From positions 55,722 to 119,721 of the forward strand of contig JADLFW010000018.1 of the NCBI GenBank assembly GCA_020849615.1: a DNA stretch of 64,000 bases, given 5' to 3'. This DNA is from Phycisphaerales bacterium. Its GTDB lineage: Bacteria > Planctomycetota > Phycisphaerae > Phycisphaerales > UBA1924. The position numbers and the translations under genes are program-made. The notes beneath the pieces were generated by a model. The model made no database searches and had not been told where the DNA came from. It saw only the letters and a list, made by a program, of their open reading frames with translations. This document shows positions 1-64,000 of this stretch, piece after piece; the first letter of the stretch is position 1, and each line of letters begins with the position of its first letter.

Positions 1-731
1 TCTTGCAGCGTCTCCTTCATCTTCTGGGCCCGCTCCGCCTTCTCCTTCTGGAGCAGGTTCCGCCGCGAGAGGATGATGTTGCCCTTGCCCGAGCGATCGA
101 CCCGCGCGATCTCGCAGGTCATCTTCTCGCCCACGTAGATCGAAAGGTCCTTCACGTGGTCCAGCGAGATCTGCGACGCCGGCATGAACGCCCGGTGGTG
201 CGCGACCTCCAGTTCCAGCCCGGCCGCGTTGCCCGTCTTGCCCTGCACCACGCCCGTCACACGGCCCTCGACCACCTGCCCCGGCTCCAGCAGCTCCCAG
301 TCGGCCTTCTGCACCGCCCCGGGACGCGAGCACACCAGCAGCCCGTCCGAATCACGGCTGCTCACCACCGCGTCGATCACATCATCCTTCGCCGGAAGGT
401 CTTTGTCGTCGGGCCACTGCAGCCGCGGGATCACCCCCAGCTCCTTGGGCCCGAACTCGATGAACACATCCGTCGGGCCGACCGACACCACCTTGCCGGG
501 CCGCTGCTCGCGACCGGCCTGCACCAGCCGCGGCCCGCGGATCGGCGCCTTGGCCGCCCCCCCGGCGCCGGGCCCGGCCGCCTTCCCCGCCGGCCCGCCC
601 GACAGATGTTCACGCGCGGCCGCGTCCATGTCCTTCATGGCGGCCTCGATCTCGGCATTCATCTCGGCCGTGATGCCCGAAGGATCGGAATGGGAATGGG
701 ACGGCTGCGACGGATCGTGAGCGGATGACAT
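1..731 (-). CDS. rpsA: Multi-S1-domain RNA-binding protein, 30S ribosomal protein S1-like (N-terminal part; the gene runs off the left edge)
   Basis: Absent from the supplied ORF track because no stop lies in the window. The reverse complement from ATG at 731-729 stays open to position 1. It reads MSSAHDPSQPSHSHSDPSGITAEMNAEIEAAMKDMD...GKVVSVGPTDVFIEFGPKELGVIPRLQW...GQVVEGRVTGVVQGKTGNAAGLELEVAHHRAFMPASQISLDHVKDLSIYVGEKMTCEIARVDRSGKGNIILSRRNLLQKEKAERAQKMKETLQ. Consecutive S1/OB motifs and the ILSRR linker are typical of rpsA. Confidence 0.7.
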   Translation of the reverse strand, partial: MSSAHDPSQPSHSHSDPSGITAEMNAEIEAAMKDMDAAAREHLSGGPAGKAAGPGAGGAAKAPIRGPRLVQAGREQRPGKVVSVGPTDVFIEFGPKELGVIPRLQWPDDKDLPAKDDVIDAVVSSRDSDGLLVCSRPGAVQKADWELLEPGQVVEGRVTGVVQGKTGNAAGLELEVAHHRAFMPASQISLDHVKDLSIYVGEKMTCEIARVDRSGKGNIILSRRNLLQKEKAERAQKMKETLQ

Positions 732-908
732 GGTCGGTCACTCGGACATGACGGCGGGAGATTCCGGCCTCGGCGGACGCCGGGCCTGGTCCGGCGAGAC
801 CCCACCAGGTCCGCGCCGGAACGGGGAGTGTAGTCGGCCGGCGCGGGCGAAGGGAGGGTCCGCGGCCCGGCAAATCAACCCGGACTCGCGCGATCGCCGC
901 TCACCCGC

Positions 909-1634
909 TCACGCCCGCGCCCGCAGCTTGCCCGCGTGCCGGATGATGTCCCCCGTCGCCAGGTACACCACATCCTCGGCGATGTTGCACATCAGGTCGC
1001 CCACACGCTCCAGCTCCCGCCCGATCCGGTGGATCAGCACCCCGTTCGCCAGGGCGTCGCGGTTCGTCGGCTCCCGCGCCATCAGGTCCACCGCCTCCTC
1101 GAACAGCCGCTTGTCCAGGTTGTCGATCGTCTCGTCCGAGCTCACCAGCCCCCGCGCCGCCTCGACATCCTCATCCAGCACCGCCCGCATCAGCGTGTGG
1201 CACATCATCGGCACCCGCTCCCCCAGCTCCACCAGCGCCGTCGGCCACGCCGGCGCGGGCGGCCGGATCTTCAGCACGATCTTGGCGATCGAGCACGCGT
1301 GGTCGGCCACACGCTCGATGTCCGTGTTCACCTTCAGGATGAACGTCATCACCCGGAACTCGCGCGCGAAATGGTGCTGCAGCGTCAGGATCCTCAGGCA
1401 TTCCTGCTCGATCTGCACCTCCTCGCGGTCGATCCGGTCGTCGTACCTCGTCACCTCACGCGCCGTGTCCACATCCATCCGCCACAGCGCATCCAGCGAC
1501 GTCTCCAGCATGCCGATCGACATCGTCGCCTCGCGGATCAGCCTCCGCTTCAGCTGCGCCACCCGCTGGTCGGCAAACCCCGCGCTGCGCGCGGCATCGG
1601 GCGGGGGGACGGGAAGGTCCTGGGGAAGGTCCAT
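909..1634 (-). CDS. phoU: Phosphate signalling complex protein PhoU
   Basis: C-terminal 241 aa of ORF 909..2150. Two PhoU repeats are visible: DDRIDREEVQIEQECLRILTLQHHFAREFRVMTFILKVNTDIERVADHA and DETIDNLDKRLFEEAVDLM...LIHRIGRELERVGDLMCNIAEDVVY. Start placed at ATG 1634 (MDLPQDL). The upstream extension is Arg/Pro-rich junk. Confidence 0.85.
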   Translation of the reverse strand: MDLPQDLPVPPPDAARSAGFADQRVAQLKRRLIREATMSIGMLETSLDALWRMDVDTAREVTRYDDRIDREEVQIEQECLRILTLQHHFAREFRVMTFILKVNTDIERVADHACSIAKIVLKIRPPAPAWPTALVELGERVPMMCHTLMRAVLDEDVEAARGLVSSDETIDNLDKRLFEEAVDLMAREPTNRDALANGVLIHRIGRELERVGDLMCNIAEDVVYLATGDIIRHAGKLRARA

Positions 1635-1872
1635 CAGGCGGATCCTGCTCGGCCCCTCATCGGTCGATCCCGACGAGGCCAGCCGCAATGTGGGCCCGGA
1701 CGCGCGGAAGATAGGTGCATCGCTCACGCCCGACGCCATCGGCAATTCTACCCACCCCGCATGAATGCGGATACCCGCCCGTGGCCGACTTCTGCCCGCC
1801 CTCGTACCGTTTCCCCACATCCCCCCGGCCGGGCCCGCCCGCCCGTAGCCGCGGGTACAGCCCAGAGGTCCC

Positions 1873-2751
1873 ATGCTCAAAGACCACGTCAAGAACGTCA
1901 TGTATCGCGCCATGCGTCCGGGCCTCCTCGACGTCAACCGGCGCCTCGAACGCCTCGAAGCCGCCCTTTCGACCCCCTCCTCCGGGCCGCACGCCCCCTC
2001 CGGCTTCGCCTGCTGGCGGGGCGGCCTCTCCGGCCACGCCATCGACGCCGCCGGGCGCGAAGTCCCCGCCATGACCGCCAAGTACCGCGATGAACTCGCC
2101 TTCTGGCAAGATTGTGTGAAGAAATCCGCCGAACGCACCATCGGCGGCAAGTTCGACCAGGTCTACGGCGGCTGGCAGAAGGACCGCATCCGCGAGCTGG
2201 GCCGCTTCCTCTCCCTCCCCGGCCCCCAGCCCCAGCCCGAAACCGGTTTCACCCCCGAGCTCCTCGCCTGGTGCCGCGACCGCTCCGCCGTCGAGATCGG
2301 CGCGGGCCCGTACCCCTCCATCGCCACCGTTCAGTGGCGCCGCGCGGTAGCGGTCGACCCGCTCGCCGACGGCTACACCGCCGAGGACCTCCTCCCCAAG
2401 GACGTCCACTGCGACCAGGTCACCTACCTCTCCTCCCCCGGCGAGGCCGTCCCCCTCCCCTCCGGCTTCGCCGACATCGTCGTCCTCGAGAACTGCCTCG
2501 ACCACGTGGATGATCCCCGCGCTGTCGTCCGCGAGTGCAACCGTCTCCTCACCCCCGGCGGCTTCATGTGGCTCCTCGTGGACCTCATGGAATACAAGGA
2601 CCACATGCACCCCAACCCCTTCAACGAGGCCCGGCTGCGCGATCTGCTGCGGTCCGAGGGCTTCGAGCCCGTCAAGGACCGCATCAGTGATCACAAGAGC
2701 CACCCGCAGGCGTACGGCGAGTACCGCGGGCTGCTCCGCAAGGTGAGATAG
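1873..2751 (+). CDS. Class I SAM-dependent methyltransferase (paralogue 1)
   Basis: Motif I-like VEIGAGPYP. Post-I and motif II/III region reads AVDPLADGY...PLPSGFADIVVLENCLDHVDDPRAVVRECNRLLTPGGFMWLLV. ATG start. Confidence 0.75.
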   Translation: MLKDHVKNVMYRAMRPGLLDVNRRLERLEAALSTPSSGPHAPSGFACWRGGLSGHAIDAAGREVPAMTAKYRDELAFWQDCVKKSAERTIGGKFDQVYGGWQKDRIRELGRFLSLPGPQPQPETGFTPELLAWCRDRSAVEIGAGPYPSIATVQWRRAVAVDPLADGYTAEDLLPKDVHCDQVTYLSSPGEAVPLPSGFADIVVLENCLDHVDDPRAVVRECNRLLTPGGFMWLLVDLMEYKDHMHPNPFNEARLRDLLRSEGFEPVKDRISDHKSHPQAYGEYRGLLRKVR

Positions 2752-2762
2752 AAGTCGAGATT

Positions 2763-2854
2763 GGAGGCAACGAACGCAGAGACCGCAGAGGACGCAGAGA
2801 AAGGAACATGGATTTCTCTCTGCGCTCCCCGCGGCCTCTGCGTTCGGTGCCTCC
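2763..2854. repeat. REP-like GCAGAG-rich imperfect palindrome (about 40-bp arms)
   Basis: Left arm is ggaggcaacgaacgcagagaccgcagaggacgcagagaaa. Right arm is tttctctctgcgctccccgcggcctctgcgttcggtgcctcc, its near reverse complement. It lies between the two methyltransferase paralogues. Confidence 0.7.
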
Positions 2855-2868
2855 GGAGATGAGCGCGG

Positions 2869-3711
2869 TTGAACTCGTTGAAGCACCTACTCAAGCAGCT
2901 GGCCGCCCGCCTCCTGCGGCCGGGCCTGGCCGACATCCACCGCCGCCTCGACCTCATCGAGATCAAGGCCTTCGAGCGCGCCGCCGCACCTCCATCGCCC
3001 GTCGAGATCCACTGGCGCGGCAGCCTCCAGACGGGCCGGGCCACGACCCCCGACGGCGCCGCCAACCCCGCCGCCACCGCCAAGTTCCGCGATGAACTCG
3101 CCTACTGGGTCAACGTCGCCCGTGGCCACGATCCCTCATTCCCCGGCGAGTTCCACGCCGTCTTCGCGGGCTGGCAGCGCAGACGCCTCAATGAACTCGC
3201 CGACCAGCTCAAGCTCGACGGGCCAGGCTTTGAAGCGTGGGCCCGGGAGCGCACGGCGGCCGAGATCGGCGGCGGCCCGCACCCCTGCGTGTGCGAAGCC
3301 CGCTGGAAGCGCGCGATCGCGGTCGACCCCCTCGCCGATGGCTACGCCGCCGAAGGCCTCTACCCCGACTCGGCCCGGCACATCACGCACCTCGCCTCGC
3401 CGGGCGAAGCCATCCCACTCCCCTCCGCCATCGCCGACCTCGTCATCATCGAGAACGCCCTCGACCATGTCGAAGACCCCCGCGCCGTGGTGACCGAAAT
3501 CGCCCGCCTCCTCCGCCCGCGCGGACTGGTCTGGCTGCTCGTCGACCTCATGGACTACCGCGACCACATGCACCCTAGCCCCATGAGCGAGGCGAGGCTG
3601 CGCGGGCTGATGACCGAAGCCGGCTTCCGCGAACGGTACTTGGCGAGCTGGCCCGGCGCGAGCCACCCGATGGCGACGCATCAGTGCCGTTCGCTGTGGG
3701 AGAAGATCTGA
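2869..3711 (+). CDS. Class I SAM-dependent methyltransferase (paralogue 2)
   Basis: Roughly half of positions are identical to the upstream paralogue by eye. Shared segments include AKFRDELAYW, EIGGGPHP, AVDPLADGY and PLPSAIADLVIIENALDHVEDPRAVVTEIARLLRPRGLVWLLVDLMDYRDHMHP. TTG start directly after an in-frame stop. Confidence 0.75.
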   Translation: MNSLKHLLKQLAARLLRPGLADIHRRLDLIEIKAFERAAAPPSPVEIHWRGSLQTGRATTPDGAANPAATAKFRDELAYWVNVARGHDPSFPGEFHAVFAGWQRRRLNELADQLKLDGPGFEAWARERTAAEIGGGPHPCVCEARWKRAIAVDPLADGYAAEGLYPDSARHITHLASPGEAIPLPSAIADLVIIENALDHVEDPRAVVTEIARLLRPRGLVWLLVDLMDYRDHMHPSPMSEARLRGLMTEAGFRERYLASWPGASHPMATHQCRSLWEKI

Positions 3712-3833
3712 GCGTAGAGGACGCAGAGAAAGAGATCAGCCGCATCGCCCACATGGATCTGAACTCCCCATTCAGATCCGTGCCAATCCGTGTTGATCCG
3801 CGGCTGCATCTTCTCTCTGCGTCCTCTGCGTTC
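3712..3833. repeat. REP-like GCAGAG palindrome filling a convergent intergenic gap; probable bidirectional terminator
   Basis: Arms are gcgtagaggacgcagagaaagagatcagccgc (3712-3743) and gcggctgcatcttctctctgcgtcctctgcgttc (3800-3833). The inner part contains hairpin ggatctgaa...ttcagatcc. It shares the 17-mer agaggacgcagagaaag with the 2763-2854 element. It runs from the methyltransferase stop to the mfd stop. Confidence 0.7.
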
Positions 3834-6800
3834 AGTTCTGTCCCAACTCCACCAGCGCCGGGTTCAGGCGCTTCTTCAGCACCATCACCAGCGTCTCGGG
3901 CTCGAGGTACTTCTCCGGCGGGCGGAAGTAGACCTCGGCCGGCTGCCCCGGCTCCTTGGGGTCGAGGATGCGGACGGTGGCCTCGATCGCCTTGCCGATC
4001 CCCTTGGGTGACCGGGCCAGCAGTTCCGCGACGCGTCTGGGCTCCTTGGTGAGCACGACCACATCCTTCTCGCGGATCGTGATGGTCTTCACGCCCAGCC
4101 CGGCCGCCAGCACCCGCAGCTGCGCCAGGTGCAGGATGCGGTGCACCTGCTTGGGCGGAGCGCCGTACGCCGCCGTCAGGTCGGTCTCGACCGCCTTCAC
4201 CTGGTCGAGCGTGCTCGCCGTCGCCAGCCGCCGGTACGCCTCCAGCCGCCGCTGGTCGCTGGGGATGTACGCCTTGGGGATCGTCCCGGACACGCCGATC
4301 TCGACGGTGGTGCTGCTCGCGGGCTCCGGCGGCTTCTCGTTCTTGAGCTCGTGCACCGCGTTCTCGAGCAGGTGACAGTACATCTCGTAGCCCACCGCCG
4401 CGATGTGCCCCGACTGCTCCGCCCCCAGGATGTTCCCCGCCCCGCGGATCTCCAGGTCCCGCATCGCGATCTTGAACCCCGCCCCCAGCATCGAGTACTG
4501 CTCGATCGCCTTCAGCCGCTTCTGGGCGACTTCCTTGACGGTTCGCTCCTCGGGGAGCAGCAGATAGCAGTAGGCCCGGTGCTTGGAGCGCCCCACGCGG
4601 CCCCGCAGCTGGTGCAGCTCCGCCAGCCCGAACCGGTCCGCATCGTTGATGATCATCGTGTTGGCCGTGGGGATGTCGATCCCGGACTCGATGATCGTCG
4701 TCGAGACCAGGATGTCCGCCTGCCCCCGCATGAACTTCAGCATCACCTCTTCCAGCTCGTGCGCGGCCATCTGCCCGTGGCCCCACACGATCCTCGCCTC
4801 GGGCGCCAGCTTCTGGATGTCATCCGCCACCGACTTGATGTCGTGGATGCGGTTATGCACGAAGAAGACCTGCCCATCCCGCGACAGCTCCCGCGCGATC
4901 GCCTGCTGGATCCGCCGCGCGTTGTACGGGATCACCTCCGTCACGATGGCCCGGCGGTCCAGCGGCGCCGTCGTCAGGCTCGAGATGTCCCGGATCCCCA
5001 GCATCGCCATGTGCAGCGTCCGCGGGATCGGCGTCGCCGACAGCGTCAGCACATCCACCGTCAGCCGCAGCCGCAGCAGCTGCTCCTTGTGCTCCACCCC
5101 GAACCGCTGCTCCTCATCCACCACCACCAGCCCCAGGTCCGCGAAATCCACATCCCGCGACAGCAGCCGGTGCGTCCCGATGATCAGGTCCACCTGCCCC
5201 TTGCGCAGCTGGGCCAGCACCTCCCGCGCCTCCTTGTCGCTCTTGAACCGCGAGATCGACTCGATCCGGAACGGGTACCCCGCGAACCGCGACCGGAACG
5301 TCCGCTCGTGCTGCTCGGCCAGCACCGTCGTCGGCACCAGCACCGCCACCTGCTTGCCGAACTCGCACGCCTTGAACGCCGCCCGGATCGCCAGCTCCGT
5401 CTTGCCGAACCCCACATCGCCGCAGATCAGCCGGTCCATCGGCCGCTCCCGGCTCATGTCCTGCTTGATCGACCCCAGGGCGCTCAGCTGGTCCTCCGTC
5501 TCCGTGTACGGGAACTCGGCCTCGAACTCCGTCTGCCACGGCGTGTCCGCCGGGTAGCGGATCCCCGGCATGTGCTCCCGGGCCGCCCGCACCCGCAGCA
5601 TCTCCGCCGCCAGGTCCTTCACGCTCTCCGCCGTCCGCTCCTTCTGGTTCTTCCACTTCTGCCCGCCCAGCGTCGAGAGCGGCGGCTTGCCCGCGAACCC
5701 CCCGACATACTTCTGCACCTGGTCGATCTTCGTGACCGGCACCTGCAGCCGGGCCCGCCCGGCAAACTCCAGCGTCAGGTACTCCTCCGTCTCCGGCTCC
5801 TTCGCCTTGGCCTCGCCAGGCAGCGTGGCCCGGTGCTGGCCCGGCAGCGCCCGCGGCTTCATCATCGTCAGCCCGCTGAAGAGCGCGATGCCGTGATCCG
5901 TGTGGACAACGTAGTCCCCGACCTGGAAATCCAGGAACGTGTCCATGGCCCGGCCCGACCGAAGACGGGCCGCCCGCCTCCGCGTCGTGAACCGGTTGAG
6001 GAGTTCGTGGTAGGGAACCACGCAGAGTGACGAAGCGACGGCGTGACGGAGTGATGCAGCCGGATCCGACTTCGTCACCGCGTTGCTTGGCAACTCCGTC
6101 ACTTCATTCCAGACAAACCCCCGATGCACATACGCCACCACCGCCCCGATCCGCTCCCGGGCCGCCGGCGCAAACTCCGCCAGCAGCTCGCCCAGACGCT
6201 GCCGCTCCCCCGCGTTCTGACACGCGACAAGCACGCGGCCGGGCCCATCCGCCATCCCCGCCAGCTCCCGCACCGCCTCGCCCGCATCCCGCGCAAACGC
6301 AGGCAACGGCGACACCGCCAGGTCCACCCGCACATCCGCCGCCGCGGCCCCCGCCGAGAACTGGTTGATCTCGATCAGCGCGTGGAACCGCGTCTCCAGC
6401 ACCTTCAACACCGCGGGCGGGCCGAAGATCCCCCTCGCATCAATCACCCGCTCGTAGTACCCCCGTCCCTGCTCCACCACCTCCATCGTCTCCGCCAGCA
6501 CCGCCAGGCAGCGGTGGGGGAGCAGCTCCAGGAAGTTCACCCCGCGCTCATCACCCTGCACCAGCTTGGGGTCGGCGGCGACCAGCTGCGCCGCCTCCAC
6601 CGCGCGGTCCGACCCCATCGTCTCGAGGTCGATCTCCGTGATCTTCTCGATCGTGTCCCCGAAGAAGTCCAGCCGCACGGGCACGCCCGACTCGCTGAAG
6701 CCGGGCCCCATGCCCGCGCCCCCCGAGCCGGGGGGGAACACATCGAGGATCCCGCCCCGCAGCGCGAAATCGCCCGCCTCCTCAACCGCTTCCACCCGCT

Positions 6801-7299
6801 CATACCCCGCCGCGACCAGCCACTGGATCAGCCCGGCCAGCGGTACATCCTCACCCCGCCGCAGCGTCCGTGAAAGCGCATCCAGCCGCTGCGGCGCCGG
6901 CACCGACTGCATCAGCGCCGCGATCGGCGCGATGATCACCGGTGCCGCCTGTTCATCCCCGCTCAACCCGATCGCCGCTCGCTCCACCGACACCCGCTCC
7001 GCGAACAGGTCCAGGCTCGTCCCCGTCTCCCCAGGCAACGCCTCGATCGCCGGCAAGCGCAGGGCCATCGCACCCAGACCGTTGATCTCATCCAGCGCCT
7101 CATCCGCATCATCCAGGTGCGCCACCACCAGCACGACGGGCCGGGCCAGGCTCCGCGCCAACGCCGCCGCCGCCAGCGCCGTGGAGCTCCCCACCGCCCC
7201 CGTCGCCACCACCCGCCGCTTCGATTCCGCGGCCGCCACCACCGCGCGCACCGACTCCCGCGATGCCACCCACCCGATCAGGTCAAATCGCTCATCCAA
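3832..7299 (-). CDS. mfd: Transcription-repair coupling factor Mfd
   Basis: 1155 aa. CarD-like FQVGDYVVHTDHGIALFSGL. SF2 helicase motifs GDVGFGKTE, VVDEEQRFGV, TLSATPIPRT and QLRGRVGRS. C-terminal TRCF domain. Confidence 0.95.
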   Translation of the reverse strand: MDERFDLIGWVASRESVRAVVAAAESKRRVVATGAVGSSTALAAAALARSLARPVVLVVAHLDDADEALDEINGLGAMALRLPAIEALPGETGTSLDLFAERVSVERAAIGLSGDEQAAPVIIAPIAALMQSVPAPQRLDALSRTLRRGEDVPLAGLIQWLVAAGYERVEAVEEAGDFALRGGILDVFPPGSGGAGMGPGFSESGVPVRLDFFGDTIEKITEIDLETMGSDRAVEAAQLVAADPKLVQGDERGVNFLELLPHRCLAVLAETMEVVEQGRGYYERVIDARGIFGPPAVLKVLETRFHALIEINQFSAGAAAADVRVDLAVSPLPAFARDAGEAVRELAGMADGPGRVLVACQNAGERQRLGELLAEFAPAARERIGAVVAYVHRGFVWNEVTELPSNAVTKSDPAASLRHAVASSLCVVPYHELLNRFTTRRRAARLRSGRAMDTFLDFQVGDYVVHTDHGIALFSGLTMMKPRALPGQHRATLPGEAKAKEPETEEYLTLEFAGRARLQVPVTKIDQVQKYVGGFAGKPPLSTLGGQKWKNQKERTAESVKDLAAEMLRVRAAREHMPGIRYPADTPWQTEFEAEFPYTETEDQLSALGSIKQDMSRERPMDRLICGDVGFGKTELAIRAAFKACEFGKQVAVLVPTTVLAEQHERTFRSRFAGYPFRIESISRFKSDKEAREVLAQLRKGQVDLIIGTHRLLSRDVDFADLGLVVVDEEQRFGVEHKEQLLRLRLTVDVLTLSATPIPRTLHMAMLGIRDISSLTTAPLDRRAIVTEVIPYNARRIQQAIARELSRDGQVFFVHNRIHDIKSVADDIQKLAPEARIVWGHGQMAAHELEEVMLKFMRGQADILVSTTIIESGIDIPTANTMIINDADRFGLAELHQLRGRVGRSKHRAYCYLLLPEERTVKEVAQKRLKAIEQYSMLGAGFKIAMRDLEIRGAGNILGAEQSGHIAAVGYEMYCHLLENAVHELKNEKPPEPASSTTVEIGVSGTIPKAYIPSDQRRLEAYRRLATASTLDQVKAVETDLTAAYGAPPKQVHRILHLAQLRVLAAGLGVKTITIREKDVVVLTKEPRRVAELLARSPKGIGKAIEATVRILDPKEPGQPAEVYFRPPEKYLEPETLVMVLKKRLNPALVELGQN

Positions 7300-7416
7300 G
7301 GAAGGTTCCGGTTCAGCGCGCGCACGGGCCCGCCCGGAACCCCACGCGGGGCCGGGCCGGACCGCTCTCGTTCTGCCCCATCCTACGGCGGCCGCCCCCG
7401 TTGCTACTCCATCTCG

Positions 7417-7992
7417 CTACTCCACGCTCACCAGCGGCCGCAGCTTGTCGATCGTCCTGGGCCCGATCCCCTTCACCTTGTCCAGCTCCGCCACCGTCCG
7501 GAACCGCCCCGCCTTCTCCCGGTGCTCGATGATCCGCTGGGCGAGCCCCGGCCCGATCCCCGGCAGCAACTCCAGCTCCGCCGCCGTCGCCGTGTTGAGG
7601 TTGATGCGCGCCGGCTTCACCGGCGCAGGCTTGACCCCTTCGGGTTTCACCGCAGGCGCTTCCGGCTTCGCCACCACGGCCCGCGCCTGTCCAGCGTCTT
7701 CCGTTGCTGGCGTTGAAATCGCTTCAGTGTCCACCGATTCGGGTGGATGCCGATCGGCCGGAAGTCGGGGAGGCACCTTCACGAGCGGGGTTCGCGTCCC
7801 ATCCCGAGATTTGGGGACTGCCGCGGTGGTCGCTGGAATGCCCCGCTCGGTCGCCTGGGCCACCGCGGGGGCTCGTTCAGCGCTGGCCCGGCCCAGCGAC
7901 CAGCCCAGGCCGCCGATGGCAACGGAGCCAAGCAGCGCCGCCGCGATCATCGCAGGCCCACGGGCCAGCCCGGGTTTGTCGTGGCCGATCAT
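7417..7992 (-). CDS. ComEA-family helix-hairpin-helix DNA-binding protein
   Basis: N-terminal TM segment MIAAALLGSVAIGGLGW. C-terminal tandem HhH reads INLNTATAAELELLPGIGPGLAQRIIEHREKAGRFRTVAELDKVKGIGPRTIDKL. Confidence 0.8.
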   Translation of the reverse strand: MIGHDKPGLARGPAMIAAALLGSVAIGGLGWSLGRASAERAPAVAQATERGIPATTAAVPKSRDGTRTPLVKVPPRLPADRHPPESVDTEAISTPATEDAGQARAVVAKPEAPAVKPEGVKPAPVKPARINLNTATAAELELLPGIGPGLAQRIIEHREKAGRFRTVAELDKVKGIGPRTIDKLRPLVSVE

Positions 7993-8016
7993 TTCCCGAT
8001 TATGACACGAGCGGCG

Positions 8017-9681
8017 TCAGAACGCCAGCCCGGGAGGGACTTTCCCTTCGCGGAGCGCGGCCCGGGTCGCGGCCAGCGCCTTGGCCGAGCTCTTCGGCTG
8101 GCCGTTCTGCATGACCAGGCCGCCCAGCGGCATTTCCGGCGCCTGCACAGTGTCCGCCAGCTCCTGCCAGCAGATACTGTGGATGAACGGCTTGGCCGCC
8201 GCGATCCCGACGATTTTCGACAGCCAGTCCGCCTGCGTTGCCTCGCTCCAGGGCGACCGCCACGATCCGGGCTCGTGCGACTCATCCGCACCGGCCCGCG
8301 CGGGCGCGGGCCCGCTCGGGCAGCCGACCGCCGTCAGCGCGATGGGCTTCTCCAGCTGGGCAAAGCGGTCCAGCATCGCCGAGAACGCCATCAGGTCCCT
8401 GGTCGACTGCCCCGACGCTCCCCGCCCCATCTGCACCCGCAGCCCGATCAGGTCCACGCTGATCCCCTGCTGCATGGCCGCCTGCAGGTACAGCATCGGC
8501 GGCAGCGACCGCTTGTTCTCGGCGTGGTACTCGCCCCAGGGCTGCGTGACCTCGAGCTGCACCTTCGAGCCCGGGTGCAGCTTGCGCACCAGCAGCACGC
8601 AGATCCGCGTCAGGTCGATGATCTGCTCGAACGAGAGCCTGAAGTTCGTGTTCACGTGCAGGCCCGACGCGACCGTCCAGCGCGATACCGTGCGCCGGTA
8701 CCGGGTCACCACCGACTGCACGTGCTCGTAGACCAGCTCCCGCAGCGTCTCGTAGTCGTTCTCCCAGATGTACAGCCATTCCGGGACGCACTCGGCCCGG
8801 AAATCGACCAGCGGCCCGCCCACCAGCGGCAGCTTCGCCGTACGCACGGCCCACTCGATCCACTTGTCGGTCGTGGTGAAGGCGTACTTGCTCTCCTGGG
8901 GCTCCATGTCGATCCACCGCATGGGCATGCACAGAAAATCGCACGCCGCCGCCGCGGTCTTCTGCAGGGGCTCGCTCATCACCCCCGGCGCCGCCGCACA
9001 TCCGATCATGGGCGGGCCCGGCAACACCGCACACCCCGCGCCGGGCAGCACGATCGGCGCGCCCGCCTGCGGCGTCTCGCCGGTGATCGCCGTGTAATGA
9101 CGGGCCGAATCCGCGTACAACCGCCCCGCCAGCCGGTCGGGAAGCTGCTGCTCCGCGTTCAGCAGCGTCAGACGCTCCCCCGCATCGACCGCCAGCGCCA
9201 GCGCCTGCCGGGCCGAGCGGTCGGCCTCCGGCGCGAACGCCGCGCCCTGTCCACGCTGCGCCACCAGCGCCCGCGTGAACGCCCGCCGGGCCCGCTCGAA
9301 CTGCACCATCACGGGGTGCTCCGCCGCCAGGTCGAACAGCCCCCAGTCCTCCAGCTTGTTGAGGAACAGCATGATCTGGTGCCGGGCCAGTTCCAGCGAC
9401 AGCAGGTACGGCTCCGTCCGCTCCGGCAGCAGGCACGTCGGCAGCGTCAGTATCCCCAGCGTCGCCGCTCCCCCGACCCCCTCTTCCGCTTCCATCGCCA
9501 CCGGCACCTGCACGCACAGCCCGGCCGTCTCCGCCGAGGCCTTCTCGCACCGGATCATCCCCGTCTCGAACCGGATCGTGGCCTGCAGCGGCAACTGGTC
9601 CGGGCCCAGCAGGTGCGCGTGCCTCAGGGGCCACTCGCTCGCCGGGGTGCCGTCATCGCCGAAGACCACAAAGTTGAGCAT
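8017..9681 (-). CDS. Cytoplasmic protein with a C-terminal GH10-like TIM-barrel region, probably non-catalytic
   Basis: Start placed at ATG 9681 (MLNFVVFGDDG). The C-terminal half follows GH10 strand order: MRWIDMEPQESKYAF, VPEWL, VVTRYRRTVSRWTVASG, VDLIGLRVQMG, IALTAVG, ICWQELAD. There is no signal peptide. Confidence 0.6.
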   Translation of the reverse strand: MLNFVVFGDDGTPASEWPLRHAHLLGPDQLPLQATIRFETGMIRCEKASAETAGLCVQVPVAMEAEEGVGGAATLGILTLPTCLLPERTEPYLLSLELARHQIMLFLNKLEDWGLFDLAAEHPVMVQFERARRAFTRALVAQRGQGAAFAPEADRSARQALALAVDAGERLTLLNAEQQLPDRLAGRLYADSARHYTAITGETPQAGAPIVLPGAGCAVLPGPPMIGCAAAPGVMSEPLQKTAAAACDFLCMPMRWIDMEPQESKYAFTTTDKWIEWAVRTAKLPLVGGPLVDFRAECVPEWLYIWENDYETLRELVYEHVQSVVTRYRRTVSRWTVASGLHVNTNFRLSFEQIIDLTRICVLLVRKLHPGSKVQLEVTQPWGEYHAENKRSLPPMLYLQAAMQQGISVDLIGLRVQMGRGASGQSTRDLMAFSAMLDRFAQLEKPIALTAVGCPSGPAPARAGADESHEPGSWRSPWSEATQADWLSKIVGIAAAKPFIHSICWQELADTVQAPEMPLGGLVMQNGQPKSSAKALAATRAALREGKVPPGLAF

Positions 9682-9866
9682 GCGATCGGCGTCCCTCTGC
9701 GCCCCGGCCCTCCGCCCGGACGCGGTCCCGCCCGCTTCTACGGCGGGCCGCCCCGGCGCATCAGAACTCCGGGCCGGGTGGCAAGGGTAGCCGCTCGACG
9801 GACCTCCCGGGGCCCGGATGGCTTCCATCCCCCCTTCACACCGCCCCGCGCGGGTACCCTTCCCGC

Positions 9867-10856
9867 ATGATGACGGTCTCACCCCCCGGCACGCCGGCGA
9901 ACGGGCCCGCGCTCTTCAACACCGCCCTCAACCTCCCCGGCGCCCGCCGCGGCAAGGTCCGCGATGTCTACCGCCTGCCCCCCCTGGCCGCGGGCGGGCC
10001 CGACCGCCTCGTCATCGTCGCCACCGACCGCATCTCCGCGTTCGATGTCGTCATGCCCACCCCCATCCCGGGCAAGGGCCGGCTCCTCACCGAGATCTCC
10101 ACCTGGTGGCTCCGCTTCATCGAGCAGAAGGCCATCGTCCGCACCCATCTCATCTCGACCGACCCCGCCGCCATCCCCGCCGCGGCCTTCCGTCCGGGCT
10201 TCGACCCCGCGACCCTGGCGGGTCGCACCACCATCGCCCGCCTCGCCCCCGTCATCCCCATCGAGTGCGTCGTCCGCGGCTACATCGAGGGCTCCGGCTG
10301 GAAGGAGTACTGCGCCACCGGCTCGGTCTGCGGCGTCAAGCTCCCGCCGGGCCTCCGCCAGTGCGACAAACTCCCCGAGCCCATCTTCACCCCCGCCACC
10401 AAGGAGGAGCAGGGCCGCCACGATGAGAACATCTCGTTCGACCGCGCCGCCGAGCTCGTCGGCCGCGAGCGCATGACCTGGCTCCGCGACAAGTCCCTCG
10501 CCATCTACCGGGCGGCCTCCGAGCACGCCCTCTCCCGCGGCCTCATCATCGCCGACACCAAGTTCGAGTTCGGCCTGCCCGTCGTGGACGCCTCGGGCCG
10601 CGTCGACGACACCGCCGAGCCGATCCTCATCGATGAGGCCCTCACCCCCGACAGCACCCGCTTCTGGCCCGCCGACACCTACAAGCCGGGCGGGCCGCAG
10701 AAGAGCTTCGACAAGCAGTATCTCCGTGAGTACCTCGAGAAGCTGGTCGCCAAGGGGACGTGGAACAAGCAGGCGCCGGGCCCGGCGCTGCCGCCGGAGA
10801 TCGTGGAGGCCACTCTGGCCCGGTACGTCGAGGCCCGCGACCGGCTGGTGCGGTGA
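9867..10856 (+). CDS. purC: Phosphoribosylaminoimidazole-succinocarboxamide synthase (long form)
   Basis: RGKVRDVYRL, VIVATDRISAFDVVMPTPIPGKGRLLTEIS, ECVVRGYIEGSGWKEY and LIIADTKFEFG are visible. Confidence 0.9.
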   Translation: MMTVSPPGTPANGPALFNTALNLPGARRGKVRDVYRLPPLAAGGPDRLVIVATDRISAFDVVMPTPIPGKGRLLTEISTWWLRFIEQKAIVRTHLISTDPAAIPAAAFRPGFDPATLAGRTTIARLAPVIPIECVVRGYIEGSGWKEYCATGSVCGVKLPPGLRQCDKLPEPIFTPATKEEQGRHDENISFDRAAELVGRERMTWLRDKSLAIYRAASEHALSRGLIIADTKFEFGLPVVDASGRVDDTAEPILIDEALTPDSTRFWPADTYKPGGPQKSFDKQYLREYLEKLVAKGTWNKQAPGPALPPEIVEATLARYVEARDRLVR

Positions 10857-10859
10857 GCA

Positions 10860-12023
10860 TCAGCAGCCCGCGGCGTACGCTTCGAAGAAGAGCAGCCAGT
10901 CCGACTCATCCACGAATCCATCGTCGTTGAGGTCCGCATCGGCGTCCCCGGCTTCGTACAAGTTGATGAACAGCAGGTAGTCGGCGAAGTCAACGCGCCC
11001 ATCCTCATCCAGGTCGGCCGGGCAGGGCGGGCACGCGAAGCGCTTCAGCGGCACCGATGAGCCCCCGGCGTAGACCTCATCGTTGACGATCCCGAAGAGC
11101 CACGGGAAGCTCGTGAACCCCGGGAGCTCGATCCACTCCGTCCCGGTCCAGCGCACGGCCCACTTCGCGGGCTTGCCGCCCGCCTTTGTGAATGTGCCGC
11201 CGACCAGCAGCTGGCCGCGGTACTCGGCGAGCGCCGGGGCCACCGCGCCGTACGGGATCGTCTCGTGCACCAGCCCGCCGCCGATCCCGCGCCACGCCGA
11301 TCCGTCGAACCGCGCCACCATCGAGGTCGCCTCGGCTCCGCTGTGCTGCATCTGCCCCGCGGCGGCCAGGTCCCCGTTGTACGAGGCCAGCGCGAAGACC
11401 GCGCCGTCGAACCCGTCTCCGACCGGCGACCACTCTACGCCATCCCATTGTGCGATGTACCTGGCGGCCCGCCCGCCCGCCTGCGTGAAGTACCCGCCCG
11501 CGTAGAGCACATCATCATGAACGCGAAGGCAGATGACATCGTTGTTGCAGCCCGCTCCGAGCGGCTGCCACGTCGCGCCGTCCCACCGGGCGACGTTGTT
11601 GACCACCCTCCCATCCACCGTGATGAACTTGCCGCCGATGATCAGCTCGCCGCGGAAGTTCGCGAACATCGCCACCGAGACGCCGCCGCTCGGCGCAGTC
11701 ATGGAGGTCGTCATCGTGTACCACGCCGCGCCATCCCACCGGCGCACCCGGCCCGTCACCGTCCCGCACGCCCACAGCGAGCCTTCGTACTCGATCGTGT
11801 CATCGACGGCGCCGCCCGGGCCCGCGCCAAGCGTCCGCCAGGCCGAGCCGTCCCACCGCTTCAAAACCCCCTGCCCGGAGCCCCCGACGAGCAGTTGGCC
11901 CTGGTAGCTGCCGATGGCGCGAATGCCGCTGAACGGGTTGGTGACCGGCAGCGGCTCCGGCGTGCACTGCCCGTACGCGGAAGCGGCGATGACGGCGCAA
12001 ACAGCGATCCCCAGAACTCGCAT
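10860..12023 (-). CDS. Secreted beta-propeller repeat protein with C-terminal dockerin-like double EF-hand module ending in GC
   Basis: Signal peptide MRVLGIAVCAVIAASAYG. Repeats of the type A(R/Q)WDGxxWxxLGxG. C-terminus reads CPPCPADLDEDGRVDFADYLLFINLYEAGDADADLNDDGFVDESDWLLFFEAYAAGC. Confidence 0.85.
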   Translation of the reverse strand: MRVLGIAVCAVIAASAYGQCTPEPLPVTNPFSGIRAIGSYQGQLLVGGSGQGVLKRWDGSAWRTLGAGPGGAVDDTIEYEGSLWACGTVTGRVRRWDGAAWYTMTTSMTAPSGGVSVAMFANFRGELIIGGKFITVDGRVVNNVARWDGATWQPLGAGCNNDVICLRVHDDVLYAGGYFTQAGGRAARYIAQWDGVEWSPVGDGFDGAVFALASYNGDLAAAGQMQHSGAEATSMVARFDGSAWRGIGGGLVHETIPYGAVAPALAEYRGQLLVGGTFTKAGGKPAKWAVRWTGTEWIELPGFTSFPWLFGIVNDEVYAGGSSVPLKRFACPPCPADLDEDGRVDFADYLLFINLYEAGDADADLNDDGFVDESDWLLFFEAYAAGC

Positions 12024-12167
12024 GGCGGAACTCCTCGGTGCGCGGGCGGCATCACCCGCGAGACGTTGTTCCGCGCGGGCCTCCGGGGCGTTGCGTTCCG
12101 GTCATGCGCTGGTCGCAGTTAAGCCGGTTCAGGGTCCGTTCCCCGGGCGCACCACGCCCGGATCGGG

Positions 12168-13376
12168 TTACGTACACCCCGTTGAATAGGTCTCAAGGAA
12201 CAGCAGCCAGTCGGAGCGGTCCACCACGCCATCGCCCGTCACATCCGCGCCGGGTTCGCCCCCGCGGTACATGTCCAGAAACGCCAGGTAATCCGTGAAA
12301 TCCACCAGCCCGTCATCATCCACATCCGCGATGCAGGGCGGGCACGACCACCGGGCCCAGCCGTCGCCGCCCGTGCTCGAGACCGACTCACTCGAGATCA
12401 GTTCGTGGCGGAACACAGTCAGCGCCCGCGAGTTGCGCATCGACCCCTGGAGGGCGTGCCACGACTCCCCATCCCACCGCGCGATGCCATCCATCGGAAC
12501 CTCACCCGAGCGGTCGTAGACCCCCCCGGCGTACAGGTCGCCCCGGTACACCGCGAGGCCCGACACATACGAGGCGTACTCCCAGCCGGGCCGGGAGAGC
12601 AGGCCCTCTCCCATCGCGCGCCAGTCGGCGCCATCCCAGCGCGCGATGCAGTTCATGGGCCGCCCGGCCGACGAACGGAACAGCCCGGCGGCGATGAGCT
12701 CGTTGTTGTACACCGTCAGCGCCAGCACATCGCCTTCCAGCCCCGGGCCCAGCGACTGCCACTGCGAGCCATCCCATCGCGCGATGCAGTTCAGCGGCCG
12801 CGAGCCCGAGGCGGTGAAGCGTCCCGCCGCGATCAGTTCGTCGTTGTAGACGGCGAAGGCCCAGACCGAGCGGTCGAACCCATCGCCGAACGTGCGCCAC
12901 GAGGTTCCGTTCCACGCCGCGACGCGGTTGGCCGGCTTCCCTCCCGCGCTCGAGAACAGGCCCCCGACGATCAACTCCGAGCCGCGGGTGAACACGCCGT
13001 ACACGGAGGCGTTCACCCCGCCCCCAACGATCCGCCACCCCGTCCCGTTCCACGCCGCCAGCCCGCCCTGAAACGAGCCACCCGCGATGAGTTCGCCCTG
13101 GAACTCGCCCAGCGTGCTGACCGGGCCCGACAGCCCGGCTCCGTATTTCGCCCACGCCGAACCATCCCAGCGGGCGATCCTGGCGAACGAAGCGCCGCCG
13201 ATCCGGGTGAACGACCCGCCCGCGACCAGCTCGCCGTTGTGGACCGACAGCGCGACGGGTTGCTGGTCAAACCTCACATCGACGGGGATGCGCTGCGGAT
13301 CGCACTGGGCCCGGGCCGGGGAAGCGGCCGCGGCGAGCACGACCACCCCGGCGATAACGCGAGCGGATCGGCGCAT
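12168..13376 (-). CDS. Secreted beta-propeller repeat protein with dockerin-like C-terminal module (paralogue)
   Basis: Start at ATG 13376, preceded by AAGGGAG. Signal peptide MRRSARVIAGVVVLAAAASPARA. IARWDGxxW repeats. C-terminus reads CPPCIADVDDDGLVDFTDYLAFLDMYRGGEPGADVTGDGVVDRSDWLLFLETYSTGCT. Confidence 0.85.
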   Translation of the reverse strand: MRRSARVIAGVVVLAAAASPARAQCDPQRIPVDVRFDQQPVALSVHNGELVAGGSFTRIGGASFARIARWDGSAWAKYGAGLSGPVSTLGEFQGELIAGGSFQGGLAAWNGTGWRIVGGGVNASVYGVFTRGSELIVGGLFSSAGGKPANRVAAWNGTSWRTFGDGFDRSVWAFAVYNDELIAAGRFTASGSRPLNCIARWDGSQWQSLGPGLEGDVLALTVYNNELIAAGLFRSSAGRPMNCIARWDGADWRAMGEGLLSRPGWEYASYVSGLAVYRGDLYAGGVYDRSGEVPMDGIARWDGESWHALQGSMRNSRALTVFRHELISSESVSSTGGDGWARWSCPPCIADVDDDGLVDFTDYLAFLDMYRGGEPGADVTGDGVVDRSDWLLFLETYSTGCT

Positions 13377-13451
13377 GGGCAAGCTCCCTTTCGAGTTCCG
13401 GATCACAGCCTACCGCGCCTGTACGGCGTTCCACAGGGGAATCGGGCCCGT

Positions 13452-15413
13452 TTACTGAGGGGCCACATCCAGGCGGCGCTGGGCCTTGGCCTTGATCATC
13501 GCCTCCATCTGGGCCCGGTGCTCGGCGAGGCCCGTGGGCTCGGGGAAGATCTGGTCGAACGGGCGGCCGCCGTTCCTGGCGTCCTCATCCACCAGATCTT
13601 TGTACTGCTCCCTCAGGACGTCGTAGCCGAACAGCTTGAGGTCGTTGGGGGCGCCGGCGTAGAGCCGCTCGGCCTCATCCAGCGTGAGGAACGAGCAGAA
13701 CTGCGCGAAGAACAGGCCGGAGAAGACCCGGAAGTCGGGGTCCATCACATCCATGCGCGAGTAGTTGGGGTCGACGTTGGTCTTGCGCCGCTGCTCCTGC
13801 ATGAACCAGCGGTGCACGTTCTTGGCGTACTCGAACTGCGCGGTGAACAGCTCATCATCGCCCGCCAGCAGCCCGCTGGCGAACGCCCCCTGCAGCGCCC
13901 CCGCCACCTCGGAGACCGCCACGTACGGCGTGCTGAAGCGGTCGGCCAGCTCCGACTGGACGAACTCGTCGAGCGTCTGGCTGACCTTGGCCACCCGGTC
14001 GGGGTCGTTGGTGTTCTGGCCGCGGTAGTTGCGCACGACGGCGTAGTACCGCTCGGCCATCGCCCGCTGCCCGCGCCGGTAGAAGAACCGCACCACATCG
14101 CTGTAGAAGTTCTCGTACCCCGCCGCGTAGAGCCGGAACGGCCGGTCGGGCCGGTCGGCCCAGCTGCGGCTGACGACCTCGTTGATCACAAGGTCGTAGG
14201 TGTCGGCGAAGTGCGGATCGGTGACCGCCAGGTAGAACGTGTACGTGTTGCCGGAGGTCACCCAGTCGAAGTAGTTGAAGTACAGCTCGCCGGCGCGGTA
14301 CAGCTCCTGCACCGCCTGGATCGTGATGCGGTCGGTGTTGATGATGTCGTACTCGAGGCGGTTGTCGGTCGTGATCCTCGGCAGCGCCTCCTCCACGCCC
14401 TTGGCGCTCCAGTACACCGCGTGCGAGGCCGGGTGCCGCCAGTCCATCGGCCCGTACTTCTGCGTGTAGCGGATCATCCGCTGCGGCTCCATGTGGTAGA
14501 CATCCTCCAGCATGCGCCGCCGCGCGTAGGCCAGCAGCGCGGGCCAGGCCTTCGCGTACGCCGGATCGTCGACCAGCCGCACGAACGCCTCGCTCTTGGG
14601 CCCCATCGCCCCCTTCATCACGTTCCACCGCCCCGACGCCCGGGCCGTCCGCATCAGCTCGTGCCGCTGCAGCAGGCGCGGGCCCAGGTCCTCCTCCACT
14701 TGCGATTGCAGCGCCGCCACCAGGTCCCGCGCCGTCGGCTCGGCCTCGTACAGCCCCTCCAGCGTCTCGGGCGCCGTCGCGATCGGCTTCAGCCAGTCCA
14801 CGTACGCCGCGATCGCCTCATCGCGCCCGATCGAGATCTTCTGCACCGCGGGGGGCACACCCAGGATGCCCTGCCACTCCGCCGCCAGGGCCCGCTTGTA
14901 GTATGGGTTGGCATCGTCGGTGTACCCCTGGATCTTGTGCAGGAAGATCCACGCCAGCTCCTTGGGCAGAAGCATGTCTTTGGGGTTGGCGGGGATGCCC
15001 CGGTCGCGCAGCAGCCGCACGCCCGCGTTCACCCACTCCCATCGCTCGCGGTTGGTCGCCGTGCTGACCGAGATGTTGTACGCCATGTTCCAGGCGTGGA
15101 AGACCCACACCCGCGGGAAGCGGGGCTGCAGCGTCGTGATCGCGTCGGCCAGCTGCATCGCCTCGTGGAACTTGCCGGCCTCCTTCATCGCGTTGGCCCG
15201 CATCCACAGCATGTTCACGAACAAGCCGCGGAACGCCCCCATGGCGATGCCCATGGCGACCTCGGGCGGCTGGCCCTCGGTCGTCGTGTCGGCGTACGTC
15301 AGCTTGGCCCGGCTCGCCGAGGCCCCGATGCGCACCGCCAGCACGCCCGACACCGCGATGCACGCGGCGAGCACGAGGGCTGCGGCGACCTGGACCCAGG
15401 TGTCACGCCTCAC
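13452..15413 (-). CDS. Conserved membrane-anchored protein of unknown function
   Basis: ORF 13452..15452. The start was moved to GTG 15413, which follows GGAGG, because the first 13 codons run through a dispersed repeat. TM helix WVQVAAALVLAACIAVSGVLAV, then a large non-low-complexity domain with no motif I recognise. Confidence 0.65.
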   Translation of the reverse strand: MRRDTWVQVAAALVLAACIAVSGVLAVRIGASASRAKLTYADTTTEGQPPEVAMGIAMGAFRGLFVNMLWMRANAMKEAGKFHEAMQLADAITTLQPRFPRVWVFHAWNMAYNISVSTATNRERWEWVNAGVRLLRDRGIPANPKDMLLPKELAWIFLHKIQGYTDDANPYYKRALAAEWQGILGVPPAVQKISIGRDEAIAAYVDWLKPIATAPETLEGLYEAEPTARDLVAALQSQVEEDLGPRLLQRHELMRTARASGRWNVMKGAMGPKSEAFVRLVDDPAYAKAWPALLAYARRRMLEDVYHMEPQRMIRYTQKYGPMDWRHPASHAVYWSAKGVEEALPRITTDNRLEYDIINTDRITIQAVQELYRAGELYFNYFDWVTSGNTYTFYLAVTDPHFADTYDLVINEVVSRSWADRPDRPFRLYAAGYENFYSDVVRFFYRRGQRAMAERYYAVVRNYRGQNTNDPDRVAKVSQTLDEFVQSELADRFSTPYVAVSEVAGALQGAFASGLLAGDDELFTAQFEYAKNVHRWFMQEQRRKTNVDPNYSRMDVMDPDFRVFSGLFFAQFCSFLTLDEAERLYAGAPNDLKLFGYDVLREQYKDLVDEDARNGGRPFDQIFPEPTGLAEHRAQMEAMIKAKAQRRLDVAPQ

Positions 15414-15424
15414 GCCGGCCTCCG

Positions 15425-15548
15425 GCCAAATGGCCAAATGACAAAGTTCCACGTGGCAAATGAAGGCGGGAAGGGCGCAGCGGACTGCGCCATCGTCCCG
15501 GGCTCCCGCGCACCCTCATGTGCAATTTGGAAATGTGCCATTTGGTAA
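15425..15548 (-). repeat. Dispersed AT-rich TTTGCC-heptad element, copy i, plus hairpin
   Basis: Contains the exact 16-mer tggcaaatgaaggcgg (15454-15469), also present at 35042-35057 and 36807-36822 on the other strand. Hairpin ggcgcag-cgga-ctgcgcc at 15474-15491. A further AT-rich stretch gcaatttggaaatgtgccatttgg. Confidence 0.6.
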
Positions 15549-15549
15549 C

Positions 15550-17565
15550 TTACTTCCCCGAGTACGTCGCCAGCTCGCGCCGGCGGAAGATCACCCCCGC
15601 CGCGGCGAAGAAGAGCCCCGAGCCCAGCGCCAGCACCGCCAGCCCCTTGGCCACGCTCCCCCACGGCATCAGCCGCCCGTCCACCAGCCGGTCGACCGGG
15701 TTGAGCTCCCCGTACACCTTGAACACGTTGCCGATCAGCGTCGCGATGTTGGCGATGATGACCTTGTGCCAGATCACCGTCCGGTCGATGTCCTCCGTGC
15801 TGTAGTTCTCCAGCGCCTTGAGCAGGAAGTCCGAGCTCTCCGCGCACAGGAACACCCCGAAGGCCAGCAGGCACGCCACCGGGAAGCTCGCGAACGTCGC
15901 CGCGAAGATCCCCACCATCGCCATCAGCGCCAGCTTCACCCACAGCACCGCCGCCACCCGCAGGAAGTTCCACCGGAAGTCCCCCGCGCTGTACGACATC
16001 TGCAGCGAGCCGGGCTGGAACGAGATCGTCTCGGGGTTCTGGATCCCCCGCGGCACATCCGCGTTGGCCACCAGCACCGTCACCGAGCCCTTGTCGTCCA
16101 CCACATCCGTCAGCAGTTCGATGTTCTGGTACTGCCCCAGCACGCTCTCCCTCACCACCGGAGCGCCCCCGGAGAACGAGAACGTCAGCTTGAACACCTG
16201 GTCGGGCCGGTTCGACCCCGAATCGATCCGGTACCGGAACACGACCGGCCGAGTCTGACCCCGGGCCGGGCCCAGCCCGTCGAAGAAATACCGCCGCGAC
16301 TCGCCGGGCCCGATCGCCCGGTACGTCTGCTCGAACCCCTTCATCACCTCCACCGCCAGCTTGGCCCGCTTTGATTCGGAGATCTGCCCGTTGGGCAGGT
16401 CGGCGAACTCCGGGTTCACCTGCAGCTCCGACTCGATCCGCTGGTTGACGTTCAGCGCCACCTGCTCCATGTCCATCTCGGGCGGCGAGTTCTCGTACAC
16501 CACCCGCGCCGTCAGCACCTGCGTCTCCAGCAGGAACCGGTCCTCGCTGATCCCCTCCTCTCCCTCCGCCACGTACGCGCTGGTCTCCCCCAGCGCCGGG
16601 CCGCTCCGCAGGTACTCCGTGAACAGGAACACGCCCGCCGCCGACACCCCGATCAGCGCCGCCGCCAGCGCCGACACCCCGATCCACTTCCCCAGGATGT
16701 ACTGCCACGACGAGACCGGCTTGGTCATCGTCTGCCAGATCGTCCGGTCCCGCTGCTCGAAGGCCACCGTCGCCACCGAGAACGTCACCGTCAGGATCGC
16801 GATGATCCAGTACGCCCCCGCCGTCCCGTACTGCAGGAACGACTGCACCCGGTACCGCAGCGGCGCCGCCTCGTTCAGCGTCCCCGGCAGCACCGCCAGC
16901 CCCAGGATCAGCAGCATGATGAAGACCAGTGAGACCTTCATCCGCACCGCCTCGGTCAGCACGTTCTTGGCCACCGACATCACCGGGCCCGGCGCCGAGA
17001 GCCCCAGCCGCAGCAGCTGCATCAGCGTCGTGAACGCCGCCGTCAGCACCACCGTCCCCGCGATGAACCGCGCCATCCCGGGCATCCCCGCCCACGCCCC
17101 CAGCGGGTACGCCACCGCCCCCGCCGCCACCAGCAGCCCCAGGTACGTCAGCCCAAGCCCCAGCCACACCACCCCGATCGCCAGCCCCGCCGCGATCGCG
17201 ATCCCCGCGTTGACCCCCGCCAGCGACCGCCGGGCCGACAGGATGTCATCCACCGCCCGCTGCGTCGCCTCCAGCGCCGACTTCTCCTGCGCCTCCATCG
17301 CCGCCCGCCGCGCCGCTTCCGCCTGAGTCTCCGTCCCGTCCGCCGCCGCCCCCCCGGCCGCACCCGGCGCCTCCGCCGCCGTCTGGCCGCCCGAGACCGA
17401 TGCGGTCACCGGCGGCGCGGGCCGCTCCTCCGCCGAGTGCTTCACGAGCGCGTACGACAGCATCCCCCCCAGCGCCGCCAGGATGATCACCCCCGTCGCG
17501 ATCAGCTTGAACAGCCGCGACTCCTGCACCCGGTCCAGCCGCGCCAGTTGGTCACGCATGCTCAC
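15550..17565 (-). CDS. ABC-2-type transporter permease-like protein with a large extracytoplasmic insert
   Basis: 671 aa. Several TM helices on both sides of a soluble domain of about 250 aa. The start overlaps the stop of the upstream ATPase (GTGA at 17562-17565). Confidence 0.75.
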   Translation of the reverse strand: MSMRDQLARLDRVQESRLFKLIATGVIILAALGGMLSYALVKHSAEERPAPPVTASVSGGQTAAEAPGAAGGAAADGTETQAEAARRAAMEAQEKSALEATQRAVDDILSARRSLAGVNAGIAIAAGLAIGVVWLGLGLTYLGLLVAAGAVAYPLGAWAGMPGMARFIAGTVVLTAAFTTLMQLLRLGLSAPGPVMSVAKNVLTEAVRMKVSLVFIMLLILGLAVLPGTLNEAAPLRYRVQSFLQYGTAGAYWIIAILTVTFSVATVAFEQRDRTIWQTMTKPVSSWQYILGKWIGVSALAAALIGVSAAGVFLFTEYLRSGPALGETSAYVAEGEEGISEDRFLLETQVLTARVVYENSPPEMDMEQVALNVNQRIESELQVNPEFADLPNGQISESKRAKLAVEVMKGFEQTYRAIGPGESRRYFFDGLGPARGQTRPVVFRYRIDSGSNRPDQVFKLTFSFSGGAPVVRESVLGQYQNIELLTDVVDDKGSVTVLVANADVPRGIQNPETISFQPGSLQMSYSAGDFRWNFLRVAAVLWVKLALMAMVGIFAATFASFPVACLLAFGVFLCAESSDFLLKALENYSTEDIDRTVIWHKVIIANIATLIGNVFKVYGELNPVDRLVDGRLMPWGSVAKGLAVLALGSGLFFAAAGVIFRRRELATYSGK

Positions 17566-18917
17566 GACCCGCGCTCCGAACCACGTTCCGACCCACTCCC
17601 GCCGGGCCTCGGCGTCGCCTCAGGTGATACGCCCTTCCCCTGCTCGCTGTGCGGGCCTCCCGATCCGGAAGCCCCCGATCCCCCCCCCAGCAGCGAGTTG
17701 ATCACCGACTCATCCACCTCCGGCGGCTTCTGGAACGGTTGCGCCGGGCCCGGCTTCTGCGGACGGGCCTCCGCGGCCCCGGGCGCTCCCGCGGCCGGTC
17801 GCTCCGCCCCCTCCACAAGCGACCCGATCACCGACTCATCCACGCCCTTGGGCGCCGCCGGGCCGCTCATCTCCACCGCCGCCACCTTCGCCGCAACGGG
17901 CGTCGCCGCCTCGCTCTTCACCAGCCGGTCGATCAGCGCCTCACCGTGGTCTTGCTCGGCCCGCAGGAACGACGCCGTCTGGCCGCCCGAGGTCGCGCCC
18001 GAGGTGTGCGCGTGCTCCGCGCGAGCCCGGTCAACGATCTGCAGGAACAGGTCCTCGAGCTTCTGCCGCGGCCGGCTCACCCGCAGGATCGTCTTGCTCC
18101 CCCCCGACCGCGCCCGGATCACCCGGTCGATCTCCGCGACCGTCTCCTCATCGAGCGTGTCGGCCTCGATCGACGTCGCGTTCTGGCTCTCCAGCAGCGA
18201 CTCGCACGTCCCCTCGGCCCGGCGCTTGCCCCCGTACAGGATCACCATCCGGTCGACGCAGTCCTCGACATCCGCCAGCAGGTGGCTCGACAGCAGCACC
18301 GTCTTGCCGCGCCGGCCCAGCTCGATGATCAGGTCCTTGATCTGCCGCGTGCCGATCGGGTCCAGCCCCGTCGTCGGCTCATCCAGGATCAGGAAATCAG
18401 GGTCGTTGATCAGCGCCTGCGCGATCCCGATGCGCCGCTGCATGCCCTTGGAGTACTCGCGCACGGGCCGGAACTGCGCCCCCGCCAGCCCGATCATGTC
18501 GAGCAGCTCATCCGTCCGCCGCACACGCGTCTTGCGGTCAAGATGGAACAGCTTCCCGTAGTAGTCCAGCGTCTCCCGCGCGTTCAGGAACGGGTAGAGA
18601 TACGACTCCTCGGGCAGGTATCCCACCCGCGACTTCATCGCGACATCCGTCGGCGGCTTGCCGAACACCGCCACCCGCCCCGAGGTCGGCCGCAGCAGCC
18701 CCAGGATCATCTTGATCGTTGTGCTCTTGCCCGAGCCGTTCGGGCCCAGCAGCCCGAAGATCTCCCGCCGCTCGATCCGGAAGCTCAGCCCATCCACCGC
18801 GCGGGCCCGGTCCCGCATCCAGAAGTCCTTGAAGATCTTCGTCAGCTGCTGGCACTCCACCACCGGTGTGCCCTGGCTTCCCACGCTCGTGGCGGACAAG
18901 TTCGTGACCATGTTCAT
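17562..18917 (-). CDS. ABC transporter ATP-binding protein with a roughly 150-aa low-complexity C-terminal tail
   Basis: Walker A GPNGSGKST, Q-loop, signature YSKGMQRRIGIAQAL, Walker B FLILDEPTTGLD and H-loop SSHLL. Confidence 0.9.
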   Translation of the reverse strand: MNMVTNLSATSVGSQGTPVVECQQLTKIFKDFWMRDRARAVDGLSFRIERREIFGLLGPNGSGKSTTIKMILGLLRPTSGRVAVFGKPPTDVAMKSRVGYLPEESYLYPFLNARETLDYYGKLFHLDRKTRVRRTDELLDMIGLAGAQFRPVREYSKGMQRRIGIAQALINDPDFLILDEPTTGLDPIGTRQIKDLIIELGRRGKTVLLSSHLLADVEDCVDRMVILYGGKRRAEGTCESLLESQNATSIEADTLDEETVAEIDRVIRARSGGSKTILRVSRPRQKLEDLFLQIVDRARAEHAHTSGATSGGQTASFLRAEQDHGEALIDRLVKSEAATPVAAKVAAVEMSGPAAPKGVDESVIGSLVEGAERPAAGAPGAAEARPQKPGPAQPFQKPPEVDESVINSLLGGGSGASGSGGPHSEQGKGVSPEATPRPGGSGSERGSERGS

Positions 18918-18976
18918 CCCCGGGCCGCCGGGCCCGCGTTAGCCGCACTCCCCATCCCGCCGCCAAACCCCGCGGC

Positions 18977-20392
18977 CTATCGCGGCGTCGCCTGCAGCAT
19001 GCCCGTGTCCGTCTGGAACCGGGCCGCCTTCCGGGCCCGCTCCGAGGCCTCCGTCGCGATCTGCGCCTCCCGCAGCTTCTGGGCCCGGTCCAGCTCCTTC
19101 AGCACATCGGGGTCGGGGTTGATCAGCAGCTCCAGGCTGCTCGTGCCCTCCGGCAGCCACATCATCTGCACGCTGTCGCGGTCCATCAGCTTGGTCAGGG
19201 CTTCCTTCCACTCGCGCTCGATCATCACCAGCGGGCTGCCCTCATACAGCTCGAGCTTGGCCCGGAACGCCGTCGCGTCCGCCTGGGCCCGGTTCACGAT
19301 GTCGGCCCGGTACTGCCGCGCATCGTTGAGCAGCGCGGTGACCTCGCCCGAGGCCCGCGGCGCATCGGCGCCGGCCCGGCCCTCGAAGAGCGCGTTGACC
19401 TTCGCCAGCGCCGCGGTCTTGCCCGCGGCATCGCCGCTGTCCACGGCCCGCTCGTACTCGTCGATCCCCGCCAGCAGCGCATCCACCGCCGCCCCCGCCT
19501 TGGCGTTCAGCACGCGCTGCCGCTCGGTCTCGGCCTCTTCGCGCAGCTTGTTGGCGTTGGCCGCCGCGGCCTGCACGGCGTTGAACTTGTCGCGCAGGAA
19601 CAGGGGCGGCATCTTCTGGTCCAGCGCCAGCTGGTCGATCACGATCCCGCTGCCCGTCGCCGTCAGCATCCGCTGGGCGATCTCCTTGGCCCGCGACGCC
19701 ACGCTCCCCGCATCCCCCGTCGACTGCTTCAAGAGGTCGTCGATCGTCACCTGGGCCGCTGCGTGCACGATCCCCCGCTGCACCGCCGCCATCACCAGCT
19801 TGCGCTCATCCTCGGTGTAGATGTTCTGCGCGTACAGCTCCGGCTTCTCCCGCCGGTACACCACCGACCACTGCGTGTGCGCGATGCTGTTATCCGCCGT
19901 CAGCAGCGACCCGTCGTTGGCCGGGTTCAGCGAGCTCGACCGCGGGATCTGGTCGATCGGCCGCCCCCGGGCCGACTCCTCCACGAACGGCCAGAACGAG
20001 CGGTCGATGCTCAGGTTCACCGCCCCCGTGCTCACCTTCACCAGCTCGCCCACCGGGTACGGGAAGCTGAAGCGGAACCCGGGGTCCAGCCGGGCCGACT
20101 CCACCTTGCCGAACATCAGCCGGATCCCCTGCTCACCCTCCTTCACCGACTGGAACCCGCTGAACGCGAACAGCACCGCCAGCACCACCATCGCCAGCTG
20201 CAGGATCCGGAACGTGATCCGGATCGCCTCCGAGAGCGACTGGTGCGCCGGGTCCAGCAGCGAAGCCTCATCCACCGCCGAGCGCGGGCCGCCCTCGCCG
20301 CCGGCGCCCCGCGCCGGGCCGCCGCCCGCCCCGCCGGTCAACAGCGGATCATCCGGGCCGCGCCGCACACTCTGGAAGTGGGGGGCGCTCAT
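18977..20392 (-). CDS. SPFH/band-7 protein (HflK/HflC-like)
   Basis: Single TM ILQLAMVVLAVLFAFSGF. SPFH core GEQGIRLMFGKV...LDPGFRFSFPYPVGELVKVS. Long C-terminal coiled coil. The start overlaps the upstream stop (ATGA at 20389-20392). Confidence 0.8.
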   Translation of the reverse strand: MSAPHFQSVRRGPDDPLLTGGAGGGPARGAGGEGGPRSAVDEASLLDPAHQSLSEAIRITFRILQLAMVVLAVLFAFSGFQSVKEGEQGIRLMFGKVESARLDPGFRFSFPYPVGELVKVSTGAVNLSIDRSFWPFVEESARGRPIDQIPRSSSLNPANDGSLLTADNSIAHTQWSVVYRREKPELYAQNIYTEDERKLVMAAVQRGIVHAAAQVTIDDLLKQSTGDAGSVASRAKEIAQRMLTATGSGIVIDQLALDQKMPPLFLRDKFNAVQAAAANANKLREEAETERQRVLNAKAGAAVDALLAGIDEYERAVDSGDAAGKTAALAKVNALFEGRAGADAPRASGEVTALLNDARQYRADIVNRAQADATAFRAKLELYEGSPLVMIEREWKEALTKLMDRDSVQMMWLPEGTSSLELLINPDPDVLKELDRAQKLREAQIATEASERARKAARFQTDTGMLQATPR

Positions 20393-21405
20393 CGCGGCGC
20401 CCCCTCCGACCGCGGCTGGCCCGCCGGCGTCTCACCGGCCTTCGGCTGCGCGGGCCGGGCCGGCCCGGGCTCGGTCGGCCCGCCGCCCTGCCCCAGCGCC
20501 GACGGGTCCACCAGCCCCAGCTCCGACGCCGTCATCACGAACGTCGCGCGCTTGGACATCACATCCTTGAAGAACTCCATCTTGCGCAGGAACACCGCCA
20601 GCTGCGGGTTGGAATCCAGCTTCTTGATGTACTCCGCCGCCTCGTTGTCGCCCCGCGACTTGATCTCCTGCGCCAGCGTCTGCGCGAACGTCTCGATCTT
20701 GCGGGCGTTGGATTCGGCCGTCGAGCGGATCGTCTGGGCCACGCTGGCCCCCTTGCTCTCCAGCTCCTTGGCCAGCTTGTCCCGCGTCTGCCCCATCGCG
20801 TCGAACACCGCCGTCGTCGTCGCCTCGGGCAGCACGATCCGGCTCACGCCGACATCCATGACCTCCAGGCCCCAGTTCGCCAGCGTGCCCGCCTGCTCCC
20901 CGCCCGTGTTCATCGTCGCCAGCACCTGGCCCTCCAGGTCGCCCAGCTTCGTGCCCGCGGGGTCGGGCGTGAACAGCTCGCTCAGCCGGAACTTGCTCGT
21001 CGACGCCAGCGCGCTCGACAGGCTCTTGCGCAGGCTCTCCTCCGCGCTGCGGTAATGGTCCACCGACCGCTCCCCCGCGTTGCTGAAGCGCTGGAAGAAC
21101 TTCAGCGGGTCCGTCACCCGCCACGTGCAGAACGCCTCCACGATGATCTGGCGGTCATCGGCCGTCTGCTGCGTCTCGCTCCGGGCCTGCAAAATCCGCA
21201 GCCGCGTGTCGTACTTCGTCACGCTCTGGATCGGGTAGGGCCACTTGAAGCGCAGCCCGGCGTCCTTCTTCACGTCCTCCGGGCCCGCCTTCCCGAACGT
21301 CGTCAGCACCGCCGCCTCCGTGAACCGCACCGTGTAGGTGACGGTGAACGAGAGCAGCGCCGCCAGGAACACCGCCGTGATCACGATCAAGACCAGTCGT
21401 CGCAC
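20389..21405 (-). CDS. SPFH/band-7 protein (HflC-like)
   Basis: N-terminal TM LVLIVITAVFLAALLSFTV. SPFH core reads TEAAVLTTFGKA...GLRFKWPYPIQSVTKYDTRLRIL...IIVEAFCTWRVTDPLKFF. Confidence 0.8.
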   Translation of the reverse strand: MRRLVLIVITAVFLAALLSFTVTYTVRFTEAAVLTTFGKAGPEDVKKDAGLRFKWPYPIQSVTKYDTRLRILQARSETQQTADDRQIIVEAFCTWRVTDPLKFFQRFSNAGERSVDHYRSAEESLRKSLSSALASTSKFRLSELFTPDPAGTKLGDLEGQVLATMNTGGEQAGTLANWGLEVMDVGVSRIVLPEATTTAVFDAMGQTRDKLAKELESKGASVAQTIRSTAESNARKIETFAQTLAQEIKSRGDNEAAEYIKKLDSNPQLAVFLRKMEFFKDVMSKRATFVMTASELGLVDPSALGQGGGPTEPGPARPAQPKAGETPAGQPRSEGAPR

Positions 21406-21453
21406 GCCAACGCTCCTGCTAGAGAATCCGACACGCCTTCTCGTCTCGCCGTC

Positions 21454-23577
21454 TCACTGGTTCTCCGGCGTCTTCCCCACGTTGGGGTCAAAGATAGCCG
21501 CCCCGGACTGCCTGTCCTGCAGCTCGGCCCGGATCTTCAGGTCCGCCACCGCATCGCTCGTGATGTACAGCCGCGACTTGGCGAAGGCTTCCTTCAGCGC
21601 CTCGAAGTACAGCGACGCCTTGTACACCTCCGGCGAGGCCTCGTACGCCGCCAGCTGCCCCTCGTACCGCGCGGCCCGCCCGCGCTCCCGCATGTGCCGG
21701 GCCCAGCGCTCGGCCCGGGCCTCGGCGATCGTCGCCGCCGCCCGCCCGCCCGCCGTCTCGATCAGCTGCTGGATCTTGCGCTCCTGGGCCCGGATCTGCT
21801 CGGAAGTCGCCGGGCTCGCCCCGCCGCGGCCATCCCGCAGCGCCGTCAAGGCGTCGATCTCCGCCACGATCCGGTTCGCCAGGTCCACGCTGCCCACCAC
21901 CCGCGTCAGCGTCTCGATCTCATCCGCGTTGGCCGCCTCGATCTTGGCCTGACGGTTCTGCTCCGCCTGCACCACCCGCTCGAAGTTCGCCGCCACCTTC
22001 TGGGGCGGGTGTGGACGCATCACCCCCAGCGCCAGGATCTCGACGCCCGCCCCCCGCGGCTTGCCGTCCGGGCCCGGGTTCATCTCCGCGAACGCCGCCT
22101 CGATCCGCTTCCGCAGCTCGGCCGCGATCTCGACCTTCCGCCCGCCGATCACATCATCCAGCGAAGCCCCCGAGAAGTACCGCACGATCTCCCGCTGGGC
22201 CACCGACCGCAGCAGGTCATCCCGCAGCTCGGGCGCCGCCAGCTGGTCGAAGAGCATCACATCGCTCACCGCGTACTGCAGCGGGATCTCGACCGCCACC
22301 ATCGCCAGCCCGGCGACCGCATCCCGTCCCGATGATTCCGCCCCCGCCCGCGACGGCTGCACCAGCTGGTACATCTCCTCGCGCGCGTGCTCGTTGGTCC
22401 ACAGGATCGGCCCCTCCGCGGTCGGCGGCGGCGTCGCCAGGTCGATCGTCCGAACGCCGGTCGCGGTGTACCCGGCCACGCTGCGCCGGCCCGTCCGTGG
22501 ATCGGTCCTCAGCAGCACCGGCGACTCCACGGTGTCGATGGGCCACGGCGCCTTGACGTGCAGGCCCGGGCCCAGCTCCTTGCCGATCGGCCGCCCGAAC
22601 CGCAGCACGATCGCCCGCTGGTGCGGCTGCACCACCGTCAGCGCGGTCAACGCCCAGATGATGCCCAGCCCCAGCAGCAGGAGCAGCAGCACCGACCGGC
22701 TCAGCAGCCGGTAGAACCACCCCGAGGTGACGTTGAACCCCAGCTGGTAGTTGATCGCATCGCTGATCGACTTGGCGATCCGGTCCGGCGCCGCCGCGAA
22801 CCCCAGGAACCGCGAGTCGAACGCGGGCCGGGGCAGCTCGCCCGGCTTCCGCGGCCGGTACAGGTCCAGCACGAAGTTCAGGAAGATCTCGGCGCCCGCC
22901 GCGATCATGTAGATCGGGAACGCGACCTGCAGGTACCGCAGCACCACATCAGGCCCGGCGATGTCGATGAACTGCCCGACCGCCATCGCCAGGCCCAGCA
23001 GCGCTGCGCCCACCGCCGCGGCCGAGCCGGCCCGCAGGTTGGCCCACACCTTCTGCTTGGCCATCCCCGAGACGTACCGCGCGAACACGAAGCCCACGAA
23101 CGCCAGGCTCAGCCCGATCGCGATGGCCCAGCCGCGCTGCGCGGGCTCGCCGAAGCGGTCCGGCGACAGGAGGTCCCGCGCCTGCGAGAGCCGCCACAGC
23201 CCCAGCCCGATCATCGCCGCGCCGATCGCCAGGCTCACCGCGGGGACCGCGAAGCGGTGCAGCATCTGCACCCGCCGGGCCGCCACGCGGAAATCCCCCG
23301 CCTGACCCTCGAAGACGCTCGACCCCGCCCCCTCCGCCTCCGCCAGACGCTCCGCCTCCAGCGCCTCCACCCGCTCCCGCCGGTGCTGATCAAAGACGAT
23401 CACCAGCGTCAGCCAGATCGGCACCCCCAGCGCCACCGCCAGGCACGCCGTCACCGCCGCGTGGTCGTGCGCCAGCACCCCGTACACCAGCAGCGCCACC
23501 GCCAGCACCGTCTGGATCACCAGCCCCAGAAGGCTCACGCTCGTCGCACGCCGGTAGGTCAGATAGTCGGCTTTCAT
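21454..23577 (-). CDS. Polytopic membrane protein fused to an SPFH/band-7 domain
   Basis: Start at ATG 23577 (MKADYLTYRR). About 330 aa with multiple TM helices. Then QRAIVLRFGRPIGKELGPGLHVKAPWPIDTV and a C-terminal coiled coil. Confidence 0.8.
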   Translation of the reverse strand: MKADYLTYRRATSVSLLGLVIQTVLAVALLVYGVLAHDHAAVTACLAVALGVPIWLTLVIVFDQHRRERVEALEAERLAEAEGAGSSVFEGQAGDFRVAARRVQMLHRFAVPAVSLAIGAAMIGLGLWRLSQARDLLSPDRFGEPAQRGWAIAIGLSLAFVGFVFARYVSGMAKQKVWANLRAGSAAAVGAALLGLAMAVGQFIDIAGPDVVLRYLQVAFPIYMIAAGAEIFLNFVLDLYRPRKPGELPRPAFDSRFLGFAAAPDRIAKSISDAINYQLGFNVTSGWFYRLLSRSVLLLLLLGLGIIWALTALTVVQPHQRAIVLRFGRPIGKELGPGLHVKAPWPIDTVESPVLLRTDPRTGRRSVAGYTATGVRTIDLATPPPTAEGPILWTNEHAREEMYQLVQPSRAGAESSGRDAVAGLAMVAVEIPLQYAVSDVMLFDQLAAPELRDDLLRSVAQREIVRYFSGASLDDVIGGRKVEIAAELRKRIEAAFAEMNPGPDGKPRGAGVEILALGVMRPHPPQKVAANFERVVQAEQNRQAKIEAANADEIETLTRVVGSVDLANRIVAEIDALTALRDGRGGASPATSEQIRAQERKIQQLIETAGGRAAATIAEARAERWARHMRERGRAARYEGQLAAYEASPEVYKASLYFEALKEAFAKSRLYITSDAVADLKIRAELQDRQSGAAIFDPNVGKTPENQ

Positions 23578-24016
23578 GCTCTGTCCCAATGCGCCCGCCC
23601 GCGGGCACAACAATCCCCACTCGGTCGGTCCCCTCGCCGCCGGGCCCGGGCCTTCCCCGTTCGCCGGTTGTCAAACCGGTCGTCGCCGCCCGGGGCTGCA
23701 TCCCCTCCGCGACCGCCGACCGCTCGCTCTCGTCCTCCGGGGCGGGCGAACGCCCGCTTCGAACCGGCAAGACCTTTCCCGGGCACCGAACCCGCCTCCC
23801 GCGGGGGCGTATTGTGTCCACCCCCGCACGGGCTGTCCACCGACCTCGCGCCCCCTCACTCCTCAAAGGTGTGGGGGCGCACCTTCGGCGGTTTGATGTA
23901 CGGACGCCGCGAACCTATGTTCGTCGCCGCCCGAAGAACTCTTCGCCGGGCCTTCTCTCCCCGGCGCCCCTCCGGAGCCCGCACCGCGGCCCCGGGCGCC
24001 CCCGCAGCTTCCGGAC

Positions 24017-25363
24017 ATGCTCACCCAGATCCTCTCCATCGCCCGCAACACCTTCGTCGAGGCCCTGCGCCAGCCCGTCTTCTTCGTGCTGGTCATGCTC
24101 TCCGGGGTCATCCAGCTCTTCAACGTCTGGGGCTCCGCCTTCAGCATGGGGATGCAGGAATCCTCCGAAGTCCAGGGCGATGACAAGATCATGCTCGATG
24201 TCGGCATGGGCACCATCTTCGTCCTGGGCACCCTCCTGGCCGCCTTCATCGCCACCGCCGTCGTCAGCCGCGAGATCGAGAACAAGACCGTCCTCACCGT
24301 CGTCAGCAAGCCGGTCGCCCGCTGGGTCATGATCGTCGGCAAATACGCCGGCATCGCCGGCGCCATCCTCGTCGCCGTCCTCACCATGCTCCTTTTTCTC
24401 TACTTTTCCATCCGCCACGGCGTCATGAGCACCGCCAGCGACAACCTCGACCAGCCCGTCCTGGTCTTTTCTCTCTCCGCCGTCTTCCTTGCCATCCTCA
24501 TCGCCGGATGGTGCAACTTCTTCTACGGCTGGAACTTCCCGCAGACCTCCGTTGTCCTCATGCTCCCCCTGCTTCTGGTGGGCTACCTCCTCGTCCTCTC
24601 CCTCAGCAAGGAGTGGAAGTGGCAGCCCATCACCAAGGACTTCAAGCCCCAGATCACCCTCGCCTGCACGTGCCTCGTCATGGCCATCATGGTCCTGACG
24701 GCCGCCGCCACGGCGGCCTCCACGCGCCTCGGCCAGGTCATGACCATCGTCGTCTGCGCGGGCCTCTTCATCGCCACCCTGCTCACCGACCACTTCATCG
24801 GGCGCTACGCCTTCCGCAACCAGACCGTCGCCGTCATCAAGTCCGCCGCCCCGGCCGACCCCGCCCGCACCACCTTCCAGCAGGCCGGCGACACCTTCAC
24901 CGTCGAACTCGCCGGGCCGCCCCGCGTCGACATCCAGCCCGGCTTCCCGTTCTACTACGGGCCCAACCCCGGCGGCTTCGCCCTCGCCGTCCCACCCTTC
25001 GCCGCTCCTACGCCGGAACGATCCCGCGAATCGGGGATGCAGGGCCCGCCGGCGGTCATCGTCACCCAGGTCCGCGATCTCAAGCTCACCATCCGCAACA
25101 TCGGCGAGCGTCCCGTGCCCGTCGATCGCGCCCCCGAAGCGGGTGACTTCGTCTTCGCGAAGCCGACCAGCGTCAGCATTCCGGCCCTGGCGATCTGGGC
25201 CGCCATCCCCAACATGCACCACTACTGGCTCCTGGATGCCATCACCCAGACCCAGCGCATCCCCCCGGCCCACGTCGCCAAGGTCGCCGGCTACGCCCTT
25301 GCCCAGATCACCGGGCTTCTCTCGATCGCCGTATTGCTGTTCCAGAAGCGGGATGTGGGCTGA
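24017..25363 (+). CDS. ABC-2-type permease-like membrane protein with a C-terminal soluble extension
   Basis: MLTQILSIARNTFVEALRQPVFFVLVML...REIENKTVLTVVSKPVARWVMIVGKY is typical of ABC-2/NosY-like permeases. Divergent from the SPFH operon. Confidence 0.75.
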   Translation: MLTQILSIARNTFVEALRQPVFFVLVMLSGVIQLFNVWGSAFSMGMQESSEVQGDDKIMLDVGMGTIFVLGTLLAAFIATAVVSREIENKTVLTVVSKPVARWVMIVGKYAGIAGAILVAVLTMLLFLYFSIRHGVMSTASDNLDQPVLVFSLSAVFLAILIAGWCNFFYGWNFPQTSVVLMLPLLLVGYLLVLSLSKEWKWQPITKDFKPQITLACTCLVMAIMVLTAAATAASTRLGQVMTIVVCAGLFIATLLTDHFIGRYAFRNQTVAVIKSAAPADPARTTFQQAGDTFTVELAGPPRVDIQPGFPFYYGPNPGGFALAVPPFAAPTPERSRESGMQGPPAVIVTQVRDLKLTIRNIGERPVPVDRAPEAGDFVFAKPTSVSIPALAIWAAIPNMHHYWLLDAITQTQRIPPAHVAKVAGYALAQITGLLSIAVLLFQKRDVG

Positions 25364-25536
25364 TCCCCTCAGCGGTCGGGCCGGGCCACAGTGGCGGGCC
25401 GGCCCGGCGAACCCCGGGTGGCCCGGGCCCGCCCATCACGTCTAGAATTTGTTCTGCACCCCCGCGATGATTTCTCATCGATCCCGGCCCGGTGCTCCGA
25501 TCCGCCTCTGCCGTGTCCGTTTCTGGAGGTTGTCCA

Positions 25537-25839
25537 ATGGCCAAGTCACTGATCGATGAGTCGATGTCGGGGGTCGGGGTCAAGGGCCCGGGCGGCCGCC
25601 CCGGCAAGTCCGAGGGCGCAGCCAAGGCATCCGCCGACCGCATCAAGCTCATCGTCGCGATCGTGGTGCTCACCATCGGGCTGGGCCTGATCGGCTACAG
25701 CCAGGGGCTCTTTGACTTCCTCAAGCCCAAGCCGCCGGACATCACCAAGACCTTCACGCCCGAGCAGCAGGAGGCGTACCGGAAGGCCGATGAGGCGAAG
25801 GAAAAGCTCAACAAGGAAATCCCGCCCAGCGGGTCGTGA
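25537..25839 (+). CDS. Small single-pass membrane protein
   Basis: GGAGG at 25525-25529, seven nt before ATG 25537. Sequence MAKSLIDES..., TM IKLIVAIVVLTIGLGLIGY, charged C-terminus. Confidence 0.6.
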   Translation: MAKSLIDESMSGVGVKGPGGRPGKSEGAAKASADRIKLIVAIVVLTIGLGLIGYSQGLFDFLKPKPPDITKTFTPEQQEAYRKADEAKEKLNKEIPPSGS

Positions 25840-25904
25840 GCGCGAAGACCCCCCGCGCCCGTTTGCACTGATCCGAGGCCGTCTCGTTTCGGCGAGCTCG
25901 ATGC

Positions 25905-26345
25905 TCAGGCCGGGCTGAACGTCGCGCCATCCAGCACATCGCCGCTCACGAACTGGCCGATCTCGAACTGGCCCGTCGACTGCCGCGCATCGCCCAGCTT
26001 GCAGTGGATCGGCGCACCGGCGTTGATCGTGATCGTGTTGGTGCCGGTGTCGATCGCCACGATGTGGCCCTGCACGCGCCGCGGACGGCCCGCCACCGGC
26101 TCGATGTAGCGCCCGCCCGTCGTCACCGTGTCGATGCGCCGGGCCTGGGCATCGATCCGGCCGACGATGCGCTTGCCGACCGGCGTCGAGATCGGCCCGG
26201 CGGGCCGGAGGTGCAGCTCGTAGCTGGTGTCGGGGATGGTGAGCTTGATGTAGCCCGGCTTGGTGGCCGTGGCCTCAACGACCGCGGCCAGCACGCCGCG
26301 CGCGAGCTCGGGGCTGATGCGGGTGGTGGGGGAGGGCGTGATCAT
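25905..26345 (-). CDS. Hypothetical protein (146 aa)
   Basis: Start at ATG 26345 (MITPSPTTRISPELARGVL). The composition is not low-complexity and no motif is recognised. It is the last gene of the co-directional dockerin array. Confidence 0.55.
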   Translation of the reverse strand: MITPSPTTRISPELARGVLAAVVEATATKPGYIKLTIPDTSYELHLRPAGPISTPVGKRIVGRIDAQARRIDTVTTGGRYIEPVAGRPRRVQGHIVAIDTGTNTITINAGAPIHCKLGDARQSTGQFEIGQFVSGDVLDGATFSPA

Positions 26346-26467
26346 GGCGCAAGCATAGAGAGGGCAGGGGGAGAGAGAACAGTCGCGGCCCGCCCGGAGT
26401 TGATGGCGCGGGGCGGGCCGCTCGAGGAGTAGACGGGTTTGGTGCCGCAGGATCGCGACCTTGGAAC

Positions 26468-27628
26468 TCAGCAACCCGCGTCGTAGAAGTTGAGGAACTC
26501 GAGGTAGTCGGCAAAGTCCACGAACCCATCGTGGTTGAAGTCCACCCGCGGATTCTGCGCGTTGTAGAGGTTCAGGAACTCCAGGTAGTCGGCGAAATCT
26601 ACCAGCCCATCATCGTTGAGGTCCGCGGGGCAGTGCGTGAACATCCACACCGAGCCGACGCCATCGGCGATGTAGAGCGTGGGGTTGCCGTGCATGGCGT
26701 ACGGGCCCGTCGTCACGAACATCGGGTACGCCGCGCCCGGCAACCCGCGGGCGAACGGCAGGACGGTCCCGCCGGGCAGGATGAGGTCCACATCGCCGGT
26801 GATGTCGTTGCAGGCATAGAGCGCGTACCCGAAGTAGGGATCGCCGGGCGAGAAGGCGATCCCGGCGAGGCCCGGGCCGAGCCAGGCCAGGGGCAGGGAG
26901 GGCCAGCCGCGGAAATCGACGCTGACCACCGCGCCGGCCCGGTGCGTGCTGACCCAGAGCGGGTTCATCCCGAACCCTCGGGCGAGGTCGAACGTGAAGT
27001 AGCGCGGATCGTCGAAGGGCAGCTCGCACCAGAGCCGCGGCGCGCTCAGCGGCGGGATCTGGATGATGCCATCGCTGGCATCACCGCCCCAGTCCGAGAC
27101 ATACATGTAGCCGCCGTAGACGGGGGTGCGGTCGATCTGCACCTGCGAGTGGCCCGGGTTGGCCAGGAGCTGCATCGATGGGTGCCACGATCCGCCCGGC
27201 AGCACGCGCACCAGGAACGGCTCGATCAGCGTGCCGAGCTGACCGACGTACATGCGCTCCGGGCCGCCGAATAACCCCGGGGTCGGCGCTGGCATGTTGG
27301 CCGTCGGCCCGTCGAGGTCCACGCCGAACGCCCCGCCGCCGAACAGGCCGAATGGGCTGGTGTAGGGATGGGCCGCACCGTCGGCGTCGATGCGGATGAT
27401 GTCCCGCCCCGCCTGCTCGGAGATGTACATGAACCCGCCGTGGCGCCCGCCCGGCGCATCAATCAGGCCGAACCGGGGCTCCGCGAGCGCGGGCTGCCCG
27501 GCGGCTACGCCCGCGAAGGGCAAGGCGCTGATGCCGGGCCGAAGCACGACGGGTTCCAGGTCGTGGGCGCCGGCCGGGCCGGCGAGGGCCAGCACGCCCA
27601 GCACTCCCGATGTGATGGCGTGTTTCAT
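26468..27628 (-). CDS. Secreted protein, family A passenger, with dockerin-like C-terminal module ending in GC
   Basis: ATG 27628 preceded by GAGGAG. Signal peptide MKHAITSGVLGVLALAGPAGA. C-terminus reads HCPADLNDDGLVDFADYLEFLNLYNAQNPRVDFNHDGFVDFADYLEFLNFYDAGC. Confidence 0.85.
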   Translation of the reverse strand: MKHAITSGVLGVLALAGPAGAHDLEPVVLRPGISALPFAGVAAGQPALAEPRFGLIDAPGGRHGGFMYISEQAGRDIIRIDADGAAHPYTSPFGLFGGGAFGVDLDGPTANMPAPTPGLFGGPERMYVGQLGTLIEPFLVRVLPGGSWHPSMQLLANPGHSQVQIDRTPVYGGYMYVSDWGGDASDGIIQIPPLSAPRLWCELPFDDPRYFTFDLARGFGMNPLWVSTHRAGAVVSVDFRGWPSLPLAWLGPGLAGIAFSPGDPYFGYALYACNDITGDVDLILPGGTVLPFARGLPGAAYPMFVTTGPYAMHGNPTLYIADGVGSVWMFTHCPADLNDDGLVDFADYLEFLNLYNAQNPRVDFNHDGFVDFADYLEFLNFYDAGC

Positions 27629-27720
27629 GATGGTCTCCTCGGGGCCCGGTCCTTCGCGCGGCCGCCCGCCGGGCCCGTTCCGGGCGGTCGGCATTGTCGG
27701 GGTTGGGCGCGGTCGTGTGT

Positions 27721-28896
27721 TCAGCAGCCGGCGTTGTAGGAGTTCAGAAACTCGAGGTAGTCGCTGAAGTCCACCAGCCCGTCGCCCGTGTAGTCCACGC
27801 GCAGGTCGCCCGCATCGTACAGGTTCAGGAACTCCAGGTAGTCGGCGAAATCAACCAGCGTGTCGTCGTTCAGGTCCGCCGCGCAGGGCGTGAACATCCA
27901 AACGGTCCCGCTCGCGCAGTCCGCCACATACAGCGTCGGCCGACCGCGTACCGCGTACGGGCCGATCGTCACGAACATCGGATAGGCCGCGCACGGGAGC
28001 CCGCTCGCGAACGGCAATACCTGCCCGCCCGGCATCACGATGTCGATCATCCCCTGGATCATGTTGCCCACGTACAGCCCGGTCCCGAAGTGGGCGCCGC
28101 CGGGCCCGAAGGCCAGCCCGGCCGCTCCCGGTGTCAGCACCGCCAGCGGAGGGGTGACCGCCCCGCCCGGCATGATGGAGAACACCGCGCCGGTCGCGAA
28201 CGAGCTCACCCAAAGGCCCGCCGGGCCGTAGCCCGTCGCGCCGCCCGAGGCGTCGAACGTGAAGTAGCGGGGGTCGACCCCCGGCAGCGGCGCCCACAGT
28301 GCGGCTCCGCCCGCCGGGCTCAGGAAGAAGATGCCGTCCGAGCCGTCACCGCCCCAGTCGCTGGCGTGCAGCACGCCGCCGTAGGCGAAGCCAGGCGTGC
28401 GGTCGAACTCCAGGTGCCAGGCGCCCGGCGTCGCCGGCACCACGAGCGCCGGGCCCCAGCCCCCACCCGGGCGCACACTGATCAGCGGCATCGGCACCGG
28501 CCCGATCTGCCCGGCCAGCACGGTCGCCGGGCCGCCGAACGCGCCCAGCGTCGGGAACGGCAGGTTCGCCAGCGGCGCGTCCTGGTCGACGCCGAACGAT
28601 CCGCTGGGGAACGGGCCGAACAGGCTGGTGTATGGCCACACGCGGCCCGTCCCGTCAACGTGGACGAGATCGTTGCCCCCCAGCTCGCTGAGCATCAGCA
28701 TGCCGCCGTGCGGGCCGCCCGGCAGTTCGATGAACCCGCCGACCGGGTTGAACAGCGGCGCCGTCCCCGCGGCAAGCCCCGCGAACGGCGCGACCTTGAT
28801 TCCGGGCTGGTGCACGACCGGCTCGAAGTTCTGCGCGGCCGCCCACGGCGCAAGGGCACAAAGCAATGACATCCCCATGAGCGCAGCGAGTTTCAC
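27721..28896 (-). CDS. Secreted protein, family A passenger, with dockerin-like C-terminal module
   Basis: GTG 28896 preceded by AAGGAGG. Signal peptide KLAALMGMSLLCALAPWAAA. Collinear with the 26468 and 30749 genes (EPVV..PGI..PFAG.., PYT..FGPF). C-terminus reads PCAADLNDDTLVDFADYLEFLNLYDAGDLRVDYTGDGLVDFSDYLEFLNSYNAGC. Confidence 0.85.
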   Translation of the reverse strand: MKLAALMGMSLLCALAPWAAAQNFEPVVHQPGIKVAPFAGLAAGTAPLFNPVGGFIELPGGPHGGMLMLSELGGNDLVHVDGTGRVWPYTSLFGPFPSGSFGVDQDAPLANLPFPTLGAFGGPATVLAGQIGPVPMPLISVRPGGGWGPALVVPATPGAWHLEFDRTPGFAYGGVLHASDWGGDGSDGIFFLSPAGGAALWAPLPGVDPRYFTFDASGGATGYGPAGLWVSSFATGAVFSIMPGGAVTPPLAVLTPGAAGLAFGPGGAHFGTGLYVGNMIQGMIDIVMPGGQVLPFASGLPCAAYPMFVTIGPYAVRGRPTLYVADCASGTVWMFTPCAADLNDDTLVDFADYLEFLNLYDAGDLRVDYTGDGLVDFSDYLEFLNSYNAGC

Positions 28897-29063
28897 GTCG
28901 CTCCTCCTTTCGCGATGGTGCGGAGAACGGCGTGCCGGCCATCGCGGGGAACTCACCGGTCCGGGCCCGGCCCGCCCCGATGCCCCCGGGGAGCAATGGC
29001 CCGCCCACGCCGCTGAGCGGGGGCGCGCCGCTGCTTGTCATCGCGCGATGCAGGTCTGCACAC

Positions 29064-30659
29064 TCAGCACCCCGCGTCGTAGTAGTTCAGGAACTCGAGA
29101 TAGTCGCTGAAGTCGACCAGCCCGTCCTTGTTGTAGTCGACCCGCGGGTCTTGGATGTCGTAGTAGTTCAGGAACTCAAGGTAGTCGGCGAAGTCGACCA
29201 GGCCATCGCCGTTGAGATCGGCCGGGCAGCCGCCCGAGACGGTCAGCGTGGCCGGGTCGCTGGTCGCGCTGCCGCAAGGGTTGGTGAAGATGATGGTGTA
29301 TTCACCCGCATCGGACGGGCGGACCCCTTCGATCGTCAGAACAGCTGGCGTGCCGTCGGTGGGGGAGGGCAGGGAGCCCGATGCGCCGATGACCGTGCCG
29401 CCGCCGGGCGAAGCACCGCCGGGCCCGTTGACGACATCAACTCCGTCACGCTGCCAGCGCCACGCGACGTTCGCGTAGCCGTCGGCCGGGATGGACGTGA
29501 AGCCGGCGACCGAACCGCCGTTGACGCCCTGGGCCTCAGGCTGAACCGCGATCCACGGCTTGGGCAGATCGGACCAGCGGGCGATGTGGTCGGCCGACAG
29601 TCCACCCGCAAGCACGAAGTTCCCGCCCGCGATCAGTTCGCCGCTGCCCATCACTGCCATCCCTTGGGCGGCTGAATTCAACCCTGTGCCCAGCGGCGAC
29701 CATGTTGCGCCGTTCCATCGGGCGATGTTGTTGGCAAACGCGCCACCCGCCATCCAGAAATCTCCGGCCGCGATCAGATCGCCGCTCGGCAGGCGGGCCA
29801 GCGCGAGTACAGGGCCGTTGGTTCCTGAACCGACAGGCGCCCACGCAGAGTCATCCCAGCGAGCGACTCTGCTGACAGCGACGCCGCCGGCGGTCGTGAA
29901 CATTCCTCCCGCGGCGAGTTTGCCATCGAGGAAGGGCACGAGCGCGTGAACCGTGTTGTTCATTCCCGACCCCAGCGGCGACCACTCTTCGCCATTCCAG
30001 CGAGCAATCCTGTTCGCCGCCACGCCGCCCGCGATCGTGAAGTCGCCACCTGCGACCAGGTCTCCGCCCGGCAGCACGGCGAGCGTGTGCACCGCGTCAT
30101 TCATCCCCGACCCCAGGGGAAGCCAAGCGGAGCCATTCCATCGGGCAATTCTGCCGACGGGCACGCCGCCCGCGGAAGTGAAGGAGCCGGCGGCGACAAG
30201 ACCGTCGCGGAAGGTGGCCAGCGCGGCCACTTCGCCGTTGGTCCCCGAACCGAGCGGCAGCCACTCCGAGCCGTTCCAGAGCGCGACATTGTTCGCCGCG
30301 ACGCCCCCGGCCGTTGAGAAGATGCCTCCAGCGGCCACGCTCCCGCCCGACACGACGGCCAGCGAAGTTACATAGGAGTCGTGCCACGACATGCCCGAGC
30401 CGAGCGGTGACCACGAAACGCCGTTCCAGCTGGCGATGTCGTTGGCCGATACCCCGCCCGCGTCAGGAAAATGTCCGCCCGCGATCAGCAGACCGTCGGG
30501 CGTGACGACAACGGCGTAAACCTCCGATGTGCTGCCTGCCCCGATCCCATCCATCGGCAGCCACTGCGGCTGACACTGCGCGGCAGCCGGGGCAGCCGCC
30601 AGGCCCAGCACCACGGATCCGATGGCCCCAAGCGCCCGAACCGATCTCGACTTGTTCAT
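29064..30659 (-). CDS. Secreted beta-propeller repeat protein with an Ig-like domain and dockerin-like C-terminal module
   Basis: ATG 30659. Signal peptide MNKSRSVRALGAIGSVVLGLAAAPAAA. About nine IA(R/S)WNGxxWxPLGSG repeats. Ig-like segment ends GEYTIIFTNPCGSATSDPATLTV. C-terminus reads GCPADLNGDGLVDFADYLEFLNYYDIQDPRVDYNKDGLVDFSDYLEFLNYYDAGC. Confidence 0.85.
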   Translation of the reverse strand: MNKSRSVRALGAIGSVVLGLAAAPAAAQCQPQWLPMDGIGAGSTSEVYAVVVTPDGLLIAGGHFPDAGGVSANDIASWNGVSWSPLGSGMSWHDSYVTSLAVVSGGSVAAGGIFSTAGGVAANNVALWNGSEWLPLGSGTNGEVAALATFRDGLVAAGSFTSAGGVPVGRIARWNGSAWLPLGSGMNDAVHTLAVLPGGDLVAGGDFTIAGGVAANRIARWNGEEWSPLGSGMNNTVHALVPFLDGKLAAGGMFTTAGGVAVSRVARWDDSAWAPVGSGTNGPVLALARLPSGDLIAAGDFWMAGGAFANNIARWNGATWSPLGTGLNSAAQGMAVMGSGELIAGGNFVLAGGLSADHIARWSDLPKPWIAVQPEAQGVNGGSVAGFTSIPADGYANVAWRWQRDGVDVVNGPGGASPGGGTVIGASGSLPSPTDGTPAVLTIEGVRPSDAGEYTIIFTNPCGSATSDPATLTVSGGCPADLNGDGLVDFADYLEFLNYYDIQDPRVDYNKDGLVDFSDYLEFLNYYDAGC

Positions 30660-30748
30660 GGTCGTTCTCCCGTTGTGACCATTCGAGCGGCAAAGCGCCG
30701 CCCGCGCGGTCGGGCGGGGGCGGCGCGAACACACGTCGTACCGCGGAC

Positions 30749-31918
30749 TCAGCAGCCCGCGTCGTAGAAGTTGAGGAACTCGAGATAGTCGCTGAAGTCG
30801 ACCAGCCCGTCCTTGTTGTAGTCGACCTTCGGGTCGGCCTGGTTGTACAGGTTCAGGAACGTCAGGTAGTCGCCGAAGTCAACCAGCGAGTCGTCGTTCA
30901 GGTCGGCCGGGCAGTGCACGAACATCCACACCGAGTCGATGCCATCGGCCACGTACAGGGTCGGGTTCCCGCCGTACGCGAAAGGCCCGATCGTCACGAA
31001 CATCGGGTACGCCGCCGACTCCAGACCGCGCGAGAACGGGGTCACCAGCCCACCCGGCATGATGATGTCGATGTCCCCCAGCGCCAGGTTGCAGGCGTAC
31101 AGGCCGATCCCGAAGTACGGGTCGCCCGGGCCGAACGCCAGCCCCTCAAGGTCGGGCTGCAGCACCGCGATCGGCGGCATGGCCATGCCGCCCGGCGTGA
31201 TCGAGAACACCGCGCCCGTCTGGTACGAGCTCACCCACAGGTTGCCGGGCCCGAACCCCGTCGCCCCGCCCGACAGGTCGAACGTGAAGTACCGCGGGTC
31301 GCTGTTGGGGATCGGCGCGAACATCACCGGGCCGGCCGGCGTCACGCGCCAGATCGCATCACTCTGATCGTTGCCCCAGTCGCTCACGTACATGAACCCG
31401 CCGTAGCGGAAGCCGGGTGTGCGGTCGATCTGCAGCTGCGCCATGCCGGGGTTGGCCGGCACCGGCAGCCACGGGATCCACGGCCCGCCCGGCATCACCC
31501 GCATGATCGGCGGCACACCCGCCGGGCTCGGCCCCTGGCCGACGTACAGCATCGCCGGGCCGCCGTACAGCCCCGGCGGGCCGGCCAGCAGGCTCGCGAT
31601 CGGCCCGTCAATGTCGATCCCGAACGCTCCGCCCGGGAACGGGCCGAAGGGCATGGTGTACGGGAACGCGTTGCCCAGCGCGTCGATCCGCACCAGGTCG
31701 TTGCCCGCCAGCTCGGCGATGAGCATCTCGCCGCTGTGCAGCCCGCCCGGCAGATCGATCAGCCCGAACTTCGGCGAGATCAGCGGCGGCTTGCCGGCGT
31801 CAGCCCCCGCGAACGGGAACGCCGAAATGCCGGGCGGCGTGGAGATCACCTGCCCGGCCGCGACCTGCAGGATCGAGATCGCGCCCGCGAACCCCGCGAT
31901 GATGTTCATGGTCTTCAT
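30749..31918 (-). CDS. Secreted protein, family A passenger, with dockerin-like C-terminal module
   Basis: ATG 31918 preceded by AAGGAGG. Signal peptide MKTMNIIAGFAGAISILQVAAG. C-terminus reads HCPADLNDDSLVDFGDYLTFLNLYNQADPKVDYNKDGLVDFSDYLEFLNFYDAGC. Confidence 0.85.
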   Translation of the reverse strand: MKTMNIIAGFAGAISILQVAAGQVISTPPGISAFPFAGADAGKPPLISPKFGLIDLPGGLHSGEMLIAELAGNDLVRIDALGNAFPYTMPFGPFPGGAFGIDIDGPIASLLAGPPGLYGGPAMLYVGQGPSPAGVPPIMRVMPGGPWIPWLPVPANPGMAQLQIDRTPGFRYGGFMYVSDWGNDQSDAIWRVTPAGPVMFAPIPNSDPRYFTFDLSGGATGFGPGNLWVSSYQTGAVFSITPGGMAMPPIAVLQPDLEGLAFGPGDPYFGIGLYACNLALGDIDIIMPGGLVTPFSRGLESAAYPMFVTIGPFAYGGNPTLYVADGIDSVWMFVHCPADLNDDSLVDFGDYLTFLNLYNQADPKVDYNKDGLVDFSDYLEFLNFYDAGC

Positions 31919-32123
31919 GATCAACCTCCTTGCACGGCGCCACGACGCGGTCGCGCCGATGTGCGTTCCGCTCCGCCGATCCACAACCCGATTTCAAAGC
32001 CCCCGGCCCGGACAGGCGGGCCCCCTTGCGAGGTGATCAGAGGTTGACAGCCGGCATCATCCCGAGCCCGGGCCCGGCGATCCACAGGCAATCCGACCTG
32101 TTCAACGCCCCGCTCTGCGGCGG

Positions 32124-32837
32124 TCAGCGCACGGCCATCGTCATCCGCTCGATCGTCCCGGGCGCGATCGTGCGCGGGCGCGGGCCCATTCGCAGGAAGT
32201 TCGCAAGCAGGCGCGGCCCGTGCACCGTCAGGAAGCTCTCGGGGTGGAACTGCACCCCCTCAACCGGCTGGCGCGAGGCATCGCCGAAGATGCGGCGGAG
32301 GCCCATGACGACCTTGCGCTCGCGGTGCGCCTCATCGAGCTCGACCGCCCACGCCGAGACCACCCACCCATCCCGGCCCGGGCCCGGCGGCGGCGGGATC
32401 GTCTCGGGCCGCACCACCAGCGAGTGATACCGCGTTGCCGTGAACGGGTTGGGCAGCCCGGCGAAGACGCCGTGGTCATCGTGGTGGATCTCGCTGGTCT
32501 TGCCGTGCATCTGGATGATGTGGCGTTCGACGGTCATGCCGTTGCCGGCGGCCATGCACTGGTGGCCCAGGCACACACCCAGGATCGGGATCTTGCCGGC
32601 GTACGACTCGATCACCGCCGACGACACGCCCGCCTCGGCGGGTGTGCACGGGCCCGGCGAGATGACGATGTGGCTTGGCCCGCGCCCGCTGTCCAGCCGG
32701 GCCACCTCGTCGGGCGTGATCTTGTCGTTGCGGATGACCAGCAGATCGCGCTCGGGCTCGAGCGAGGGGTCGAGCTCACCCAGCCGCTGAACGAGGTTCC
32801 AGGTGAACGAGTCGTAGTTGTCGATGAGCAGGATCAC
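32124..32837 (-). CDS. trpG: Anthranilate / aminodeoxychorismate synthase component II (glutamine amidotransferase)
   Basis: ILLIDNYDSFTWNLVQ, ISPGPCTP, PILGVCLGHQ, RYHSL and QFHPES are visible. Start set at GTG 32837 (VILLIDNY). The TTG at 32867 would read through a repeat element. I cannot distinguish trpG from pabA. Confidence 0.85.
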   Translation of the reverse strand: MILLIDNYDSFTWNLVQRLGELDPSLEPERDLLVIRNDKITPDEVARLDSGRGPSHIVISPGPCTPAEAGVSSAVIESYAGKIPILGVCLGHQCMAAGNGMTVERHIIQMHGKTSEIHHDDHGVFAGLPNPFTATRYHSLVVRPETIPPPPGPGRDGWVVSAWAVELDEAHRERKVVMGLRRIFGDASRQPVEGVQFHPESFLTVHGPRLLANFLRMGPRPRTIAPGTIERMTMAVR

Positions 32838-32851
32838 GGGGAAGGGTAGGT

Positions 32852-32895
32852 AAATGGCAAAGGGCAAAGAGCAAAGGGCAAATCAGACCGGAACC
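32852..32895 (-). repeat. Dispersed TTTGCC-heptad element, copy ii (degenerate core)
   Basis: aaatggcaaagggcaaagagcaaagggcaaatcagaccggaac. Four 7-nt units NNGGCAA. Lies 15-58 nt upstream of the trpG start. Confidence 0.55.
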
Positions 32896-33059
32896 GAACC
32901 GCGAGCGTGAGCGAGCGGGCCCATATCCCAGGCATGCATCGGCGACCGTGAGGGAGCCGGCAATGGCCGCCAGCTTCACGCGGCCGCCAGCGGAATACCC
33001 GCCGCGACTGCCGAAGCGGTGGTCACGCGCACGACCAGCAGCCGGGGCCACCTGCCGAG

Positions 33060-33148
33060 GATCTCGGTGTCTTGTTCACCCACCGGATACCGAGATCGAA
33101 CCCCGGGGCGGGTTCGATCTCGGTGGCACACTCGAAATCGGTGCCACC
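33060..33148. other. Cluster of three overlapping, mutually exclusive strong hairpins
   Basis: Hairpin 1 pairs 33060-33071 with 33086-33097 (12 bp, one G-U). Hairpin 2 pairs ccgagatcgaaccc (33090-33103) with gggttcgatctcgg (33110-33123), 14 bp perfect. Hairpin 3 pairs ggtggcac (33122-33129) with gtgccacc (33141-33148). Confidence 0.6.
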
Positions 33149-33195
33149 TGCCCCGCGGACGCAGCCCGACGCTGTACAAGCCTGGCCTGTGTGTT

Positions 33196-33412
33196 CGCCG
33201 CGGAACGGTGCGGGGTACCTATGGATCCGCGGACACGCGGGGGACAGAATCGGGGTTCATCGCCGGGCCGCACGGCCCATGCGTTGACCGCTTTCGCCGC
33301 GACCGCCGCCCGTGGGTTCCGTCGCCGAGCGACACGAAGGCCAGCGGCACAGACTCATTTCACGGCCCGACCGGCCCTGTTCGTTCCGCTGATCGGGCGA
33401 AGGAGGTCGATC
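33196..33412 (+). promoter_or_regulatory. Conserved upstream leader, copy A (homologous to 35163-35373)
   Basis: Shared blocks are cgccgcggaacRgtgc, gccgcgaccNNcgcccgtgRgtt and gaaggccagcggcRcagRctcattYca (33336-33362 versus 35300-35326, 24 of 27 identical). AGGAGG at 33401-33406 precedes the ATG. Confidence 0.55.
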
Positions 33413-34411
33413 ATGCAACTGCACATGAGAAGCTTGGTGTGCATCGCCGCGGTGGCCCTGGCACCCCTCGCGGCGCAGGTGTGGGGAAAGCCGCCGGATT
33501 CCCAGAAAGGGCCCGACAAGAAGCGTGAACCGATCCCGGTCAGCAACCCGAACCAACTCGCGATCAAGCGGTGGTATCCGGCCACGCTGGTCGGGAGCGA
33601 GGTGTCGCTGCCCGGGGCCGTCGCGATCGCCTGCGATGGCGCGCACATCTGGGCCGCGCCCCAGGGCGGCGATCAGTTGCTGAAGATCCGGGCCGCGGAC
33701 GGCGAGGTCGTGGCGTCGTACCTGGTGCCGTGGGCCAGCTACAACATGATGACCTTCGACGGGGACTGCCTCTGGATGACGGGCCTGTACGAGCAGAACA
33801 TCGTGAAAGTCCGGGCCGCCGACGGCGAGGTCCTGGGCACCTTCTACGCCGGGGCCTACCCGCGCGGCGTGGCGTTCGACGGCCAGTCCATCTGGGTCGC
33901 GGCCAGCGGCGAAGGCATCATCAGGCGGCTGCTTCCCGACGGCACGATCGACGCCGCGTACCCCGTGGGTGCCGGTCTGTTCGACGTCCTGTACGACGGA
34001 ACATCGTTGTGGGTGAGTTTGTACAACGAGAACGCCGTGAAGCAGGTGCGCCCCGGCGATGGCGCCATCCTGGCGACGGTGCCCGTCGGGGCCGGGCCGA
34101 CTCAGTTGGCGTTCGACGGGGCCCACATCTGGGTCAGCGGCCAGGATTCAGACTCGGTCACCAAGATCACGGCGGCAGACGGCAAGGTCGTCGGCGCATA
34201 CCCCGTGGGTGACGGGCCGTTCGGCATCGTCTTCGACGGCGCCGGCGTCTGGGTGGTCGGCGTGTTTGACAACACGCTCACGAAGCTCCGGGCCTCGGAC
34301 GGCGTGCAGGTCGGCCGGTGGCCGACCGGCGGCAACCCCCTCGGTCTCGCGTTCGACGGCGCGAACGTGTGGGTCACCAGCTACATCAGCGGCACCGTGA
34401 CGAAGTACTGA
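33413..34411 (+). CDS. Secreted beta-propeller repeat protein (YVTN/NHL-like)
   Basis: ATG 33413 after AGGAGG. Signal peptide MQLHMRSLVCIAAVALAPLAAQVWG. About seven repeats of roughly 40 aa of the type DG..(I/L)WV...(V/I)(T/V)K(I/L)RA.DG.V.G.YPVG..P.G..FDG. The long N-terminal extension in ORF 32948..34411 is rejected. Confidence 0.8.
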   Translation: MQLHMRSLVCIAAVALAPLAAQVWGKPPDSQKGPDKKREPIPVSNPNQLAIKRWYPATLVGSEVSLPGAVAIACDGAHIWAAPQGGDQLLKIRAADGEVVASYLVPWASYNMMTFDGDCLWMTGLYEQNIVKVRAADGEVLGTFYAGAYPRGVAFDGQSIWVAASGEGIIRRLLPDGTIDAAYPVGAGLFDVLYDGTSLWVSLYNENAVKQVRPGDGAILATVPVGAGPTQLAFDGAHIWVSGQDSDSVTKITAADGKVVGAYPVGDGPFGIVFDGAGVWVVGVFDNTLTKLRASDGVQVGRWPTGGNPLGLAFDGANVWVTSYISGTVTKY

Positions 34412-34832
34412 GCGGCCACCGGGCCGCGTCGAACTCGGCCCGGGGCGGGCCGGGCCGATGCACGAGGGACTCACGAAGGACAACCGGCTCGTGCGCGAAC
34501 TTGAGTCTGTCTCGGGATGGGCATCCCTGGTTCATGTGCCGAAGACCTGAAGAACAACTCTCGGCGCGGACGAAGAACCTGACCACCGCGCCCCCGTCAT
34601 AATCGCCTCAGTCAACGCCACTGGCCTACCACGCCCGCACGACATACCCCTCGGCCCGGCGCGGGGGCTGCCGTTTGCTGCCCCGGGCCCGCGCTCAGGC
34701 TTGGCTACGCCACCCGGACAAAGACGTAGCCATCGCTTGTTCACTGTGCTTGTCCGGCCATGCGCACACACATGCGTCAGTCACATCATCAATACTCGGT
34801 GCTGACAGTCTCAATGGTGATATAGAGGGGTC

Positions 34833-34972
34833 TGACCTTGCCCACGGCCGGTGGAGTCTATTGATCGATAGGCTCGGGCCTGTCGAGGAGAAGGCGTTCG
34901 GATGGGCGAGAGGAAGTACACAGCGGAGTTCCGCGAGTCGGCGGTGCGGCTGGTGACGGGCGGGAAATCGAA
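34833..34972 (+). pseudogene. Remnant of an IS3-family element: putative left end plus the first ~22 codons of transposase OrfA
   Basis: ATG at 34902 encodes MGERKYTAEFRESAVRLVTGGKS, the canonical IS3/IS911 OrfA N-terminus (xRKYTxEFKxxAVxLV). The frame then degenerates and stops after 40 codons. A TGACC... terminus candidate sits 69 nt upstream at 34833, in a locally AT-richer patch. Confidence 0.55.
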
Positions 34973-35021
34973 GCCCCAAGCGAATTCGATTTCGGTGGCA
35001 CCACCGGGCCCGGCTCCAACG

Positions 35022-35086
35022 TAAAACGGCCCGTCCTCCGGACCGCCTTCATTTGCCATTTGCTATTTGCCCTTTGCCACTTCCTG
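35022..35086 (+). repeat. Dispersed TTTGCC-heptad element, copy iii
   Basis: aaaacggcccgtcctccggaccgccttcatttgccatttgctatttgccctttgccacttcctgg. A GC hairpin (one mismatch) followed by four 7-nt TTTGCCN units. The exact 16-mer ccgccttcatttgcca is at 35042-35057. Confidence 0.65.
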
Positions 35087-35162
35087 GCCGGCTGGTGGCA
35101 CTGGAACATTTCTCTTCTAGGCCGCGGCCCGCGCGCTTGGACGACGAGCCGCCCGTGCCACC

Positions 35163-35373
35163 CGCCGCGGAACAGTGCCGATTTCCTGTGGACCTACAGG
35201 CACGCCTGGCTCAGCATCGATTAATCGGTCGACGGCCTGCCCGTGCATCGATGGCCTCCGCCGCGACCAGCGCCCGTGAGTTGGATTGTCGGATGATGTG
35301 AAGGCCAGCGGCGCAGGCTCATTCCAAAACCCGACGGGCTGATCGGATGTGGCGTTCCACAGGGAGTGTGCCA
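35163..35373 (+). promoter_or_regulatory. Conserved upstream leader, copy B (homologous to 33196-33412)
   Basis: Same ordered blocks as copy A. AGGGAG at 35361-35366 precedes ATG 35374. Confidence 0.55.
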
Positions 35374-36549
35374 ATGCGAAACTTGCATCAGCTTGCGGCG
35401 ATCTGTGCTTGCACGGTGGCGCCTTCCACCCTTGCGGCGCTCTCCGGACTCAGGGTGGACTATCCGACGGGGTCGCGCCCCCAATCCATCCACGCGGCGG
35501 ACGTGGACGGGGACGGCAGGCCGGACCTGGTAACGGCGAACGAGTCGGCCAGCACCGCCTCGGTGCTGCTCAACCGCGGGGATGGGACCTTCGACGCGAA
35601 GGTGGACTACCCGACGGGAATGCACCCCTACTCCATTGACGCGACGGACGTGGATGGGGACGGGCGGATAGACCTGGTGACCGCGAACCGCATCCCCAGC
35701 ACCGCCTCGGTGCTGCTCAACCGCGGGGACGGGACCTTCGCAGCGAAAGTCGACTACCCGACGGGGTGGCGTCCTGCCTCCGTAGACACGGCGGACGTAA
35801 ACGGAGACGGCACGCCGGACCTGCTCACGGCAAACGGCGAGGCGCACACCGCGTCGGTGCTCATCAACCGCGGGGATGGGACCTTCGACGCAAAGGTGGA
35901 CTACCCGACGGGGATGCTCCCCTACTCCATTGACGCGACGGACGTGGATGGGGACGGGCGACCCGACCTGATCACGGCGAACTACTACGCCAGCACCGCC
36001 TCGGTGCTGCTCAACCGCGGCGACGGGACCTTCGCGGCGAAAGTGGATTACCCGACGGGGTCGTTCCCCTACTCCATACACGTCGCGGATGTGAACGGGG
36101 ACGGACGGCCCGACCTGGTGATGGCGAACTTCTTCGCCGACACCGCCTCGGTGCTGCTCAACCGCGGGCACGGGACCTTCGGCAGGAAATTGGACTACCC
36201 GACGGGGTCGCACCCCACCTCCATATGCGCGGCGGACGTGGACGGGGATGGAAGGCCGGACCTGGTGACGGTGAACAACACCGCCGGCACCGTCTCGGTG
36301 CTGCTCAACCGCGGGTACGGGACCTTCGCGGCGAAAGTGGACTACCCAACGGGGTCGACCCCCATCTCCATAGACGCGGCGGATGTGAACGGGGACGGGC
36401 GGATGGACCTGGTGACCGCGAACCGCATCCCCAGCACCGCCTCGGTGCTGCTCAACCGTGGGGACGGAACCTTCGAGGTCGGGGTGAAACAGTACTACCG
36501 GACGGGGTCGTACCCCACTGCTCTATCGCCGGCCCTGAGTGCGAAGTAG
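35374..36549 (+). CDS. Secreted FG-GAP/VCBS-repeat protein, seven-blade integrin-alpha-like propeller
   Basis: Signal peptide MRNLHQLAAICACTVAPSTLAALSG. Seven copies of VDYPTGxxPxSIxxADVDGDGRPDLVTANxxxxTASVLLNRGDGTFxAK. Confidence 0.85.
   Translation: MRNLHQLAAICACTVAPSTLAALSGLRVDYPTGSRPQSIHAADVDGDGRPDLVTANESASTASVLLNRGDGTFDAKVDYPTGMHPYSIDATDVDGDGRIDLVTANRIPSTASVLLNRGDGTFAAKVDYPTGWRPASVDTADVNGDGTPDLLTANGEAHTASVLINRGDGTFDAKVDYPTGMLPYSIDATDVDGDGRPDLITANYYASTASVLLNRGDGTFAAKVDYPTGSFPYSIHVADVNGDGRPDLVMANFFADTASVLLNRGHGTFGRKLDYPTGSHPTSICAADVDGDGRPDLVTVNNTAGTVSVLLNRGYGTFAAKVDYPTGSTPISIDAADVNGDGRMDLVTANRIPSTASVLLNRGDGTFEVGVKQYYRTGSYPTALSPALSAK
35455..36483 (+). repeat. Seven tandem 147-nt coding repeats inside the FG-GAP gene
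   Basis: gtggactaYccgacggg recurs at 35455, 35602 and onward with a 147-nt period. Repeats 2 and 7 share DLVTANRIPSTASVLLNRGDGTF exactly. Confidence 0.8.
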
Positions 36550-36786
36550 TCCGGTTCCTTGGCGGCGGGGCCTTCTCTGGGCTGGTGGCACTGTCGGCCT
36601 GCCGCTCGGGCGCGGGCCGCGTGATTGGCCATCCTGGGCTTCGATGTGTGCCACTGGCGGCTTCCCCGCCAGTGCTCTTCACCCTGTGCGTTCCCCGCCA
36701 CCACCAGCCCGGGCAGGCTATCGATCCCGCACGGGCGGACAAGCCGCCCGTGGCACGGATCGGACTCTGCCTCCCCCCCCCCAATG

Positions 36787-36848
36787 AAATACGGCCCGTT
36801 TCCGGGCCGCCTTCATTTGCCATGTGCTATTTGCGATTTGCCATTTTC
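36787..36848 (+). repeat. Dispersed TTTGCC-heptad element, copy iv
   Basis: aaatacggcccgtttccgggccgccttcatttgccatgtgctatttgcgatttgccattttc. Perfect hairpin cggcccg-tttc-cgggccg, then heptads. The exact 16-mer is at 36807-36822. Confidence 0.65.
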
Positions 36849-36866
36849 TGACCGCCCCGCGGTCAG
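36848..36866. terminator. Short GC hairpin in a convergent gap, overlapping the stop of the minus-strand gene
   Basis: ctgaccgc-ccc-gcggtcag, an 8-bp stem. There is no clean T-tract, so terminator function is only plausible. Confidence 0.35.
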
Positions 36867-37678
36867 GCCGCCTCCCCCTGCGCCCCCTCGTGGTCCTTGG
36901 TCCCCGCGACGCCATCCCGCGTCACGTAGTAGTAGTCGGGCGTGATCGGGTAGGGCAGGCGCTTGAAGTCCTGCGCCACGCGGTCCTTCAGCCTCTGCAC
37001 GAACGGGTCCGGGCCCGCCGACAGCGCCACGAACATGTCCCGCGCCGGCGTCGCCACGTAGAAGTTCCGCCCCAGCTGCGGCGCCAGGCGGTCGTAGAGC
37101 CCGCTCAGGAGCAGCCGGGCCGCGTCGTAGCCATCGTGCTGCGAGAGGATCGCGGCCCGCCCGCCCTCCTTGCTCTCGACCAGCTGCACCTCGAGGTCCG
37201 GCGCGTAGCCATCCAGGTTCTCGCGGGCGATCGCCTCGACATCATCCACGCACACCCCCCAGCGCACGAGCTGCTCGGTGGTGATGCTGACAGTCATGTG
37301 CGGCAGGTCGGTCACGAACACGATCACCGTGTCGTTGACGAAGGGGACGTGGGCGACCTGCTCGCGGGTCAGGTGCTCGAAGATCGACTCGGGCTGGATC
37401 CGCGGCATGATGCGGGGCCGCGCGAAATCCAGCGTCATGGAGGCCAGCTGCATCGCCTCGCCGGTGAAGAGCTGGTCGAGGTAGTGCTCGACGATCTCCT
37501 TGCCCCGCGTCGGCTCGTGGTTGACCATCCGGTAGAGGTTGTCGAGGTCCAGGCGGCGGCCGTCGATCAGCAGCTCGCGCGGGCCGACCAGCTCGATGCA
37601 CGAATCCGGCTGGAGCTTCCGCAGCATGGTCGCGACCATCTCGGCGAAGGCTTCGGGCTCTCTTGGCACACCGTACAT
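36863..37678 (-). CDS. Conserved cytoplasmic protein, possibly DUF1444/UPF0354-like
   Basis: Start at ATG 37678 (MYGVPREPEAFAEMVATMLRKL). 271 aa of ordinary composition. The upstream 130-codon extension of ORF 36863..38071 is Pro/Arg/Gly junk. The family assignment comes from overall resemblance only. Confidence 0.6.
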   Translation of the reverse strand: MYGVPREPEAFAEMVATMLRKLQPDSCIELVGPRELLIDGRRLDLDNLYRMVNHEPTRGKEIVEHYLDQLFTGEAMQLASMTLDFARPRIMPRIQPESIFEHLTREQVAHVPFVNDTVIVFVTDLPHMTVSITTEQLVRWGVCVDDVEAIARENLDGYAPDLEVQLVESKEGGRAAILSQHDGYDAARLLLSGLYDRLAPQLGRNFYVATPARDMFVALSAGPDPFVQRLKDRVAQDFKRLPYPITPDYYYVTRDGVAGTKDHEGAQGEAA

Positions 37679-37992
37679 AGTTACCGTCCCCCGGGAAGGC
37701 GGGTCTTGAAGAACGCACCATGGTCGGGACGGCGGGAATCGCGACCGACGCGAGGAACGGAGAATCAAGTGGAAGCCTGCCGTCCGTTCGCGCCGTGCTA
37801 TCGACGGTCGATACGGGGCGGGCCACCAACAGTTCCACCCCCGGGGAATCGGCCCGGGCGCCCGCGCCGTCTGCGCCGGGTGCGCGGGCCCGCGCCGCCC
37901 GATAGCCGCCGGGCCCGGCGGCACCCCTCCCCCCTCCCCGTCTCCGGGGCCCGGCCCGTCCGGGGCCCGGGGCCGCCGCGGACCCCTCCGGC

Positions 37993-38020
37993 TTGGCACC
38001 GGCCCGGCCGGGCGTATAAT
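37993..38020 (+). promoter_or_regulatory. Near-consensus sigma-70-type promoter upstream of acpP
   Basis: TTGGCA (37993-37998), a 16-nt spacer, then TATAAT (38015-38020). It lies about 85 nt upstream of the acpP start. Confidence 0.55.
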
Positions 38021-38105
38021 CGCGACTCGGAGAGGGGGTCGATCGCCGGTCCCTTCCTTCTGACCGTGCATTGGATACCCCTTGGGTGCTCACCGGAGAT
38101 CACGC

Positions 38106-38354
38106 GTGACCGAGCAAGAGATCGAAGCGAAGGTGATCGAGATCGTCGCCGAGCAGATGGGCGCTGATAAGGCCAAGATCAGCCGCAGCACCAGCTTCGT
38201 CGAAGACCTCAACGCCGACAGCCTGGACACCGTCGAGCTGGTGATGGAGTTCGAGGATGAGTTCGAAACCTCGATCCCCGATGAGCAGGCCGAGAAGATC
38301 AAGACCGTCGGCGAGGCCATCGATTTCATCAAGCAGGCCCACGGCGTCGAGTAA
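38106..38354 (+). CDS. acpP: Acyl carrier protein
   Basis: [45 protein letters not shown] contains the DSLD phosphopantetheine site. GTG 38106 was chosen as start. The start could be as far upstream as 38082. Confidence 0.9.
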
Positions 38355-38445
38355 GGCGCCGCCGGCCCCGCATTTCCCCGGGTGAATCTCCGGTTCGCGC
38401 CCGGGCGTTCCCGCGGTTCCACGGTCCTTGCCTAGCCTCACGCCT

Positions 38446-39729
38446 ATGGCCAACCCCCAGATGGGCTCCCGCCGCATCGTCATCACCGGCATGGGTGCGG
38501 TGACCAACCTCGGTCACTCCGCCCCCGCCACGTGGGCCGCCATGCGCGAAGGCCACTCCGGCATCTCCGGCCTCGAGGGCACGGAGTTTGAGCGATACTC
38601 CGACCGCTGGAGCGTCGCCGCCACCGGCCAGGTCAAGAACTGGGACTCCTCCCCGATCGTGGAGCACCGCGAGGCCAAGCGCCTCGACCGCTTCACGATC
38701 CTCGGGCTCGGGGCCGCCGCGGAGGCGGTCACCCATTCAGGGGTGGATTTCGCCAAGGAAGACGGCGAGCGCTGCGGCGTCGTCATCGGCTCGGGCATCG
38801 GCGGCATCAAGACTATCGAGGATGGCGTCGGCGTCATGCTGGAGCGCGGGCCCGACCGCCTGAGCCCTTTCACCGTCCCCCGGCTGATGGTCAACGCCGC
38901 CACCGGCAACATCTCGATCCGCTACGGGCTCCGTGGCCCGGCCACGGCTCACGCCACGGCCTGCGCCAGCTCGGGCCACGCCATCGGCGATGCCCTGAAC
39001 ATCATGCGCCGCGGCCACGCCGACGTGATGATCGTCGGCGGCGCCGAGGCCGCGGTGACCCCCCTGTGCGTGGGGGCCTTCATGGTCATGCGAGCGCTTT
39101 CAACCCGCTCCGATGACCCCCGCAAGGCCAGCCGGCCTTTCGATGCCGACCGGGATGGCTTCGTGCTCGCCGAGGGCGCGGCCATGTTCGTCCTCGAGAC
39201 CGAGGAGCACGCCCGGGCCCGGGGGGCCACGATCTACGCCGAGCTCGTGGGCGCTGCCAACAGCTCCGACGCGAGCCACATCACCGCCCCCGATGCGGGC
39301 GGGCTGGGCGCGGCCCGGTCGATGCGCTGGGCCCTCGAGGACGCCGGGCTGAACCCCGCCGACATCGGCTACGTCAACTCGCACGGGACCTCGACTCCGC
39401 TGGGCGACAAGGCCGAGGTCGCGGCGGTGCTGAGCATGTTCGGCGACCACGCCCGCAAGTCGGCCGGCGGCAAGCTGCTCATGAGCTCCACCAAGTCCAT
39501 GCACGGGCACTGCCTGGGCGCTTCGGGCGCGGTCGAGCTCATCGCCTGCATCCACGCCGTCCGCGATGGCATCATCCCGCCGACGATCAACCTCGACAAG
39601 CCCGATGAGGGCTTCGACATCGACCTCGTGCCGCATCACGCCCGCGAGCGCCGCGTCCGCTACGCCATGAACAACACGTTCGGCTTCGGCGGCCACAACG
39701 TCACGCTCATCGTCGGCCGCTACGAATAA
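38446..39729 (+). CDS. fabF: Beta-ketoacyl-ACP synthase II
   Basis: RRIVITGMGAVTNLG, active-site ATACASSGHAIGDA, NSHGTSTPLGD, KSMHGHCLGASG and NTFGFGGHN are visible. Confidence 0.95.
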   Translation: MANPQMGSRRIVITGMGAVTNLGHSAPATWAAMREGHSGISGLEGTEFERYSDRWSVAATGQVKNWDSSPIVEHREAKRLDRFTILGLGAAAEAVTHSGVDFAKEDGERCGVVIGSGIGGIKTIEDGVGVMLERGPDRLSPFTVPRLMVNAATGNISIRYGLRGPATAHATACASSGHAIGDALNIMRRGHADVMIVGGAEAAVTPLCVGAFMVMRALSTRSDDPRKASRPFDADRDGFVLAEGAAMFVLETEEHARARGATIYAELVGAANSSDASHITAPDAGGLGAARSMRWALEDAGLNPADIGYVNSHGTSTPLGDKAEVAAVLSMFGDHARKSAGGKLLMSSTKSMHGHCLGASGAVELIACIHAVRDGIIPPTINLDKPDEGFDIDLVPHHARERRVRYAMNNTFGFGGHNVTLIVGRYE

Positions 39730-39791
39730 CCGCCCGCCGGGCACCGCGGCGAAGCTCTGGAGCCGTCTGCACGCCCCCGTTATCATCGCCG

Positions 39792-40757
39792 GTGGCCACG
39801 CGGGTTGGCCGGTCGGGAGCTCGCCCGGTGCCGGAGATCCTGTCATCCAGGGAGGTCTTCCGCGGGGGCAGCGCGGCGGTCTACGACGTGCGCTGCAGCG
39901 CCCGCCGCTGCGGATGCTCCGGTGAAGAGCACAACGCGGGCGACAGCATCGCCTTCATCCGCTCGGGCGTCTTCGTGAAGCACACGCGCGGCACGCGCAT
40001 CGTCGCCGACCCCACTTCCGCGGTCTTCTTCACGCGCGGCGAGACCTACCGCGTCAGCCATCCGGGCGACCACGGCGATCGCTGCACCTCGTTCGCGCTC
40101 CCCGCCGGGCTGCTGTGGGAAGCGCTGCGGGAGTTTGATCCGCGCGCCGCGGAGCGTCCCGACGGGCCGTTCCCGCTGACGCATGCACCGGCCGACGAGG
40201 TGAGCTTCCTGCTCCAGGCCCGGCTGCTCGAGCACCTGCGCAGGTCGGACGCCTCGCCGCTGGCGGTTGAAGAAGCCGCGTGCGGGCTGGCCCGGCGCCT
40301 GGTCCGCAGCGCGTGCGAAGCCCGTTTGTCCGGCCCGTCACGCGGGGCTGGGGGGTCACCCGGGCCGCGCGGCGACACCACCGCGGCCCACCGGGATCTG
40401 GTCGAGGCGTGCAAGGTGGCGCTGGCGGCCCGGGCGCCGTCGAGGCTCACCCTGATCGCGCTGGCCCGCGAGGTGCACGCCTCGCCGTACCACCTTTCCC
40501 GCGTCTTCCGCGCGGGGACGGGCCTGACGCTCCAGCGCTACGCCAACCGGCTGCGGCTTCGCGATGGCCTGCGCCGCCTGCTCGATGACCGCGGCGAACC
40601 CGCCGTTGTCGCCGTCGAGTGCGGTTTCTTCGACCAGAGCCACTTCTGCAACGCGTTCAAGCGCGAGTTCGGCGTGACGCCGGGCCGCGGCGCCCAAGGC
40701 CATCTGCTGCCGTTCCCGCGGGCCCTCGCGCACCTGAGCAAACTTCTCCAAGATTGA
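39792..40757 (+). CDS. AraC-family transcriptional regulator
   Basis: C-terminal double HTH reads LIALAREVHASPYHLSRVFRAGTGLTLQRYANRLRLRDGLRRL...ECGFFDQSHFCNAFKREFGVTPG. The start is uncertain (GTG 39792 or GTG 39828). Confidence 0.8.
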   Translation: MATRVGRSGARPVPEILSSREVFRGGSAAVYDVRCSARRCGCSGEEHNAGDSIAFIRSGVFVKHTRGTRIVADPTSAVFFTRGETYRVSHPGDHGDRCTSFALPAGLLWEALREFDPRAAERPDGPFPLTHAPADEVSFLLQARLLEHLRRSDASPLAVEEAACGLARRLVRSACEARLSGPSRGAGGSPGPRGDTTAAHRDLVEACKVALAARAPSRLTLIALAREVHASPYHLSRVFRAGTGLTLQRYANRLRLRDGLRRLLDDRGEPAVVAVECGFFDQSHFCNAFKREFGVTPGRGAQGHLLPFPRALAHLSKLLQD

Positions 40758-40854
40758 CCGGGCCCGGGCCCGTACGTTGGCCTCGCGGACAGTTCGGGCG
40801 GCGTCGCCCGGCGGGCCCGCGAAGTCGGTCACGTTTTCAGCCAAGGAGCAAGTC

Positions 40855-40995
40855 ATGAGCAAGTGCCCGGTGTGCGATTGGGAGATCAAGGACAAGGGTG
40901 TGAAGGTCAAGTCGGGCGGCAAGGAAGTCACCGTCTGCTGCCAGGAGTGCGCTGACAAGCTCAAGGCGCAGCCCGCCGGCGCCCGCCGGAAGTAG
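40855..40995 (+). CDS. 46-aa Cys4 mini-protein (zinc-ribbon/TRASH-like)
   Basis: AAGGAG at 40843-40848, then ATG 40855. Sequence MSKCPVCDWEIKDKGVKVKSGGKEVTVCCQECADKLKAQPAGARRK has a CxxC...CCxxC pattern. Confidence 0.5.
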   Translation: MSKCPVCDWEIKDKGVKVKSGGKEVTVCCQECADKLKAQPAGARRK

Positions 40996-41038
40996 CCGCA
41001 GCACACCGCCCTTGGTGCGGCCGATCCCACTCACCACG

Positions 41039-41063
41039 CCGGGCGTTCCACGAGGACGCCCGG
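41039..41063 (+). terminator. Hairpin downstream of the mini-protein gene
   Basis: ccgggcgt-tccacgagg-acgcccgg, an 8-bp GC stem with a weak T content after it. Confidence 0.35.
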
Positions 41064-41220
41064 CGTTGCTGTCGTCCGGGGCCTCGTTGTGTGGGTTGCC
41101 GACACGGTCCGGCCCGACGCGGCCCGGCATGGCCCGGCATGGCCCGGCCCCGGGCTGGTAGTCTGCCGACCCAGAGGCCGGGCCATCGCGGACATCCAGC
41201 GTTTCGGGCGGAGGCCGATC

Positions 41221-42624
41221 ATGACCGGTACTGAACCAGCGCTCCCGAGCCCCGTGTCGCGCGCCGAGCGCATCGATTTCCTCGACACGGCGCGGGGCCT
41301 GGCGCTGCTGGGCATCCTCTTCGTGAACATCCAGTCGTTCGGAGAGCCCTTCGGCCGCTTCATCGAGGTTGCGCCCGGGCCCGGCACGCTCGACCAGGTC
41401 TCGTTCGCGTTCGTCAAGATCTTCTGCGAGGGCAAGTTCTACACCTTGTTCTCGACGCTCTTCGGCATCGGGCTCGCGATCCAGTGGACCCGCGCTCACA
41501 GCGCGGGCCGGCGCTTCCGCGGCGTCGCCCTGCGCCGCCTGCTGTTCCTGATGGCCCTGGGCCTCGCGCACGGGCTGCTGCTGTGGTACGGCGACATCCT
41601 GCTGACCTACTCGATCTGCGGCCTGTTGCTCCTCCCCGCGCTGCGGCTCAAGCCCGCCACCCTCATCACCATCGCGGCGATCATCCTCGCGGTCGCGACT
41701 CTGCTGTCTGGCCTGGTGGGCGGGATCATGCAGCCGACGGCCGGGACTACGACCCAAGCCACCGCCAAGGCCGCTGCTGAACCAACGGCGCCTTCGCCAG
41801 CATCAGCGCCCGCGCCACCAGCCGCCGTACCCACAGCGCCGCAGCCGCCGGAGTCCGAAGCGTCGCGGCAGGAGCGGCCCCGCCCCGAGTCGCCCATCCT
41901 CCGGCTTTTCGATGCCTATGAGCGCAAGGAAATCGAGGCCGGGCCCGACCACCCGATCTGGATGGAGCAGGAGACCCGCGCGTTCAAGAACGGCCCGTTC
42001 ATCGAGGCTGTGTATTTCCGGGCCCTGCTGGTCGCCATGATCGTGACCTTCACGCTGCTGGGCTTCGGCTGGAGCATCATCGCGATGTTCCTGATCGGGG
42101 CGGCGATGTGGAAGTCGGGATTCGTCGCGGCGCCGGCGGGGCCGCTGGCGCGGCGGCTTTTCTTCATCGGGTTGCCCGTCGGCCTCGCCGGTTCGGTCCT
42201 GGCGTTCATCATCCTGCGCGGCCAGCCCGGCACGCTCGAGCGCATCCTGATGGGCCTGATCTCGATGCCGTCGGCGACGCTGATCACGCTGGGGTATTTC
42301 GCCGGGGTAAAGGTGTGGGTGGAAGGTGGCCGGGCCCGGCTGGTGGCGGCCCTGCTCGCCAACGTGGGCCGCTTCGGGCTGACCAACTACATCATGCAGA
42401 CGGTGATCTGCACGTTCGTCTTCTACCACTGGGGGCTGGCCCGGTTCGGCGAGCTCTCCCGCCCCGAGCGGATGGCGATGGTGCTGGCGATCTACGCCTT
42501 TCAGGTGGTGCTCAGCGCCGGGCTGACCCGGGTGCTGGCCTACGGCCCCCTGGAGTGGGTGTGGCGGACGGTGACCTACCTGCACCCGCAGCCGCTGCTG
42601 CTTCGATCGACCGCGCGGGGATAA
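41221..42624 (+). CDS. DUF418/YeiB-like polytopic membrane protein
   Basis: GGAGG precedes ATG 41221. RIDFLDTARGLALLGILFVNIQSF and C-terminal GRFGLTNYIMQTVICTFVFY...GPLEWVWR are visible. A Pro/Ala-rich insert lies mid-protein. Confidence 0.8.
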   Translation: MTGTEPALPSPVSRAERIDFLDTARGLALLGILFVNIQSFGEPFGRFIEVAPGPGTLDQVSFAFVKIFCEGKFYTLFSTLFGIGLAIQWTRAHSAGRRFRGVALRRLLFLMALGLAHGLLLWYGDILLTYSICGLLLLPALRLKPATLITIAAIILAVATLLSGLVGGIMQPTAGTTTQATAKAAAEPTAPSPASAPAPPAAVPTAPQPPESEASRQERPRPESPILRLFDAYERKEIEAGPDHPIWMEQETRAFKNGPFIEAVYFRALLVAMIVTFTLLGFGWSIIAMFLIGAAMWKSGFVAAPAGPLARRLFFIGLPVGLAGSVLAFIILRGQPGTLERILMGLISMPSATLITLGYFAGVKVWVEGGRARLVAALLANVGRFGLTNYIMQTVICTFVFYHWGLARFGELSRPERMAMVLAIYAFQVVLSAGLTRVLAYGPLEWVWRTVTYLHPQPLLLRSTARG

Positions 42625-42719
42625 CGCCGCCGGGCCCGGCCGGGCCGCCGGCTTGCATTGGCACGTCTCTTGCGGAACCCCTGAACCGGCGTTCTTCCTG
42701 CGCCGATAAGGCCACACGC

Positions 42720-43061
42720 ATGCCCACCACCGCGAACCTGGACCAGATCCTAAAGCTTGAAGTGCCCATCGTCGTCCGGCTGGGTGAGCGGCGGATGTCG
42801 CTCGCCGAGGTCGTATCGCTGCTCCCCGGGGCGATCATCGAGCTCGCCAAGCAGTCCGAGGATGAGCTCGACCTGCTCGTGAACAACAAGCAGATCGCCA
42901 CCGGCACCGCCGTGAAGGTGGGGGAGAACTTCGGCCTGCGGATCTCGTTCATCGGCGATGCCGGCGAGCGGATCCGCGCCCTGGGCGAGGAGGCCCGAAG
43001 CGCCGAGGCGGATATCCACGCCGCCGACCTGGCGGAGGCGATGCTCGCCGGCCAGGTGTGA
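42720..43061 (+). CDS. fliN: FliN / SpoA-domain (surface presentation of antigens) protein
   Basis: ATG 42720. LDQILKLEVPIVVRLGERRMSLAEVVSLLPGAIIELAKQSEDELDLLVNNKQIATGTAVKVGENFGLRISFI matches the FliN C-terminal SpoA pattern. Confidence 0.8.
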   Translation: MPTTANLDQILKLEVPIVVRLGERRMSLAEVVSLLPGAIIELAKQSEDELDLLVNNKQIATGTAVKVGENFGLRISFIGDAGERIRALGEEARSAEADIHAADLAEAMLAGQV

Positions 43062-43169
43062 CCAGGGGTTCGGGCCCGCCGTCCGGGCGCCACCTCCGCG
43101 GGCTTGGGTCCTACGCTGTCGCGGCGCGAGACCGCGTCTTTTCGCCCGCGCGGGCCCGGAGCCGAATCG

Positions 43170-45236
43170 ATGCCCAGAGACATCCCTGTCGGCAACGGCG
43201 ACCTGCTGATCGCCTACGACCGCTTCTACCGCGTCCGCGACTTTTATTACCCGCACGTCGGCCAGTACAACCACACCGACGGGCAGATCCAGCGCTTCGG
43301 AGTCTGGGCCGACGGCCGCTTCGCCTGGATCGAGGACCCGGGCTGGAAGCGCGAGCTGCGCTACAAGCCCGACACCCTCGTCACCAGTGTCACCCTGACC
43401 AACGACGACCTGGGCGTCGAGATCACCTGCCATGACGCCGTGGATTTCCACGAGCCGGTCTTCTTCCGCCGGGCCGTCGTCCGCGATCTCCTGGGCAAGG
43501 AGCGCGATGTCCGCATCTTCTGCCACTGGGACCTCTCCATCCGGGGCACGCCGGTCGGCGACACCGCCAACTACGACCCCGCCACCAGCAGCCTCGTCAT
43601 CTACAAGGATGACATCTACTTCCTCTTCAACGCCTGCGATGCCTTCAAGTGCGGCGTCGACCACTGGGCCATCGGCACCAAGCGCGTCGGCGGCGCTGAG
43701 GGCACCTGGCGCGATGCCGAGGATGGGCGGCTGGGCCGCAACGCCATCTCGCAGGGCTCGGTCGATGCGACCATCGGCTACAACCTCCAGGTCCCGCCCG
43801 GCGGCGAGGCCTACGTCAGCACGTGGGTGGCGGCGGGGCGGTCGTACACGCAGGTCAAGGCGATCAACGCCCGCATCCTGGAGAAGGGCCCGGACCGGCT
43901 GCTGGCCCGCACCGAGGCGTACTGGAAGCTCTGGGCCCGCAAGGAGCCGATCGACACCTCGCCGCTGCCGCGCGGCGTGCGCGACCTGTTCTACCGCTCG
44001 CAGCTGGTGATGCGCACCCAGATCGACAACCGCGGCGCCATCATCGCCGCCAACGACTCCGACATCACCCAGTTCGGCGGCGACCACTACTCCTACTGCT
44101 GGCCCCGCGATGGCGCCATGGTGGCCTACGCCCTGGTGCTCACGGGCCAGAGCGAGCTCTCCCGCTCGTACTTCCGCTACTGCGGCGAGGTCATCGAGCA
44201 CGACGGCTTCTTCCTCCACAAGTACACCCCCGCGGGCGAGCTGGCCTCCAGCTGGCACCCGTGGATGGTCGAGGGCCAGCGCGTCCTGCCCATCCAGCAG
44301 GATGAGACCGCGCTGGTCACCTGGGCCTTGCGCAAGCACTTCATCACGTTCCGCGAGGTCGAGTTCATCAAGCCGCTCTACAACCCGCTGGTCGTCCGGC
44401 CCGCGGAGTGGATGCTGCAGTACCGCGATGCCAACGGCCTGCCCCTCCCCTCGTGGGACCTGTGGGAGGAGCGCCGCGGCGTCCACACCTTCACCGTGGC
44501 CGCCGTCATCGGGGCCCTCACCGCCGCCGCCGCCTTCGCCCGCGACTTCGGCGAGCCCGACCGCGAGGCGGCCTTCCGCGAGGGCGCCGACCGCATGCGG
44601 GCCGCGCTCAAGAAGCACCTGTGGGACCCGCAGCGCAACCGCTTCGCCCGCCTGGCCCAGCCCCAGCCCGACGGCGGCTACCGGCTCGACATGACCTCCG
44701 ATTCGGCCAACTTCGCGCTCTTCGCGTTCGGCGCCTTCGAGGCCTCGGACCCCAAGGTCGAGGCCGAGATGCACGCCCTGCGCGAGCGGCTCTGGGTCCG
44801 CACCGAGATCGGCGGGTGCGCCCGCTACGAGCGCGACTACTACCACCAGGTCGAGCGCGAGAAGATCGATGAGGTGCCCGGCAATCCCTGGGTCATCTGC
44901 ACGCTGTGGCAGGCCCAGTACCTGATCGAACGGGCCGCCACCCTGGAGCAACTCAACGAGGCGATGCCCCTGCTGGAGTGGGTCGTCCGCCACGCCGAGC
45001 CCTCGGGCGTGCTCGCCGAGCAGTACCACCCCTACACGGGCGAGCCCATCAGCGTCAGCCCGCTGACCTGGAGCCACGCGACGTTCGTCATCGCCGTGAT
45101 GGAGTACCTCCGCAAATACGAGCGGCTCACCGCCACGAGCCTGAAGCGCATCGGCGCGGCCGTCCGGGCCGCAGCGCAGCCGGGCCCGACCATGGGCGCC
45201 GGGCCGCTCCCCATCGCGACCGATCACCATACCTGA
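43170..45236 (+). CDS. Glycoside hydrolase family 15 (glucoamylase / glucodextranase / trehalase-like)
   Basis: ATG 43170 (MPRDIPVGNGDLLIAYD). NDSDITQFGGDHYSYCWPRDGAMVAYAL, LPIQQDETALVTWAL, WDLWEERRGVHTFT and PLTWSHATFV are visible. Confidence 0.85.
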   Translation: MPRDIPVGNGDLLIAYDRFYRVRDFYYPHVGQYNHTDGQIQRFGVWADGRFAWIEDPGWKRELRYKPDTLVTSVTLTNDDLGVEITCHDAVDFHEPVFFRRAVVRDLLGKERDVRIFCHWDLSIRGTPVGDTANYDPATSSLVIYKDDIYFLFNACDAFKCGVDHWAIGTKRVGGAEGTWRDAEDGRLGRNAISQGSVDATIGYNLQVPPGGEAYVSTWVAAGRSYTQVKAINARILEKGPDRLLARTEAYWKLWARKEPIDTSPLPRGVRDLFYRSQLVMRTQIDNRGAIIAANDSDITQFGGDHYSYCWPRDGAMVAYALVLTGQSELSRSYFRYCGEVIEHDGFFLHKYTPAGELASSWHPWMVEGQRVLPIQQDETALVTWALRKHFITFREVEFIKPLYNPLVVRPAEWMLQYRDANGLPLPSWDLWEERRGVHTFTVAAVIGALTAAAAFARDFGEPDREAAFREGADRMRAALKKHLWDPQRNRFARLAQPQPDGGYRLDMTSDSANFALFAFGAFEASDPKVEAEMHALRERLWVRTEIGGCARYERDYYHQVEREKIDEVPGNPWVICTLWQAQYLIERAATLEQLNEAMPLLEWVVRHAEPSGVLAEQYHPYTGEPISVSPLTWSHATFVIAVMEYLRKYERLTATSLKRIGAAVRAAAQPGPTMGAGPLPIATDHHT

Positions 45237-45248
45237 TCGCCGGGCCCG

Positions 45249-46475
45249 TCACGCCTCCCGAACCTGCCCCTTGCCTTTCACGACCTTGCCGATGCGGAAG
45301 ACCCGCTCGCCCAGGCGCTCGAGCTGCTCGTGCACCGAGTCGGCGAACGCGGGCTTCACGACCACGCAGTAGCCGATCCCCAGGTTGAAGACCCGCCTCA
45401 TCTCCTCCTCCTCGATGCGGCCCTGCTGCTGGATGAACCGGAACACCGCCGGCACCTCCCACGAGGAGCGGTCGATCACCGCATCGCAGCCCGGCGGGAT
45501 GGCCCGGACCAGGTTCTCCGCCAGCCCGCTGCCGGTGATGTGGGCCATGCCCGTCACCACGTTCTTCACCCGGTACGACCGCATCAGCCGCACGATCGAA
45601 CCGGCGTAGATCCGTGTCGGCGTCAGCAGCACCTCGCCGAGCGTCTTCTCGCGGGCCAGGCCCGGCTTGTTCGGCGGCGGCGCGGCCTCACCGCCATCCG
45701 GCCCGGGGCCCTCGATCGGCCGGGCGGAGCCGCGGGAAGCACGGGCCGTTGCGGGCTTGGCCCGGCTCCGGCGACGGGACGGGCCCGGCGTATCGGCCAG
45801 CTCCTCGTACACCCGGCCCAGCTCCAGCTTCGCCTCCTTCACCACGCGGCGCACCAGCGAGTAGCCGTTGGAGTGGATGCCCGCGCTGGCGAGGCCCAGG
45901 ATGACATCGCCGGGCTGCACCCAGTTGGGCTTGATGGCCCGCTTAAGCTCCACAACGCCCACGCAGAAGCCCGCGAGGTCGAAGTCGCCCGGGGCGTAGA
46001 CATCGGGCATGTTGGCGGTCTCACCGCCCAGCAGCGCGCAGGCGGCCTGGCGGCACCCCTCGGCGATCCCTTCGACCAGGTGAGTCAGCACGTCGCGGTC
46101 AACCTTCGGCACCGCGATGTAGTCCAGGAAGAAGAGCGGCTCGGCGCCCTGCACCACCAGGTCGTTCACGTTCATCGCGACCAGGTCGATGCCCACCGTG
46201 TTGTAGATCCCCATCTCCGCCGCGAGCTTCACCTTCGTCCCCACCCCGTCGCAGCAGGCCACCAGCACCGGGTCCCGGTAGTTCCGCGCAAACAGCCGCT
46301 CGTTGAAGTCCAGGCGGAACAGCCCCGCGAACCCGCCGGGGTTCTGGATGACGCGCGGGCCGAACGTCCGCCGCATCGTCGCCTCCAGCGAGTCCGTGAA
46401 GCGGTCCTTCTCGTTGATGTCCACACCGGCCGACGCGTACGTCAGCCCCGGCCCGCTGGTCTTGGTTCGCGCCAT
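45249..46475 (-). CDS. purM: Phosphoribosylformylglycinamidine cyclo-ligase (AIR synthetase) with an internal disordered insert
   Basis: ATG 46475 (MARTKTSGPGLTYASAGVDI). DGVGTKVKLA, NDLVVQGAEPLFFLDY, GGETANMP, GIHSNGYSLVR and HITGSGLAENL are visible. Confidence 0.9.
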   Translation of the reverse strand: MARTKTSGPGLTYASAGVDINEKDRFTDSLEATMRRTFGPRVIQNPGGFAGLFRLDFNERLFARNYRDPVLVACCDGVGTKVKLAAEMGIYNTVGIDLVAMNVNDLVVQGAEPLFFLDYIAVPKVDRDVLTHLVEGIAEGCRQAACALLGGETANMPDVYAPGDFDLAGFCVGVVELKRAIKPNWVQPGDVILGLASAGIHSNGYSLVRRVVKEAKLELGRVYEELADTPGPSRRRSRAKPATARASRGSARPIEGPGPDGGEAAPPPNKPGLAREKTLGEVLLTPTRIYAGSIVRLMRSYRVKNVVTGMAHITGSGLAENLVRAIPPGCDAVIDRSSWEVPAVFRFIQQQGRIEEEEMRRVFNLGIGYCVVVKPAFADSVHEQLERLGERVFRIGKVVKGKGQVREA

Positions 46476-46621
46476 TCGACCGGAGGATAGCGTCGTGCCT
46501 ACCTGAACGGGCCGGGGCCGGGCCCGCCCGCGCCCGGGGCCAATTACCGGGCCCGCTTTGACCCCCGGCACCGGCCCGCCCCTACACTTGCCCCTCCCCA
46601 ACCCGCATGAGGAACGACGCC

Positions 46622-47818
46622 ATGGCCCGCGCTCAGATGTTCACGTCCGAATCCGTCTCCATGGGCCACCCCGACAAGGTGGCCGACCAGATCTCCGACG
46701 CCGTCCTCGACGCCATGCTCGCCGATGACCCCTACAGCCGCGTCGCCTGCGAGACGCTTTGCTGCACGGGCCTGGTCGTGGTCGCCGGCGAGATCACCAC
46801 CAACACCTACGTCAGCATCCCGGACCTGGTCCGTGAGACCGTGCGCGACATCGGCTACATCTCCGGCGACATGCGCTTCGACGCCGATTCCGCCGGCGTC
46901 ATGGTCGCCCTCAACAAGCAAAGCAACGACATCGCCATGGGCGTCGACCGCGACGGCGCGGGCGACCAGGGCATGATGTTCGGCTTCGCCTGCAACGACA
47001 CCCCCGAGCTCATGCCCCTGCCGATCCAGCTCGCCCACCAGCTCGTCGAGCAGCAGGCCCACGTCCGGCGCGAGGGCCGCGTCCCGGGCCTGCGCCCCGA
47101 CGCCAAGAGCCAGGTCACCGTCGAGTACGAGGGCAACAAGCCCGTCCGTGTCGACACCCTCGTGCTCTCCACCCAGCACGACCCCTCCTGGAACGAGCGC
47201 CAGGACCAGCTCCGCCGCGAGATCATCGACAACGTCCTCAAGCCCGTGCTCAAGGAATGGTGGAACCCCGGCATCAAGATCCACGTCAACCCCACGGGCC
47301 GCTTCGAGATCGGCGGCCCGCACGGCGACACCGGGCTGACGGGCCGCAAGATCATCGTCGACACCTACGGCGGCATGGGCCGCCACGGCGGCGGCGCCTT
47401 CAGCGGCAAGGACCCCACCAAGGTCGATCGCTCCGCCGCCTACATGGCCCGGTACATCGCCAAGAACATCGTGGCGGCGGGCCTGGCCGAACGCTGCGAG
47501 ATCCAGCTCTCCTACGCCATCGGTGTCGCCGAGCCCACCAGCGTCTATGTCGACTGCTTCGGCACCGCCAAGGTCGATGAGGCCAAGATCGCCAAGGCCG
47601 TCCGCGACAACTTCGGCCTCAAGCCCCGCCAGATCATCGACACGCTGCAGCTTCGCAGGCCCATCTACTCCGCCACGGCCCGCCACGGCCACTTCGGCCG
47701 CAAGCCCTACGAGATGGGGTACTACGACCCGGTCAAGCGCACCCACCGCGGAGAGAAGCTCAACTTCTTCACGTGGGAGAAGACCGACAAGGCCGAGGCG
47801 CTCAAGAAGAGCGTGTGA
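46622..47818 (+). CDS. metK: S-adenosylmethionine synthetase
   Basis: [59 protein letters not shown] and [19 protein letters not shown] are visible. Start is ATG 46622 or 46607. Confidence 0.95.
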
Positions 47819-47911
47819 GCGAATCCGCCATTCCGATCCGTGCGAGCCGGCTGATTCCGTGCCTCGATTAGCCCACTGGACGTGACGGGCCCGGGCCGAT
47901 TAACTGTGCCC

Positions 47912-49435
47912 ATGCACGCTGACGACGCCCGGGCGGATTCCCCACGCTCCCCCATCGACCGCCGCGATGCCCTCAGGCGCCTCGCGGCCGGGGCCGCCCT
48001 GCCCGCGGTGGGCGCCATGCTCGAGGGCTGCGCCATCGAGAAGCCGCACAGCATCGAGTACCCGATCCTCCGCCGCCAGGCCGCGCCGCGCCTCACCCTC
48101 CGCGGTGACCCCGGCTACGAGCAGCAGCGGGCCGCGCTCCTCTTCAACCGCCGAACGCCGGGCCGCTACCCCGATCTCATCGTGCACGCCGAGAGCGCCG
48201 CGGATGTCCAGGCCGCTGTCCGCCAGGCCCGCGCCAGCGGGATGAAGGTCTCCATCCGCTCGGGCGGCCACACCTGGTGCGGGCCCGCGCTGCGCGATGG
48301 CGGGATCCTCATCGACCTCGGTCCCATGCGAACGCACGTGATCAGCGCCGCTTCGCGTACCGCCCGCGTCGGCCCGGCCATGACGGGCGGGGAGTTCATC
48401 GCCGCCCTCGAGCCGCACGGGCTGGCGTTCCCCGTCGGCCACTGCCCGACCGTGCCGATGGGCGGGTTCCTGCTCAACGGGGGCTTCGGATGGAACGCCG
48501 GCGCGTGGGGCCCGGCGTGCCTCAGCGTGCGCGGGCTGGAGATAGTCAACGCCAGCGGCGAGCTGGTCTACGCCAGCGAGAACGACAACACCGACCTGTT
48601 CTGGGCCGCCCGCGGCGCCGGGCCCGGCTTCTTCGGCGCCGTCACCCGCTTCGATGTTGCGCTGCACCCCCTCCCGCGCGCGATCCATTCATCAACGTTC
48701 TTCTTCCGTCCGGGTGATGCGCGGGCCGTCGGCGAGTGGCTGAGTGAACTCGTTCCCAGCCTCCCACCGACCGTGGAGACCGTGGCGTACTTCCGCGCGC
48801 CGCCCTCGTCGATGTCCCGCAGCGACGGGCGGGCCGGCGAGCGCGTGCTGGCCGTCAGCGCCGCCGCGTTCGCGGATTCGCAGGCACAGGCCGATGCGTG
48901 GCTGGAGCCCTTCATCAAGGGGCCCCCGGGCGTGCGGGCCGACCGCCGGCAGGATGAGAAGGAGACGTTCCGGTCGCTCCACGATGGCATGGCCCGGCTG
49001 TACCCGCAGCCGCGCCGGTACGGCGTCGATGCCATCTGGACGGCCGCTGCGCCCGGTGAACTCCTCGAGCAGATGGCCGCCCGCGCCGAGCTGGCCCCGA
49101 CTCCCGAGTCCTTCATCCTTATCGCGCTCCTGCCTCCACCCCCGCCGGGCCCGGGCCCGGACATCGCGCTGTCGATGTTCGCGCCGGCGTTCACGGCGGT
49201 CTACGGCGTGTGGGCCGATGCGGATCTGGATGCCAAGGGCGATGCGTGGGTCCGCGGCACGGCCGAGCAGCTGCGCGAGAAGACGGTGGGGCACTACACG
49301 GGCGAGGCGGACCTGTACGCCGATCCCGCGCGGGGCCGTCGCTCGTTCGCCGAGGCCAACTGGAAACGGCTGTCGGAGTTGAAGGCCCGCCACGACCCGG
49401 AGGGGATCTTCAGCGGGTTCCCGGGCGCAAGCTGA
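47912..49435 (+). CDS. FAD-linked oxidase (PCMH-type FAD-binding domain, BBE-like C-terminus) with a Tat-like signal
   Basis: IDRRDALRRLAAGAALPAVGA is twin-arginine-like. VHAESAADVQAAVRQARASGMKVSIRSGGH is visible. C-terminus reads NWKRLSELKARHDPEGIFSG. The start is uncertain (47882 or 47912). Confidence 0.75.
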   Translation: MHADDARADSPRSPIDRRDALRRLAAGAALPAVGAMLEGCAIEKPHSIEYPILRRQAAPRLTLRGDPGYEQQRAALLFNRRTPGRYPDLIVHAESAADVQAAVRQARASGMKVSIRSGGHTWCGPALRDGGILIDLGPMRTHVISAASRTARVGPAMTGGEFIAALEPHGLAFPVGHCPTVPMGGFLLNGGFGWNAGAWGPACLSVRGLEIVNASGELVYASENDNTDLFWAARGAGPGFFGAVTRFDVALHPLPRAIHSSTFFFRPGDARAVGEWLSELVPSLPPTVETVAYFRAPPSSMSRSDGRAGERVLAVSAAAFADSQAQADAWLEPFIKGPPGVRADRRQDEKETFRSLHDGMARLYPQPRRYGVDAIWTAAAPGELLEQMAARAELAPTPESFILIALLPPPPPGPGPDIALSMFAPAFTAVYGVWADADLDAKGDAWVRGTAEQLREKTVGHYTGEADLYADPARGRRSFAEANWKRLSELKARHDPEGIFSGFPGAS

Positions 49436-49436
49436 G

Positions 49437-50258
49437 TTATGCCTTCGGGCGGAAGGGGCGCGACTCGATCTCCGTTCCGCGGATCATCACCGCCGTCGCC
49501 TGCGGGATCTCCTTCCACGCCCCCGCCAGCGTGCCGATCGGCTCCGAGACCACGATCCGCGTCTCCGGGCCCAGCTTCTCGCGCAGCTTCGGCTCCAGCA
49601 GGTAGACATCCTCCATGTCGTGCGAGTGGTGCAGCGTCGGCGCCTGCCCGTCCGAGGCGTAGCGGATCGCGTGCAGCGTGCGCCCGTCGGTGATGCCCAG
49701 CGTCATCCACAGCGATTCGGGGACGCCGTGGGCCCGGCCCGTCTTCTCGATGAACCCCGCGGTGCGCTCCATCGCGCCCACCGGGTCATCCTTCAGCCCG
49801 AAGGTGAGCGCCAGGTGGAACATCAGTTCCGAATCGGTCGTGCCCATGATGTTGCCGAAGAGCGAGGGCTCCACGGCGATCAGCAGGTCGCGGCGGAACT
49901 TCTCGATCTCGTGGATCTCGCCGTTGTGGACAAAGAGCCAGTCGCCGTGGCGGAACGGGTGGCAGTTGGTCTCCTGCACGGTGGCGCACGAGGTGGCCCG
50001 GACGTGGGCCAGGAACAGGCGAGATTCGATCTGCGCCGCCAGGTCGCGCAGGTTGAAGTCGTTCCAGGCGGGCCGGATCGAGCGGTACAGCCCGGGGTGC
50101 GCGCGGGGCCCGTACCACCCCACGCCGAAGCCATCCCCGTTGGTCGGCGTCTCGCGCGAGCGGGCGCTCATGCTCTGGTCGATCAGCGAGTGCCTGGGTG
50201 TGAACAGGACATCTTCGATCAGGATCGGCGATCCCGAGTACGCGAGCCACCGGCACAT
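49437..50258 (-). CDS. Class II (Ntn) glutamine amidotransferase
   Basis: GGAGG precedes ATG 50258. MCRWLAYSG supplies the Cys2 nucleophile. NGDGFGVGWY, AHVRATS, NCHPFRHGDWLFVHNG and GTTDSE are visible. Confidence 0.8.
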   Translation of the reverse strand: MCRWLAYSGSPILIEDVLFTPRHSLIDQSMSARSRETPTNGDGFGVGWYGPRAHPGLYRSIRPAWNDFNLRDLAAQIESRLFLAHVRATSCATVQETNCHPFRHGDWLFVHNGEIHEIEKFRRDLLIAVEPSLFGNIMGTTDSELMFHLALTFGLKDDPVGAMERTAGFIEKTGRAHGVPESLWMTLGITDGRTLHAIRYASDGQAPTLHHSHDMEDVYLLEPKLREKLGPETRIVVSEPIGTLAGAWKEIPQATAVMIRGTEIESRPFRPKA

Positions 50259-50416
50259 GCGGCACCTCCCCAAACAGGCGCTATCGGAGTTGTCACCCGC
50301 CCAGTCTACGCGTCCGGGCCGGGCCGTAAGCGGCGGGTGCGGCAGGCCCGGGCCGGCAGATCCGGTCACCCCGCGGCCCCGGCGCGCCGATAATCACCGC
50401 TCCGGATTGAACCCTC

Positions 50417-51622
<1,206 letters not shown>

Positions 51623-51904
51623 CCGGGGCGGCCCGGCATCCCCGGCCCGGCGATGGTGGGGGAGTGGAGGGCCTGTCGGTTGCGTACCTCGGCCGCGCCG
51701 CTCCGGAAGGGCCGGGGAAACCGCCCGATGTGGCGGTCCCGCCGGGAGTTGTGATGACAACTTGGGTGCGAAGGCCCCGTGCTGCAACTTTGGCAGGCGC
51801 CACGACGTAACGCAACGGTTGGCCGGGCGGGCGGTGCGGGGCGGTCCCCGATCGTGCCCGTCACCCCGGCCCGCGCCCGCGGGAGTCTCGGCGGGCCCGG
51901 AGCC

Positions 51905-51959
51905 GGGGGGTTTTCCGGGGTGCATCCGGGGGTGTGGCTGGGGGTGTATCCGGGGGTGT
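51905..51959 (+). repeat. G-run tandem repeat (12-nt period), a G-quadruplex-type motif on the coding strand
   Basis: G-runs of at least four at 51905-10, 51917-20, 51928-32, 51940-44 and 51952-56, with 6-7-nt loops. atccgggggtgt occurs twice exactly, with ggctgggggtgt between the two copies. Confidence 0.6.
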
Positions 51960-51988
51960 GCTCGGCGGTATGGCGGGGAGGCCGCGAG

Positions 51989-52017
51989 TTGAGGAAGTGC
52001 CGATGTTCAGATAGGTT
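51989..52017 (+). promoter_or_regulatory. Candidate promoter in the only AT-richer patch upstream of the giant gene
   Basis: TTGAGG (51989-94), a 17-nt spacer, then TAGGTT (52012-17). The match is weak. Confidence 0.25.
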
Positions 52018-52025
52018 AGAGCGAC

Positions 52026-52065
52026 GTTGACGCAGCCCCCGCCGGTGGGCGGGGGTGAGGTCAAC
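52026..52065 (+). other. Extended hairpin in the putative 5-prime UTR of the giant gene
   Basis: gttgac-gcag-cccccgcc-ggtg-ggcggggg-tgag-gtcaac. Stems of 8 bp and 6 bp are separated by a symmetric internal loop. Confidence 0.5.
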
Positions 52066-52120
52066 CCGGGCGAGCCCAACCGGCGCTGCGTGCAAGGATG
52101 CGGCGGCGCCAATGCCGAAG

Positions 52121-52140
52121 CCGCGATCGCGCGATCGCGG
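52121..52140. promoter_or_regulatory. Perfect 20-nt palindrome, candidate operator
   Basis: ccgcgatcgcgcgatcgcgg equals its own reverse complement. It lies 86 nt upstream of ATG 52226. Confidence 0.45.
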
Positions 52141-52225
52141 CCGGGCCGGATGAACCGTCGACGCGGCGTGCCGCGGCGGCGGGGCCGCCTCCAATCCACG
52201 ACTTGGCAGTGCGCTGGAGTCCTTC

Positions 52226-55200
52226 ATGAGCAGGTCGCGTGACGTGAATCGTTCTTCCGAGAATCCCCGCACTTCGGCGCTGGCCCGCTGGTTCGGCAGG
52301 GCCCGCGACCGCTTCACAGGGACGGGCCGGCTGGCCCGGGAGGCGGGCCGCGCGGGCGGCTTCGTCGAGCCGCTCGAGAAGCGCGAGCTGCTGTTCTCGA
52401 TGACGATCACCCCCAGCGATGTGGATGGCACGGGCATCGGCACGGTCGAGGCGACGTTCGCCTACGCGGTGCCCTACCTGGCGCCGACCGTCGATGTGGG
52501 CACGGCCGACCCCACCAGCCAGCAGGAGGACTTCCAGGACGAGAACGCCGGCAACGTGGTCAACGGCCGCCTCTTCGGCGGTTCCTTCTTCCGCGTCTTC
52601 CACAACATCACACCCGCCGGCGATGTGCAGATCATCGAAAACGTCCCCCCGGGCGACGGCGACAAGTACATGCAGGTCCGGCAGGACACGGGCGGGGAGT
52701 TCTGGAACCTGCGCTTCGCGGTCAGCGATCAGGCGCCCAACACGTTCCTCGCGGCCCGGTCGGTCAGCTTCAACATCGAGCCGCGACTGGTGGGCGGCAC
52801 GGGGCTGGTGCCCGACAACTTCCTGGTCGAGCTGGTCTTCCAGGACCAGGTCATCCGCACGTTCACGGGGGACACCCTGCGCGCGGTGAACCCCAGCCCG
52901 CGCGGCATCGGCAACTACACGTTCACCGGCACGACGGCCAACCCGGCCTTCGACTCCGTGCGCATCACGGCGCTGGTGGGCGGCAACGATGCCTACAAGG
53001 TGGACGACATCACCGCGGTCTACCCGCCCGGCAACTTCGCGGGCATCGTGGGCAGCCGAATCTTCGCCGCCACGGTGGTCTTCTCCGGGCCCGTGGGCGC
53101 CTCGGCCCAGATCCTCGACCTGTACGGCAACGAGATGGTGCAGACGATCGCGGCCGGCACGCCGCCCAGCGGCGCCCAGGTCACGCTGATCGACCCCGAC
53201 GATGACGGCCGCCCGAACTTCAACGACGGCATCGGCCGCATCGTCCTGCGCGGCACCGACTCGCGCTCGGCCATCACGGTCTGGGGCGGCACCATCTCCC
53301 CGACGACCACCCCGCCCCCCGAAGACACCGCCCCCGGCATCCGCTTCGACGGCCGCCTGTGGGATGGCGCCTTCCTGGCGACCATGAGCCAGAACCTCCA
53401 GGGCCAGTACGACGCCTTCGAATCTTCCGGCTTCGGCTACGTCTTCGACGGCATCCAGCGCCGCGCGCTGGGCCTGCCGCCGGGCCCGGGCTCGCTCGTC
53501 CTGGGCAGCCCCTTCGTCCGCAGCGCCGCCACCCCCGGCGAGTACAACCCCGGCGGCCTGCCCGTCACCCGCGATGAGTTCGGCCGGCTGATCCCGGTCA
53601 GCAACATCGTCACCGACGGCTTCACCCGGGCCGACCAGGGCGTCTTCGTCCTCGACGGCGCCTCCATGGGCTCGGTGTACATCAACGGCATCGTGCACGG
53701 CTCCTCGAACTTCAGCGGCGCCCTCGACCGCTTCGTCGCCGGCTACCTGGTCGGCTCGATCGGTGTCGCCGGCGACCTGGGCGCCCTGGTCGTCGGCTCG
53801 GATGCGGGCCAGTGGGTCATCGACCCCGGCAGCACCATCGCCGTCCCCGACGCCATCAAGACCAAGGGCCAGCTCGTCGTCGGCCGCGCCGTGGGCCAGA
53901 TCGAGATCGCGGGCCGCTCGCTGCTGGATGTCACGGTCCAGGGCGACCTCTCCACCCCGCAGACCCGCCCGCCGCGCAACGTCTTCAACTACTTCGAGCA
54001 GGAGTTCGCCTACGGCCTGCTGGTCGAGGCCGGCATCCCCGCCACGGTCCTGCAGACCCTCATCAACAACGACTTCGGCGCCAGCCTGAACAACCGCGGC
54101 TTCCGCGCCTCCGACCAGGCCCTGGCCTTCGGCGACGGCTTCCTCCGCAACGACACCATCATGTCGGCCGAGTGGGTCGGCACCACCGCCTCGGGCGTGC
54201 AGATCTCCGGCGATGTGGGCTACGGCGACCCCATCAACACCGGCGAGGACGGCGCCGATGTCTACGGCTTCGCCACCGACGGCACACAGCCCATCGTCGT
54301 GCAGTTCGACGCCGGCCAGACGGGCAACCTGCTCGTCCGCGTCATGGATGTCAACGGCCGCACCGTGATGGCCAACCAGTTCGGCCGACTGCTGCAGAAC
54401 TCGCAGTTCATCACCTTCAACCCCGATGCCCCTGGCATCTATTACCTCGTCCTCTCGATCCCGGGCGGGACCGACGGCGATCTCCGCACGGGCTTTGCCT
54501 ATTCGATGACCCTCACCGGGCTCGCGCCCGTCACCCTGGGCAGCTACCGCACCGGCGCCGCCAACGCGCGCTCCGATGTCTCCGCCGACTTCACCAACAC
54601 CATCAGCGTGCTGGCCGGCAACGTCGGCACGATCCGCGTGGGCACCGCCTACGTCAACGGCGCGGGCGCCGAGACCGACCCGTCGGTCGCTGTCAATCTC
54701 GCCGCCTCCGACACCGATGTGGACGATGTGCTGGCCTTCCGCGGCGGCACCTTCAGCATCCCCGGCAACCTGTACAACATCACCACCGGCTCGGACATCC
54801 AGGCCGGGCTGGGCCGGCCCGTCAACATCTTCGTCGGCGGCAGCCTCGGCAGCCTGATCACGGGCCAGTCGCCGGTCGTGGGCATCGGCGCCAACGAGGG
54901 CGACATCCGCTTCTTCAACCTGACGGTCGGCGGGAGCGTCGCGCTGCTGGATGTCAAGGGCGGCCTGAGCATCGAGCAGGACGGCACGGCGATCAACTGG
55001 AACCCCGCGCCCCCGGACAACATCAACATCGTCACCGGCGCCTCGGGCGGGCGCGGCGACATCGGCATGTTCCGCGTCGGCTTCCACGTCATGGGCGACG
55101 CCATGAACGTGACGACCTCGCCCGGCTCGGTGATCGGCGGCTTCCTCATCAGCCAGGATGTGGTCTCCGACCCCGGCGACTTCTTCACCGGCGTCTACGG

Positions 55201-58200
55201 CGGCTTCGACGGCGTGACCTTCAACACCGGCGCCGGCTCCGACATCCGCTTCATCTCGTTCCCCAAGCTCGACCTCCGCACCGGCGTCCGCGAGGAGTAC
55301 CCGCTCATCGGCGGCCAGACCCTCGAGCTCATCGACGACGGCGGCGGCACCGTCCGCATCCGGCCCATCAACGTCCCCGCGGGCGGCTTCCTGGGCACCG
55401 TGCGGGCGTTCCCGATCGACGGCTCCGAGGGCGTGGCGATCGGCGACATCACGGTCGATCTCTCCAACGGCGCGGGCGGCATCGGCGCCTCGCTGGAGAT
55501 CGAGACCATCGGGCCCGCCGGCAGCTCCGACATCGTCACCATCGGCCGCATCGTCATCACCGGCTCGGGGACCAACTCGGGCGTCACCGTCCGCGGCAAC
55601 GTGCAGACCGATGTCTACAGCATCCTGCAGACGGGCGGCGGCGCCCTGTCGTTCATCCGCAACCAGACGCCCCTGGGCGACATCGTCGCCATCGACGTCG
55701 CGGGCCTCACCACGCTGGACATCACGACCGGCGACCTGGGCCGCACGCAGGTCCCCGCCTGGGGCCCGCGCCGCATCGGCCCGTTCCTGGGCATCCAGCA
55801 GGGCCCCAACGGCACCGCCGGCGGCGCCCTGGGCATCCCCACCGATGTCATCGACGCCGACTGGGGCGGCGGCCTCTACCGCCGCACCAACGAGCTGACC
55901 ACCGCGGCGGGCCAGGGCTTCCTGGAGGACATGGGCTCGCCCTTCGACCCCTACCTCAACGGCCTGGTCGTCCGCGCCGGCAACATCGATGATGTCAACG
56001 TCGGCGGCGCCATCGGCGATGTCATCCTCCAGAACGGCGACATCGTCCGCCTCACCGCCAACTTCGACCGCGCCACGCCGTCGGGCCGCTTCGACGGCAT
56101 CGTCGGCTCGATCTACGCCAACAACCTCTTCCGCATCGCCATCGGCGACGGCCTCCTCCAGCGCGACACCTCCCCCTTCGCCTCCACCGGCCTCTTCGCC
56201 GTCAACGACATCGTCCAGGTGCTGGGCCAGGACATCCCGGGCCAGTACATCTCCAGCGTCATCACCGCCGGCAACAACGTCATCGACATCGGCACGGGCC
56301 AGTTCAACGGCGTCGACACCATCGACCTCCAGGGCGGCGGCGACTACATCGACGCCTACATCTCCTGCGAGAACCTCGACGGCTTCTGGGTCGGCATCCC
56401 CTACGGCGACGACGGCGCCATCGCCGGCGACATCAACCGCATCACCGGCGAGGACGCGGACATGTTCCGCACCCAGGTCGCCGCCAACAACATCGACACC
56501 ATCCTCCTCACCGACGGGTTCTTCGACGCCAGCTCCGTCCGCGCCGTCGGCGGCACCGTGAACCGCATCGAGGCCGCCGGCTTCCGCAACTCCACCCTCG
56601 CCGGCACCGAGCTGGAGTTCCGCACCAGCGAGCTCCTCGTCGGCCGCGACCTGGGCATCCTCACCACCACCGGCAAGACCGGCGACATCGCCGACCTCGT
56701 CATCGACGTCGTCGGCTCCGTCACCGGCGAGATCTCGGCCCGCACCATCGTCCGGGCCAAGATCGACGTTGATATCAACCTCACGCTCCTCAGCGTGACC
56801 GACAGCGTCCGGGCCAGCGCGGTCACCGCCGGCCAGCTCACCAAGTTCACCGCCGGCCGCAACGTGCAGTCCTCATCCTTCCGCGTCTCCGGCGCCCTCC
56901 CCGACTTCTCGGCCGGCAACGCCATCGTCAACACCAGCATCAACGTCACCGGGCCCTTCGGCCGCATCATCAAGATCTCCGCGCCCAACCAGATCTCCGG
57001 CTCCATCTCCTCCAGCGGCCCGATCGACAGCATCACCTCCACCGCCGGCGACATCGTCGCGACCATCACGACCACCGGGCCCAGCGGCAACGTCAAGCTC
57101 CTCTCCGCGGGCCGCGACCTCGACATCGAGACCGACATCTCCGGCTCGCTCGACACGCTCACCGCGGGCCGCCACATCGGCAACCGCGCCGATCCCTCCG
57201 TCATCCTCGTCCGCGGCAACCTCCTCTCGGCCACCATGGGCGGGCAGCTCTACTCCGACCTCCGCGTCGGCCAGGCCATCACCGGCACCGTCACCATCGG
57301 GCCCGTCAGCCGCCTCCCCGGCGCCGACCTCGGCGGCTCGGGCTCCATCGTCGCCTTCGGCGCCATCAACGCCGTCGCCGTCACCGGCGATTTCGGCGGC
57401 GACATCATCAGCTATTCCGGCGGCATCAAGGGCATCACCATCACCGGCGGCTCCTTCCTGCCGGGCCGGACCATCGCCGCCTACGACGGCTCCATCGACG
57501 GCATCGTCATCTCCGGCGGCAACCTCTACGGCAACATCCACGCCGACTACGTCCTGCTCTCCGTGCAGGTCGTCGCCAGCGCCGACGGCGTCTTCGGCGA
57601 CATCGGCATCAACCCCTTCCTCACCGGCTCCACCCCCTACGACGCGTTCCGCAACCAGCTCCCCATCGGCGTCGTCGCCGCCGCCCCGATCCAGGGCCCG
57701 CGCATCTCCGCCGGCCAGAACATCGGCACCATCGCGACCACCAACGGCTCCATGTTCGAGGCCACCATCCTCGCGGGCCGGGCCATCGGCGTCATCGAGA
57801 TCCGCGGCGATGTCCGCAACGACACCCAGACGCCGGGCCGCGGCACCCTCATCGCCGCGGGCGACTCCATCGCCGGCATCGGCGTCTACGGCGACTTCTT
57901 CAACGCCCACATCCTCTCGGGCGTCGTCTCGCTGGGCGCCGACGGCCGCGCGGGCGGCGTCGGGGCGAACGCCGACACCATCAAGTCCGCCACCATCGGC
58001 GGAGTCGGCGTCGTCGGCAACGCCGCCGACCTCGTCATCGAGGCCGGCATGCTCGCCGGCGTCGACGGCCTCTACGCCACCGCCGACGACGTCACCGCGA
58101 TGGGCCTCTCCTCGATCACCAGCATCTCGCTGGGCGCCTCGGTCGTCCTCGTCAGCGCCTTCTCCGACGCCCTCGATCCCTCCATCATCGCCGACGCCCG

Positions 58201-61200
58201 CATCACCAAGGGCGGGCTCACCGCCGCCAACGAGGACCCGCAGGTCATCGGCGGCGGCGGCCCCTTCGGCACGCCCATCCCCGGCTCGCTGGCCTTCGAT
58301 GTCGGCGGCGACAAGGGCACGATCTTCTTCTCCGGGCCCGGCGAGGCCTTCTTCGACGCCGCCAACAAGCGCGTCGTCCTGCTCAACACGACCCTGGCCT
58401 CGGCCCTCACCGTCACCTCCGACCTCTTCACGCTCACCGACTTCGACATCGCCACCAACGACGACGCGTCCATCGGCACGCTCTACATCGGCGCCAGCCT
58501 CCTGGGCGACTCCGATGTCACGGTCGACGGCTCGGTCGGCTCGTTCACCGTCGGCAACGTCTCGGGCACCGGTTCCTTCCGCCTGGGCGGCGACCTGGGC
58601 TCGTTCATGTCGGGCGGCTTCAGCGGCGGCCTGCTCTCGGCCAAGATCGCCGGCGGCGTGGTCGTCTCCGGCGACTTCGGCGCCGCCAGCCCCGCCACCC
58701 GCGGCGAGGCCCGGTTCAGCTTCCTCACCGCCTCGGGCATCACCATCACCGGCGTGAACCGCGGCGCCGTGAACGTCGACCGCGACCTCTCCGGCTTCGC
58801 CTCCGGCACGATGGACAACGCGACCCTCCGCTCCGGCGGCACCATCGCGACCATCACCGCCGGCGCCCTCAACCGCACCTGGATCTCGGCCCGCGACGCC
58901 ATCGGCACCGTCAGCATCGCCGGCGACATGTTCGACTCCTCGATCATGTCGGGCGGCGACCTGGGCGCTGACGGCGAGTTCGGCGGCACCGGCCTCAACG
59001 CCGACCGGGCCACCACCGGCACCATCGGCTCGGTCGCCGTCGGCGGCAACTTCGGCGAGTCCGATGTCGTCGCCGGCCTCCTCCGCGGCGCCGACGGCTT
59101 CTTCGGCTCCAGCGATGACAACGTCGCCGACGGCCGCTCCGCCATCGGCTCGGTCACCATCGGCGGCACCCAGGTCGGCTCCACCCGCCAGTCCGAGTCC
59201 TACCGCATCTCCTCCACCGGCACCATCGACGCCGTCTCCATCGGCGGCGCGCCGGGCCAGGCCTCCGCCAACTTCGCCATCGACCGCCTCAACCTCATGC
59301 CCCTGGCCGTCCAGGTCAAGGACATCCAGGTCACCGAGGACAGCCGCATCTACACCGCCCGCATCTTCTTCAACCAACCCGTCGACGCCAGCACCCTGGC
59401 CCGCGCCATCAGCGTCGCCGAGGTCCGCGGCCGGTCCGACGTCAGCATCCGCCTCATCAACGGCATCGACTACACCCTGACCTACGACGCCGCCAACAAC
59501 GCGGCCGTCCTGGTCTTCTCCCGCACCATCACGGGCCGCGACCTGCCCCAGATCGCCAGCCGCCCCGGCCCGGGCGTCTACCGCTTCCAGATCCTCCAGG
59601 ATGTCCTCCGCGGCCAGCTCGTCAATCAGCGCCTCGACGGCGATGGCGACGGCATCGCCGAGACCGGCGACAACTTCTCCAAGGACGACATCGTCGGCGA
59701 CCCCGGCGACAAGCTCTTCACCGAACGCGACACCGTCACCCGCGTCGGCGCCGCCCCCGCCACCATCGACATGTACGGGCCCTTCAGCCTCGACTTCGTC
59801 CTCGACAACAACCAGCAGGCCGACGGCCTCGCCGAGCCCAACCAGACCTTCACCATCCGCGGCAGCATCGGCGACCACCCCGACAACGACATCAACAACT
59901 TCCGCTTCGCCGGCGACCTCGACCTCTACACCATCACCCTCCAGGCGGGCCAGATCTTCCGCGTCGGCGCCAACACCGGCCCGGCCCTCCGGGCCGAGGT
60001 CCGCCTCATCGCCCCCGACGGCACCATCCTCCCCGATGTCGCCGCCAGCAACGACACCCTCCCGCTGCCGGTGCAGCGCCCCGCCGACACCGCCCAGACC
60101 GTCGGCCACACCTACCTCGTCAAGACCACCGGCACCTACACCCTCCTGGTCGGCAACGCCTACACCCCCGTCCAGCTCTTCGACGAGCTCGGCGCGGGCC
60201 GCCTCACCGACGCCCAGTTCAACCAGCTCCTCAACGATGAGGGCTTCGCCTACCGCGCCTCGGGCTTCGTCCCCAACCTCGACCCCGTCCCGGGCGGGCT
60301 GGGCGACTACGCCTTCACCGTCAACATCTTCGACGACGGCGACACCGGCTTCTCGGCCACCACCGACGCCGGCGACGGCTCGGCCGTCGTCAACGCCCCG
60401 GCCTCATCCTCCTTCTCCGGCGGCGACCAGGTCCTGGGCACGGCCGATGACCTCAAGCAGATCAGCATCGGCGCCTTCACCTTCACCTACAACCCCGGCG
60501 CCGACGGCCTCGTCGGCACCGTTGACGACTTCGTCACCGGCTCCACGCCGCAGATCACCTCGTTCCACAACGGCGATGGCCGCCTGATCTCGATCATCAA
60601 CGGCTCGATCGGCCCGGCCAACGCCTCGGGTGTCCCCACCACCGTCTTCCCCGACGCCGATGTCTACCACCTCAACAACCGCACCAGCATCGCCCCCGGC
60701 ACCCGCATGCGGATCACCGTCCGCCTGACCGAGTTCGGCACCGACCTGGGCTCACGCAACCAGCTCGTCTTCGGCTCCGACCAGTTCAACCTCGACAACT
60801 TCCGCGGCGCTGTGCAGTTCGGCCTCTTCGACACATCGGCCAGCACCCGCATCGACGACGGCTCGCTGGTCTTCAGCCCCACCAACTTCTCCCCCAACGG
60901 CGGCACCCCCAACACCACCATCGCCACCGACGGCACCACCACCTACGGGTACGACGGCAACGGCGATTTCTTCATCGACTTCGTCACGCCGGGCCGCCCC
61001 GGCCCCGACGGCAAGACCGGCACCGCCGACGACCAGGCCTCCAAGTACGCCATCTACCTCCAGGGCGTCTACAGCGGCGACTACCAGATCCAGGTCGACA
61101 CCACCGCCCCCACGACCACCCGCATCACCCCCCGCCGCCAGAACATCCTGCTCGAGACCCGCGGCGGCACCATCGACTGGCTCGAGAAGGGCGGTCTGAC

Positions 61201-61912
61201 CACCCGGCTCTCCGCCTTCTCCACCAGCCCCATCGGCTTCAGCGGCAGCGTCGCGTCGGGCCAGACCGTCGACCAGTACGTGCTCACCTCCGTCCGCAAC
61301 GCCCTCCAGAGCATCTTCAACGCGGCGGGCCTCGATGTCCGCTTCTCCACCGACCCCCGCGACTTCGAGTTCCAGGACTTCTCGACCGTCTACCTCTCCA
61401 GCACCGTCGACCCCGTCAGCCTCCTCTTCAACGCCTACGCCGACCCCCGCGTCGCCCTCACCAGCACCGTCACCCTGGGCGCCTACCAGTTCGCCACGCT
61501 CGGCGATGGCTTCAGCCGCCTCCAGCCCTTCGGCTTCGCCGAGCACTCCGACGCCCTCAACGCCGATGTCAGGGATGAGGCCGTCGTCTTCATCCCCTCC
61601 ATGGCGCTGCTGGGCTACACCCCCGCCCAGTCCGACATCGACCTCCTGGCCTCTTCCACCACCGCGGCCATCGCCCGCCGCGTCGGCGAGCTCATGGGCG
61701 CCCGCATCACCTCCAACAACTCGCCCACCTCCTCCATCCGCGACCCGCTCGCCGCCGACAGCGTCACCGGGCCGACCGTCGTCGGCAGCTCCTTCACCCT
61801 CCCGGCCATCAACCGCCTCCTCTCCGACCCCTTCGACTCCATCGACTCCAGCGACTTCTTCCTCGGGGCCCAGAGCACCCGCACCGTCCTCTCGCGCGTC
61901 GCGGGCAAGTAA
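52226..61912 (+). CDS. Giant (3228 aa) secreted repeat protein, probable beta-helical surface or adhesin protein, with two PPC-like domains and an Ig-like domain
   Basis: One uninterrupted ORF. GGAG lies 8 nt before the ATG. Basic N-terminus followed by FVEPLEKRELLFS. PPC-like segments lie at about 54194-54520 (GEDGADVYGFATDG...GIYYLVLS) and 59843-60165 (FAGDLDLYTITLQAG...GTYTLLVGNA). An Ig-like segment lies at about 59300-59545. More than 1500 aa consist of short G/I/V-periodic coils. A strong terminator follows. Confidence 0.9.
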   Translation: MSRSRDVNRSSENPRTSALARWFGRARDRFTGTGRLAREAGRAGGFVEPLEKRELLFSMTITPSDVDGTGIGTVEATFAYAVPYLAPTVDVGTADPTSQQEDFQDENAGNVVNGRLFGGSFFRVFHNITPAGDVQIIENVPPGDGDKYMQVRQDTGGEFWNLRFAVSDQAPNTFLAARSVSFNIEPRLVGGTGLVPDNFLVELVFQDQVIRTFTGDTLRAVNPSPRGIGNYTFTGTTANPAFDSVRITALVGGNDAYKVDDITAVYPPGNFAGIVGSRIFAATVVFSGPVGASAQILDLYGNEMVQTIAAGTPPSGAQVTLIDPDDDGRPNFNDGIGRIVLRGTDSRSAITVWGGTISPTTTPPPEDTAPGIRFDGRLWDGAFLATMSQNLQGQYDAFESSGFGYVFDGIQRRALGLPPGPGSLVLGSPFVRSAATPGEYNPGGLPVTRDEFGRLIPVSNIVTDGFTRADQGVFVLDGASMGSVYINGIVHGSSNFSGALDRFVAGYLVGSIGVAGDLGALVVGSDAGQWVIDPGSTIAVPDAIKTKGQLVVGRAVGQIEIAGRSLLDVTVQGDLSTPQTRPPRNVFNYFEQEFAYGLLVEAGIPATVLQTLINNDFGASLNNRGFRASDQALAFGDGFLRNDTIMSAEWVGTTASGVQISGDVGYGDPINTGEDGADVYGFATDGTQPIVVQFDAGQTGNLLVRVMDVNGRTVMANQFGRLLQNSQFITFNPDAPGIYYLVLSIPGGTDGDLRTGFAYSMTLTGLAPVTLGSYRTGAANARSDVSADFTNTISVLAGNVGTIRVGTAYVNGAGAETDPSVAVNLAASDTDVDDVLAFRGGTFSIPGNLYNITTGSDIQAGLGRPVNIFVGGSLGSLITGQSPVVGIGANEGDIRFFNLTVGGSVALLDVKGGLSIEQDGTAINWNPAPPDNINIVTGASGGRGDIGMFRVGFHVMGDAMNVTTSPGSVIGGFLISQDVVSDPGDFFTGVYGGFDGVTFNTGAGSDIRFISFPKLDLRTGVREEYPLIGGQTLELIDDGGGTVRIRPINVPAGGFLGTVRAFPIDGSEGVAIGDITVDLSNGAGGIGASLEIETIGPAGSSDIVTIGRIVITGSGTNSGVTVRGNVQTDVYSILQTGGGALSFIRNQTPLGDIVAIDVAGLTTLDITTGDLGRTQVPAWGPRRIGPFLGIQQGPNGTAGGALGIPTDVIDADWGGGLYRRTNELTTAAGQGFLEDMGSPFDPYLNGLVVRAGNIDDVNVGGAIGDVILQNGDIVRLTANFDRATPSGRFDGIVGSIYANNLFRIAIGDGLLQRDTSPFASTGLFAVNDIVQVLGQDIPGQYISSVITAGNNVIDIGTGQFNGVDTIDLQGGGDYIDAYISCENLDGFWVGIPYGDDGAIAGDINRITGEDADMFRTQVAANNIDTILLTDGFFDASSVRAVGGTVNRIEAAGFRNSTLAGTELEFRTSELLVGRDLGILTTTGKTGDIADLVIDVVGSVTGEISARTIVRAKIDVDINLTLLSVTDSVRASAVTAGQLTKFTAGRNVQSSSFRVSGALPDFSAGNAIVNTSINVTGPFGRIIKISAPNQISGSISSSGPIDSITSTAGDIVATITTTGPSGNVKLLSAGRDLDIETDISGSLDTLTAGRHIGNRADPSVILVRGNLLSATMGGQLYSDLRVGQAITGTVTIGPVSRLPGADLGGSGSIVAFGAINAVAVTGDFGGDIISYSGGIKGITITGGSFLPGRTIAAYDGSIDGIVISGGNLYGNIHADYVLLSVQVVASADGVFGDIGINPFLTGSTPYDAFRNQLPIGVVAAAPIQGPRISAGQNIGTIATTNGSMFEATILAGRAIGVIEIRGDVRNDTQTPGRGTLIAAGDSIAGIGVYGDFFNAHILSGVVSLGADGRAGGVGANADTIKSATIGGVGVVGNAADLVIEAGMLAGVDGLYATADDVTAMGLSSITSISLGASVVLVSAFSDALDPSIIADARITKGGLTAANEDPQVIGGGGPFGTPIPGSLAFDVGGDKGTIFFSGPGEAFFDAANKRVVLLNTTLASALTVTSDLFTLTDFDIATNDDASIGTLYIGASLLGDSDVTVDGSVGSFTVGNVSGTGSFRLGGDLGSFMSGGFSGGLLSAKIAGGVVVSGDFGAASPATRGEARFSFLTASGITITGVNRGAVNVDRDLSGFASGTMDNATLRSGGTIATITAGALNRTWISARDAIGTVSIAGDMFDSSIMSGGDLGADGEFGGTGLNADRATTGTIGSVAVGGNFGESDVVAGLLRGADGFFGSSDDNVADGRSAIGSVTIGGTQVGSTRQSESYRISSTGTIDAVSIGGAPGQASANFAIDRLNLMPLAVQVKDIQVTEDSRIYTARIFFNQPVDASTLARAISVAEVRGRSDVSIRLINGIDYTLTYDAANNAAVLVFSRTITGRDLPQIASRPGPGVYRFQILQDVLRGQLVNQRLDGDGDGIAETGDNFSKDDIVGDPGDKLFTERDTVTRVGAAPATIDMYGPFSLDFVLDNNQQADGLAEPNQTFTIRGSIGDHPDNDINNFRFAGDLDLYTITLQAGQIFRVGANTGPALRAEVRLIAPDGTILPDVAASNDTLPLPVQRPADTAQTVGHTYLVKTTGTYTLLVGNAYTPVQLFDELGAGRLTDAQFNQLLNDEGFAYRASGFVPNLDPVPGGLGDYAFTVNIFDDGDTGFSATTDAGDGSAVVNAPASSSFSGGDQVLGTADDLKQISIGAFTFTYNPGADGLVGTVDDFVTGSTPQITSFHNGDGRLISIINGSIGPANASGVPTTVFPDADVYHLNNRTSIAPGTRMRITVRLTEFGTDLGSRNQLVFGSDQFNLDNFRGAVQFGLFDTSASTRIDDGSLVFSPTNFSPNGGTPNTTIATDGTTTYGYDGNGDFFIDFVTPGRPGPDGKTGTADDQASKYAIYLQGVYSGDYQIQVDTTAPTTTRITPRRQNILLETRGGTIDWLEKGGLTTRLSAFSTSPIGFSGSVASGQTVDQYVLTSVRNALQSIFNAAGLDVRFSTDPRDFEFQDFSTVYLSSTVDPVSLLFNAYADPRVALTSTVTLGAYQFATLGDGFSRLQPFGFAEHSDALNADVRDEAVVFIPSMALLGYTPAQSDIDLLASSTTAAIARRVGELMGARITSNNSPTSSIRDPLAADSVTGPTVVGSSFTLPAINRLLSDPFDSIDSSDFFLGAQSTRTVLSRVAGK

Positions 61913-61938
61913 GGCCAGCGCTCTTCATCGCAGCACAC

Positions 61939-61970
61939 ACCCACGGGCCCGCGCCCGTGGGTTTTTTCTT
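61939..61970 (+). terminator. Rho-independent terminator of the giant gene
   Basis: acccacgggc-ccgc-gcccgtgggt, a 10-bp stem with a 4-nt loop, followed by tttttctt. Confidence 0.85.
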
Positions 61971-62144
61971 GAACGAGTGAGGGTGACGGAGTGACGATGT
62001 GACGAGGCGCGTCTGCAAACCCGGGGCGGCGGGCATCCCGCCCGCCCCGGAGTTCATGATCCCGCCACGCCGGCGATAAGCGAGTCCGCGAGCGCAACCG
62101 CCCCCATCCGTGCTTGCGGCGGCCGGGGGGATGCTCTCTCTCCG

Positions 62145-64000
62145 CTACTTCGTCACGCCGCCGCTCTCCTTCACGATCGCCTCCCGCCGCTCCTCCATCG
62201 CATCAATCCACCCCGCCGCCGCCATGATCCCATCGCTCAGCATCGCCCGGGCCTGCTCGGCCTGCGTCTTCATCGCCTCAAACTGCCGGGCCGCGAGATC
62301 CGCGCCCCTCGATGCCTCGTCGGCCCGCGCCACCAGCGCCGCCATCCGCTCGAAGTTCCCGCTCTCCAGCCGCGCCACCTGGGCGCCGATCGCCTGCAGC
62401 CGCCCGTCAAGCTCGTTGAGCACCGCCTGGCCGCGGCCGATCAGCGGGCCCAGCGTCCGCTCCGCCTGGTTCAGCACTTCCTCGATCTGCACCTTCTGCT
62501 CGACGATGTAACCGCGCTGCCCATCCAGCGCTGCCGTCGCCTCTCCCCGCTGCCGCTCCACCGTCGCCGCCGCCTCGATCGCCGCCGCGCCGATCTGCTC
62601 CATCGTCCGCTTCCCCGCCGCCGTAATCTGCACCTGCTGCACCGCGATCGTGTGCGTCTCGCCCCGGATCCCCGACAGCAGCTCCCCGGCCCGGGCCGTC
62701 AGCTCCTCGCCCGCGCGGGCCGCCGACATCTCCACGCGGTCCACCCCCTGCACCGCCGCGGCCTCGATCTGCCGCACGCGCTCCTCCACCTCACGGGCCA
62801 GGTCGCTCACCGCCGCGGTCTGCGCCTCCAGCGACTCCACGACACCTCGGGTATGGCGGTCGATCGCGGCCCGGCCGCGGTCGATCTCGCCGCCCAGCCG
62901 GTTCAGCCCGTCATCCAGCAGCGTCTGCCCGCGGGCCACCCGCTGTTCGATCTCCCGCTCCAGGTCCGCCATCGTCGTCCGCTGCGCCTCGAGCTGCCGG
63001 GCCAGGCCATCCGCGGCCCGCTCGCCCAGCGCATCCAGCGACTCCCGGATCGTCGCGCCGTGCGCTTCCAGCTCCTCCGCCTTCCGCGCCGCCGCGGCAT
63101 CCAGGTCCCGGTGCCGGGCCCCGATCGTCTCGCCCGCGGTCCCCAGCGAGGCCAGCAGCGCCGCTGTCCGGTGCTCGAGGTCGGCCCGCGCCTTGCCGGC
63201 ATCCGCCTCGACCTGCTTGGCCTGCTCGCGCAGCGAATCCAGGATCCCCATCGCGTGATGATCCAGGATCGACCGCGTCTCCTGCGCATGCCCGGCGGTC
63301 TGGGTGATCTGGGTCTCCACCTCGCCGATGCGGGAGGTCACCGCCGACAGTTCGCCTTGCAGCACCGCGCGCAGCTCTTGGGTCCGGGCCTCCAGATTCG
63401 CCGCCTGCCGTTCCGACTGCGCCGCCAGGTCCTCGACGGCCCGGGCCGTGCTGAGCGCGAACTCCTGGGCCCGCGCTTCAACCTCCCGGGCCCGCGATTC
63501 GACCGCATCCTGCTCGGCGCGGAACCGGCCCGTGAGCTGCTCGACCGCCCTGGCCAGCCGCTGCTCGAACTCTGAGGCCCGGGCCGCCATGCGCTCGGCG
63601 ATCAGCTTCTCGACCGTCTCGGCGTGCTTGGCGGGATCAACCGCCAGCTCCAGCAGTTTCTCGGCCCGGGCCACCCGCTGCTCGAGCGCGGGCAGCAGCT
63701 TGGCGGCCCTCTCCAGCCGCGATTGCAGCTCCTTTGTCGTGTCGCGGAGGTGCCCCTCCATCGTGCCGGCATCGGCCTTGGTCGACTGCAGCAGCCGCGA
63801 GTGGTTCGCCGCCTGCCGGATCAGCTCCTGCAGCGTCAGCGAGAACTCCTCGAACGAGCGGCGGTCCACAACGCGCGGCGTCAGGAAGATCTGTTCGACG
63901 GCCTGCTCGGGCGTCGGGATGTGCGCGGCCGTCGCGACTCTGTGTGCGGCCCCGTTCCGTGCCGCGGCAGCAGTCTCGGCGTTGCCCGGGATTCCGGGGA
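62145..64000 (-). CDS. Long alpha-helical coiled-coil protein of unknown function (the 5-prime end may lie beyond the window)
   Basis: ORF 62145..63869 starts at a GTG. The same frame stays open to position 64000, reading ...AAHIPTPEQAVEQIFLTPRVVDRRSFEEF. The sequence is E/A/R/L/Q-rich with heptad-like periodicity throughout and has no TM segment. Confidence 0.65.
   Translation of the reverse strand, partial: PGIPGNAETAAAARNGAAHRVATAAHIPTPEQAVEQIFLTPRVVDRRSFEEFSLTLQELIRQAANHSRLLQSTKADAGTMEGHLRDTTKELQSRLERAAKLLPALEQRVARAEKLLELAVDPAKHAETVEKLIAERMAARASEFEQRLARAVEQLTGRFRAEQDAVESRAREVEARAQEFALSTARAVEDLAAQSERQAANLEARTQELRAVLQGELSAVTSRIGEVETQITQTAGHAQETRSILDHHAMGILDSLREQAKQVEADAGKARADLEHRTAALLASLGTAGETIGARHRDLDAAAARKAEELEAHGATIRESLDALGERAADGLARQLEAQRTTMADLEREIEQRVARGQTLLDDGLNRLGGEIDRGRAAIDRHTRGVVESLEAQTAAVSDLAREVEERVRQIEAAAVQGVDRVEMSAARAGEELTARAGELLSGIRGETHTIAVQQVQITAAGKRTMEQIGAAAIEAAATVERQRGEATAALDGQRGYIVEQKVQIEEVLNQAERTLGPLIGRGQAVLNELDGRLQAIGAQVARLESGNFERMAALVARADEASRGADLAARQFEAMKTQAEQARAMLSDGIMAAAGWIDAMEERREAIVKESGGVTK

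Follow-up and report, generated by a model that had tools for sequence, protein, structure and literature searches.

A conserved planctomycete locus in which three HflK/HflC-type SPFH genes lie within an ABC-2 transporter gene set

A stretch of 64,000 nucleotides from the genome of a Phycisphaerales bacterium (contig JADLFW010000018.1; hereafter 'the window') contains a conserved seven-gene locus in which three SPFH genes are embedded amongst the genes of an ABC transporter. The locus is best explained as encoding one inner-membrane SPFH machine that is dedicated to a transporter and that probably has a role in metal handling, a reading to which we assign a probability of roughly 0.55. It is built on the observed gene content, homologies, conservation of gene order and co-presence of an ATPase tail with the SPFH genes. 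The formation of a complex, its orientation and its metal role are what we infer. The arrangement suggests that bacterial SPFH scaffolds have transporters as partners and not the FtsH protease alone.

Gene content and organization of the locus

Six genes lie on the minus strand in the order SPFH-K1 (21454..23577, 707 aa from ATG), SPFH-C (20389..21405, 338 aa), SPFH-K2 (18977..20392, 471 aa), an ABC ATPase (17562..18917, 451 aa), permease A (15550..17565, 671 aa) and an anchored helical-repeat protein (13452..15413, 653 aa from GTG). The lengths, gaps and two 4-nt overlaps given for these genes in the initial annotation all match the open reading frames and translations, but the six had been taken as the whole unit and the divergent permease B (P0007; 24017..25363, plus strand, 448 aa), a second ABC-2 (NosY-like) permease that brings the conserved unit to seven genes, had been overlooked. 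The stop codon of SPFH-C overlaps the start codon of SPFH-K2 in the sequence ATGA (20389-20392) and that of the ABC ATPase overlaps the start codon of permease A in the sequence GTGA (17562-17565), whilst the three remaining minus-strand gaps measure 48, 59 and 136 nt; no terminator-like site was found between the genes on the coding strand. The window was also said to lack FtsH and NfeD genes, which is correct, both being encoded on other contigs.

The two arms of the locus diverge from a 439-nt intergenic control region (23578..24016) that holds two sigma-70-like promoter candidates, each recognized by its match to the consensus only. The candidate for permease B (plus strand) consists of TTGATG (23893-23898), a 17-nt spacer and TATGTT (23916-23921), and its 10-mers are common to 8-13 of 75 orthologous intergenic regions; that for the SPFH/ABC operon (minus strand) reads TGGACA-17 nt-CACAAT (23839-23811).

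The SPFH proteins

Band_7 matches in all three products (57.4 bits for K1, 75.3 for C and 48.3 for K2, against a Pfam cut-off of 23.6 bits) bear out their earlier description as consecutive SPFH/band-7 proteins. SPFH-K1 is HflK-like and begins with a 6-TM N-domain (residues 1-300) with conserved cytoplasmic helices, which is followed by TM7, an HflK-like SPFH domain and a C-terminal coiled-coil and cap region; a TTG codon lies 12 codons upstream, but alignments of homologues start only at the ATG, which makes it an unlikely initiation site. Residue E230 is the sole invariant intramembrane charge in the family alignment. The K1 family profile matches E. coli HflK (7vhp_E) at 1.9e-37 and HflC at 3e-14. 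The AF2 model of the N-domain (pLDDT 85, pTM 0.77) is a six-helix bundle, for which the best 13 PDB matches in Foldseek are almost all CDF transporters; these matches to CDF zinc transporters are weak (E >= 0.04, TM 0.45-0.50), Pfam returned no Cation_efflux/CDF match, and the canonical CDF metal-site residues are missing from the K1 alignment.

SPFH-C is HflC-like with one N-terminal TM helix, and aligns over nearly its full length with TIGR01932 (hflC) at 97 bits, under the 134-bit cut-off. The HflK-like SPFH-K2 reaches 98.8 bits against TIGR01933 (hflK), under the 159-bit cut-off. Its cytoplasmic N-tail measures 54 aa and bears LDPAxQSLxEALRxxF, a conserved juxtamembrane motif. Taken together, the three proteins score 79-99 bits where the hflK and hflC equivalog cut-offs stand at 159 and 134, and they share only ~22% identity with one another; they are three ancient paralogues, which we propose form one HflK/HflC-type SPFH assembly, and each is predicted to face the periplasm. 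K1, C and K2 are the only HflK/C-type (Band_7) genes of the genome. Its other SPFH-superfamily gene is of the FloA type and has its own NfeD partners, the NfeD genes adjoining the FloA-type flotillin gene on contig C7; the single FtsH gene is found on contig C13.

The ABC ATPase, the permeases and the helical-repeat protein

The ABC ATPase (ABC_tran, 109 bits) comprises a nucleotide-binding domain, a C-terminal regulatory domain and a disordered tail of ~150 aa. Its best NCBIfam matches, drrA (201 bits) and GldA (192 bits; cut-off 403), both fall under cut-off. The tail (17565..18020, minus strand) bears the motif TSGATSGGQTASFL (17958-18005, minus strand) and two copies of VDESVI(G/N)SL (17814-17843 and 17688-17717, minus strand), of the D-x-S-V-I-x-x-L-L type. 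Where SPFH genes are adjacent, the ATPase always (87/87 loci) ends in a tail of roughly 100-150 aa, never under 101 aa, that bears one motif copy or more; in SPFH-less loci the tail measures 5-51 aa and the motif occurs in 0/11. In a tree of the ATPase core the tail state changed at least two times on well-supported branches, and up to four times; loci L126 (long tail) and L115 (short tail), for example, form a sister pair with support of 98/93. Few independent transitions lie behind the contrast of 87/87 with 0/11.

Permease A (ABC2_membrane_2, 33.5 bits; cut-off 27.2 bits) has a four-TM N-terminal extension followed by an ABC-2 (NosY-like) core. The initial annotation had called it an ABC-2-like permease with an ectodomain of about 250 aa; the assignment is confirmed, but the periplasmic insert spans ~213 aa (residues 320-532, 15970-16608). 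Its family profile matches NosY (7o0y_D) at 2.6e-5 over the N-terminal part only, and its sole NCBIfam match is GldF, at 20 bits against a cut-off of 289. Permease B (ABC2_membrane_2, 46.1 bits) contains an extracytoplasmic insert of ~160 aa (residues 263-421) that is limited to close relatives. The two permeases are paralogues, and hhalign shows their homology across the TM core (99.4%, E 2.5e-21).

The GTG start of the helical-repeat protein is preceded by GGAGG, and its relatives are typically 651-656 aa long. One N-terminal TM helix and an amphipathic helix lead into an all-alpha TPR-like solenoid, the best-conserved block being QPRFPxVWxFHAWNMAYNIS. The protein was found in 41/41 relatives and its N-terminal core in 186/251 Planctomycetota genomes; all relatives that carry a name are annotated 'hypothetical protein'. 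Pfam and NCBIfam gave a weak TPR match only, the search against PDB sequences gave no match, and the AF2 model (pLDDT 80.6, pTM 0.79) retrieved only generic TPR superhelices in Foldseek.

Conservation of the gene order

The conserved order is permease B, transcribed divergently, then SPFH-K1, SPFH-C, SPFH-K2, ABC ATPase, permease A and helical-repeat protein. It is kept in 16/16 genomes from six Phycisphaerales families (7-|1+2+3+4+5+6+) and in 58/80 further Phycisphaerales loci, the rest all being cut by contig ends, with zero exceptions. At least 13 more Planctomycetota lineages at family level, and a MAG labelled Verrucomicrobia, have the arrangement too, so that non-conservation of the synteny of three SPFH genes with ABC genes is decisively refuted. 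K1 and solenoid genes lie within 10 kb of each other in 25/27 Planctomycetota genomes (at least 13 families) that have both on one contig. A homologue of permease B adjoins the gene for the polytopic SPFH protein in every SPFH-linked locus, those of Phycisphaerales (16/16) included.

The trio of ABC ATPase, permease and solenoid is phylum-wide (186/251 Planctomycetota genomes) and also occurs without SPFH or P1B genes, whilst the SPFH trio is found inside the transporter gene set in only a subset of Planctomycetota: K1 profile matches at E < 1e-30 are present in 78/251 genomes, and a full-length K1 with the 6-TM domain in ~46 of 251. Where SPFH genes are present they sit between permease B and the ATPase; at two loci that have permease B and no SPFH genes (L115, L125), permease B directly adjoins the ATPase. 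In three genomes (G242, G258, G047) the solenoid gene has been relocated and the SPFH trio is still upstream of the ATPase, and in one family (f19) a divergent SPFH trio is unlinked from the ABC genes.

Possible links to metal handling

An HmtA-like heavy-metal P1B ATPase is encoded between K2 and the ABC ATPase at loci L113, L116, L126, L129, L130, L132, L139 and L140 (TIGR01525, 539-569 bits; cut-off 346). It follows the SPFH trio directly, in Planctomycetota and in the Verrucomicrobia-labelled MAG, and has no N-terminal metal-binding domain. His-rich N-tails are found on the K2 orthologues of families f4, f5, f63, f46 and f8, and the weak likeness of the K1 N-domain model to CDF zinc transporters is a further hint. 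Zinc depletion raises expression of hmtA and of three HflK/C-family genes (PA2437-2439) in P. aeruginosa by 5.6- to 14.4-fold, and the PA2439 promoter is bound by Zur (PMC4542158, PMC8531726); deletion of paFlo5-7 in this species gave mild phenotypes only (PMC13086221).

The metal hints are thin in this window itself: its cluster contains no P1B ATPase, and the K2 copy of this genome has no His-rich N-tail. The closest paralogue of the cluster P1B ATPase in this genome, which has a His-rich N-terminus, is encoded on contig C36.

A proposed transporter-dedicated SPFH machine and its rivals

Under the favoured reading, the SPFH assembly would be coupled functionally, and probably physically, to a NosFY-like ABC-2 machine made up of one ATPase, the paralogous permeases A and B and a membrane-anchored alpha-solenoid partner. 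The SPFH ring may fence or organize the membrane patch that holds the transporter, and the disordered ATPase C-tail, with its two short amphipathic motifs, may tether the transporter to cytoplasmic parts of the SPFH proteins, either the K1 loops or the K2 N-tail. In the manner of NosDFY, the transporter would do its work via the solenoid partner and its own periplasmic domains instead of simply pumping, and the likely physiological theme is the handling of transition metals (zinc/copper). Both the position of the SPFH trio between two permease genes and the co-occurrence of the ATPase tail and motif with SPFH genes lend indirect support to the transporter as partner. To this extent the initial proposal of the transporter in place of FtsH is strengthened, but FtsH is encoded elsewhere in the genome and may yet be a partner, and co-regulation alone can suffice to account for conserved adjacency.

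Indeed, since K1, C and K2 are the only HflK/C-type genes of the genome, the trio may serve FtsH in addition or instead. That the trio is simply this organism's HflK/HflC, caging its one FtsH, with adjacency to the ABC genes reflecting shared envelope-stress regulation or FtsH quality control of transporters, seems unlikely to us, although the closest solved relatives are HflK and HflC of the E. coli FtsH complex, the best-matching NCBIfam families are hflK and hflC, and the FloA-type gene is already provided with NfeD. The trio proteins score well under the equivalog cut-offs, and no more than 78 of the 251 sampled genomes match the K1 profile at the threshold noted above; should FtsH be as general in Planctomycetota as it is in other bacteria, it would manage without the trio in most members of the phylum. 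In the loci examined no ftsH lies beside the trio, which always adjoins transporter genes, and the ATPase tail tracks the presence of SPFH genes. The FtsH cage and the transporter scaffold are compatible and not mutually exclusive.

It is rather improbable that the ABC genes encode an envelope exporter of the GldAFG, Wzm/Wzt or Lol kind for a lipid, a lipoprotein or a polysaccharide, with the periplasmic TPR-like protein guiding this cargo, the SPFH proteins only forming a membrane microdomain and the metal link being incidental to other lineages. Polymer export systems typically include a TPR scaffold (AlgK, BcsC, PelB), and the ATPase and permease A have their best NCBIfam matches in drrA and GldA and in GldF; yet all of these match far under cut-off, genes for GldG, a glycosyltransferase or outer-membrane export are missing from the conserved neighbourhood, sequence searches led to NosY as the sole solved relative, and metal-pump genes and His-rich tails recur within the cluster. 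The phylum-wide occurrence of the ABC trio without SPFH or P1B genes also counts for an exporter, and implies a core role that is independent of both.

The synteny data effectively refute the idea that unrelated operons have come to lie side by side by chance in one lineage: internal promoters could be housed in the 59-nt and 136-nt gaps, but the order is kept from 89% down to ~25-30% protein identity across Planctomycetota classes and in the Verrucomicrobia-labelled MAG, two junctions overlap by 4 nt and terminator-like sites are missing between the genes.

Comparison with known systems

With CDF transporters (YiiP, ZnT family) the K1 N-domain shares the six-helix bundle of its model and the weak structural matches; it differs in having neither the HxxxD/DxxxD transport site nor a cytoplasmic CTD, and the likeness would at most reflect a degenerate or convergent fold. 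The E. coli HflK/HflC-FtsH complex (SPFH3 subfamily; PDB 7vhp, 7wi3, 9cz1/9cz2, 9paw) resembles the SPFH part of the locus in its adjacent, translationally coupled HflK-like and HflC-like genes, and in the N-terminal TM anchor, periplasm-facing Band_7 domain and C-terminal coiled-coil and cap that align with HflK/HflC; by homology, the expected assembly is a ring or cage in which K and C subunits alternate. Unlike that system, there are three paralogues here (in the order K1-C-K2) and not two, K1 bears a 300-aa 6-TM domain, scores lie under the equivalog cut-offs, and the genes are found within a transporter gene set and not by hflX/hfq or ftsH.

NosDFY(L), a copper-site assembly machine (PDB 7o0y and related), has in common with this locus the ABC2_membrane_2 permeases, NosY being the sole solved relative found, and one ATPase gene with a dedicated extracytoplasmic partner protein, and could plausibly serve as the model of a transporter whose action consists in moving periplasmic parts. 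The NosY match covers the N-terminal third of the core only. In the locus no homologue of NosD, NosL or NosZ was seen, its permeases are two different proteins instead of a homodimer, permease A carries a large insert, and the partner is an alpha-solenoid and not a beta-helix.

Of published systems, the Zur-regulated hmtA/PaFlo5-7 locus of P. aeruginosa comes nearest. The initial annotation could match no described system, which holds for the ABC-2 partners, unreported at the hmtA locus, but not for the SPFH trio: PA2434-PA2439 comprises the P1B ATPase HmtA and the HflK/C-family genes PA2437, PA2438 and PA2439 (PMC4542158), and the PaFlo5-7 operon consists of the SPFH genes PA14_33070/33080/33110 (PMC13086221). 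We infer the identity of PA14_33070-33110 with PA2437-2439, which is stated in neither paper. The Pseudomonas locus differs in that the P1B ATPase of this genome lies outside the cluster of the window, and in that the partners here are an ABC ATPase, two ABC-2 permeases and a solenoid. In both systems three consecutive HflK/HflC-family genes adjoin a transporter gene, a likeness judged on family description, and related Planctomycetota and the Verrucomicrobia-labelled MAG carry a P1B ATPase gene right after the trio.

Layout of the locus

Six genes run in one direction on the minus strand of the window, which has a G+C content of ~70%. They encode K1 (21454-23577), a polytopic HflK-like SPFH fusion; SPFH-C (20389-21405), which is HflC-like; K2 (18977-20392), which is HflK-like; an ABC ATPase (17562-18917); an ABC-2 permease termed here permease A (15550-17565); and a 653-aa protein referred to as the solenoid (13452-15413). 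The initial annotation had proposed these genes as an operon in which three SPFH proteins might have the ABC-2 transporter as their client instead of FtsH. ORF calls and translations showed all six reading frames to be real, and the two 4-nt overlaps (ATGA at SPFH-C/K2, GTGA at ATPase/permease A) and the remaining gaps of 48, 59 and 136 nt were likewise recovered. As a gene set the proposed six are one short, as permease B (24017-25363, plus strand; ABC2_membrane_2, 448 aa) is encoded divergently across a 439-nt spacer from K1 (23578-24016) and makes a seventh. The start of K1 (707 aa) was placed at ATG 23577 because homologue alignments begin at the same ATG; the solenoid starts at GTG 15413, with GGAGG ahead of it, and its relatives are 651-656 aa long. 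A scan of the coding strand found no terminator-like site between the genes.

Within the spacer, a sigma-70-like promoter candidate (TTGATG-17 nt-TATGTT, plus strand, 23893-23921) lies ~96 nt upstream of permease B and overlaps the palindrome CGAAC-CTAT-GTTCG, and 8-13 of 75 orthologous spacers contain its 10-mers. No Fur- or Zur-type operator was evident in the 75 orthologous divergent intergenic regions, and since the sole shared words fit the permease B promoter only, we claim no regulator box. The cluster is followed directly downstream by two beta-propeller genes (Rax2/DUF5122-like; 10860-13406, minus strand), one with a dockerin-like tail, which are lineage-specific and fall outside the conserved module.

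We read the locus as one conserved membrane module, in which an HflK/C-type trio (K1, SPFH-C and K2) would be dedicated to, or work with, a NosFY-like two-permease ABC-2 machine and the solenoid, with a zinc or copper theme as probable; to this reading we assign a probability of about 0.55.

The HflK/C-type trio

K1, SPFH-C and K2 match PF01145 (Band_7/SPFH) with 57.4, 75.3 and 48.3 bits, respectively (cut-off 23.6), and stay below equivalog level for TIGR01933 (hflK) and TIGR01932 (hflC), with 79.2, 97.2 and 98.8 bits against cut-offs of 159.4 and 134.4. The three genes adjoin in the order K1-C-K2, two of them overlapping, and the anchor and periplasmic orientation of their products are estimates from hydropathy and charge only. 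Identity between K1 and K2 is 22% over ~400 aa and, judged from their sequences, the three SPFH proteins are ancient paralogues. The alignments of all three with HflK or HflC extend through the C-terminal region, and by this homology a capped ring would be the expected assembly of the trio.

Searches of the organism's own genome (an assembly of 4.57 Mb in 47 contigs) returned exactly three PF01145 genes, all of them in the cluster. A separate operon on contig C7 (~25490-29531; L138:2490-6531) encodes two NfeD proteins, the long NfeD1b of 816 aa and a short one of 166 aa, together with a flotillin of the FloA type (PF12127, 2.8e-145). As this flotillin was missed by PF01145, Band_7 counts under-report the SPFH proteins of the genome; the trio comprises its only HflK/C-type genes, with the FloA-type flotillin besides. 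To our knowledge, just one bacterial cage of the HflK/C type has been solved, with FtsH as its client. The one FtsH gene of the genome lies on another contig (C13). The main alternative is that the trio is simply an FtsH modulator, which we regard as unlikely; it is compatible with a mixed model that places FtsH in the cage as well. The reading of trio, ABC-2 machine and solenoid as a single module is the one followed below.

K1 carries a membrane domain ahead of its SPFH part. Hydropathy and charge point to seven TM helices, with the N-terminus inside and the SPFH domain outside, and an AF2 model of residues 1-322, built from a 26-sequence alignment (pLDDT 85, pTM 0.77), shows six long membrane helices, two helical segments on the cytoplasmic side that are conserved (QHRLERxEALEAE... 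and YRPRxxGExPRPAFDSR...NYQFGF), and, after these, TM7. When this model was compared with the PDB by Foldseek, CDF zinc transporters (ZnT3, SLC30A10, ZnT7, YiiP) filled nearly all of the top 13 places, all as weak matches (E 0.04 or worse, TM-scores 0.45-0.50). Membership of the CDF family was rejected on sequence, as K1 has no Pfam Cation_efflux/CDF match and the alignment of its N-terminal domain lacks the canonical HxxxD/DxxxD transport site, E230 being the sole invariant intramembrane charge. What the model suggests is a weak resemblance of fold, not membership.

The permeases and the solenoid

Both permeases match PF12679 (ABC2_membrane_2; cut-off 27.2), permease A with 33.5 bits and permease B with 46.1 bits. 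Permease A is extended by four N-terminal helices and bears an insert predicted to be periplasmic; this ectodomain had been put at ~250 aa and is closer to ~213 aa. The permease B family is homologous to permease A throughout the membrane core (hhalign 99.4%, E 2.5e-21), which makes a heterodimeric membrane part, served by a single ATPase gene, plausible. NosY is the sole solved relative of the permeases found by sequence, through profile positions 83-205 only, and a PDB sequence search with permease B returned nothing useful. The NosDFY nitrous-oxide reductase maturation system was rejected because the NosY match is partial and neither the cluster nor its flanks contain Pfam matches to NosD, NosL or NosZ. 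A GldAFG gliding-motility transporter was also dismissed: GldF scores 19.8 bits against 288.5, the ATPase falls below the GldA equivalog cut-off (191.6 bits against 402.6), and there is no GldG-like gene. That the ABC part has a role in envelope export is possible, and we hold it to be quite improbable; joint work of the two-permease machine with the trio is the reading preferred here.

Profile searches thus assigned one of the two proteins singled out in the initial annotation, the 671-aa permease A, to ABC2_membrane_2, and gave for the other, the 653-aa solenoid, a single TPR_14 match below the cut-off (21 against 23.5). The AF2 model of the latter (pLDDT 80.6) shows a TM helix and then an all-alpha solenoid. 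Foldseek retrieved generic TPR superhelices only (TM 0.2 or less), so that no specific structural relative can be named; no sequence relative of the family was found in the PDB, and its named homologues are all entitled 'hypothetical protein'. Charges in the consensus of the family speak for a periplasmic location of the solenoid, and a helical hairpin with a cytoplasmic solenoid may be an alternative topology. A typical Phycisphaerales copy (48% identity) also occurs on a contig entitled 'Cyanobacteria bacterium CYA' (RHKP01000002.1, locus L063), which is probably mis-binned or mislabelled.

Conservation across genomes

The arrangement proved to be conserved when its synteny was checked in relatives. 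All six genes have the same order and strand in 16 of 16 genomes from six families of the order (17-kb regions), and permease B flanks K1 in every one of these Phycisphaerales regions. The full pattern 7-|1+2+3+4+5+6+ (digits 1-6 being the minus-strand genes in order and 7 permease B) recurs in 58 of 80 further Phycisphaerales loci; the other 22 are cut short by the ends of their contigs, and the order is broken in none. The solenoid is present in all 41 relatives within the order, and the arrangement extends to other Planctomycetota families. Chance adjacency of the SPFH and ABC genes is excluded.

At the level of the phylum, 186 of 251 sampled Planctomycetota genomes contain the N-terminal core of the solenoid family, and the solenoid gene directly follows the orthologous ATPase and ABC-2 permease genes in 18 of 20 sampled loci, which identifies ATPase, permease and solenoid as a phylum-wide unit. 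Full-length K1 orthologues, including the 6-TM domain, occur in ~46 of the 251; K1 and the solenoid gene lie at most 10 kb apart in 25 genomes from at least 13 families, far apart on one contig in two, and on separate contigs in ~19, mostly fragmented MAGs. Three genomes (G242, G258 and G047) have the solenoid gene elsewhere and still have the SPFH trio followed by the orthologous ABC ATPase. At two loci without SPFH genes (L115 and L125) permease B abuts the ATPase, and the SPFH trio is therefore in effect inserted inside a transporter gene set. In family f19 a divergent SPFH trio is unlinked from ABC genes. Locus L131 (G051:C24:45437-49916) encodes a divergent trio of 755, 438 and 454 aa, unlinked to ABC genes, the first member of which matches K1 over the SPFH part only and may thus carry a different N-terminal membrane domain. 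Beyond these, a MAG labelled Verrucomicrobia has three Band_7 genes, then a P-type ATPase and then ABC_tran, and a 3.5-Mb metagenomic contig has permease B, three Band_7 genes, a P-type ATPase, four small inserted genes, a long-tailed ABC ATPase and a permease. At a metagenomic locus (L140:16099-17619), the P1B ATPase of the cluster and the ABC ATPase are separated by four small genes, a cupin and a Fic-domain gene among them; the module therefore tolerates insertions at this junction.

The ATPase tail and the SPFH genes

The ABC ATPase of the window has a ~150-aa tail, and its orthologues split into a long form (382-486 aa) and a short form (282-337 aa). The long form continues beyond the regulatory domain with the motif TSGAxxGGxxAxFL and a linker rich in Pro and Ala, and it usually bears an amphipathic motif twice (~ D-x-S-[VL]-[IL]-x-x-L-[LIVT]; VDESVIGSLV and VDESVINSLL in the window). 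The short form lacks all of these. Tails of at least 101 aa with at least one motif copy were found at 87 of 87 SPFH-adjacent loci, 86 of them having at least two copies; loci truly without SPFH genes have tails of 5-51 aa and the motif in none of 11. Four more loci with a tail and no visible SPFH genes are all cut by contig ends. A maximum-likelihood phylogeny of the ATPase core requires at least two changes of the long-tail state on well-supported branches, and up to four, with L126 (long tail) sister to L115 (short tail) at a support of 98/93. This correlated change of tail and SPFH genes, over few independent events, is the strongest indirect argument here that a functional, and probably a physical, link exists. 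The idea that a TPR-like domain of the solenoid binds the tail motifs is not supported, as its charge distribution favours the periplasm and a long solenoid occurs in L115 and L125, where the tail motif is missing.

Metal-related features

At four loci (L126, L129, L130 and L132) the ~650-aa gene between K2 and the ABC ATPase encodes a heavy-metal P1B ATPase (TIGR01525 539-569 bits, cut-off 346; the Cd-family model is also above cut-off), and the cluster type occurs in L113, L116, L139 and L140 too. These P1B ATPases have no N-terminal CxxC domain, several have His-rich N-termini, and they share xCP[CSG] in TM4 and LH[NL]xG..V[IV]FNSARLVRFGEE in TM6. No such HmtA-like gene is present in the cluster of the window, where 59 nt separate K2 from the ABC ATPase. 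The genome encodes five P1B paralogues, and the closest to the cluster type (41% identity) is on contig C36 (C36:102140-104032; L137:6057-8246, minus strand). It has ACPS in TM4, a related TM6 motif, no CxxC domain and a His-rich N-terminus (HPHAHPHNHAHDHPHDHPHVHDH), and is followed by a double thioredoxin-like gene, away from any SPFH gene; it is possibly a relocated partner of the module. K2 orthologues of five families (f4, f5, f63, f46 and f8) have His-rich (HD/HG-repeat) cytoplasmic N-tails ahead of the conserved LDPAxQSLxEALR motif, and long His/Asp-repeat tails with up to ~25 His are seen in L022, L024-L026, L109, L110, L126 and L130; K2 of the window and its family have no such tail. 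Taken alone, zinc or copper handling as the theme of the locus is a tentative proposal, to which we give somewhat less than an even chance.

A possible transporter housing

A bolder proposal, which we consider doubtful, is that in Planctomycetota and their relatives the HflK/C-type cage serves as a dedicated transporter housing, a fenced periplasmic nano-compartment for scarce zinc or copper. Inside the cage would be a NosFY-like ABC-2 mechanotransducer with two permeases, accompanied in other lineages by a P1B pump of the HmtA type, and the tail with its motifs would serve to hold the ABC ATPase. Were this so, a bacterial HflK/C-type cage would for the first time have a defined client that is not a protease. 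The locus puts forward specific, genetically defined candidates for such clients: an ABC-2 transporter whose tail motif follows the SPFH genes and, in sister lineages, a metal pump. It also gives context to two abundant families without functional annotation, the 653-aa solenoid and the 6-TM domain of K1.

Comparison with known systems

Three consecutive HflK/C-family genes are a feature common to the window and the hmtA locus of Pseudomonas aeruginosa. The cluster PA2434-PA2439 contains HmtA, a P1B importer of zinc and copper, together with PA2437, PA2438 and PA2439 of the HflC/HflK families (Table 2 of PMC4542158); its genes are up 5.6- to 14.4-fold on zinc depletion and it has a weak Zur site (PMC4542158), and Zur was found to bind the PA2439 promoter (PMC8531726). 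PaFlo5-7, a three-SPFH operon (PA14_33070/33080/33110) whose context recurs in a few species of different classes, shows only mild deletion phenotypes, in a paper that mentions neither HmtA nor any transporter (PMC13086221). We infer that the PaFlo5-7 genes are the PA2437-PA2439 set. This barely studied, zinc-regulated locus is a candidate link to a module widespread in PVC bacteria. A tblastn search of plasmids with K1 for annotated proteobacterial versions returned Rhizobium HflK only. SPFH subfamilies and NfeD operons have been defined by Hinderhofer et al. 2009 (PMC2636767), in whose text the words 'ABC' and 'transporter' do not occur, and we found no paper on a pairing of SPFH proteins with an ABC-2 transporter. 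NosY, the only solved relative of the permeases, is part of a copper-site assembly machine. For Pseudomonas an SPFH trio arranged with a pump has already been published; no description was found of the ABC-2 pairing, of the tail motif or of the fusion domain of K1. The locus is a variant on known scaffolds, those of the HflK/C type, here with a putative transporter partner.

Follow-up and report, generated by a model that had tools for sequence, protein, structure and literature searches.

GC-type dockerin tails on secreted beta-propellers of a Phycisphaerales bacterium: a candidate tag for docking to a common receptor specific to the genome

In the stretch of 64 kb analyzed here, hereafter the window, four neighboring genes on the minus strand (26468-31918) encode secreted proteins that end in a common tail, and two more such genes are located at 10860-13376. 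What is this tail, and what could it do for the proteins that carry it? The existence of the secreted, tail-bearing array is confirmed. As originally predicted, each of the four genes encodes a signal peptide and the common C-terminal tail, with agreement between open reading frames, N-termini and matches to the NCBIfam model NF041540, and the two additional members likewise have a signal peptide and a tail scoring above the NF041540 cut-off. The consecutive ORFs g1 to g4 extend over 26468-27694, 27721-28956, 29064-30734 and 30749-31984, with true starts that are likely at 27628, 28896, 30659 and 31918. ORFs g5 and g6, also on the minus strand, cover 10860-12023 and 12168-13406, and the true start of g6 is likely at 13376. 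The N-termini of all six proteins, in which signal peptides were judged by eye, present a basic stretch followed by a hydrophobic one and by a cleavage-type site rich in Ala.

The g1 protein (26468-27628, minus strand; 386 aa; identical to NCBI IT436_11630, P0004) consists of a signal peptide, a six-bladed SGL/NHL-type beta-propeller and a GC-type dockerin tail of 54 aa (26471-26632, minus strand, CPADLNDDGLVDFADYLEFLNLYNAQNPRVDFNHDGFVDFADYLEFLNFYDAGC), which NF041540 matches at ORF residues 355-408 with 45.2 bits. The same propeller family is found in the secreted g2 protein (27721-28896, minus strand; 391 aa; identical to IT436_11635, P0007), with a GC-type dockerin tail at 27724-27885 (43.4 bits). 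The secreted g4 protein (30749-31918, minus strand; 389 aa; identical to IT436_11645, P0001) is also a six-bladed SGL/NHL-type propeller, with its GC-type dockerin tail at 30752-30913 (39 bits). The secreted g3 protein (29064-30659, minus strand; 531 aa) has its GC-type tail at 29067-29228 (44.1 bits). It was expected to combine a WNG-repeat propeller with an Ig-like domain; the propeller is supported by Pfam (Rax2, 43.6 bits; DUF5122, 39.6 bits), but the Ig-like domain is sub-threshold (I-set and Ig_3, about 21 bits versus 23.7 and 30). Secreted WNG-propellers with asymmetric GC-type tails are encoded by g5 (10860-12023, minus strand; 387 aa; tail 10863-11024, 43.8 bits, with VDESDWLLF in its second half) and g6 (12168-13376, minus strand; 402 aa; identical to IT436_11580, P0324; tail 12174-12335, 47.4 bits, ending GCT). 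The asymmetric tail of g6 is kept in its orthologues P0325 and P0326. The tail-bearing proteins are named 'hypothetical' in the source MAG record.

Pairwise identity is 51-59% among g1, g2 and g4 and 36-39% among g3, g5 and g6, and the two groups have no detectable sequence similarity to each other (E > 0.04). The proposal of two unrelated passenger families is therefore valid for sequence but not for architecture, because both are beta-propellers. The AF2 model of g4 (pLDDT 86.5, pTM 0.84) finds its best PDB folds among beta-propeller lactonases (8djf, TMt 0.70).

In all six proteins the tail follows the layout C-x2-DxNxDGxVDxxD-helix, short linker, DxNxDGxVDxxD-helix, GC and stop, the end being GC in five of them and GCT in the other. 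NF041540 (dockerin_GC) matches the last 54 residues of each protein over the entire profile (positions 1-67 of 67), with 39-47 bits for a curated cut-off of 29 and E-values of 1e-10 to 2e-12, scores that indicate a match far beyond chance. The label 'GC-type dockerin', which had been suggested for these tails, is indeed borne by this model, and the orthologue P0006 is named 'GC-type dockerin domain-anchored protein' by NCBI. The Pfam models for Dockerin_1 and EF-hands stay below threshold. Dockerin_1 (PF00404) reaches 16.7 and 16.8 bits in two proteins and 22.3 bits in g5, versus a gathering threshold of 22.9, with no match at E <= 0.1 in the remaining three. An EF-hand pair (PF13499 / PF00036) was rejected, with 13-18 bits versus 25-30, no entering helix before loop 1, and TM-scores of 0.25-0.37 to calmodulin-type proteins.

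The Cys residues predicted to bracket the module are both invariant in 163 of 163 tails. The predicted calcium ligands at loop positions 1, 5 and 12 show no or almost no variation, and D or N is present at position 9. Among 165 full-length tails from 82 sources, 164 end at most 5 residues from the stop codon, and up to 4 residues are tolerated after the last Cys. One genome encodes at least 27 tail-bearing proteins. Tandem gene arrays of tails are present in many Phycisphaerales genomes, and the labels of the best 80 genome loci are almost all Phycisphaerae or Planctomycetota. Besides both families of propellers, the passengers seen include beta-helix, CHRD, FG-GAP, lectin, PAP2 and cytochrome c peroxidase. 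The module may also be internal and multi-copy, with 5 copies in P0079 and 7 in P0067, and some proteins contain nothing else, namely P0079 and, with a signal peptide and a single module, P0122 and P0204/IT436_14545.

A profile of the tail has as best PDB sequence match the dockerin 2y3n_B (E = 7e-6), with both repeats covered. When the tail was folded alone, as had been suggested, a model with a pLDDT of 94.9 and helices at 16-27 and 43-55 was obtained, which superposes on solved dockerins (TM 0.55-0.66, rmsd 2.2-2.9 A). Four of the first five Foldseek matches ranked by E-value are dockerins (2y3n_B, 2ozn_B, 6kge_D and 5k39_B), the E-values for this short 57-aa query being 0.4-0.9 and thus not significant. 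Superposition on EF-hand proteins gives TM-scores of at most 0.37, with an rmsd of about 10 A for nearly all and 4.4 A for one. As modelled, the tail corresponds to the structural definition of a dockerin, i.e. two tandem F-hand segments, each a 12-residue calcium loop plus a helix. The double loop-plus-helix organization foreseen for the tail is thus borne out by its F-hand layout and by dockerin matches of both sequence and model, and differs from an EF-hand pair. The six proteins are Sec-exported beta-propellers with a C-terminal NF041540 module made of two tandem predicted calcium loops, each with a helix after it, and modelled with a dockerin fold.

Tails are 74% identical within genomes versus 49% between genomes. 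For unrelated passengers of the same genome the identity is 74% (n = 255), and for homologous passengers of different genomes 51% (n = 301). These identities indicate that the tails track the genome and not the passenger. Entropy between genomes exceeds that within genomes most strongly at relative positions 7, 10, 11, 13, 14, 17, 18 and 21 of both repeats. In canonical dockerins the putative recognition positions are 10, 11, 17, 18 and 22 (PMC3413522), and 10 and 11 are known to determine specificity (PMC8063739). The binding hot-spot M17/M50 of 2y3n_B (PMC8063739) aligns with relative position 10 of the tail. At the genome-specific positions, the two halves are 76% identical within one tail versus 24% across genomes. 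Lineage-specific residues at 10, 11, 17 and 18 of both repeats, combined with internal symmetry, are features of dockerins that we find here; the halves are near-identical in g1-g4 and differ in the asymmetric tails of g5 and g6. In the window tails, codon identity at sites with the same amino acid is 0.38-0.84, for an expectation from codon usage of 0.60-0.67, and this comparison gives no indication of recent gene conversion. Concerted evolution of the tails could also result from ancient gene conversion or inter-helix constraints rather than from a partner.

The explanation that we favor, to which we would give an even chance, is that the tail is a docking tag that depends on calcium and is recognized by a receptor common to the tagged proteins and specific to the genome. 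Once exported by Sec, the module would fold in the oxidizing periplasmic or extracellular space and bind two Ca2+. Dockerins carry an N-to-C 'intramolecular clasp' where the tail has its Cys residues (PMC3821032), and a Cys-Cys disulfide would covalently substitute for this non-covalent clasp. The exposed helix faces (relative positions 7, 10, 11, 13, 14, 17, 18 and 21 of each repeat) would then dock the passenger to this single receptor, located in the envelope or matrix of the cell, so that a single tag may gather or anchor dozens of unrelated secreted proteins. The near-identical halves of g1-g4 suggest the dual-binding mode known from type I dockerins, and the differing halves of g5 and g6 suggest that these dock in one orientation only or use another receptor. 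Among close homologues of the WNG propeller, the position of the tail is taken by T9SS sorting domains (in about 28 of 120), FlgD_ig, Dockerin_1 or GC tails. A modular display or anchoring of the tail-bearing proteins is plausible from these sequence data, and gains indirect support because of such C-terminal module swaps among homologues and the genome-specific concerted evolution at recognition positions. A point against this reading is that surface exposure in a diderm host would require a step that crosses the outer membrane.

The receptor need not be a cohesin. In line with the original prediction that no docking partner is visible, a Pfam scan of the approximately 45 proteins of the window found neither a cohesin nor another receptor candidate. 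No conserved tail-less neighbor recurs near the tails across 80 other loci, the best family being present in 5 of 50 genomes. The 3228-aa protein of the window, once put forward as a speculative scaffold, finds no support in that role: it has no Pfam match and no sequence relative of solved structure, and it is separated from the array by 20 kb that include housekeeping genes. A cellulosome was rejected too, with beta-propellers as passengers, no cohesin in the 3228-aa protein, and window proteins of the GH10-like and GH15 types that lack the tail.

Among other explanations, the tail might be a C-terminal sorting or secretion signal, by which an envelope machine (T9SS/PorU-like or exosortase-like) moves cargo that Sec has exported through the outer membrane or onto its surface, perhaps followed by cleavage or covalent attachment of the tail. 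This is unlikely, in spite of several features that would suit it. The tail is strictly C-terminal in 164 of 165 cases, all six proteins have N-terminal signal peptides like T9SS cargo, and the T9SS type A sorting domain occupies the same place in homologous passengers. There, P0017, a homologue of the 390-aa family, has a membrane-anchor-like hydrophobic helix plus RRRR, which gives no score with PEP-CTERM models. Genome-specific co-evolution would fit a machine component as well as a receptor. However, a dockerin fold with two predicted calcium sites and internal two-fold symmetry is unlike known sorting signals, the internal and multi-copy modules of P0079 and P0067 are at odds with such a role, as are the residues tolerated past the last Cys, and no dedicated machinery gene was found adjoining the arrays. 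In P0075, moreover, GC modules precede a genuine T9SS CTD and are therefore cargo there.

It is more improbable that the tails bind each other, homotypically or heterotypically in a calcium-dependent manner with poly-module proteins as cross-linkers, or bind a surface glycan or EPS, without any dedicated receptor protein. The receptor search of the window and neighbor loci, without candidate, would agree with this, and so would the module-only proteins P0079, P0122 and P0204/IT436_14545. Self-recognition also predicts that all tails of a genome, and both their halves, co-vary as one cohort, which is the pattern seen. The helix faces of the tails in the source genome are unusually aromatic (F10, Y13, F16, Y20), but the same positions are acidic or small in other genomes, e.g. 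FVNGDDYDAFAE, which does not make an obvious glycan platform, and solved dockerins are described as binding cohesin partners (PMC8063739, PMC3821032). About as improbable is a purely structural role as a calcium-loaded, disulfide-stapled cap that stabilizes or solubilizes exported proteins without a partner: the conserved calcium ligands, the invariant Cys, the weak EF-hand Pfam matches and the lack of a partner in the window or among recurrent neighbors would fit, but this 54-aa module is independent, sits on unrelated folds without an obvious stabilizing role and is interchangeable with localization modules in homologues, and structure alone leaves unexplained the helix positions that are fixed within but differ between genomes, whatever the passenger.

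Dockerin-like modules without a known cohesin are reportedly common outside cellulosome producers, as Peer et al. are said to have described in 2009, and their binding partners have been a long-standing loose end. The present lineage offers a clean case, with one easily recognizable tail that at least 27 proteins of a single genome carry, tandem arrays and a signature at canonical recognition positions. If the tail is a docking tag, this genome-specific signature is a concrete handle on the receptor, via co-evolution analysis or pull-down. Such a receptor would define how these planctomycetes organize their secreted proteome, and could yield a compact, disulfide-stabilized and orthogonal docking pair for protein engineering. 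If there is no receptor, what is left is a structural cap that binds calcium, and the finding amounts to routine annotation. We may also speculate, with more doubt than for the docking tag itself, that GC tails form a cohesin-independent docking network, widespread in Phycisphaerales, with a per-genome code on the two helices that would direct dozens of unrelated secreted proteins either to a receptor of a new, non-cohesin type or to the tails themselves. If tails bind tails, poly-module proteins would act as scaffolds and single-module proteins as caps. This network, if true, would represent a new means by which a diderm bacterium builds an extracellular or periplasmic protein matrix.

With regard to known systems, the six proteins are members of NF041540, 'GC-type dockerin domain-anchored protein', with an end-to-end match at the extreme C-terminus and the GC ending. 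The lineage, Phycisphaerae/Planctomycetota, is common to both, and nothing structural differs. NF041540 is an annotation model only, and the literature searched contains no paper under this name; the family is known but uncharacterized as to receptor, localization and function. With type I/II cellulosomal dockerins (PF00404; B. cellulosolvens DocCel48 2y3n_B, A. cellulolyticus, C. thermocellum) the GC tail shares two tandem units of calcium loop plus helix, the modelled fold (TM 0.55-0.66), Asp at loop position 12, internal two-fold sequence symmetry, many different passengers per genome, and lineage-specific residues at 10, 11, 17 and 18 (PMC3413522, PMC8063739). It differs from them by its sub-threshold PF00404 scores, its greater compactness (27-residue repeat spacing, 54 aa, a 6-residue gap relative to 2y3n_B) and a probable covalent Cys-Cys bracket instead of a non-covalent clasp. 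Unlike in cellulosomes, a diderm planctomycete is the host, propellers and not CAZymes are the passengers, and no cohesin was found in the window. The 'Planctosome' hypothesis for Nemodlikiaceae (CL500-3, Phycisphaerae) is a purely bioinformatic proposal of a non-cellulosomal dockerin assembly, with calcium-dependent docking of secreted proteins (PMC6461901). The likeness lies in this proposed dockerin-based multiprotein organization of secreted proteins in Phycisphaerae, but the Planctosome rests on detected cohesin domains and peptidase passengers (PMC6461901), whereas we find no cohesin in the window, and beta-propellers and other binding-type folds as passengers. Finally, the T9SS type A CTD and PEP-CTERM (in the 'choice-of-anchor' sense) are found on homologous passengers in the very C-terminal position that the tail has here, and are also lineage-specific tags. 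The T9SS CTD is a beta-sandwich and PEP-CTERM a transmembrane helix, whereas the GC module is a helical, predicted calcium-binding module without known cleavage or attachment machinery, which can coexist with a T9SS CTD in one protein, as in P0075.

Six tail-bearing genes lie on the minus strand of the window, whose G+C content is 69.6%. Four are consecutive ORFs (26468-27694, 27721-28956, 29064-30734 and 30749-31984; g1 to g4 in this order) and two further ones are found at 10860-12023 and 12168-13406 (g5 and g6). Based on GC3-based gene calling and identity to deposited proteins, their likely real starts are 27628, 28896, 30659, 31918, 12023 and 13376. All six N-termini, judged by eye, present the basic stretch, hydrophobic stretch and Ala-rich segment of a typical Sec signal peptide. 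The common tail of 54 aa is laid out as C-x2-[DxNxDGxVDxxD]-helix, a 7-residue linker, [DxNxDGxVDxxD]-helix, GC and stop, with GCT then stop in one of the six products. The products are identical to IT436_11580 and IT436_11630-11645, deposited as 'hypothetical' from a 196-kb contig of a Phycisphaerales MAG. A promoter scan of the array gave no promoter-like sites, and terminator-like sites only at shuffle level. All six products match NCBIfam NF041540 ('GC-type dockerin domain-anchored protein') end to end with 39-47 bits, the curated cut-off being 29 bits. The predicted array of genes with signal peptide and common double-loop tail is thus confirmed for the four ORFs, as are the two further members, and the label 'GC-type dockerin' proposed for such tails is correct since all six match the model bearing that name. 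The name did not occur in any paper of the library that was searched. Pfam Dockerin_1 and EF-hand models gave sub-threshold scores only, so that the HMM check proposed in the original prediction came out positive for NF041540 and below threshold for Pfam Dockerin_1. The six proteins are members of a curated, functionally uncharacterised family of GC-type dockerins.

When a ten-tail profile was compared with the sequences of solved structures, the best match was the B. cellulosolvens DocCel48 dockerin (2y3n_B, E 7e-6, both repeats), followed at similar E-values by EF-hand proteins, mostly through single loops. The AF2 model of the tail alone (32 tails, pLDDT 94.9) has helices at 16-27 and 43-55, and loop 1 is not preceded by a helix. 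Dockerins are four of the first five PDB matches by Foldseek E-value (2y3n_B, 2ozn_B, 6kge_D and 5k39_B), with TM 0.55-0.66 and rmsd 2.2-2.9 A, versus TM 0.25-0.37 and rmsd about 10 A for calmodulin-like proteins. The Foldseek E-values of 0.4-0.9 are non-significant for a 57-residue query, and the case for a dockerin fold therefore stands on the TM-score and rmsd separation. In its organisation and in its modelled fold the tail is a dockerin and not an EF-hand pair; the organisation of type I dockerin repeats had been proposed from its double loop. Among the calcium ligands of the loops, positions 1, 5 and 12 show little or no variation and position 9 holds D or N; the residue at position 12 is Asp, as it is in dockerins. 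The two bracketing Cys, one just ahead of loop 1 and one at the C-terminus, occur without exception in 163 tails. In classical dockerins a non-covalent 'intramolecular clasp' stabilises the calcium-bound form (PMC3821032). Because the Cys pair sits at the place of this clasp, we infer that a Cys-Cys disulfide would constitute its covalent version. Three loci from MAGs labelled Phycisphaera mikurensis and Tepidisphaera (L034, L073 and L080) have a tail linker that is longer and contains a further pair of Cys (e.g. ...CFETEVCGGSS...), which suggests a possible second disulfide.

The tail is strictly C-terminal and largely restricted to Phycisphaerae. A scan of the genome collection yielded 80 loci, including MAGs labelled Tepidisphaera and Phycisphaera mikurensis; 79 are labelled Phycisphaerales, Phycisphaeraceae, Phycisphaerae or Planctomycetota, and the sole exception is an unclassified 'uncultured bacterium'. 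An HMM search of six-frame ORFs from 82 sources returned 165 full-length tails, of which 164 are followed by a stop codon within 5 residues. Arrays in which 3-4 tail-bearing genes stand in tandem occur often (e.g. loci L034, L072, L017 and L080). The source genome encodes at least 27 tail-bearing proteins, a lower bound, as the profile search of a 5.8-billion-protein set gave mostly short fragments. Among their passengers are CHRD, CRTAC1/FG-GAP, parallel beta-helix, FRG, Ig, C-type lectin, PAP2, cytochrome c peroxidase and Kelch. Of 1.84 billion cluster representatives, 27,804 match the tail profile with an E-value of 1e-3 or below and 3,208 with one of 1e-10 or below, figures that also take in more general dockerin-like repeats. 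Some database proteins consist of a signal peptide and a single module (67-79 aa; P0122, and P0204, which is IT436_14545 of the source genome), others of 5-7 tandem copies (P0067, and P0079 with five modules), and P0075 has four internal modules upstream of a T9SS sorting domain. Nothing informative was found in the 2.2-kb contig encoding P0079.

Sequence comparisons show that tails evolve in concert within genomes, at positions canonical for recognition by dockerins. Mean tail identity is 74% within a genome (304 pairs) and 49% between genomes (12,899 pairs). It is again 74% for tails of the same genome on unrelated passengers (blastp E > 1e-3, n=255), versus 51% for homologous passengers of different genomes (n=301). 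The largest contribution comes from relative loop and helix positions 7, 10, 11, 13, 14, 17, 18 and 21 of both repeats; they are nearly fixed inside one genome but differ strongly between genomes (LVDFADYLEFLN-type versus FVNGDDYDAFAE-type tails, for example). The two halves follow the same pattern, with 75% identity inside one tail, 71% to other tails of the same genome and 45% to other genomes; restricted to the eight variable positions, the identity of halves is 76% within one tail versus 24% across genomes. In cellulosomal dockerins, the putative recognition residues are positions 10, 11, 17, 18 and 22 (PMC3413522). Positions 10 and 11 are known to determine specificity, and the internal symmetry of dockerins underlies their dual-binding mode (PMC8063739). 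Relative position 10 of the tail aligns with Met17 of 2y3n_B, one binding hot-spot of that dockerin (PMC8063739). Recent gene conversion was rejected as the reason why the tails are so uniform: where the amino acid is the same, codon identity between tails of the window is 0.38-0.84, close to the codon-usage expectation of 0.60-0.67, and is slightly raised only in g3-g4 (0.84) and g2-g4 (0.80). Uniformity is therefore kept at the protein level. The g5 and g6 tails share only 54-61% identity with those of g1-g4 and are asymmetric, the second half reading VD(E/R)SDWLLF and the first LVDF(A/T)DYL. This asymmetry is kept in the orthologues P0325 and P0326, and hints at a second specificity class. 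A 556-aa neighbour of an orthologue in locus L001 bears the tail variant of its own genome, yet it is not homologous to g3, and synteny with g3 was rejected.

The passengers were originally described as two unrelated families. They are unrelated in sequence, with no detectable similarity between g1, g2 and g4 (paralogues, 51-59% identity) and g3, g5 and g6 (36-39% identity), but both are beta-propellers and thus have a common architecture. The AlphaFold2 model of g4 (16 homologues; pLDDT 86.5, pTM 0.84) is a six-bladed propeller nearest to SMP-30/gluconolactonase-type lactonases and NHL domains (8djf, TMt 0.70). The other family has a Rax2/DUF5122 'WNG' propeller, as predicted for g3, whose anticipated Ig-like domain is only a sub-threshold Pfam match. 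In each of the three WNG propellers the signal peptide is directly followed by a Cys (AQC), and 'CPPC' immediately precedes the tail in g5 and g6; this suggests that an extra N-to-C disulfide may close the propeller.

Of the g6 passenger's 120 best homologues, about 28 have a type A T9SS sorting domain (PF18962) in the C-terminal slot, 8 have FlgD_ig, 7 Dockerin_1 and 10 a GC tail (own HMM); various 'LLxxWGxC' planctomycete dockerins occur there as well. In the 390-aa family, P0012, P0014 and P0015 have another Cys-containing dockerin variant in place of the tail. P0017 has there a motif rich in Pro, a hydrophobic helix and RRRR, and can be described only as anchor-like; PEP-CTERM was rejected, with no NCBIfam or Pfam match even at E <= 1. 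This interchange of C-terminal modules among homologues argues that the tail would set where the protein goes or stays, and not the activity of its passenger. The reading that we favour, with about half of our confidence, is that the tail is a docking tag, calcium-dependent and clasped by a disulfide, whose target would be a common, genome-specific envelope receptor. That it is instead a sorting signal, in line with the T9SS domains occupying the same slot, seems rather unlikely to us.

No cohesin domain was found by a Pfam scan of the about 45 window proteins, and the absence of a visible docking partner holds to that extent. Clustering of 555 ORFs from the 82 sources revealed no recurrent tail-less neighbour family in more than 5 genomes. 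The surroundings of the array are housekeeping genes, among them Mfd, SAICAR synthase, an ABC transporter, SPFH proteins, a PabA-like amidotransferase, FabF, SAM synthetase and P-protein. At 18977-23670 (minus strand), adjoining ABC-2 transporter genes, three genes in a row encode SPFH/Band-7 domain proteins of 354, 484 and 738 aa. The 3228-aa protein at 52226-61912 (plus strand), once a speculative scaffold, was rejected for this role: it has no Pfam match and no PDB sequence relative, and lies 20 kb off the arrays. It is rich in Gly, Thr, Ser and Asp, and its N-terminal stretch ends with '...EPLEKRELLFSMT', a motif presumably shared with large planctomycete extracellular proteins. Adjoining the array, 33380-34411 (plus strand) encodes a further secreted beta-propeller, without a GC-type tail; its signal peptide is MQLHMRSLVCIAAVALAPLAAQ, its repeats are of the type 'AFDGxxIWV', and it matches SGL weakly (21.6 bits). 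The product of 35347-36549 (plus strand) has eight FG-GAP/VCBS repeats (PF13517, 285 bits) and no tail; other FG-GAP/CRTAC1 proteins of the source genome do have one (P0026). Both the GH10-like protein (8017-9915, minus strand) and the GH15 protein (43062-45236, plus strand) are devoid of the tail, and in the window the tag is therefore not tied to glycoside hydrolases.

Binding between tails, or to glycans, would accommodate both the lack of a cohesin in the window and the proteins built of tandem modules; we consider it improbable. Least probable, by a little, is a purely structural cap, which the calcium loops and cysteines would allow and beside which stands a tail that follows the genome, not the passenger. 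The tail family is already annotated, and the question of its receptor has become more tractable. In the literature, the closest proposal is a 'planctosome' of cohesins and dockerins hypothesised for Nemodlikiaceae (PMC6461901).

What the first reader, a model, noticed from the sequence alone, without database searches (positions are those of the whole stretch)
52226..61912. 3228-aa secreted giant with an N-terminal EPLEKRELLF motif, a beta-helix-like core and a C-terminal domain lacking recognisable catalytic motifs
This is a single ORF of 9.7 kb with its own long upstream region and a textbook terminator. Four features stand out.

1. It has a basic N-terminus followed by FVEPLEKRELLFS. I recognise this as the LExLExRxLL-type motif common at the start of very large planctomycetal surface proteins. 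Its sorting role is, to my knowledge, not established.
2. It has two PPC-like beta-sandwich domains and one Ig-like domain.
3. It has more than 1500 aa of about 20-residue G/I/V/T-periodic coils with few charged runs, consistent with a parallel beta-helix fibre.
4. The last roughly 230 aa are laid out loosely like a metzincin catalytic domain: ...FGFAEHSD...AVVFIP...AAIARRVGELMGARITSNNS. There is no HExxH anywhere I can see, so a degenerate protease fold is possible. This last point is weak.

The protein is a candidate fibre, adhesin or scaffold, and is possibly relevant to the dockerin-tailed proteins.
Basis: partly seen in the sequence, partly recalled or inferred. Interest (0 to 1): 0.65.

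Follow-up and report, generated by a model that had tools for sequence, protein, structure and literature searches.

The report
Conserved giant protein ending in dead protease
This 3,228-residue gene encodes a giant, almost all-beta, probably exported protein kept at nearly the same length across the planctomycete order Phycisphaerales; its last domain is a zinc protease fold whose metal-binding residues have all been replaced, so it most likely binds rather than cuts.

Summary
The ORF (52226-61912, +; 3,228 aa, 333 kDa, pI 4.3), its 603-nt upstream gap and its terminator are real. Pfam, NCBIfam and PDB sequence searches find nothing in it. It is nevertheless one of more than 110 full-length, collinear orthologs (3,113-3,344 aa, 35-88% identity), all from Phycisphaerales MAGs and all unnamed.

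- **N-terminal motif:** conserved in 210 of 214 related giants. It is the published planctomycete "RRLxxExLExRxLLA" putative export signal. There is no Sec-type hydrophobic core.
- **C-terminal domain:** This domain is homologous to metzincin proteases. HExxHxxGxxH has become RRxGExxGxRx, and the new residues are themselves nearly invariant. A sister clade of collinear giants still has intact or partly decayed HExxHxxGxxH.
- **Models:** they confirm one PPC (collagen-binding-type) domain and reveal an unnoticed N-terminal CBM-like jelly roll.
- **Not confirmed:** the 20-residue periodicity, a single parallel beta-helix, the Ig-like domain, and any link to the dockerin-tailed genes.

Best reading: a non-catalytic envelope or surface fibre/scaffold with binding modules at both ends. 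This is a new variant of a known kind, of moderate interest.

The parts
51623..52225 (+). 603-nt upstream intergenic region between pheA and the giant gene; holds the presumed promoter/5' leader, with GGAG 8 nt before the ATG
   Evidence: pheA was identified by tblastn and synteny. No Rfam family is found and no sigma-70-like promoter. A long gap is typical of orthologs: the median pheA-to-giant distance is 464 nt in 44 loci.
52226..61912 (+). Giant ORF: 3,228 aa, 333 kDa, pI 4.33, net charge about -141, one Cys, no TM-like segment
   Evidence: There are 119 homologs, about 110 of them full-length and collinear.
52226..52366 (+). Basic, non-hydrophobic leader (residues 1-47); net charge of residues 1-57 is +6
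   Evidence: Modelled as disordered, pLDDT < 50. Across the family the median net charge is +7 and the median maximum 12-aa Kyte-Doolittle mean is 0.81, so there is no Sec-type h-region.
52367..52396 (+). EPLEKRELLF (residues 48-57): the planctomycete-specific ExLExRxLL N-terminal motif, a putative export/sorting signal
   Evidence: L50, E51 and R53 are invariant and L56/F57 nearly so. The motif is present in 210 of 214 related giants. It is the only such motif in the window. Literature: PMC8567305.
52397..53119 (+). N-terminal beta-jelly-roll, CBM/lectin-like domain (about residues 58-298)
   Evidence: AF2 model with pLDDT 86-95. Foldseek matches CBM4/8/27/29/32/51/86 and the gingipain K1/K2 adhesin domains (TM 0.4-0.55, probability 1.0). 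Assignment of these hits to residues 58-298 is inferred, because Foldseek did not report query ranges. No sequence-level family is found.
53183..53245 (+). Highly conserved acidic loop LIDPDDDGRPNFNDGIGRIVL (residues 320-340), a candidate Ca2+-binding site
   Evidence: D323, G328, P330, N333, G335 and G337 are invariant or nearly invariant. The region has high pLDDT without regular secondary structure. Ca2+ binding is inferred.
53363..54025 (+). Short-strand beta-solenoid-like segment (about residues 380-600)
   Evidence: DSSP shows strands spaced about 18-20 residues apart between residues 481 and 571. There is weak profile similarity to core segments (380-window vs 1980-window, hhalign 94%, E 1.3e-7).
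54188..54553 (+). PPC / collagen-binding-domain-type beta-sandwich no. 1 (about residues 655-776)
   Evidence: Foldseek matches ColG/ColH CBD (TM 0.64-0.74). Pfam PF04151 hits orthologs (27.1 and 25.9 bits vs cut-off 25.9; 5 of 15 members). There is also a sub-threshold Por_Secre_tail hit at 692-749.
54563..59290 (+). Gly/Asp-rich all-beta core (about residues 780-2355); residues 1100-2600 are almost free of indels across orthologs
   Evidence: Conservation and gap profiles. DSSP of residues 780-1186 is all-beta with mixed strand lengths. There is no regular period and no PDB or Pfam relative. Residues 1200-2355 were not modelled.
57701..58093 (+). Internal repeat, copy A (residues 1826-1956)
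   Evidence: hhalign against residues 2181-2299: 99.6% probability, E 4.6e-24, 119 columns.
58766..59122 (+). Internal repeat, copy B (residues 2181-2299), containing a GxDGxxG(S/T)xDD acidic motif
59303..59635 (+).
   Evidence: Only 1 of 61 orthologs gives a marginal ChiW_Ig_like hit (E 0.005). There is no PDB relative. The region was not modelled.
59828..60175 (+). PPC-like domain no. 2 (about residues 2535-2650); moderate support
   Evidence: hhalign PPC1 vs PPC2: 67% probability, E 5e-5, 88 columns. Pfam PPC hits 2 of 61 orthologs.
60293..61090 (+). Pre-terminal region (residues 2690-2955) with two GxDGxxGTxDD motifs and a possible third PPC-like sandwich (2795-2955)
   Evidence: hhalign PPC2 vs residues 2795-2960: E 1.5e-3, probability 17%. 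Motifs at 2758 and 2926. Support is weak.
61133..61909 (+). C-terminal pseudo-metzincin domain (residues 2970-3228)
   Evidence: AF2 model: pLDDT 83.4, pTM 0.84. 38 of the top 40 PDB matches are metzincins, best E 0.083. The family profile hits HExxH-bearing metzincins at E 7e-9 to 4e-7 and sister giants at E 1e-14 to 1e-23. hhalign against P0248: 96.7% probability, E 3.7e-10.
61661..61711 (+). Former active-site helix TAAIARRVGELMGARIT (residues 3146-3162), aligned with xxxxxHExxHxxGxxHx of active relatives: H->R3151, E->R3152, H->E3155, G3158 kept, H->I3161
   Evidence: Alignments. R3151, G3154, E3155, G3158 and R3160 are invariant or nearly invariant. 'RRxGE' occurs in 154 of the 172 related giants in which the helix pattern was found.
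61939..61972 (+). Intrinsic terminator: 10-bp G+C-rich stem, 4-nt loop, T-run

Best explanation
The gene encodes a vertically inherited, order-wide conserved giant protein of Phycisphaerales. I think it is an exported, non-catalytic envelope or surface fibre/scaffold.

Proposed steps:
1. INFERRED. The basic leader plus the LExLExRxLLF motif directs export by the still-unidentified planctomycete-specific route. There is no Sec-type signal peptide.
2. SHOWN for residues 58-1186, INFERRED for the rest. The mature protein is an acidic, probably Ca2+-stabilised, almost all-beta elongated body. Its length is held nearly constant by selection.
3. FOLD SHOWN, LIGAND UNKNOWN. The N-terminal end carries a CBM-like jelly roll and a PPC (collagen-binding-type) sandwich, which are typical ligand- or glycan-binding modules.
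4. SHOWN. The C-terminal end is a metzincin protease domain in which all three zinc-binding histidines and the catalytic glutamate are replaced (HExxHxxGxxH -> RRxGExxGxRx). It therefore cannot be a zinc protease.
5. INFERRED. The replacement residues are themselves nearly invariant, so the former substrate cleft has probably been kept as a binding or anchoring site, not left to decay.

The ancestral state was probably a giant stalk tipped with an active protease. Some sister-clade members still look like that.
For: ORTHOLOGY AND SELECTION
- 119 homologs were found. About 110 are full-length and collinear, 3,113-3,344 aa long, at 35-88% identity.
- Conservation is even along the whole length, and residues 1100-2600 have almost no indels.
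- 173 GTDB species genomes hold a relative, and all of the best 80 are Phycisphaerales/Phycisphaerae.

CORE-GENOME CONTEXT
- pheA lies upstream in 44 loci, including the window. NADH-dehydrogenase subunit genes, rnc and rpmH lie nearby in ortholog loci. No partner gene recurs.
- G+C content matches the rest of the window.

EXPORT
- The motif is conserved in 210 of 214 giants, after a leader with median charge +7 and no hydrophobic core.
- In 1.64 Mb of six-frame sequence the motif occurs 59 times, 55 of them in giants.
- The motif is published as a putative export signal of planctomycete surface proteins. 8 of the 10 longest T. immobilis proteins carry it, and 8 of 20 detected carriers were exclusively in the SDS fraction (PMC8567305).
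- The protein has an extracellular-type composition: 1 Cys, pI 4.33, D-rich loops.

ARCHITECTURE
- The model of residues 1-1200 has pLDDT 84.9 and pTM 0.81 and is all-beta.
- It matches PPC/ColG-CBD and CBM-like folds.

PSEUDO-METZINCIN
-.
- Sister-clade C-terminal domains with SHEVGHTLGLRH-type sites pass the Pfam metzincin cut-offs (DUF4953 24.3-26.5 vs 24.2; Peptidase_M10 28.0 vs 24; Reprolysin_3/4 23.4/22.8 vs 22.4/22).
- The window's C-terminal domain has a single His.
Against: - No experimental data exist for any family member. All are from uncultured MAGs and are annotated as hypothetical.
- Export is inferred only from the motif and the types of domain present. The sorting role of the motif has never been demonstrated.
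- No anchor (TM segment, lipobox or known sorting tail) was found, so it is unknown which end is attached to what.
- Residues 1200-2960 were not modelled, and neither a rod shape nor a beta-helix is shown. The Foldseek match of the C-terminal domain to metzincins is individually non-significant (best E 0.083, TM 0.35/0.46), so the homology rests mainly on sequence profiles.
- A binding role for the dead active site is an inference from conservation alone.
Confidence: 0.55

Rival explanations
1. It is a structural element inside the cell envelope (periplasm/paryphoplasm) and not surface-exposed: a fixed-length spacer or ruler, with the pseudo-metzincin cleft gripping a peptide such as a peptidoglycan stem or another envelope protein.
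For: - Length is conserved with unusual strictness, and the core is almost free of indels across more than 100 orthologs. Surface adhesins under host or phage pressure usually vary in length.
- The gene sits among housekeeping genes and looks vertically inherited.
- The replaced active-site residues are nearly invariant.
Against: - CBM-like and PPC modules are typical of extracellular proteins that bind external polymers.
- Nothing tested here links the protein to peptidoglycan or to any envelope partner.
- No partner gene is conserved next to it.
Confidence: 0.2
2. It is a contact-dependent toxin or polymorphic effector of the CdiA/FHA/Rhs kind: a long beta-rich stalk that delivers a C-terminal effector domain.
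For: - The overall layout resembles such systems: a giant beta-rich body with a distinct enzyme-derived C-terminal domain.
- Sister-clade members carry an apparently active metzincin at the tip.
Against: - There is no TPS/haemagglutination-activity domain or any other Pfam match.
- No TpsB-like transporter or small immunity gene is found beside the gene in the window or in the five fully annotated relative loci, and no partner gene recurs across the 83 loci whose flanks were clustered.
- The C-terminal domain is conserved and not polymorphic. The family profile matches more than 120 proteins at E < 1e-30.
- The catalytic residues are absent here.
Confidence: 0.05
3. The C-terminal domain is still an enzyme that uses a non-canonical site (for example Glu/Arg-based, or a different metal), so the protein is a stalk-mounted hydrolase.
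For: - E3155 and several Asp/Glu/Asn residues in the domain are invariant (E2977, D3109, N3112, D3117).
- Strong conservation of the former active-site helix shows it is functional in some sense.
Against: - All four catalytic positions of the metzincin motif are replaced. Only one His remains in the domain.
- To my knowledge no metzincin is known to work without the HExxH zinc site.
- The Met-turn Met is Leu in this protein (L3175; alignment).
Confidence: 0.07
4. The domain calls are over-interpreted: the protein is simply one more large, low-complexity, Gly/Asp-rich 'beta strand repeat-containing' surface protein with no specific architecture.
For: - Pfam, NCBIfam and PDB sequence searches are empty for the window protein.
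- NCBI names one relative 'beta strand repeat-containing protein'.
- Glycine makes up 14% of the residues.
Against: - Both models are confident (pLDDT 83-85, pTM 0.81-0.84).
- 220 positions are at least 97% conserved across 107 orthologs.
- There is no tandem-repeat periodicity.
- The homology chain to metzincins is specific.
Confidence: 0.05

Closest known systems
Planctomycete giant cell-surface proteins carrying the N-terminal RRLxxExLExRxLLA motif (Studholme et al. 2004, as cited in PMC8567305; 52 such proteins in Tuwongella immobilis, including 8 of its 10 longest)
   Same: A basic leader is followed by vExLExRxLLF about 45 residues from the start. The protein is very large, has no classical signal peptide, and carries extracellular-type domains.
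   Different: - This family is a single, length-conserved ortholog group specific to Phycisphaerales.
- Its motif variant ends in LLF(S/A)LT and not LLA.
- It has none of the domains reported for the T. immobilis set (trypsin, integrin-beta/Calx, bacterial Ig).
- It ends in a pseudo-metzincin.
Metzincin zinc metalloproteases (clan MA(M): matrixins M10, adamalysins/reprolysins M12B, fragilysin) and the uncharacterised short 'PPC + metzincin' proteins P0245-P0250
   Same: - Sequence-profile homology is clear: E 7e-9 to 4e-7 in the library search, and hhalign 96.7%.
- The order of conserved blocks is the same: (F/L)L(D/E)xxGG strand, FSTV(F/Y)L strand, DEAVVF strand, a long helix ending in xExxGxxGL, then DxMxxxS.
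- The top fold matches are ADAM8, ADAM33, fragilysin and MMPs.
   Different: - The three His zinc ligands and the catalytic Glu are replaced by R, E, I and R respectively.
- The Met-turn Met is Leu in this protein.
- The domain sits at the end of a 3,000-aa body.
- The fold match is weak (TM 0.35/0.46).
Catalytically inactive ADAM family members (e.g. ADAM11/22/23), which lack HExxH and act as adhesion/receptor modules (own knowledge, not tested here)
   Same: A metzincin fold is retained with the zinc site lost, and the domain is kept under selection in a non-proteolytic, binding role. This is the role proposed here.
   Different: Those proteins are eukaryotic, membrane-anchored and a few hundred residues long. 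The relationship is one of analogy of principle only, with no specific relatedness beyond the clan.
Clostridial collagenase ColG/ColH collagen-binding domain (PPC, PF04151)
   Same: Residues about 655-776 superpose with TM 0.64-0.74 and rmsd 3.5-4.2 A. Orthologs pass the Pfam PPC cut-off.
   Different: The window protein itself does not reach the Pfam threshold. The ligand is unknown, and the context is not a collagenase.
Two-partner-secretion and autotransporter beta-helical adhesins/toxins (FHA, CdiA)
   Same: These are giant, beta-rich, probably elongated exported proteins with a distinct terminal module.
   Different: There is no TPS domain, no TpsB neighbour, no regular beta-helix rung period, and no polymorphic tip or immunity gene.

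Membership tests
Metzincin metalloproteases (clan MA(M)) | Detectable sequence homology of the catalytic domain to known metzincins | tested here: met
   - The C-terminal domain profile hits HExxHxxGxxH proteins P0245 and P0247-P0250 at E 7e-9 to 4e-7 in 1.84e9 proteins.
- hhalign against P0248 gives 96.7% probability, E 3.7e-10.
- Sister giants hit at E 1e-14 to 1e-23 have C-terminal domains that pass the Pfam metzincin cut-offs.
Metzincin metalloproteases (clan MA(M)) | Zinc-binding consensus HExxHxxGxxH (three His ligands plus the catalytic Glu) | tested here: not met
   The aligned segment is R3151-R3152-V-G-E3155-L-M-G3158-A-R3160-I3161. The protein has no HExxH anywhere and only one His in the domain. 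154 of the 172 related giants in which the helix pattern was found have RRxGE.
Metzincin metalloproteases (clan MA(M)) | Met-turn downstream of the third His | tested here: inconclusive
   The family consensus DxMAANSV aligns with ..SLMDITSSMSV of P0248. The window protein has Leu at that position (D3173-P-L3175-A-A-D-S-V). Coordinates of the structural turn could not be inspected.
Metzincin metalloproteases (clan MA(M)) | Metzincin alpha/beta fold with an active-site helix | tested here: inconclusive
   AF2 model: pLDDT 83.4. 38 of the top 40 PDB matches are metzincins, but the best is E 0.083, TM 0.35/0.46. The long helix at residues 3135-3156 ends exactly at the former motif.
Planctomycete N-terminal ExLExRxLL signal proteins | ExLExRxLL-type motif near the N-terminus, preceded by basic residues | tested here: met
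   EPLEKRELLF is at residues 48-57. Leader residues 1-57 have net charge +6. The motif is conserved in 210 of 214 relatives.
Planctomycete N-terminal ExLExRxLL signal proteins | Export to, or association with, the cell surface/envelope | not testable with these tools
   Only literature correlation is available (PMC8567305). There is no proteomic data for this family.
PPC / pre-peptidase C-terminal domain (PF04151) | Match to the Pfam model at the gathering score, or the ColG-CBD fold | tested here: met
   - For domain 1 (655-776): the fold matches at TM up to 0.74, and orthologs score 27.1 and 25.9 bits vs 25.9.
- The window protein itself scores below threshold.
- Domain 2 (2535-2650) is supported only by hhalign at 67%.
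Right-handed parallel beta-helix / beta-solenoid fibre | Regular rung repeat (about 18-25 residues) and structural match to beta-helix proteins | tested here: inconclusive
   - No significant period was found. Lag-20 autocorrelation is patchy.
- Strand spacing of 18-20 residues is seen only in residues 481-571. Strands of 9-12 residues at 1055-1135 look more like a sandwich.
- No beta-helix is in the top 50 PDB matches. BFVD rank 3 is a 'right handed beta helix' protein at E 1e-4 but TM 0.09.
- Residues 1200-2355 were not modelled.
Two-partner secretion exoproteins (FHA/CdiA) | N-terminal TPS (haemagglutination activity) domain and an adjacent TpsB transporter | tested here: not met
   There are no Pfam or NCBIfam hits. 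Neighbours are pheA, a GATase, an FAD-binding oxidase, metK and a hypothetical gene. No transporter appears in five annotated relative loci.
Cohesin-dockerin scaffoldin | Cohesin modules able to bind the dockerin-like tails encoded elsewhere in the window | tested here: not met
   No cohesin match was found in the whole protein, in the nine segments, or in the family scans. The dockerin-like tails are themselves sub-threshold.

The most novel reading that the evidence does not exclude
The protein is a fixed-length structural 'ruler' or tether of the Phycisphaerales cell envelope. It is exported through the uncharacterised ExLExRxLL pathway. Its pseudo-metzincin cleft has been re-purposed, with an Arg/Glu network replacing zinc, to grip a specific peptide such as a peptidoglycan stem or an envelope protein, while the N-terminal CBM-like/PPC end binds glycan. 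Because it is a conserved substrate across a whole order, it could serve as the handle for identifying the long-sought planctomycete-specific sorting machinery by co-evolution or pull-down.
Probability: 0.12. Interest if true: 0.8.

Novelty: new variant of a known kind. Interest (0 to 1): 0.55.

Why it matters
- **A large, conserved, uncharacterised family.** The work defines an order-wide family of more than 110 full-length orthologs in at least 173 species genomes. Current domain libraries see nothing in it, and I found no paper describing it in the held library.
- **A clear case of active-site loss.** Within one collinear giant scaffold, the site runs from intact HExxHxxGxxH, through partly decayed versions, to a fully replaced but re-fixed RRxGExxGLR. 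This allows direct experiments on how a protease tip becomes a binding module.
- **A tractable substrate for an open question.** The N-terminal ExLExRxLL signal of planctomycetes has been an open question since 2004. This family offers a clean, conserved substrate for studying it.
- **An unusual evolutionary pattern.** The near-constant length of a 3.2-kaa non-repetitive beta protein hints at a structural role where length matters.

Tried and rejected
DOMAIN AND SEQUENCE SEARCHES THAT FOUND NOTHING
- Pfam and NCBIfam on the whole protein and on nine overlapping segments gave nothing significant.
- PDB sequence searches with the single protein and with four family profiles (full length, C-terminal domain, core, C-terminal middle region) gave zero hits; a fifth, the N-terminal region, gave only one non-significant match, E 0.67.
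- Rfam on the whole window gave nothing, so no riboswitch or leader RNA is recognised in the long upstream region.
- The sigma-70 promoter scan found none.

SYNTENY
- I looked for an operon partner and found only housekeeping neighbours. Several 'conserved' flanking ORFs are antisense artefacts of this 69% G+C DNA. For example, the 519-aa ORF at 50366-51925 (-) lies opposite pheA.

REPEATS
- Tests for regular repeats by autocorrelation and by spectral analysis of family-averaged hydrophobicity found no convincing period.

TECHNICAL REFUSALS
- I worked around this with exact sub-sequences and a 36-row alignment.

PPC COMPARISONS
- Comparing PPC1/2/3 with the N-terminal domains of the short metzincins gave weak or no signal. 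The best was PPC1 vs P0250 at 34% probability. The idea that the last 420 aa are a captured whole 'PPC + metzincin' protease therefore remains only a suggestion.

FAMILY NAMING
- NCBIfam on the active relatives gave only motif-level hits, so they too belong to no named family.

LITERATURE
- Searches for this family found nothing specific.


Full report
**1. The observation**

It runs from an ATG at 52226 to a stop ending at 61912 on the + strand and encodes 3,228 aa. A GGAG lies 8 nt upstream of the start.

The nearest upstream gene is not the 519-aa minus-strand ORF that a mechanical ORF list suggests. It is pheA (chorismate mutase/prephenate dehydratase) on the + strand, ending at 51622. This was identified by 70-75% identity to the pheA genes next to two distant orthologs. 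That leaves a 603-nt intergenic region.

Downstream there is a textbook intrinsic terminator at 61939-61972, with a 10-bp stem (8 G-C pairs), a 4-nt loop and a T-run. G+C content (0.69-0.70) matches the rest of the window.

The product is 333 kDa with pI 4.33 and a net charge of about -141. It has a single Cys and 11 His, no HExxH, and no transmembrane-like segment.

**2. It is invisible to the curated libraries but belongs to a large, tightly conserved family**

Pfam-A finds nothing in the whole protein or in nine overlapping segments. NCBIfam gives only a sub-threshold Por_Secre_tail hit at 692-749. PDB sequence searches give nothing.

The 5.8-billion-protein search, by contrast, returns 119 homologs. 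About 110 of these align over 98-100% of the query at 35-88% identity, with lengths confined to 3,113-3,344 aa. Every named one is 'hypothetical protein' from Phycisphaerales, Phycisphaeraceae or Phycisphaerae MAGs.

A scan of one genome per GTDB species finds relatives in 173 genomes. All of the best 80 come from the same lineage.

Conservation is even along the whole length, with 220 positions at least 97% conserved in 107 orthologs. Residues 1100-2600 are almost free of indels. This is not how repeat-array adhesins usually evolve. It points to a structure in which length and register matter.

**3. Genomic context**

The neighbours in the window are metK, an AIR-synthase-type gene, a GH15 glycosidase, an FAD-binding oxidase, a class-II glutamine amidotransferase and pheA.

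Across 83 loci, pheA is upstream and co-directional in 44, at a median distance of 464 nt. NADH-dehydrogenase subunit genes lie further upstream in 38 loci. A conserved hypothetical gene lies downstream and convergent in 36 loci, including the window (62145-63998, -).

There is no recurring transporter, immunity gene, chaperone or sorting enzyme. The gene is a standalone transcription unit in the vertically inherited part of the genome.

**4. N-terminus**

All homologs start with a basic leader followed by [VIL]ExLExR[QKE][LM]LF[SA][LM]T. Among 214 related giants, 210 have the motif, at a median position of 44. The leader has a median net charge of +7, and the median of its maximum 12-residue hydropathy is 0.81, so there is no Sec-type hydrophobic core. 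AlphaFold models residues 1-56 as disordered.

The motif occurs once in the 64-kb window. In 1.64 Mb of six-frame translated Phycisphaerales DNA it occurs 59 times, 55 of them at the start of these giants.

The motif is known. PMC8567305 cites Studholme et al. (2004) for 'RRLxxExLExRxLLA' as a putative novel export signal of Rhodopirellula baltica surface proteins. That paper finds 52 carriers in Tuwongella immobilis, including 8 of its 10 longest proteins. Of 20 carriers detected by proteomics, 8 were exclusively in the SDS-soluble fraction.

**5. Residues 58-1200: structure**

A 36-sequence alignment gave a confident model with mean pLDDT 84.9 and pTM 0.81. It is almost entirely beta.

Foldseek against the PDB separates two kinds of domain match:
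- The ColG/ColH collagen-binding domain, which is the structural prototype of Pfam PPC (TM 0.64-0.74, rmsd 3.5-4.2 A). This confirms the first PPC-like domain at about 655-776. Pfam PPC also reaches its gathering score at the same place in orthologs.
- A range of beta-jelly-roll carbohydrate-binding modules and the gingipain adhesin domains (TM 0.4-0.55). This assignment is inferred, because Foldseek did not report query ranges.

Between the two lie:
- an invariant acidic loop (DPDDDGxPNFNDGIGRI, residues 320-340), which is a candidate Ca2+ site;
- a short-strand segment (about 380-600) whose strands recur every 18-20 residues, which is solenoid-like.

**6. The core**

The claim of more than 1,500 aa of about 20-residue periodic coils is not borne out.
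- Lag-20 autocorrelation of hydrophobic residues reaches only 0.15-0.20, in two sub-regions.
- A spectral analysis of hydrophobicity averaged over the family finds no period between 8 and 45 residues above shuffled controls anywhere in the core.
- In the modelled part (780-1186), strand lengths are mixed. There are several strands of 9-12 residues (1055-1135) that look more like a sandwich than a beta-helix.
- No beta-helix protein is among the top 50 PDB matches.
- The viral library gives long, poorly superposing alignments to tail proteins. One of these is a 'right handed beta helix' protein at E 1e-4 but TM 0.09.

Profile-profile comparison of 160-residue windows shows one clear internal duplication: residues 1826-1956 match 2181-2299 (99.6% probability, E 4.6e-24). 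Other window pairs show only weak resemblance.

The high pTM of a 1,200-residue model suggests the domains pack in a fixed arrangement, but that is an inference.

In summary, the core is a non-repetitive, Gly/Asp-rich, all-beta body of conserved length.

**7. Residues 2355-2960**

Family profiles of this region find no PDB relative.
- Pfam PPC is seen in 2 of 61 orthologs, and an Ig-like family in 1 of 61 at E 0.005.
- hhalign relates the putative second PPC (2535-2650) to the first at 67% probability (E 5e-5).
- It relates a possible third sandwich (2795-2960) to the second only weakly, at E 1.5e-3.
- The Ig-like call is therefore unverified.
- A short acidic motif, GxDGxxG(S/T)xDD, recurs at 2288, 2758 and 2926. 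It also appears as an insertion inside the C-terminal domain of some orthologs.

**8. The C-terminal domain is a pseudo-metzincin**

A 58-sequence alignment of residues 2955-3228 gave a confident model (pLDDT 83.4, pTM 0.84).

No single PDB match is significant (best E 0.083, ADAM8, TM 0.35/0.46). However, 38 of the top 40 matches are metzincin catalytic domains: ADAMs, snake-venom adamalysins, fragilysin, MMPs and OgpA-type glycopeptidases.

The decisive evidence is sequence-based. The family profile was searched against 1.84 billion representative proteins and found 201 matches.
- Nearly all are the C-termini of 3,000-5,500-aa giants.
- The tail of the list contains short proteins of 376-686 aa (E 7e-9 to 4e-7). 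These consist of a PPC-like domain plus a metzincin domain with an intact HExGHLLGLxHT, and they score at or near the Pfam Peptidase_M10 threshold.

hhalign of the family against one of these short proteins gives 96.7% probability (E 3.7e-10) over 154 columns. It superposes the giant's AAIARRVGELMGARIT on vvcHEaGHllGLnHT. The substitutions are:

| Metzincin position | Residue in this protein |
|---|---|
| First His ligand | R3151 |
| Catalytic Glu | R3152 |
| Second His ligand | E3155 |
| Conserved Gly | G3158 (kept) |
| Third His ligand | I3161 |
| Met-turn Met | L3175 |

The replacement residues are not drifting. R3151, G3154, E3155, G3158 and R3160 are invariant or nearly invariant, and 'RRxGE' is found in 154 of the 172 related giants in which the helix pattern was found.

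**9. A sister clade preserves the ancestral state**

A group of collinear giants (2,734-3,731 aa) shares about 27% identity with the query over residues about 320-3180 and has the same LEPRKLL N-terminal motif. It shows the whole series of active-site states:
- Complete HExxHxxGxxH: SHEVGHTLGLRHA (P0229), SHELGHTMGLRHN (P0233), AHELGHTLGLRHN (P0234), AHELGHTFGLRHQ (P0237).
- Partly decayed: HELLHTFGLRN (P0238), AREIGHLLGLRN (P0226), SMELGRLMGLRL (P0236), AQELGETFGLRE (P0231).

The intact C-terminal domains pass Pfam metzincin gathering scores: DUF4953 'Met-zincin' 24.3-26.5 vs 24.2, Peptidase_M10 28.0 vs 24, and Reprolysin_3/4 23.4/22.8 vs 22.4/22.

One member of this clade is annotated from a Phycisphaerales MAG. 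The two loci I examined are again standalone genes among housekeeping genes, with no pheA upstream.

The simplest reading is that the ancestor was a giant stalk tipped by an active metzincin. In the lineage of the window protein, the site was lost and then re-fixed in a new form.

**10. Mechanism proposed, and how sure I am**

- **Shown:** conserved orthology and length; the leader and motif; the jelly-roll and PPC folds; the all-beta nature of residues 58-1186; homology of the C-terminal domain to metzincins together with loss of every catalytic residue.
- **Inferred:** export by the ExLExRxLL route; an elongated shape; Ca2+ stabilisation; ligand binding by the N-terminal modules; a binding or anchoring role for the re-fixed pseudo-active site.

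I put 0.55 on 'exported, non-catalytic envelope/surface fibre or scaffold with binding modules at both ends'. The main rival (0.2) differs only in location and purpose: an intra-envelope ruler or tether. Toxin-delivery, cryptic-enzyme and 'just low-complexity' readings are each 0.07 or less, for the reasons given under the rivals.

**11. What is not supported**

The proposed link to the dockerin-tailed proteins is not supported. Those are six paralogous DUF5122/Rax2-type beta-propeller genes at 10860-13406 and 26468-31984 (-), with sub-threshold Dockerin_1 tails. The giant has no cohesin or other recognisable partner module.

**12. Novelty and score**

The class is known: giant planctomycete proteins with this N-terminal motif. 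Pseudo-proteases are also a known phenomenon. This particular family, its order-wide length conservation, and the graded decay of a terminal metzincin within one scaffold are not described in the library I could search.

I rate it a new variant of a known kind, with interest 0.55.

Noticed in passing
window 10860-13406 (-) and 26468-31984 (-): Six paralogous genes of about 390-560 aa share a C-terminal tail of about 55 aa. Three of the six match beta-propeller families (DUF5122/Rax2 at or above cut-off in two, sub-threshold Rax2 in a third), and three have sub-threshold Dockerin_1/EF-hand matches in the tail; two match no Pfam family. The same tail is found on an S8 peptidase and on another protein next to orthologs of the giant (L002, L003).
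   Followed up: partly
window 50366-51925 (-): This 519-aa ORF has no Pfam match and lies antisense to pheA (50411-51622, +). It is an artefact of the 69% G+C DNA. Similar antisense ORFs formed the largest 'conserved' flanking cluster across 52 loci.
   Followed up: yes
window 62145-63998 (-): A conserved hypothetical gene lies convergent with the giant. Homologs sit downstream of the giant in 36 loci. Its L001 counterpart has only a weak Apolipoprotein-family hit. No Pfam family was found for the window copy.
   Followed up: partly
window 60161-60256 and 61442-61516 (residues 2646-2677 and 3073-3097): These are two lineage-specific insertions, absent from about 80% of orthologs. The second lies inside the pseudo-metzincin domain and is the only low-confidence stretch of its model (pLDDT < 50).
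   Followed up: partly
window residues 2288, 2758, 2926; also ortholog C-terminal domains listed: A short acidic motif, GxDGxxG(S/T)xDD, recurs in the giant. It also appears as an extra insertion (e.g. GPDGVVGTSDDV, GSDGLFGTADDE) inside the C-terminal domain of some orthologs, as if it were a small portable Ca2+-loop cassette.
   Followed up: no
L015 (QWIH01000008.1) and L002 (QWIG01000004.1): MAGs deposited as 'Leptolyngbya sp. PLA1/PLA2' (a cyanobacterial name) carry full-length orthologs of this Phycisphaerales-specific giant in the same pheA context. The organism label is probably wrong.
   Followed up: no
L046, minus strand near position 948: This is the only other plausible ExLExRxL-type N-terminal motif (…FETLESRRLMD…) found in 1.64 Mb of flanking sequence. 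It sits on an ORF of about 290 aa or more that is unrelated to the giant.
   Followed up: no
L084 7600-7845 and 5872-7272: Upstream of one HExxH-bearing sister-clade giant lie an 81-aa ORF with no Pfam match and a divergent sigma-54-dependent response regulator. This could hint at regulated expression in that clade.
   Followed up: no
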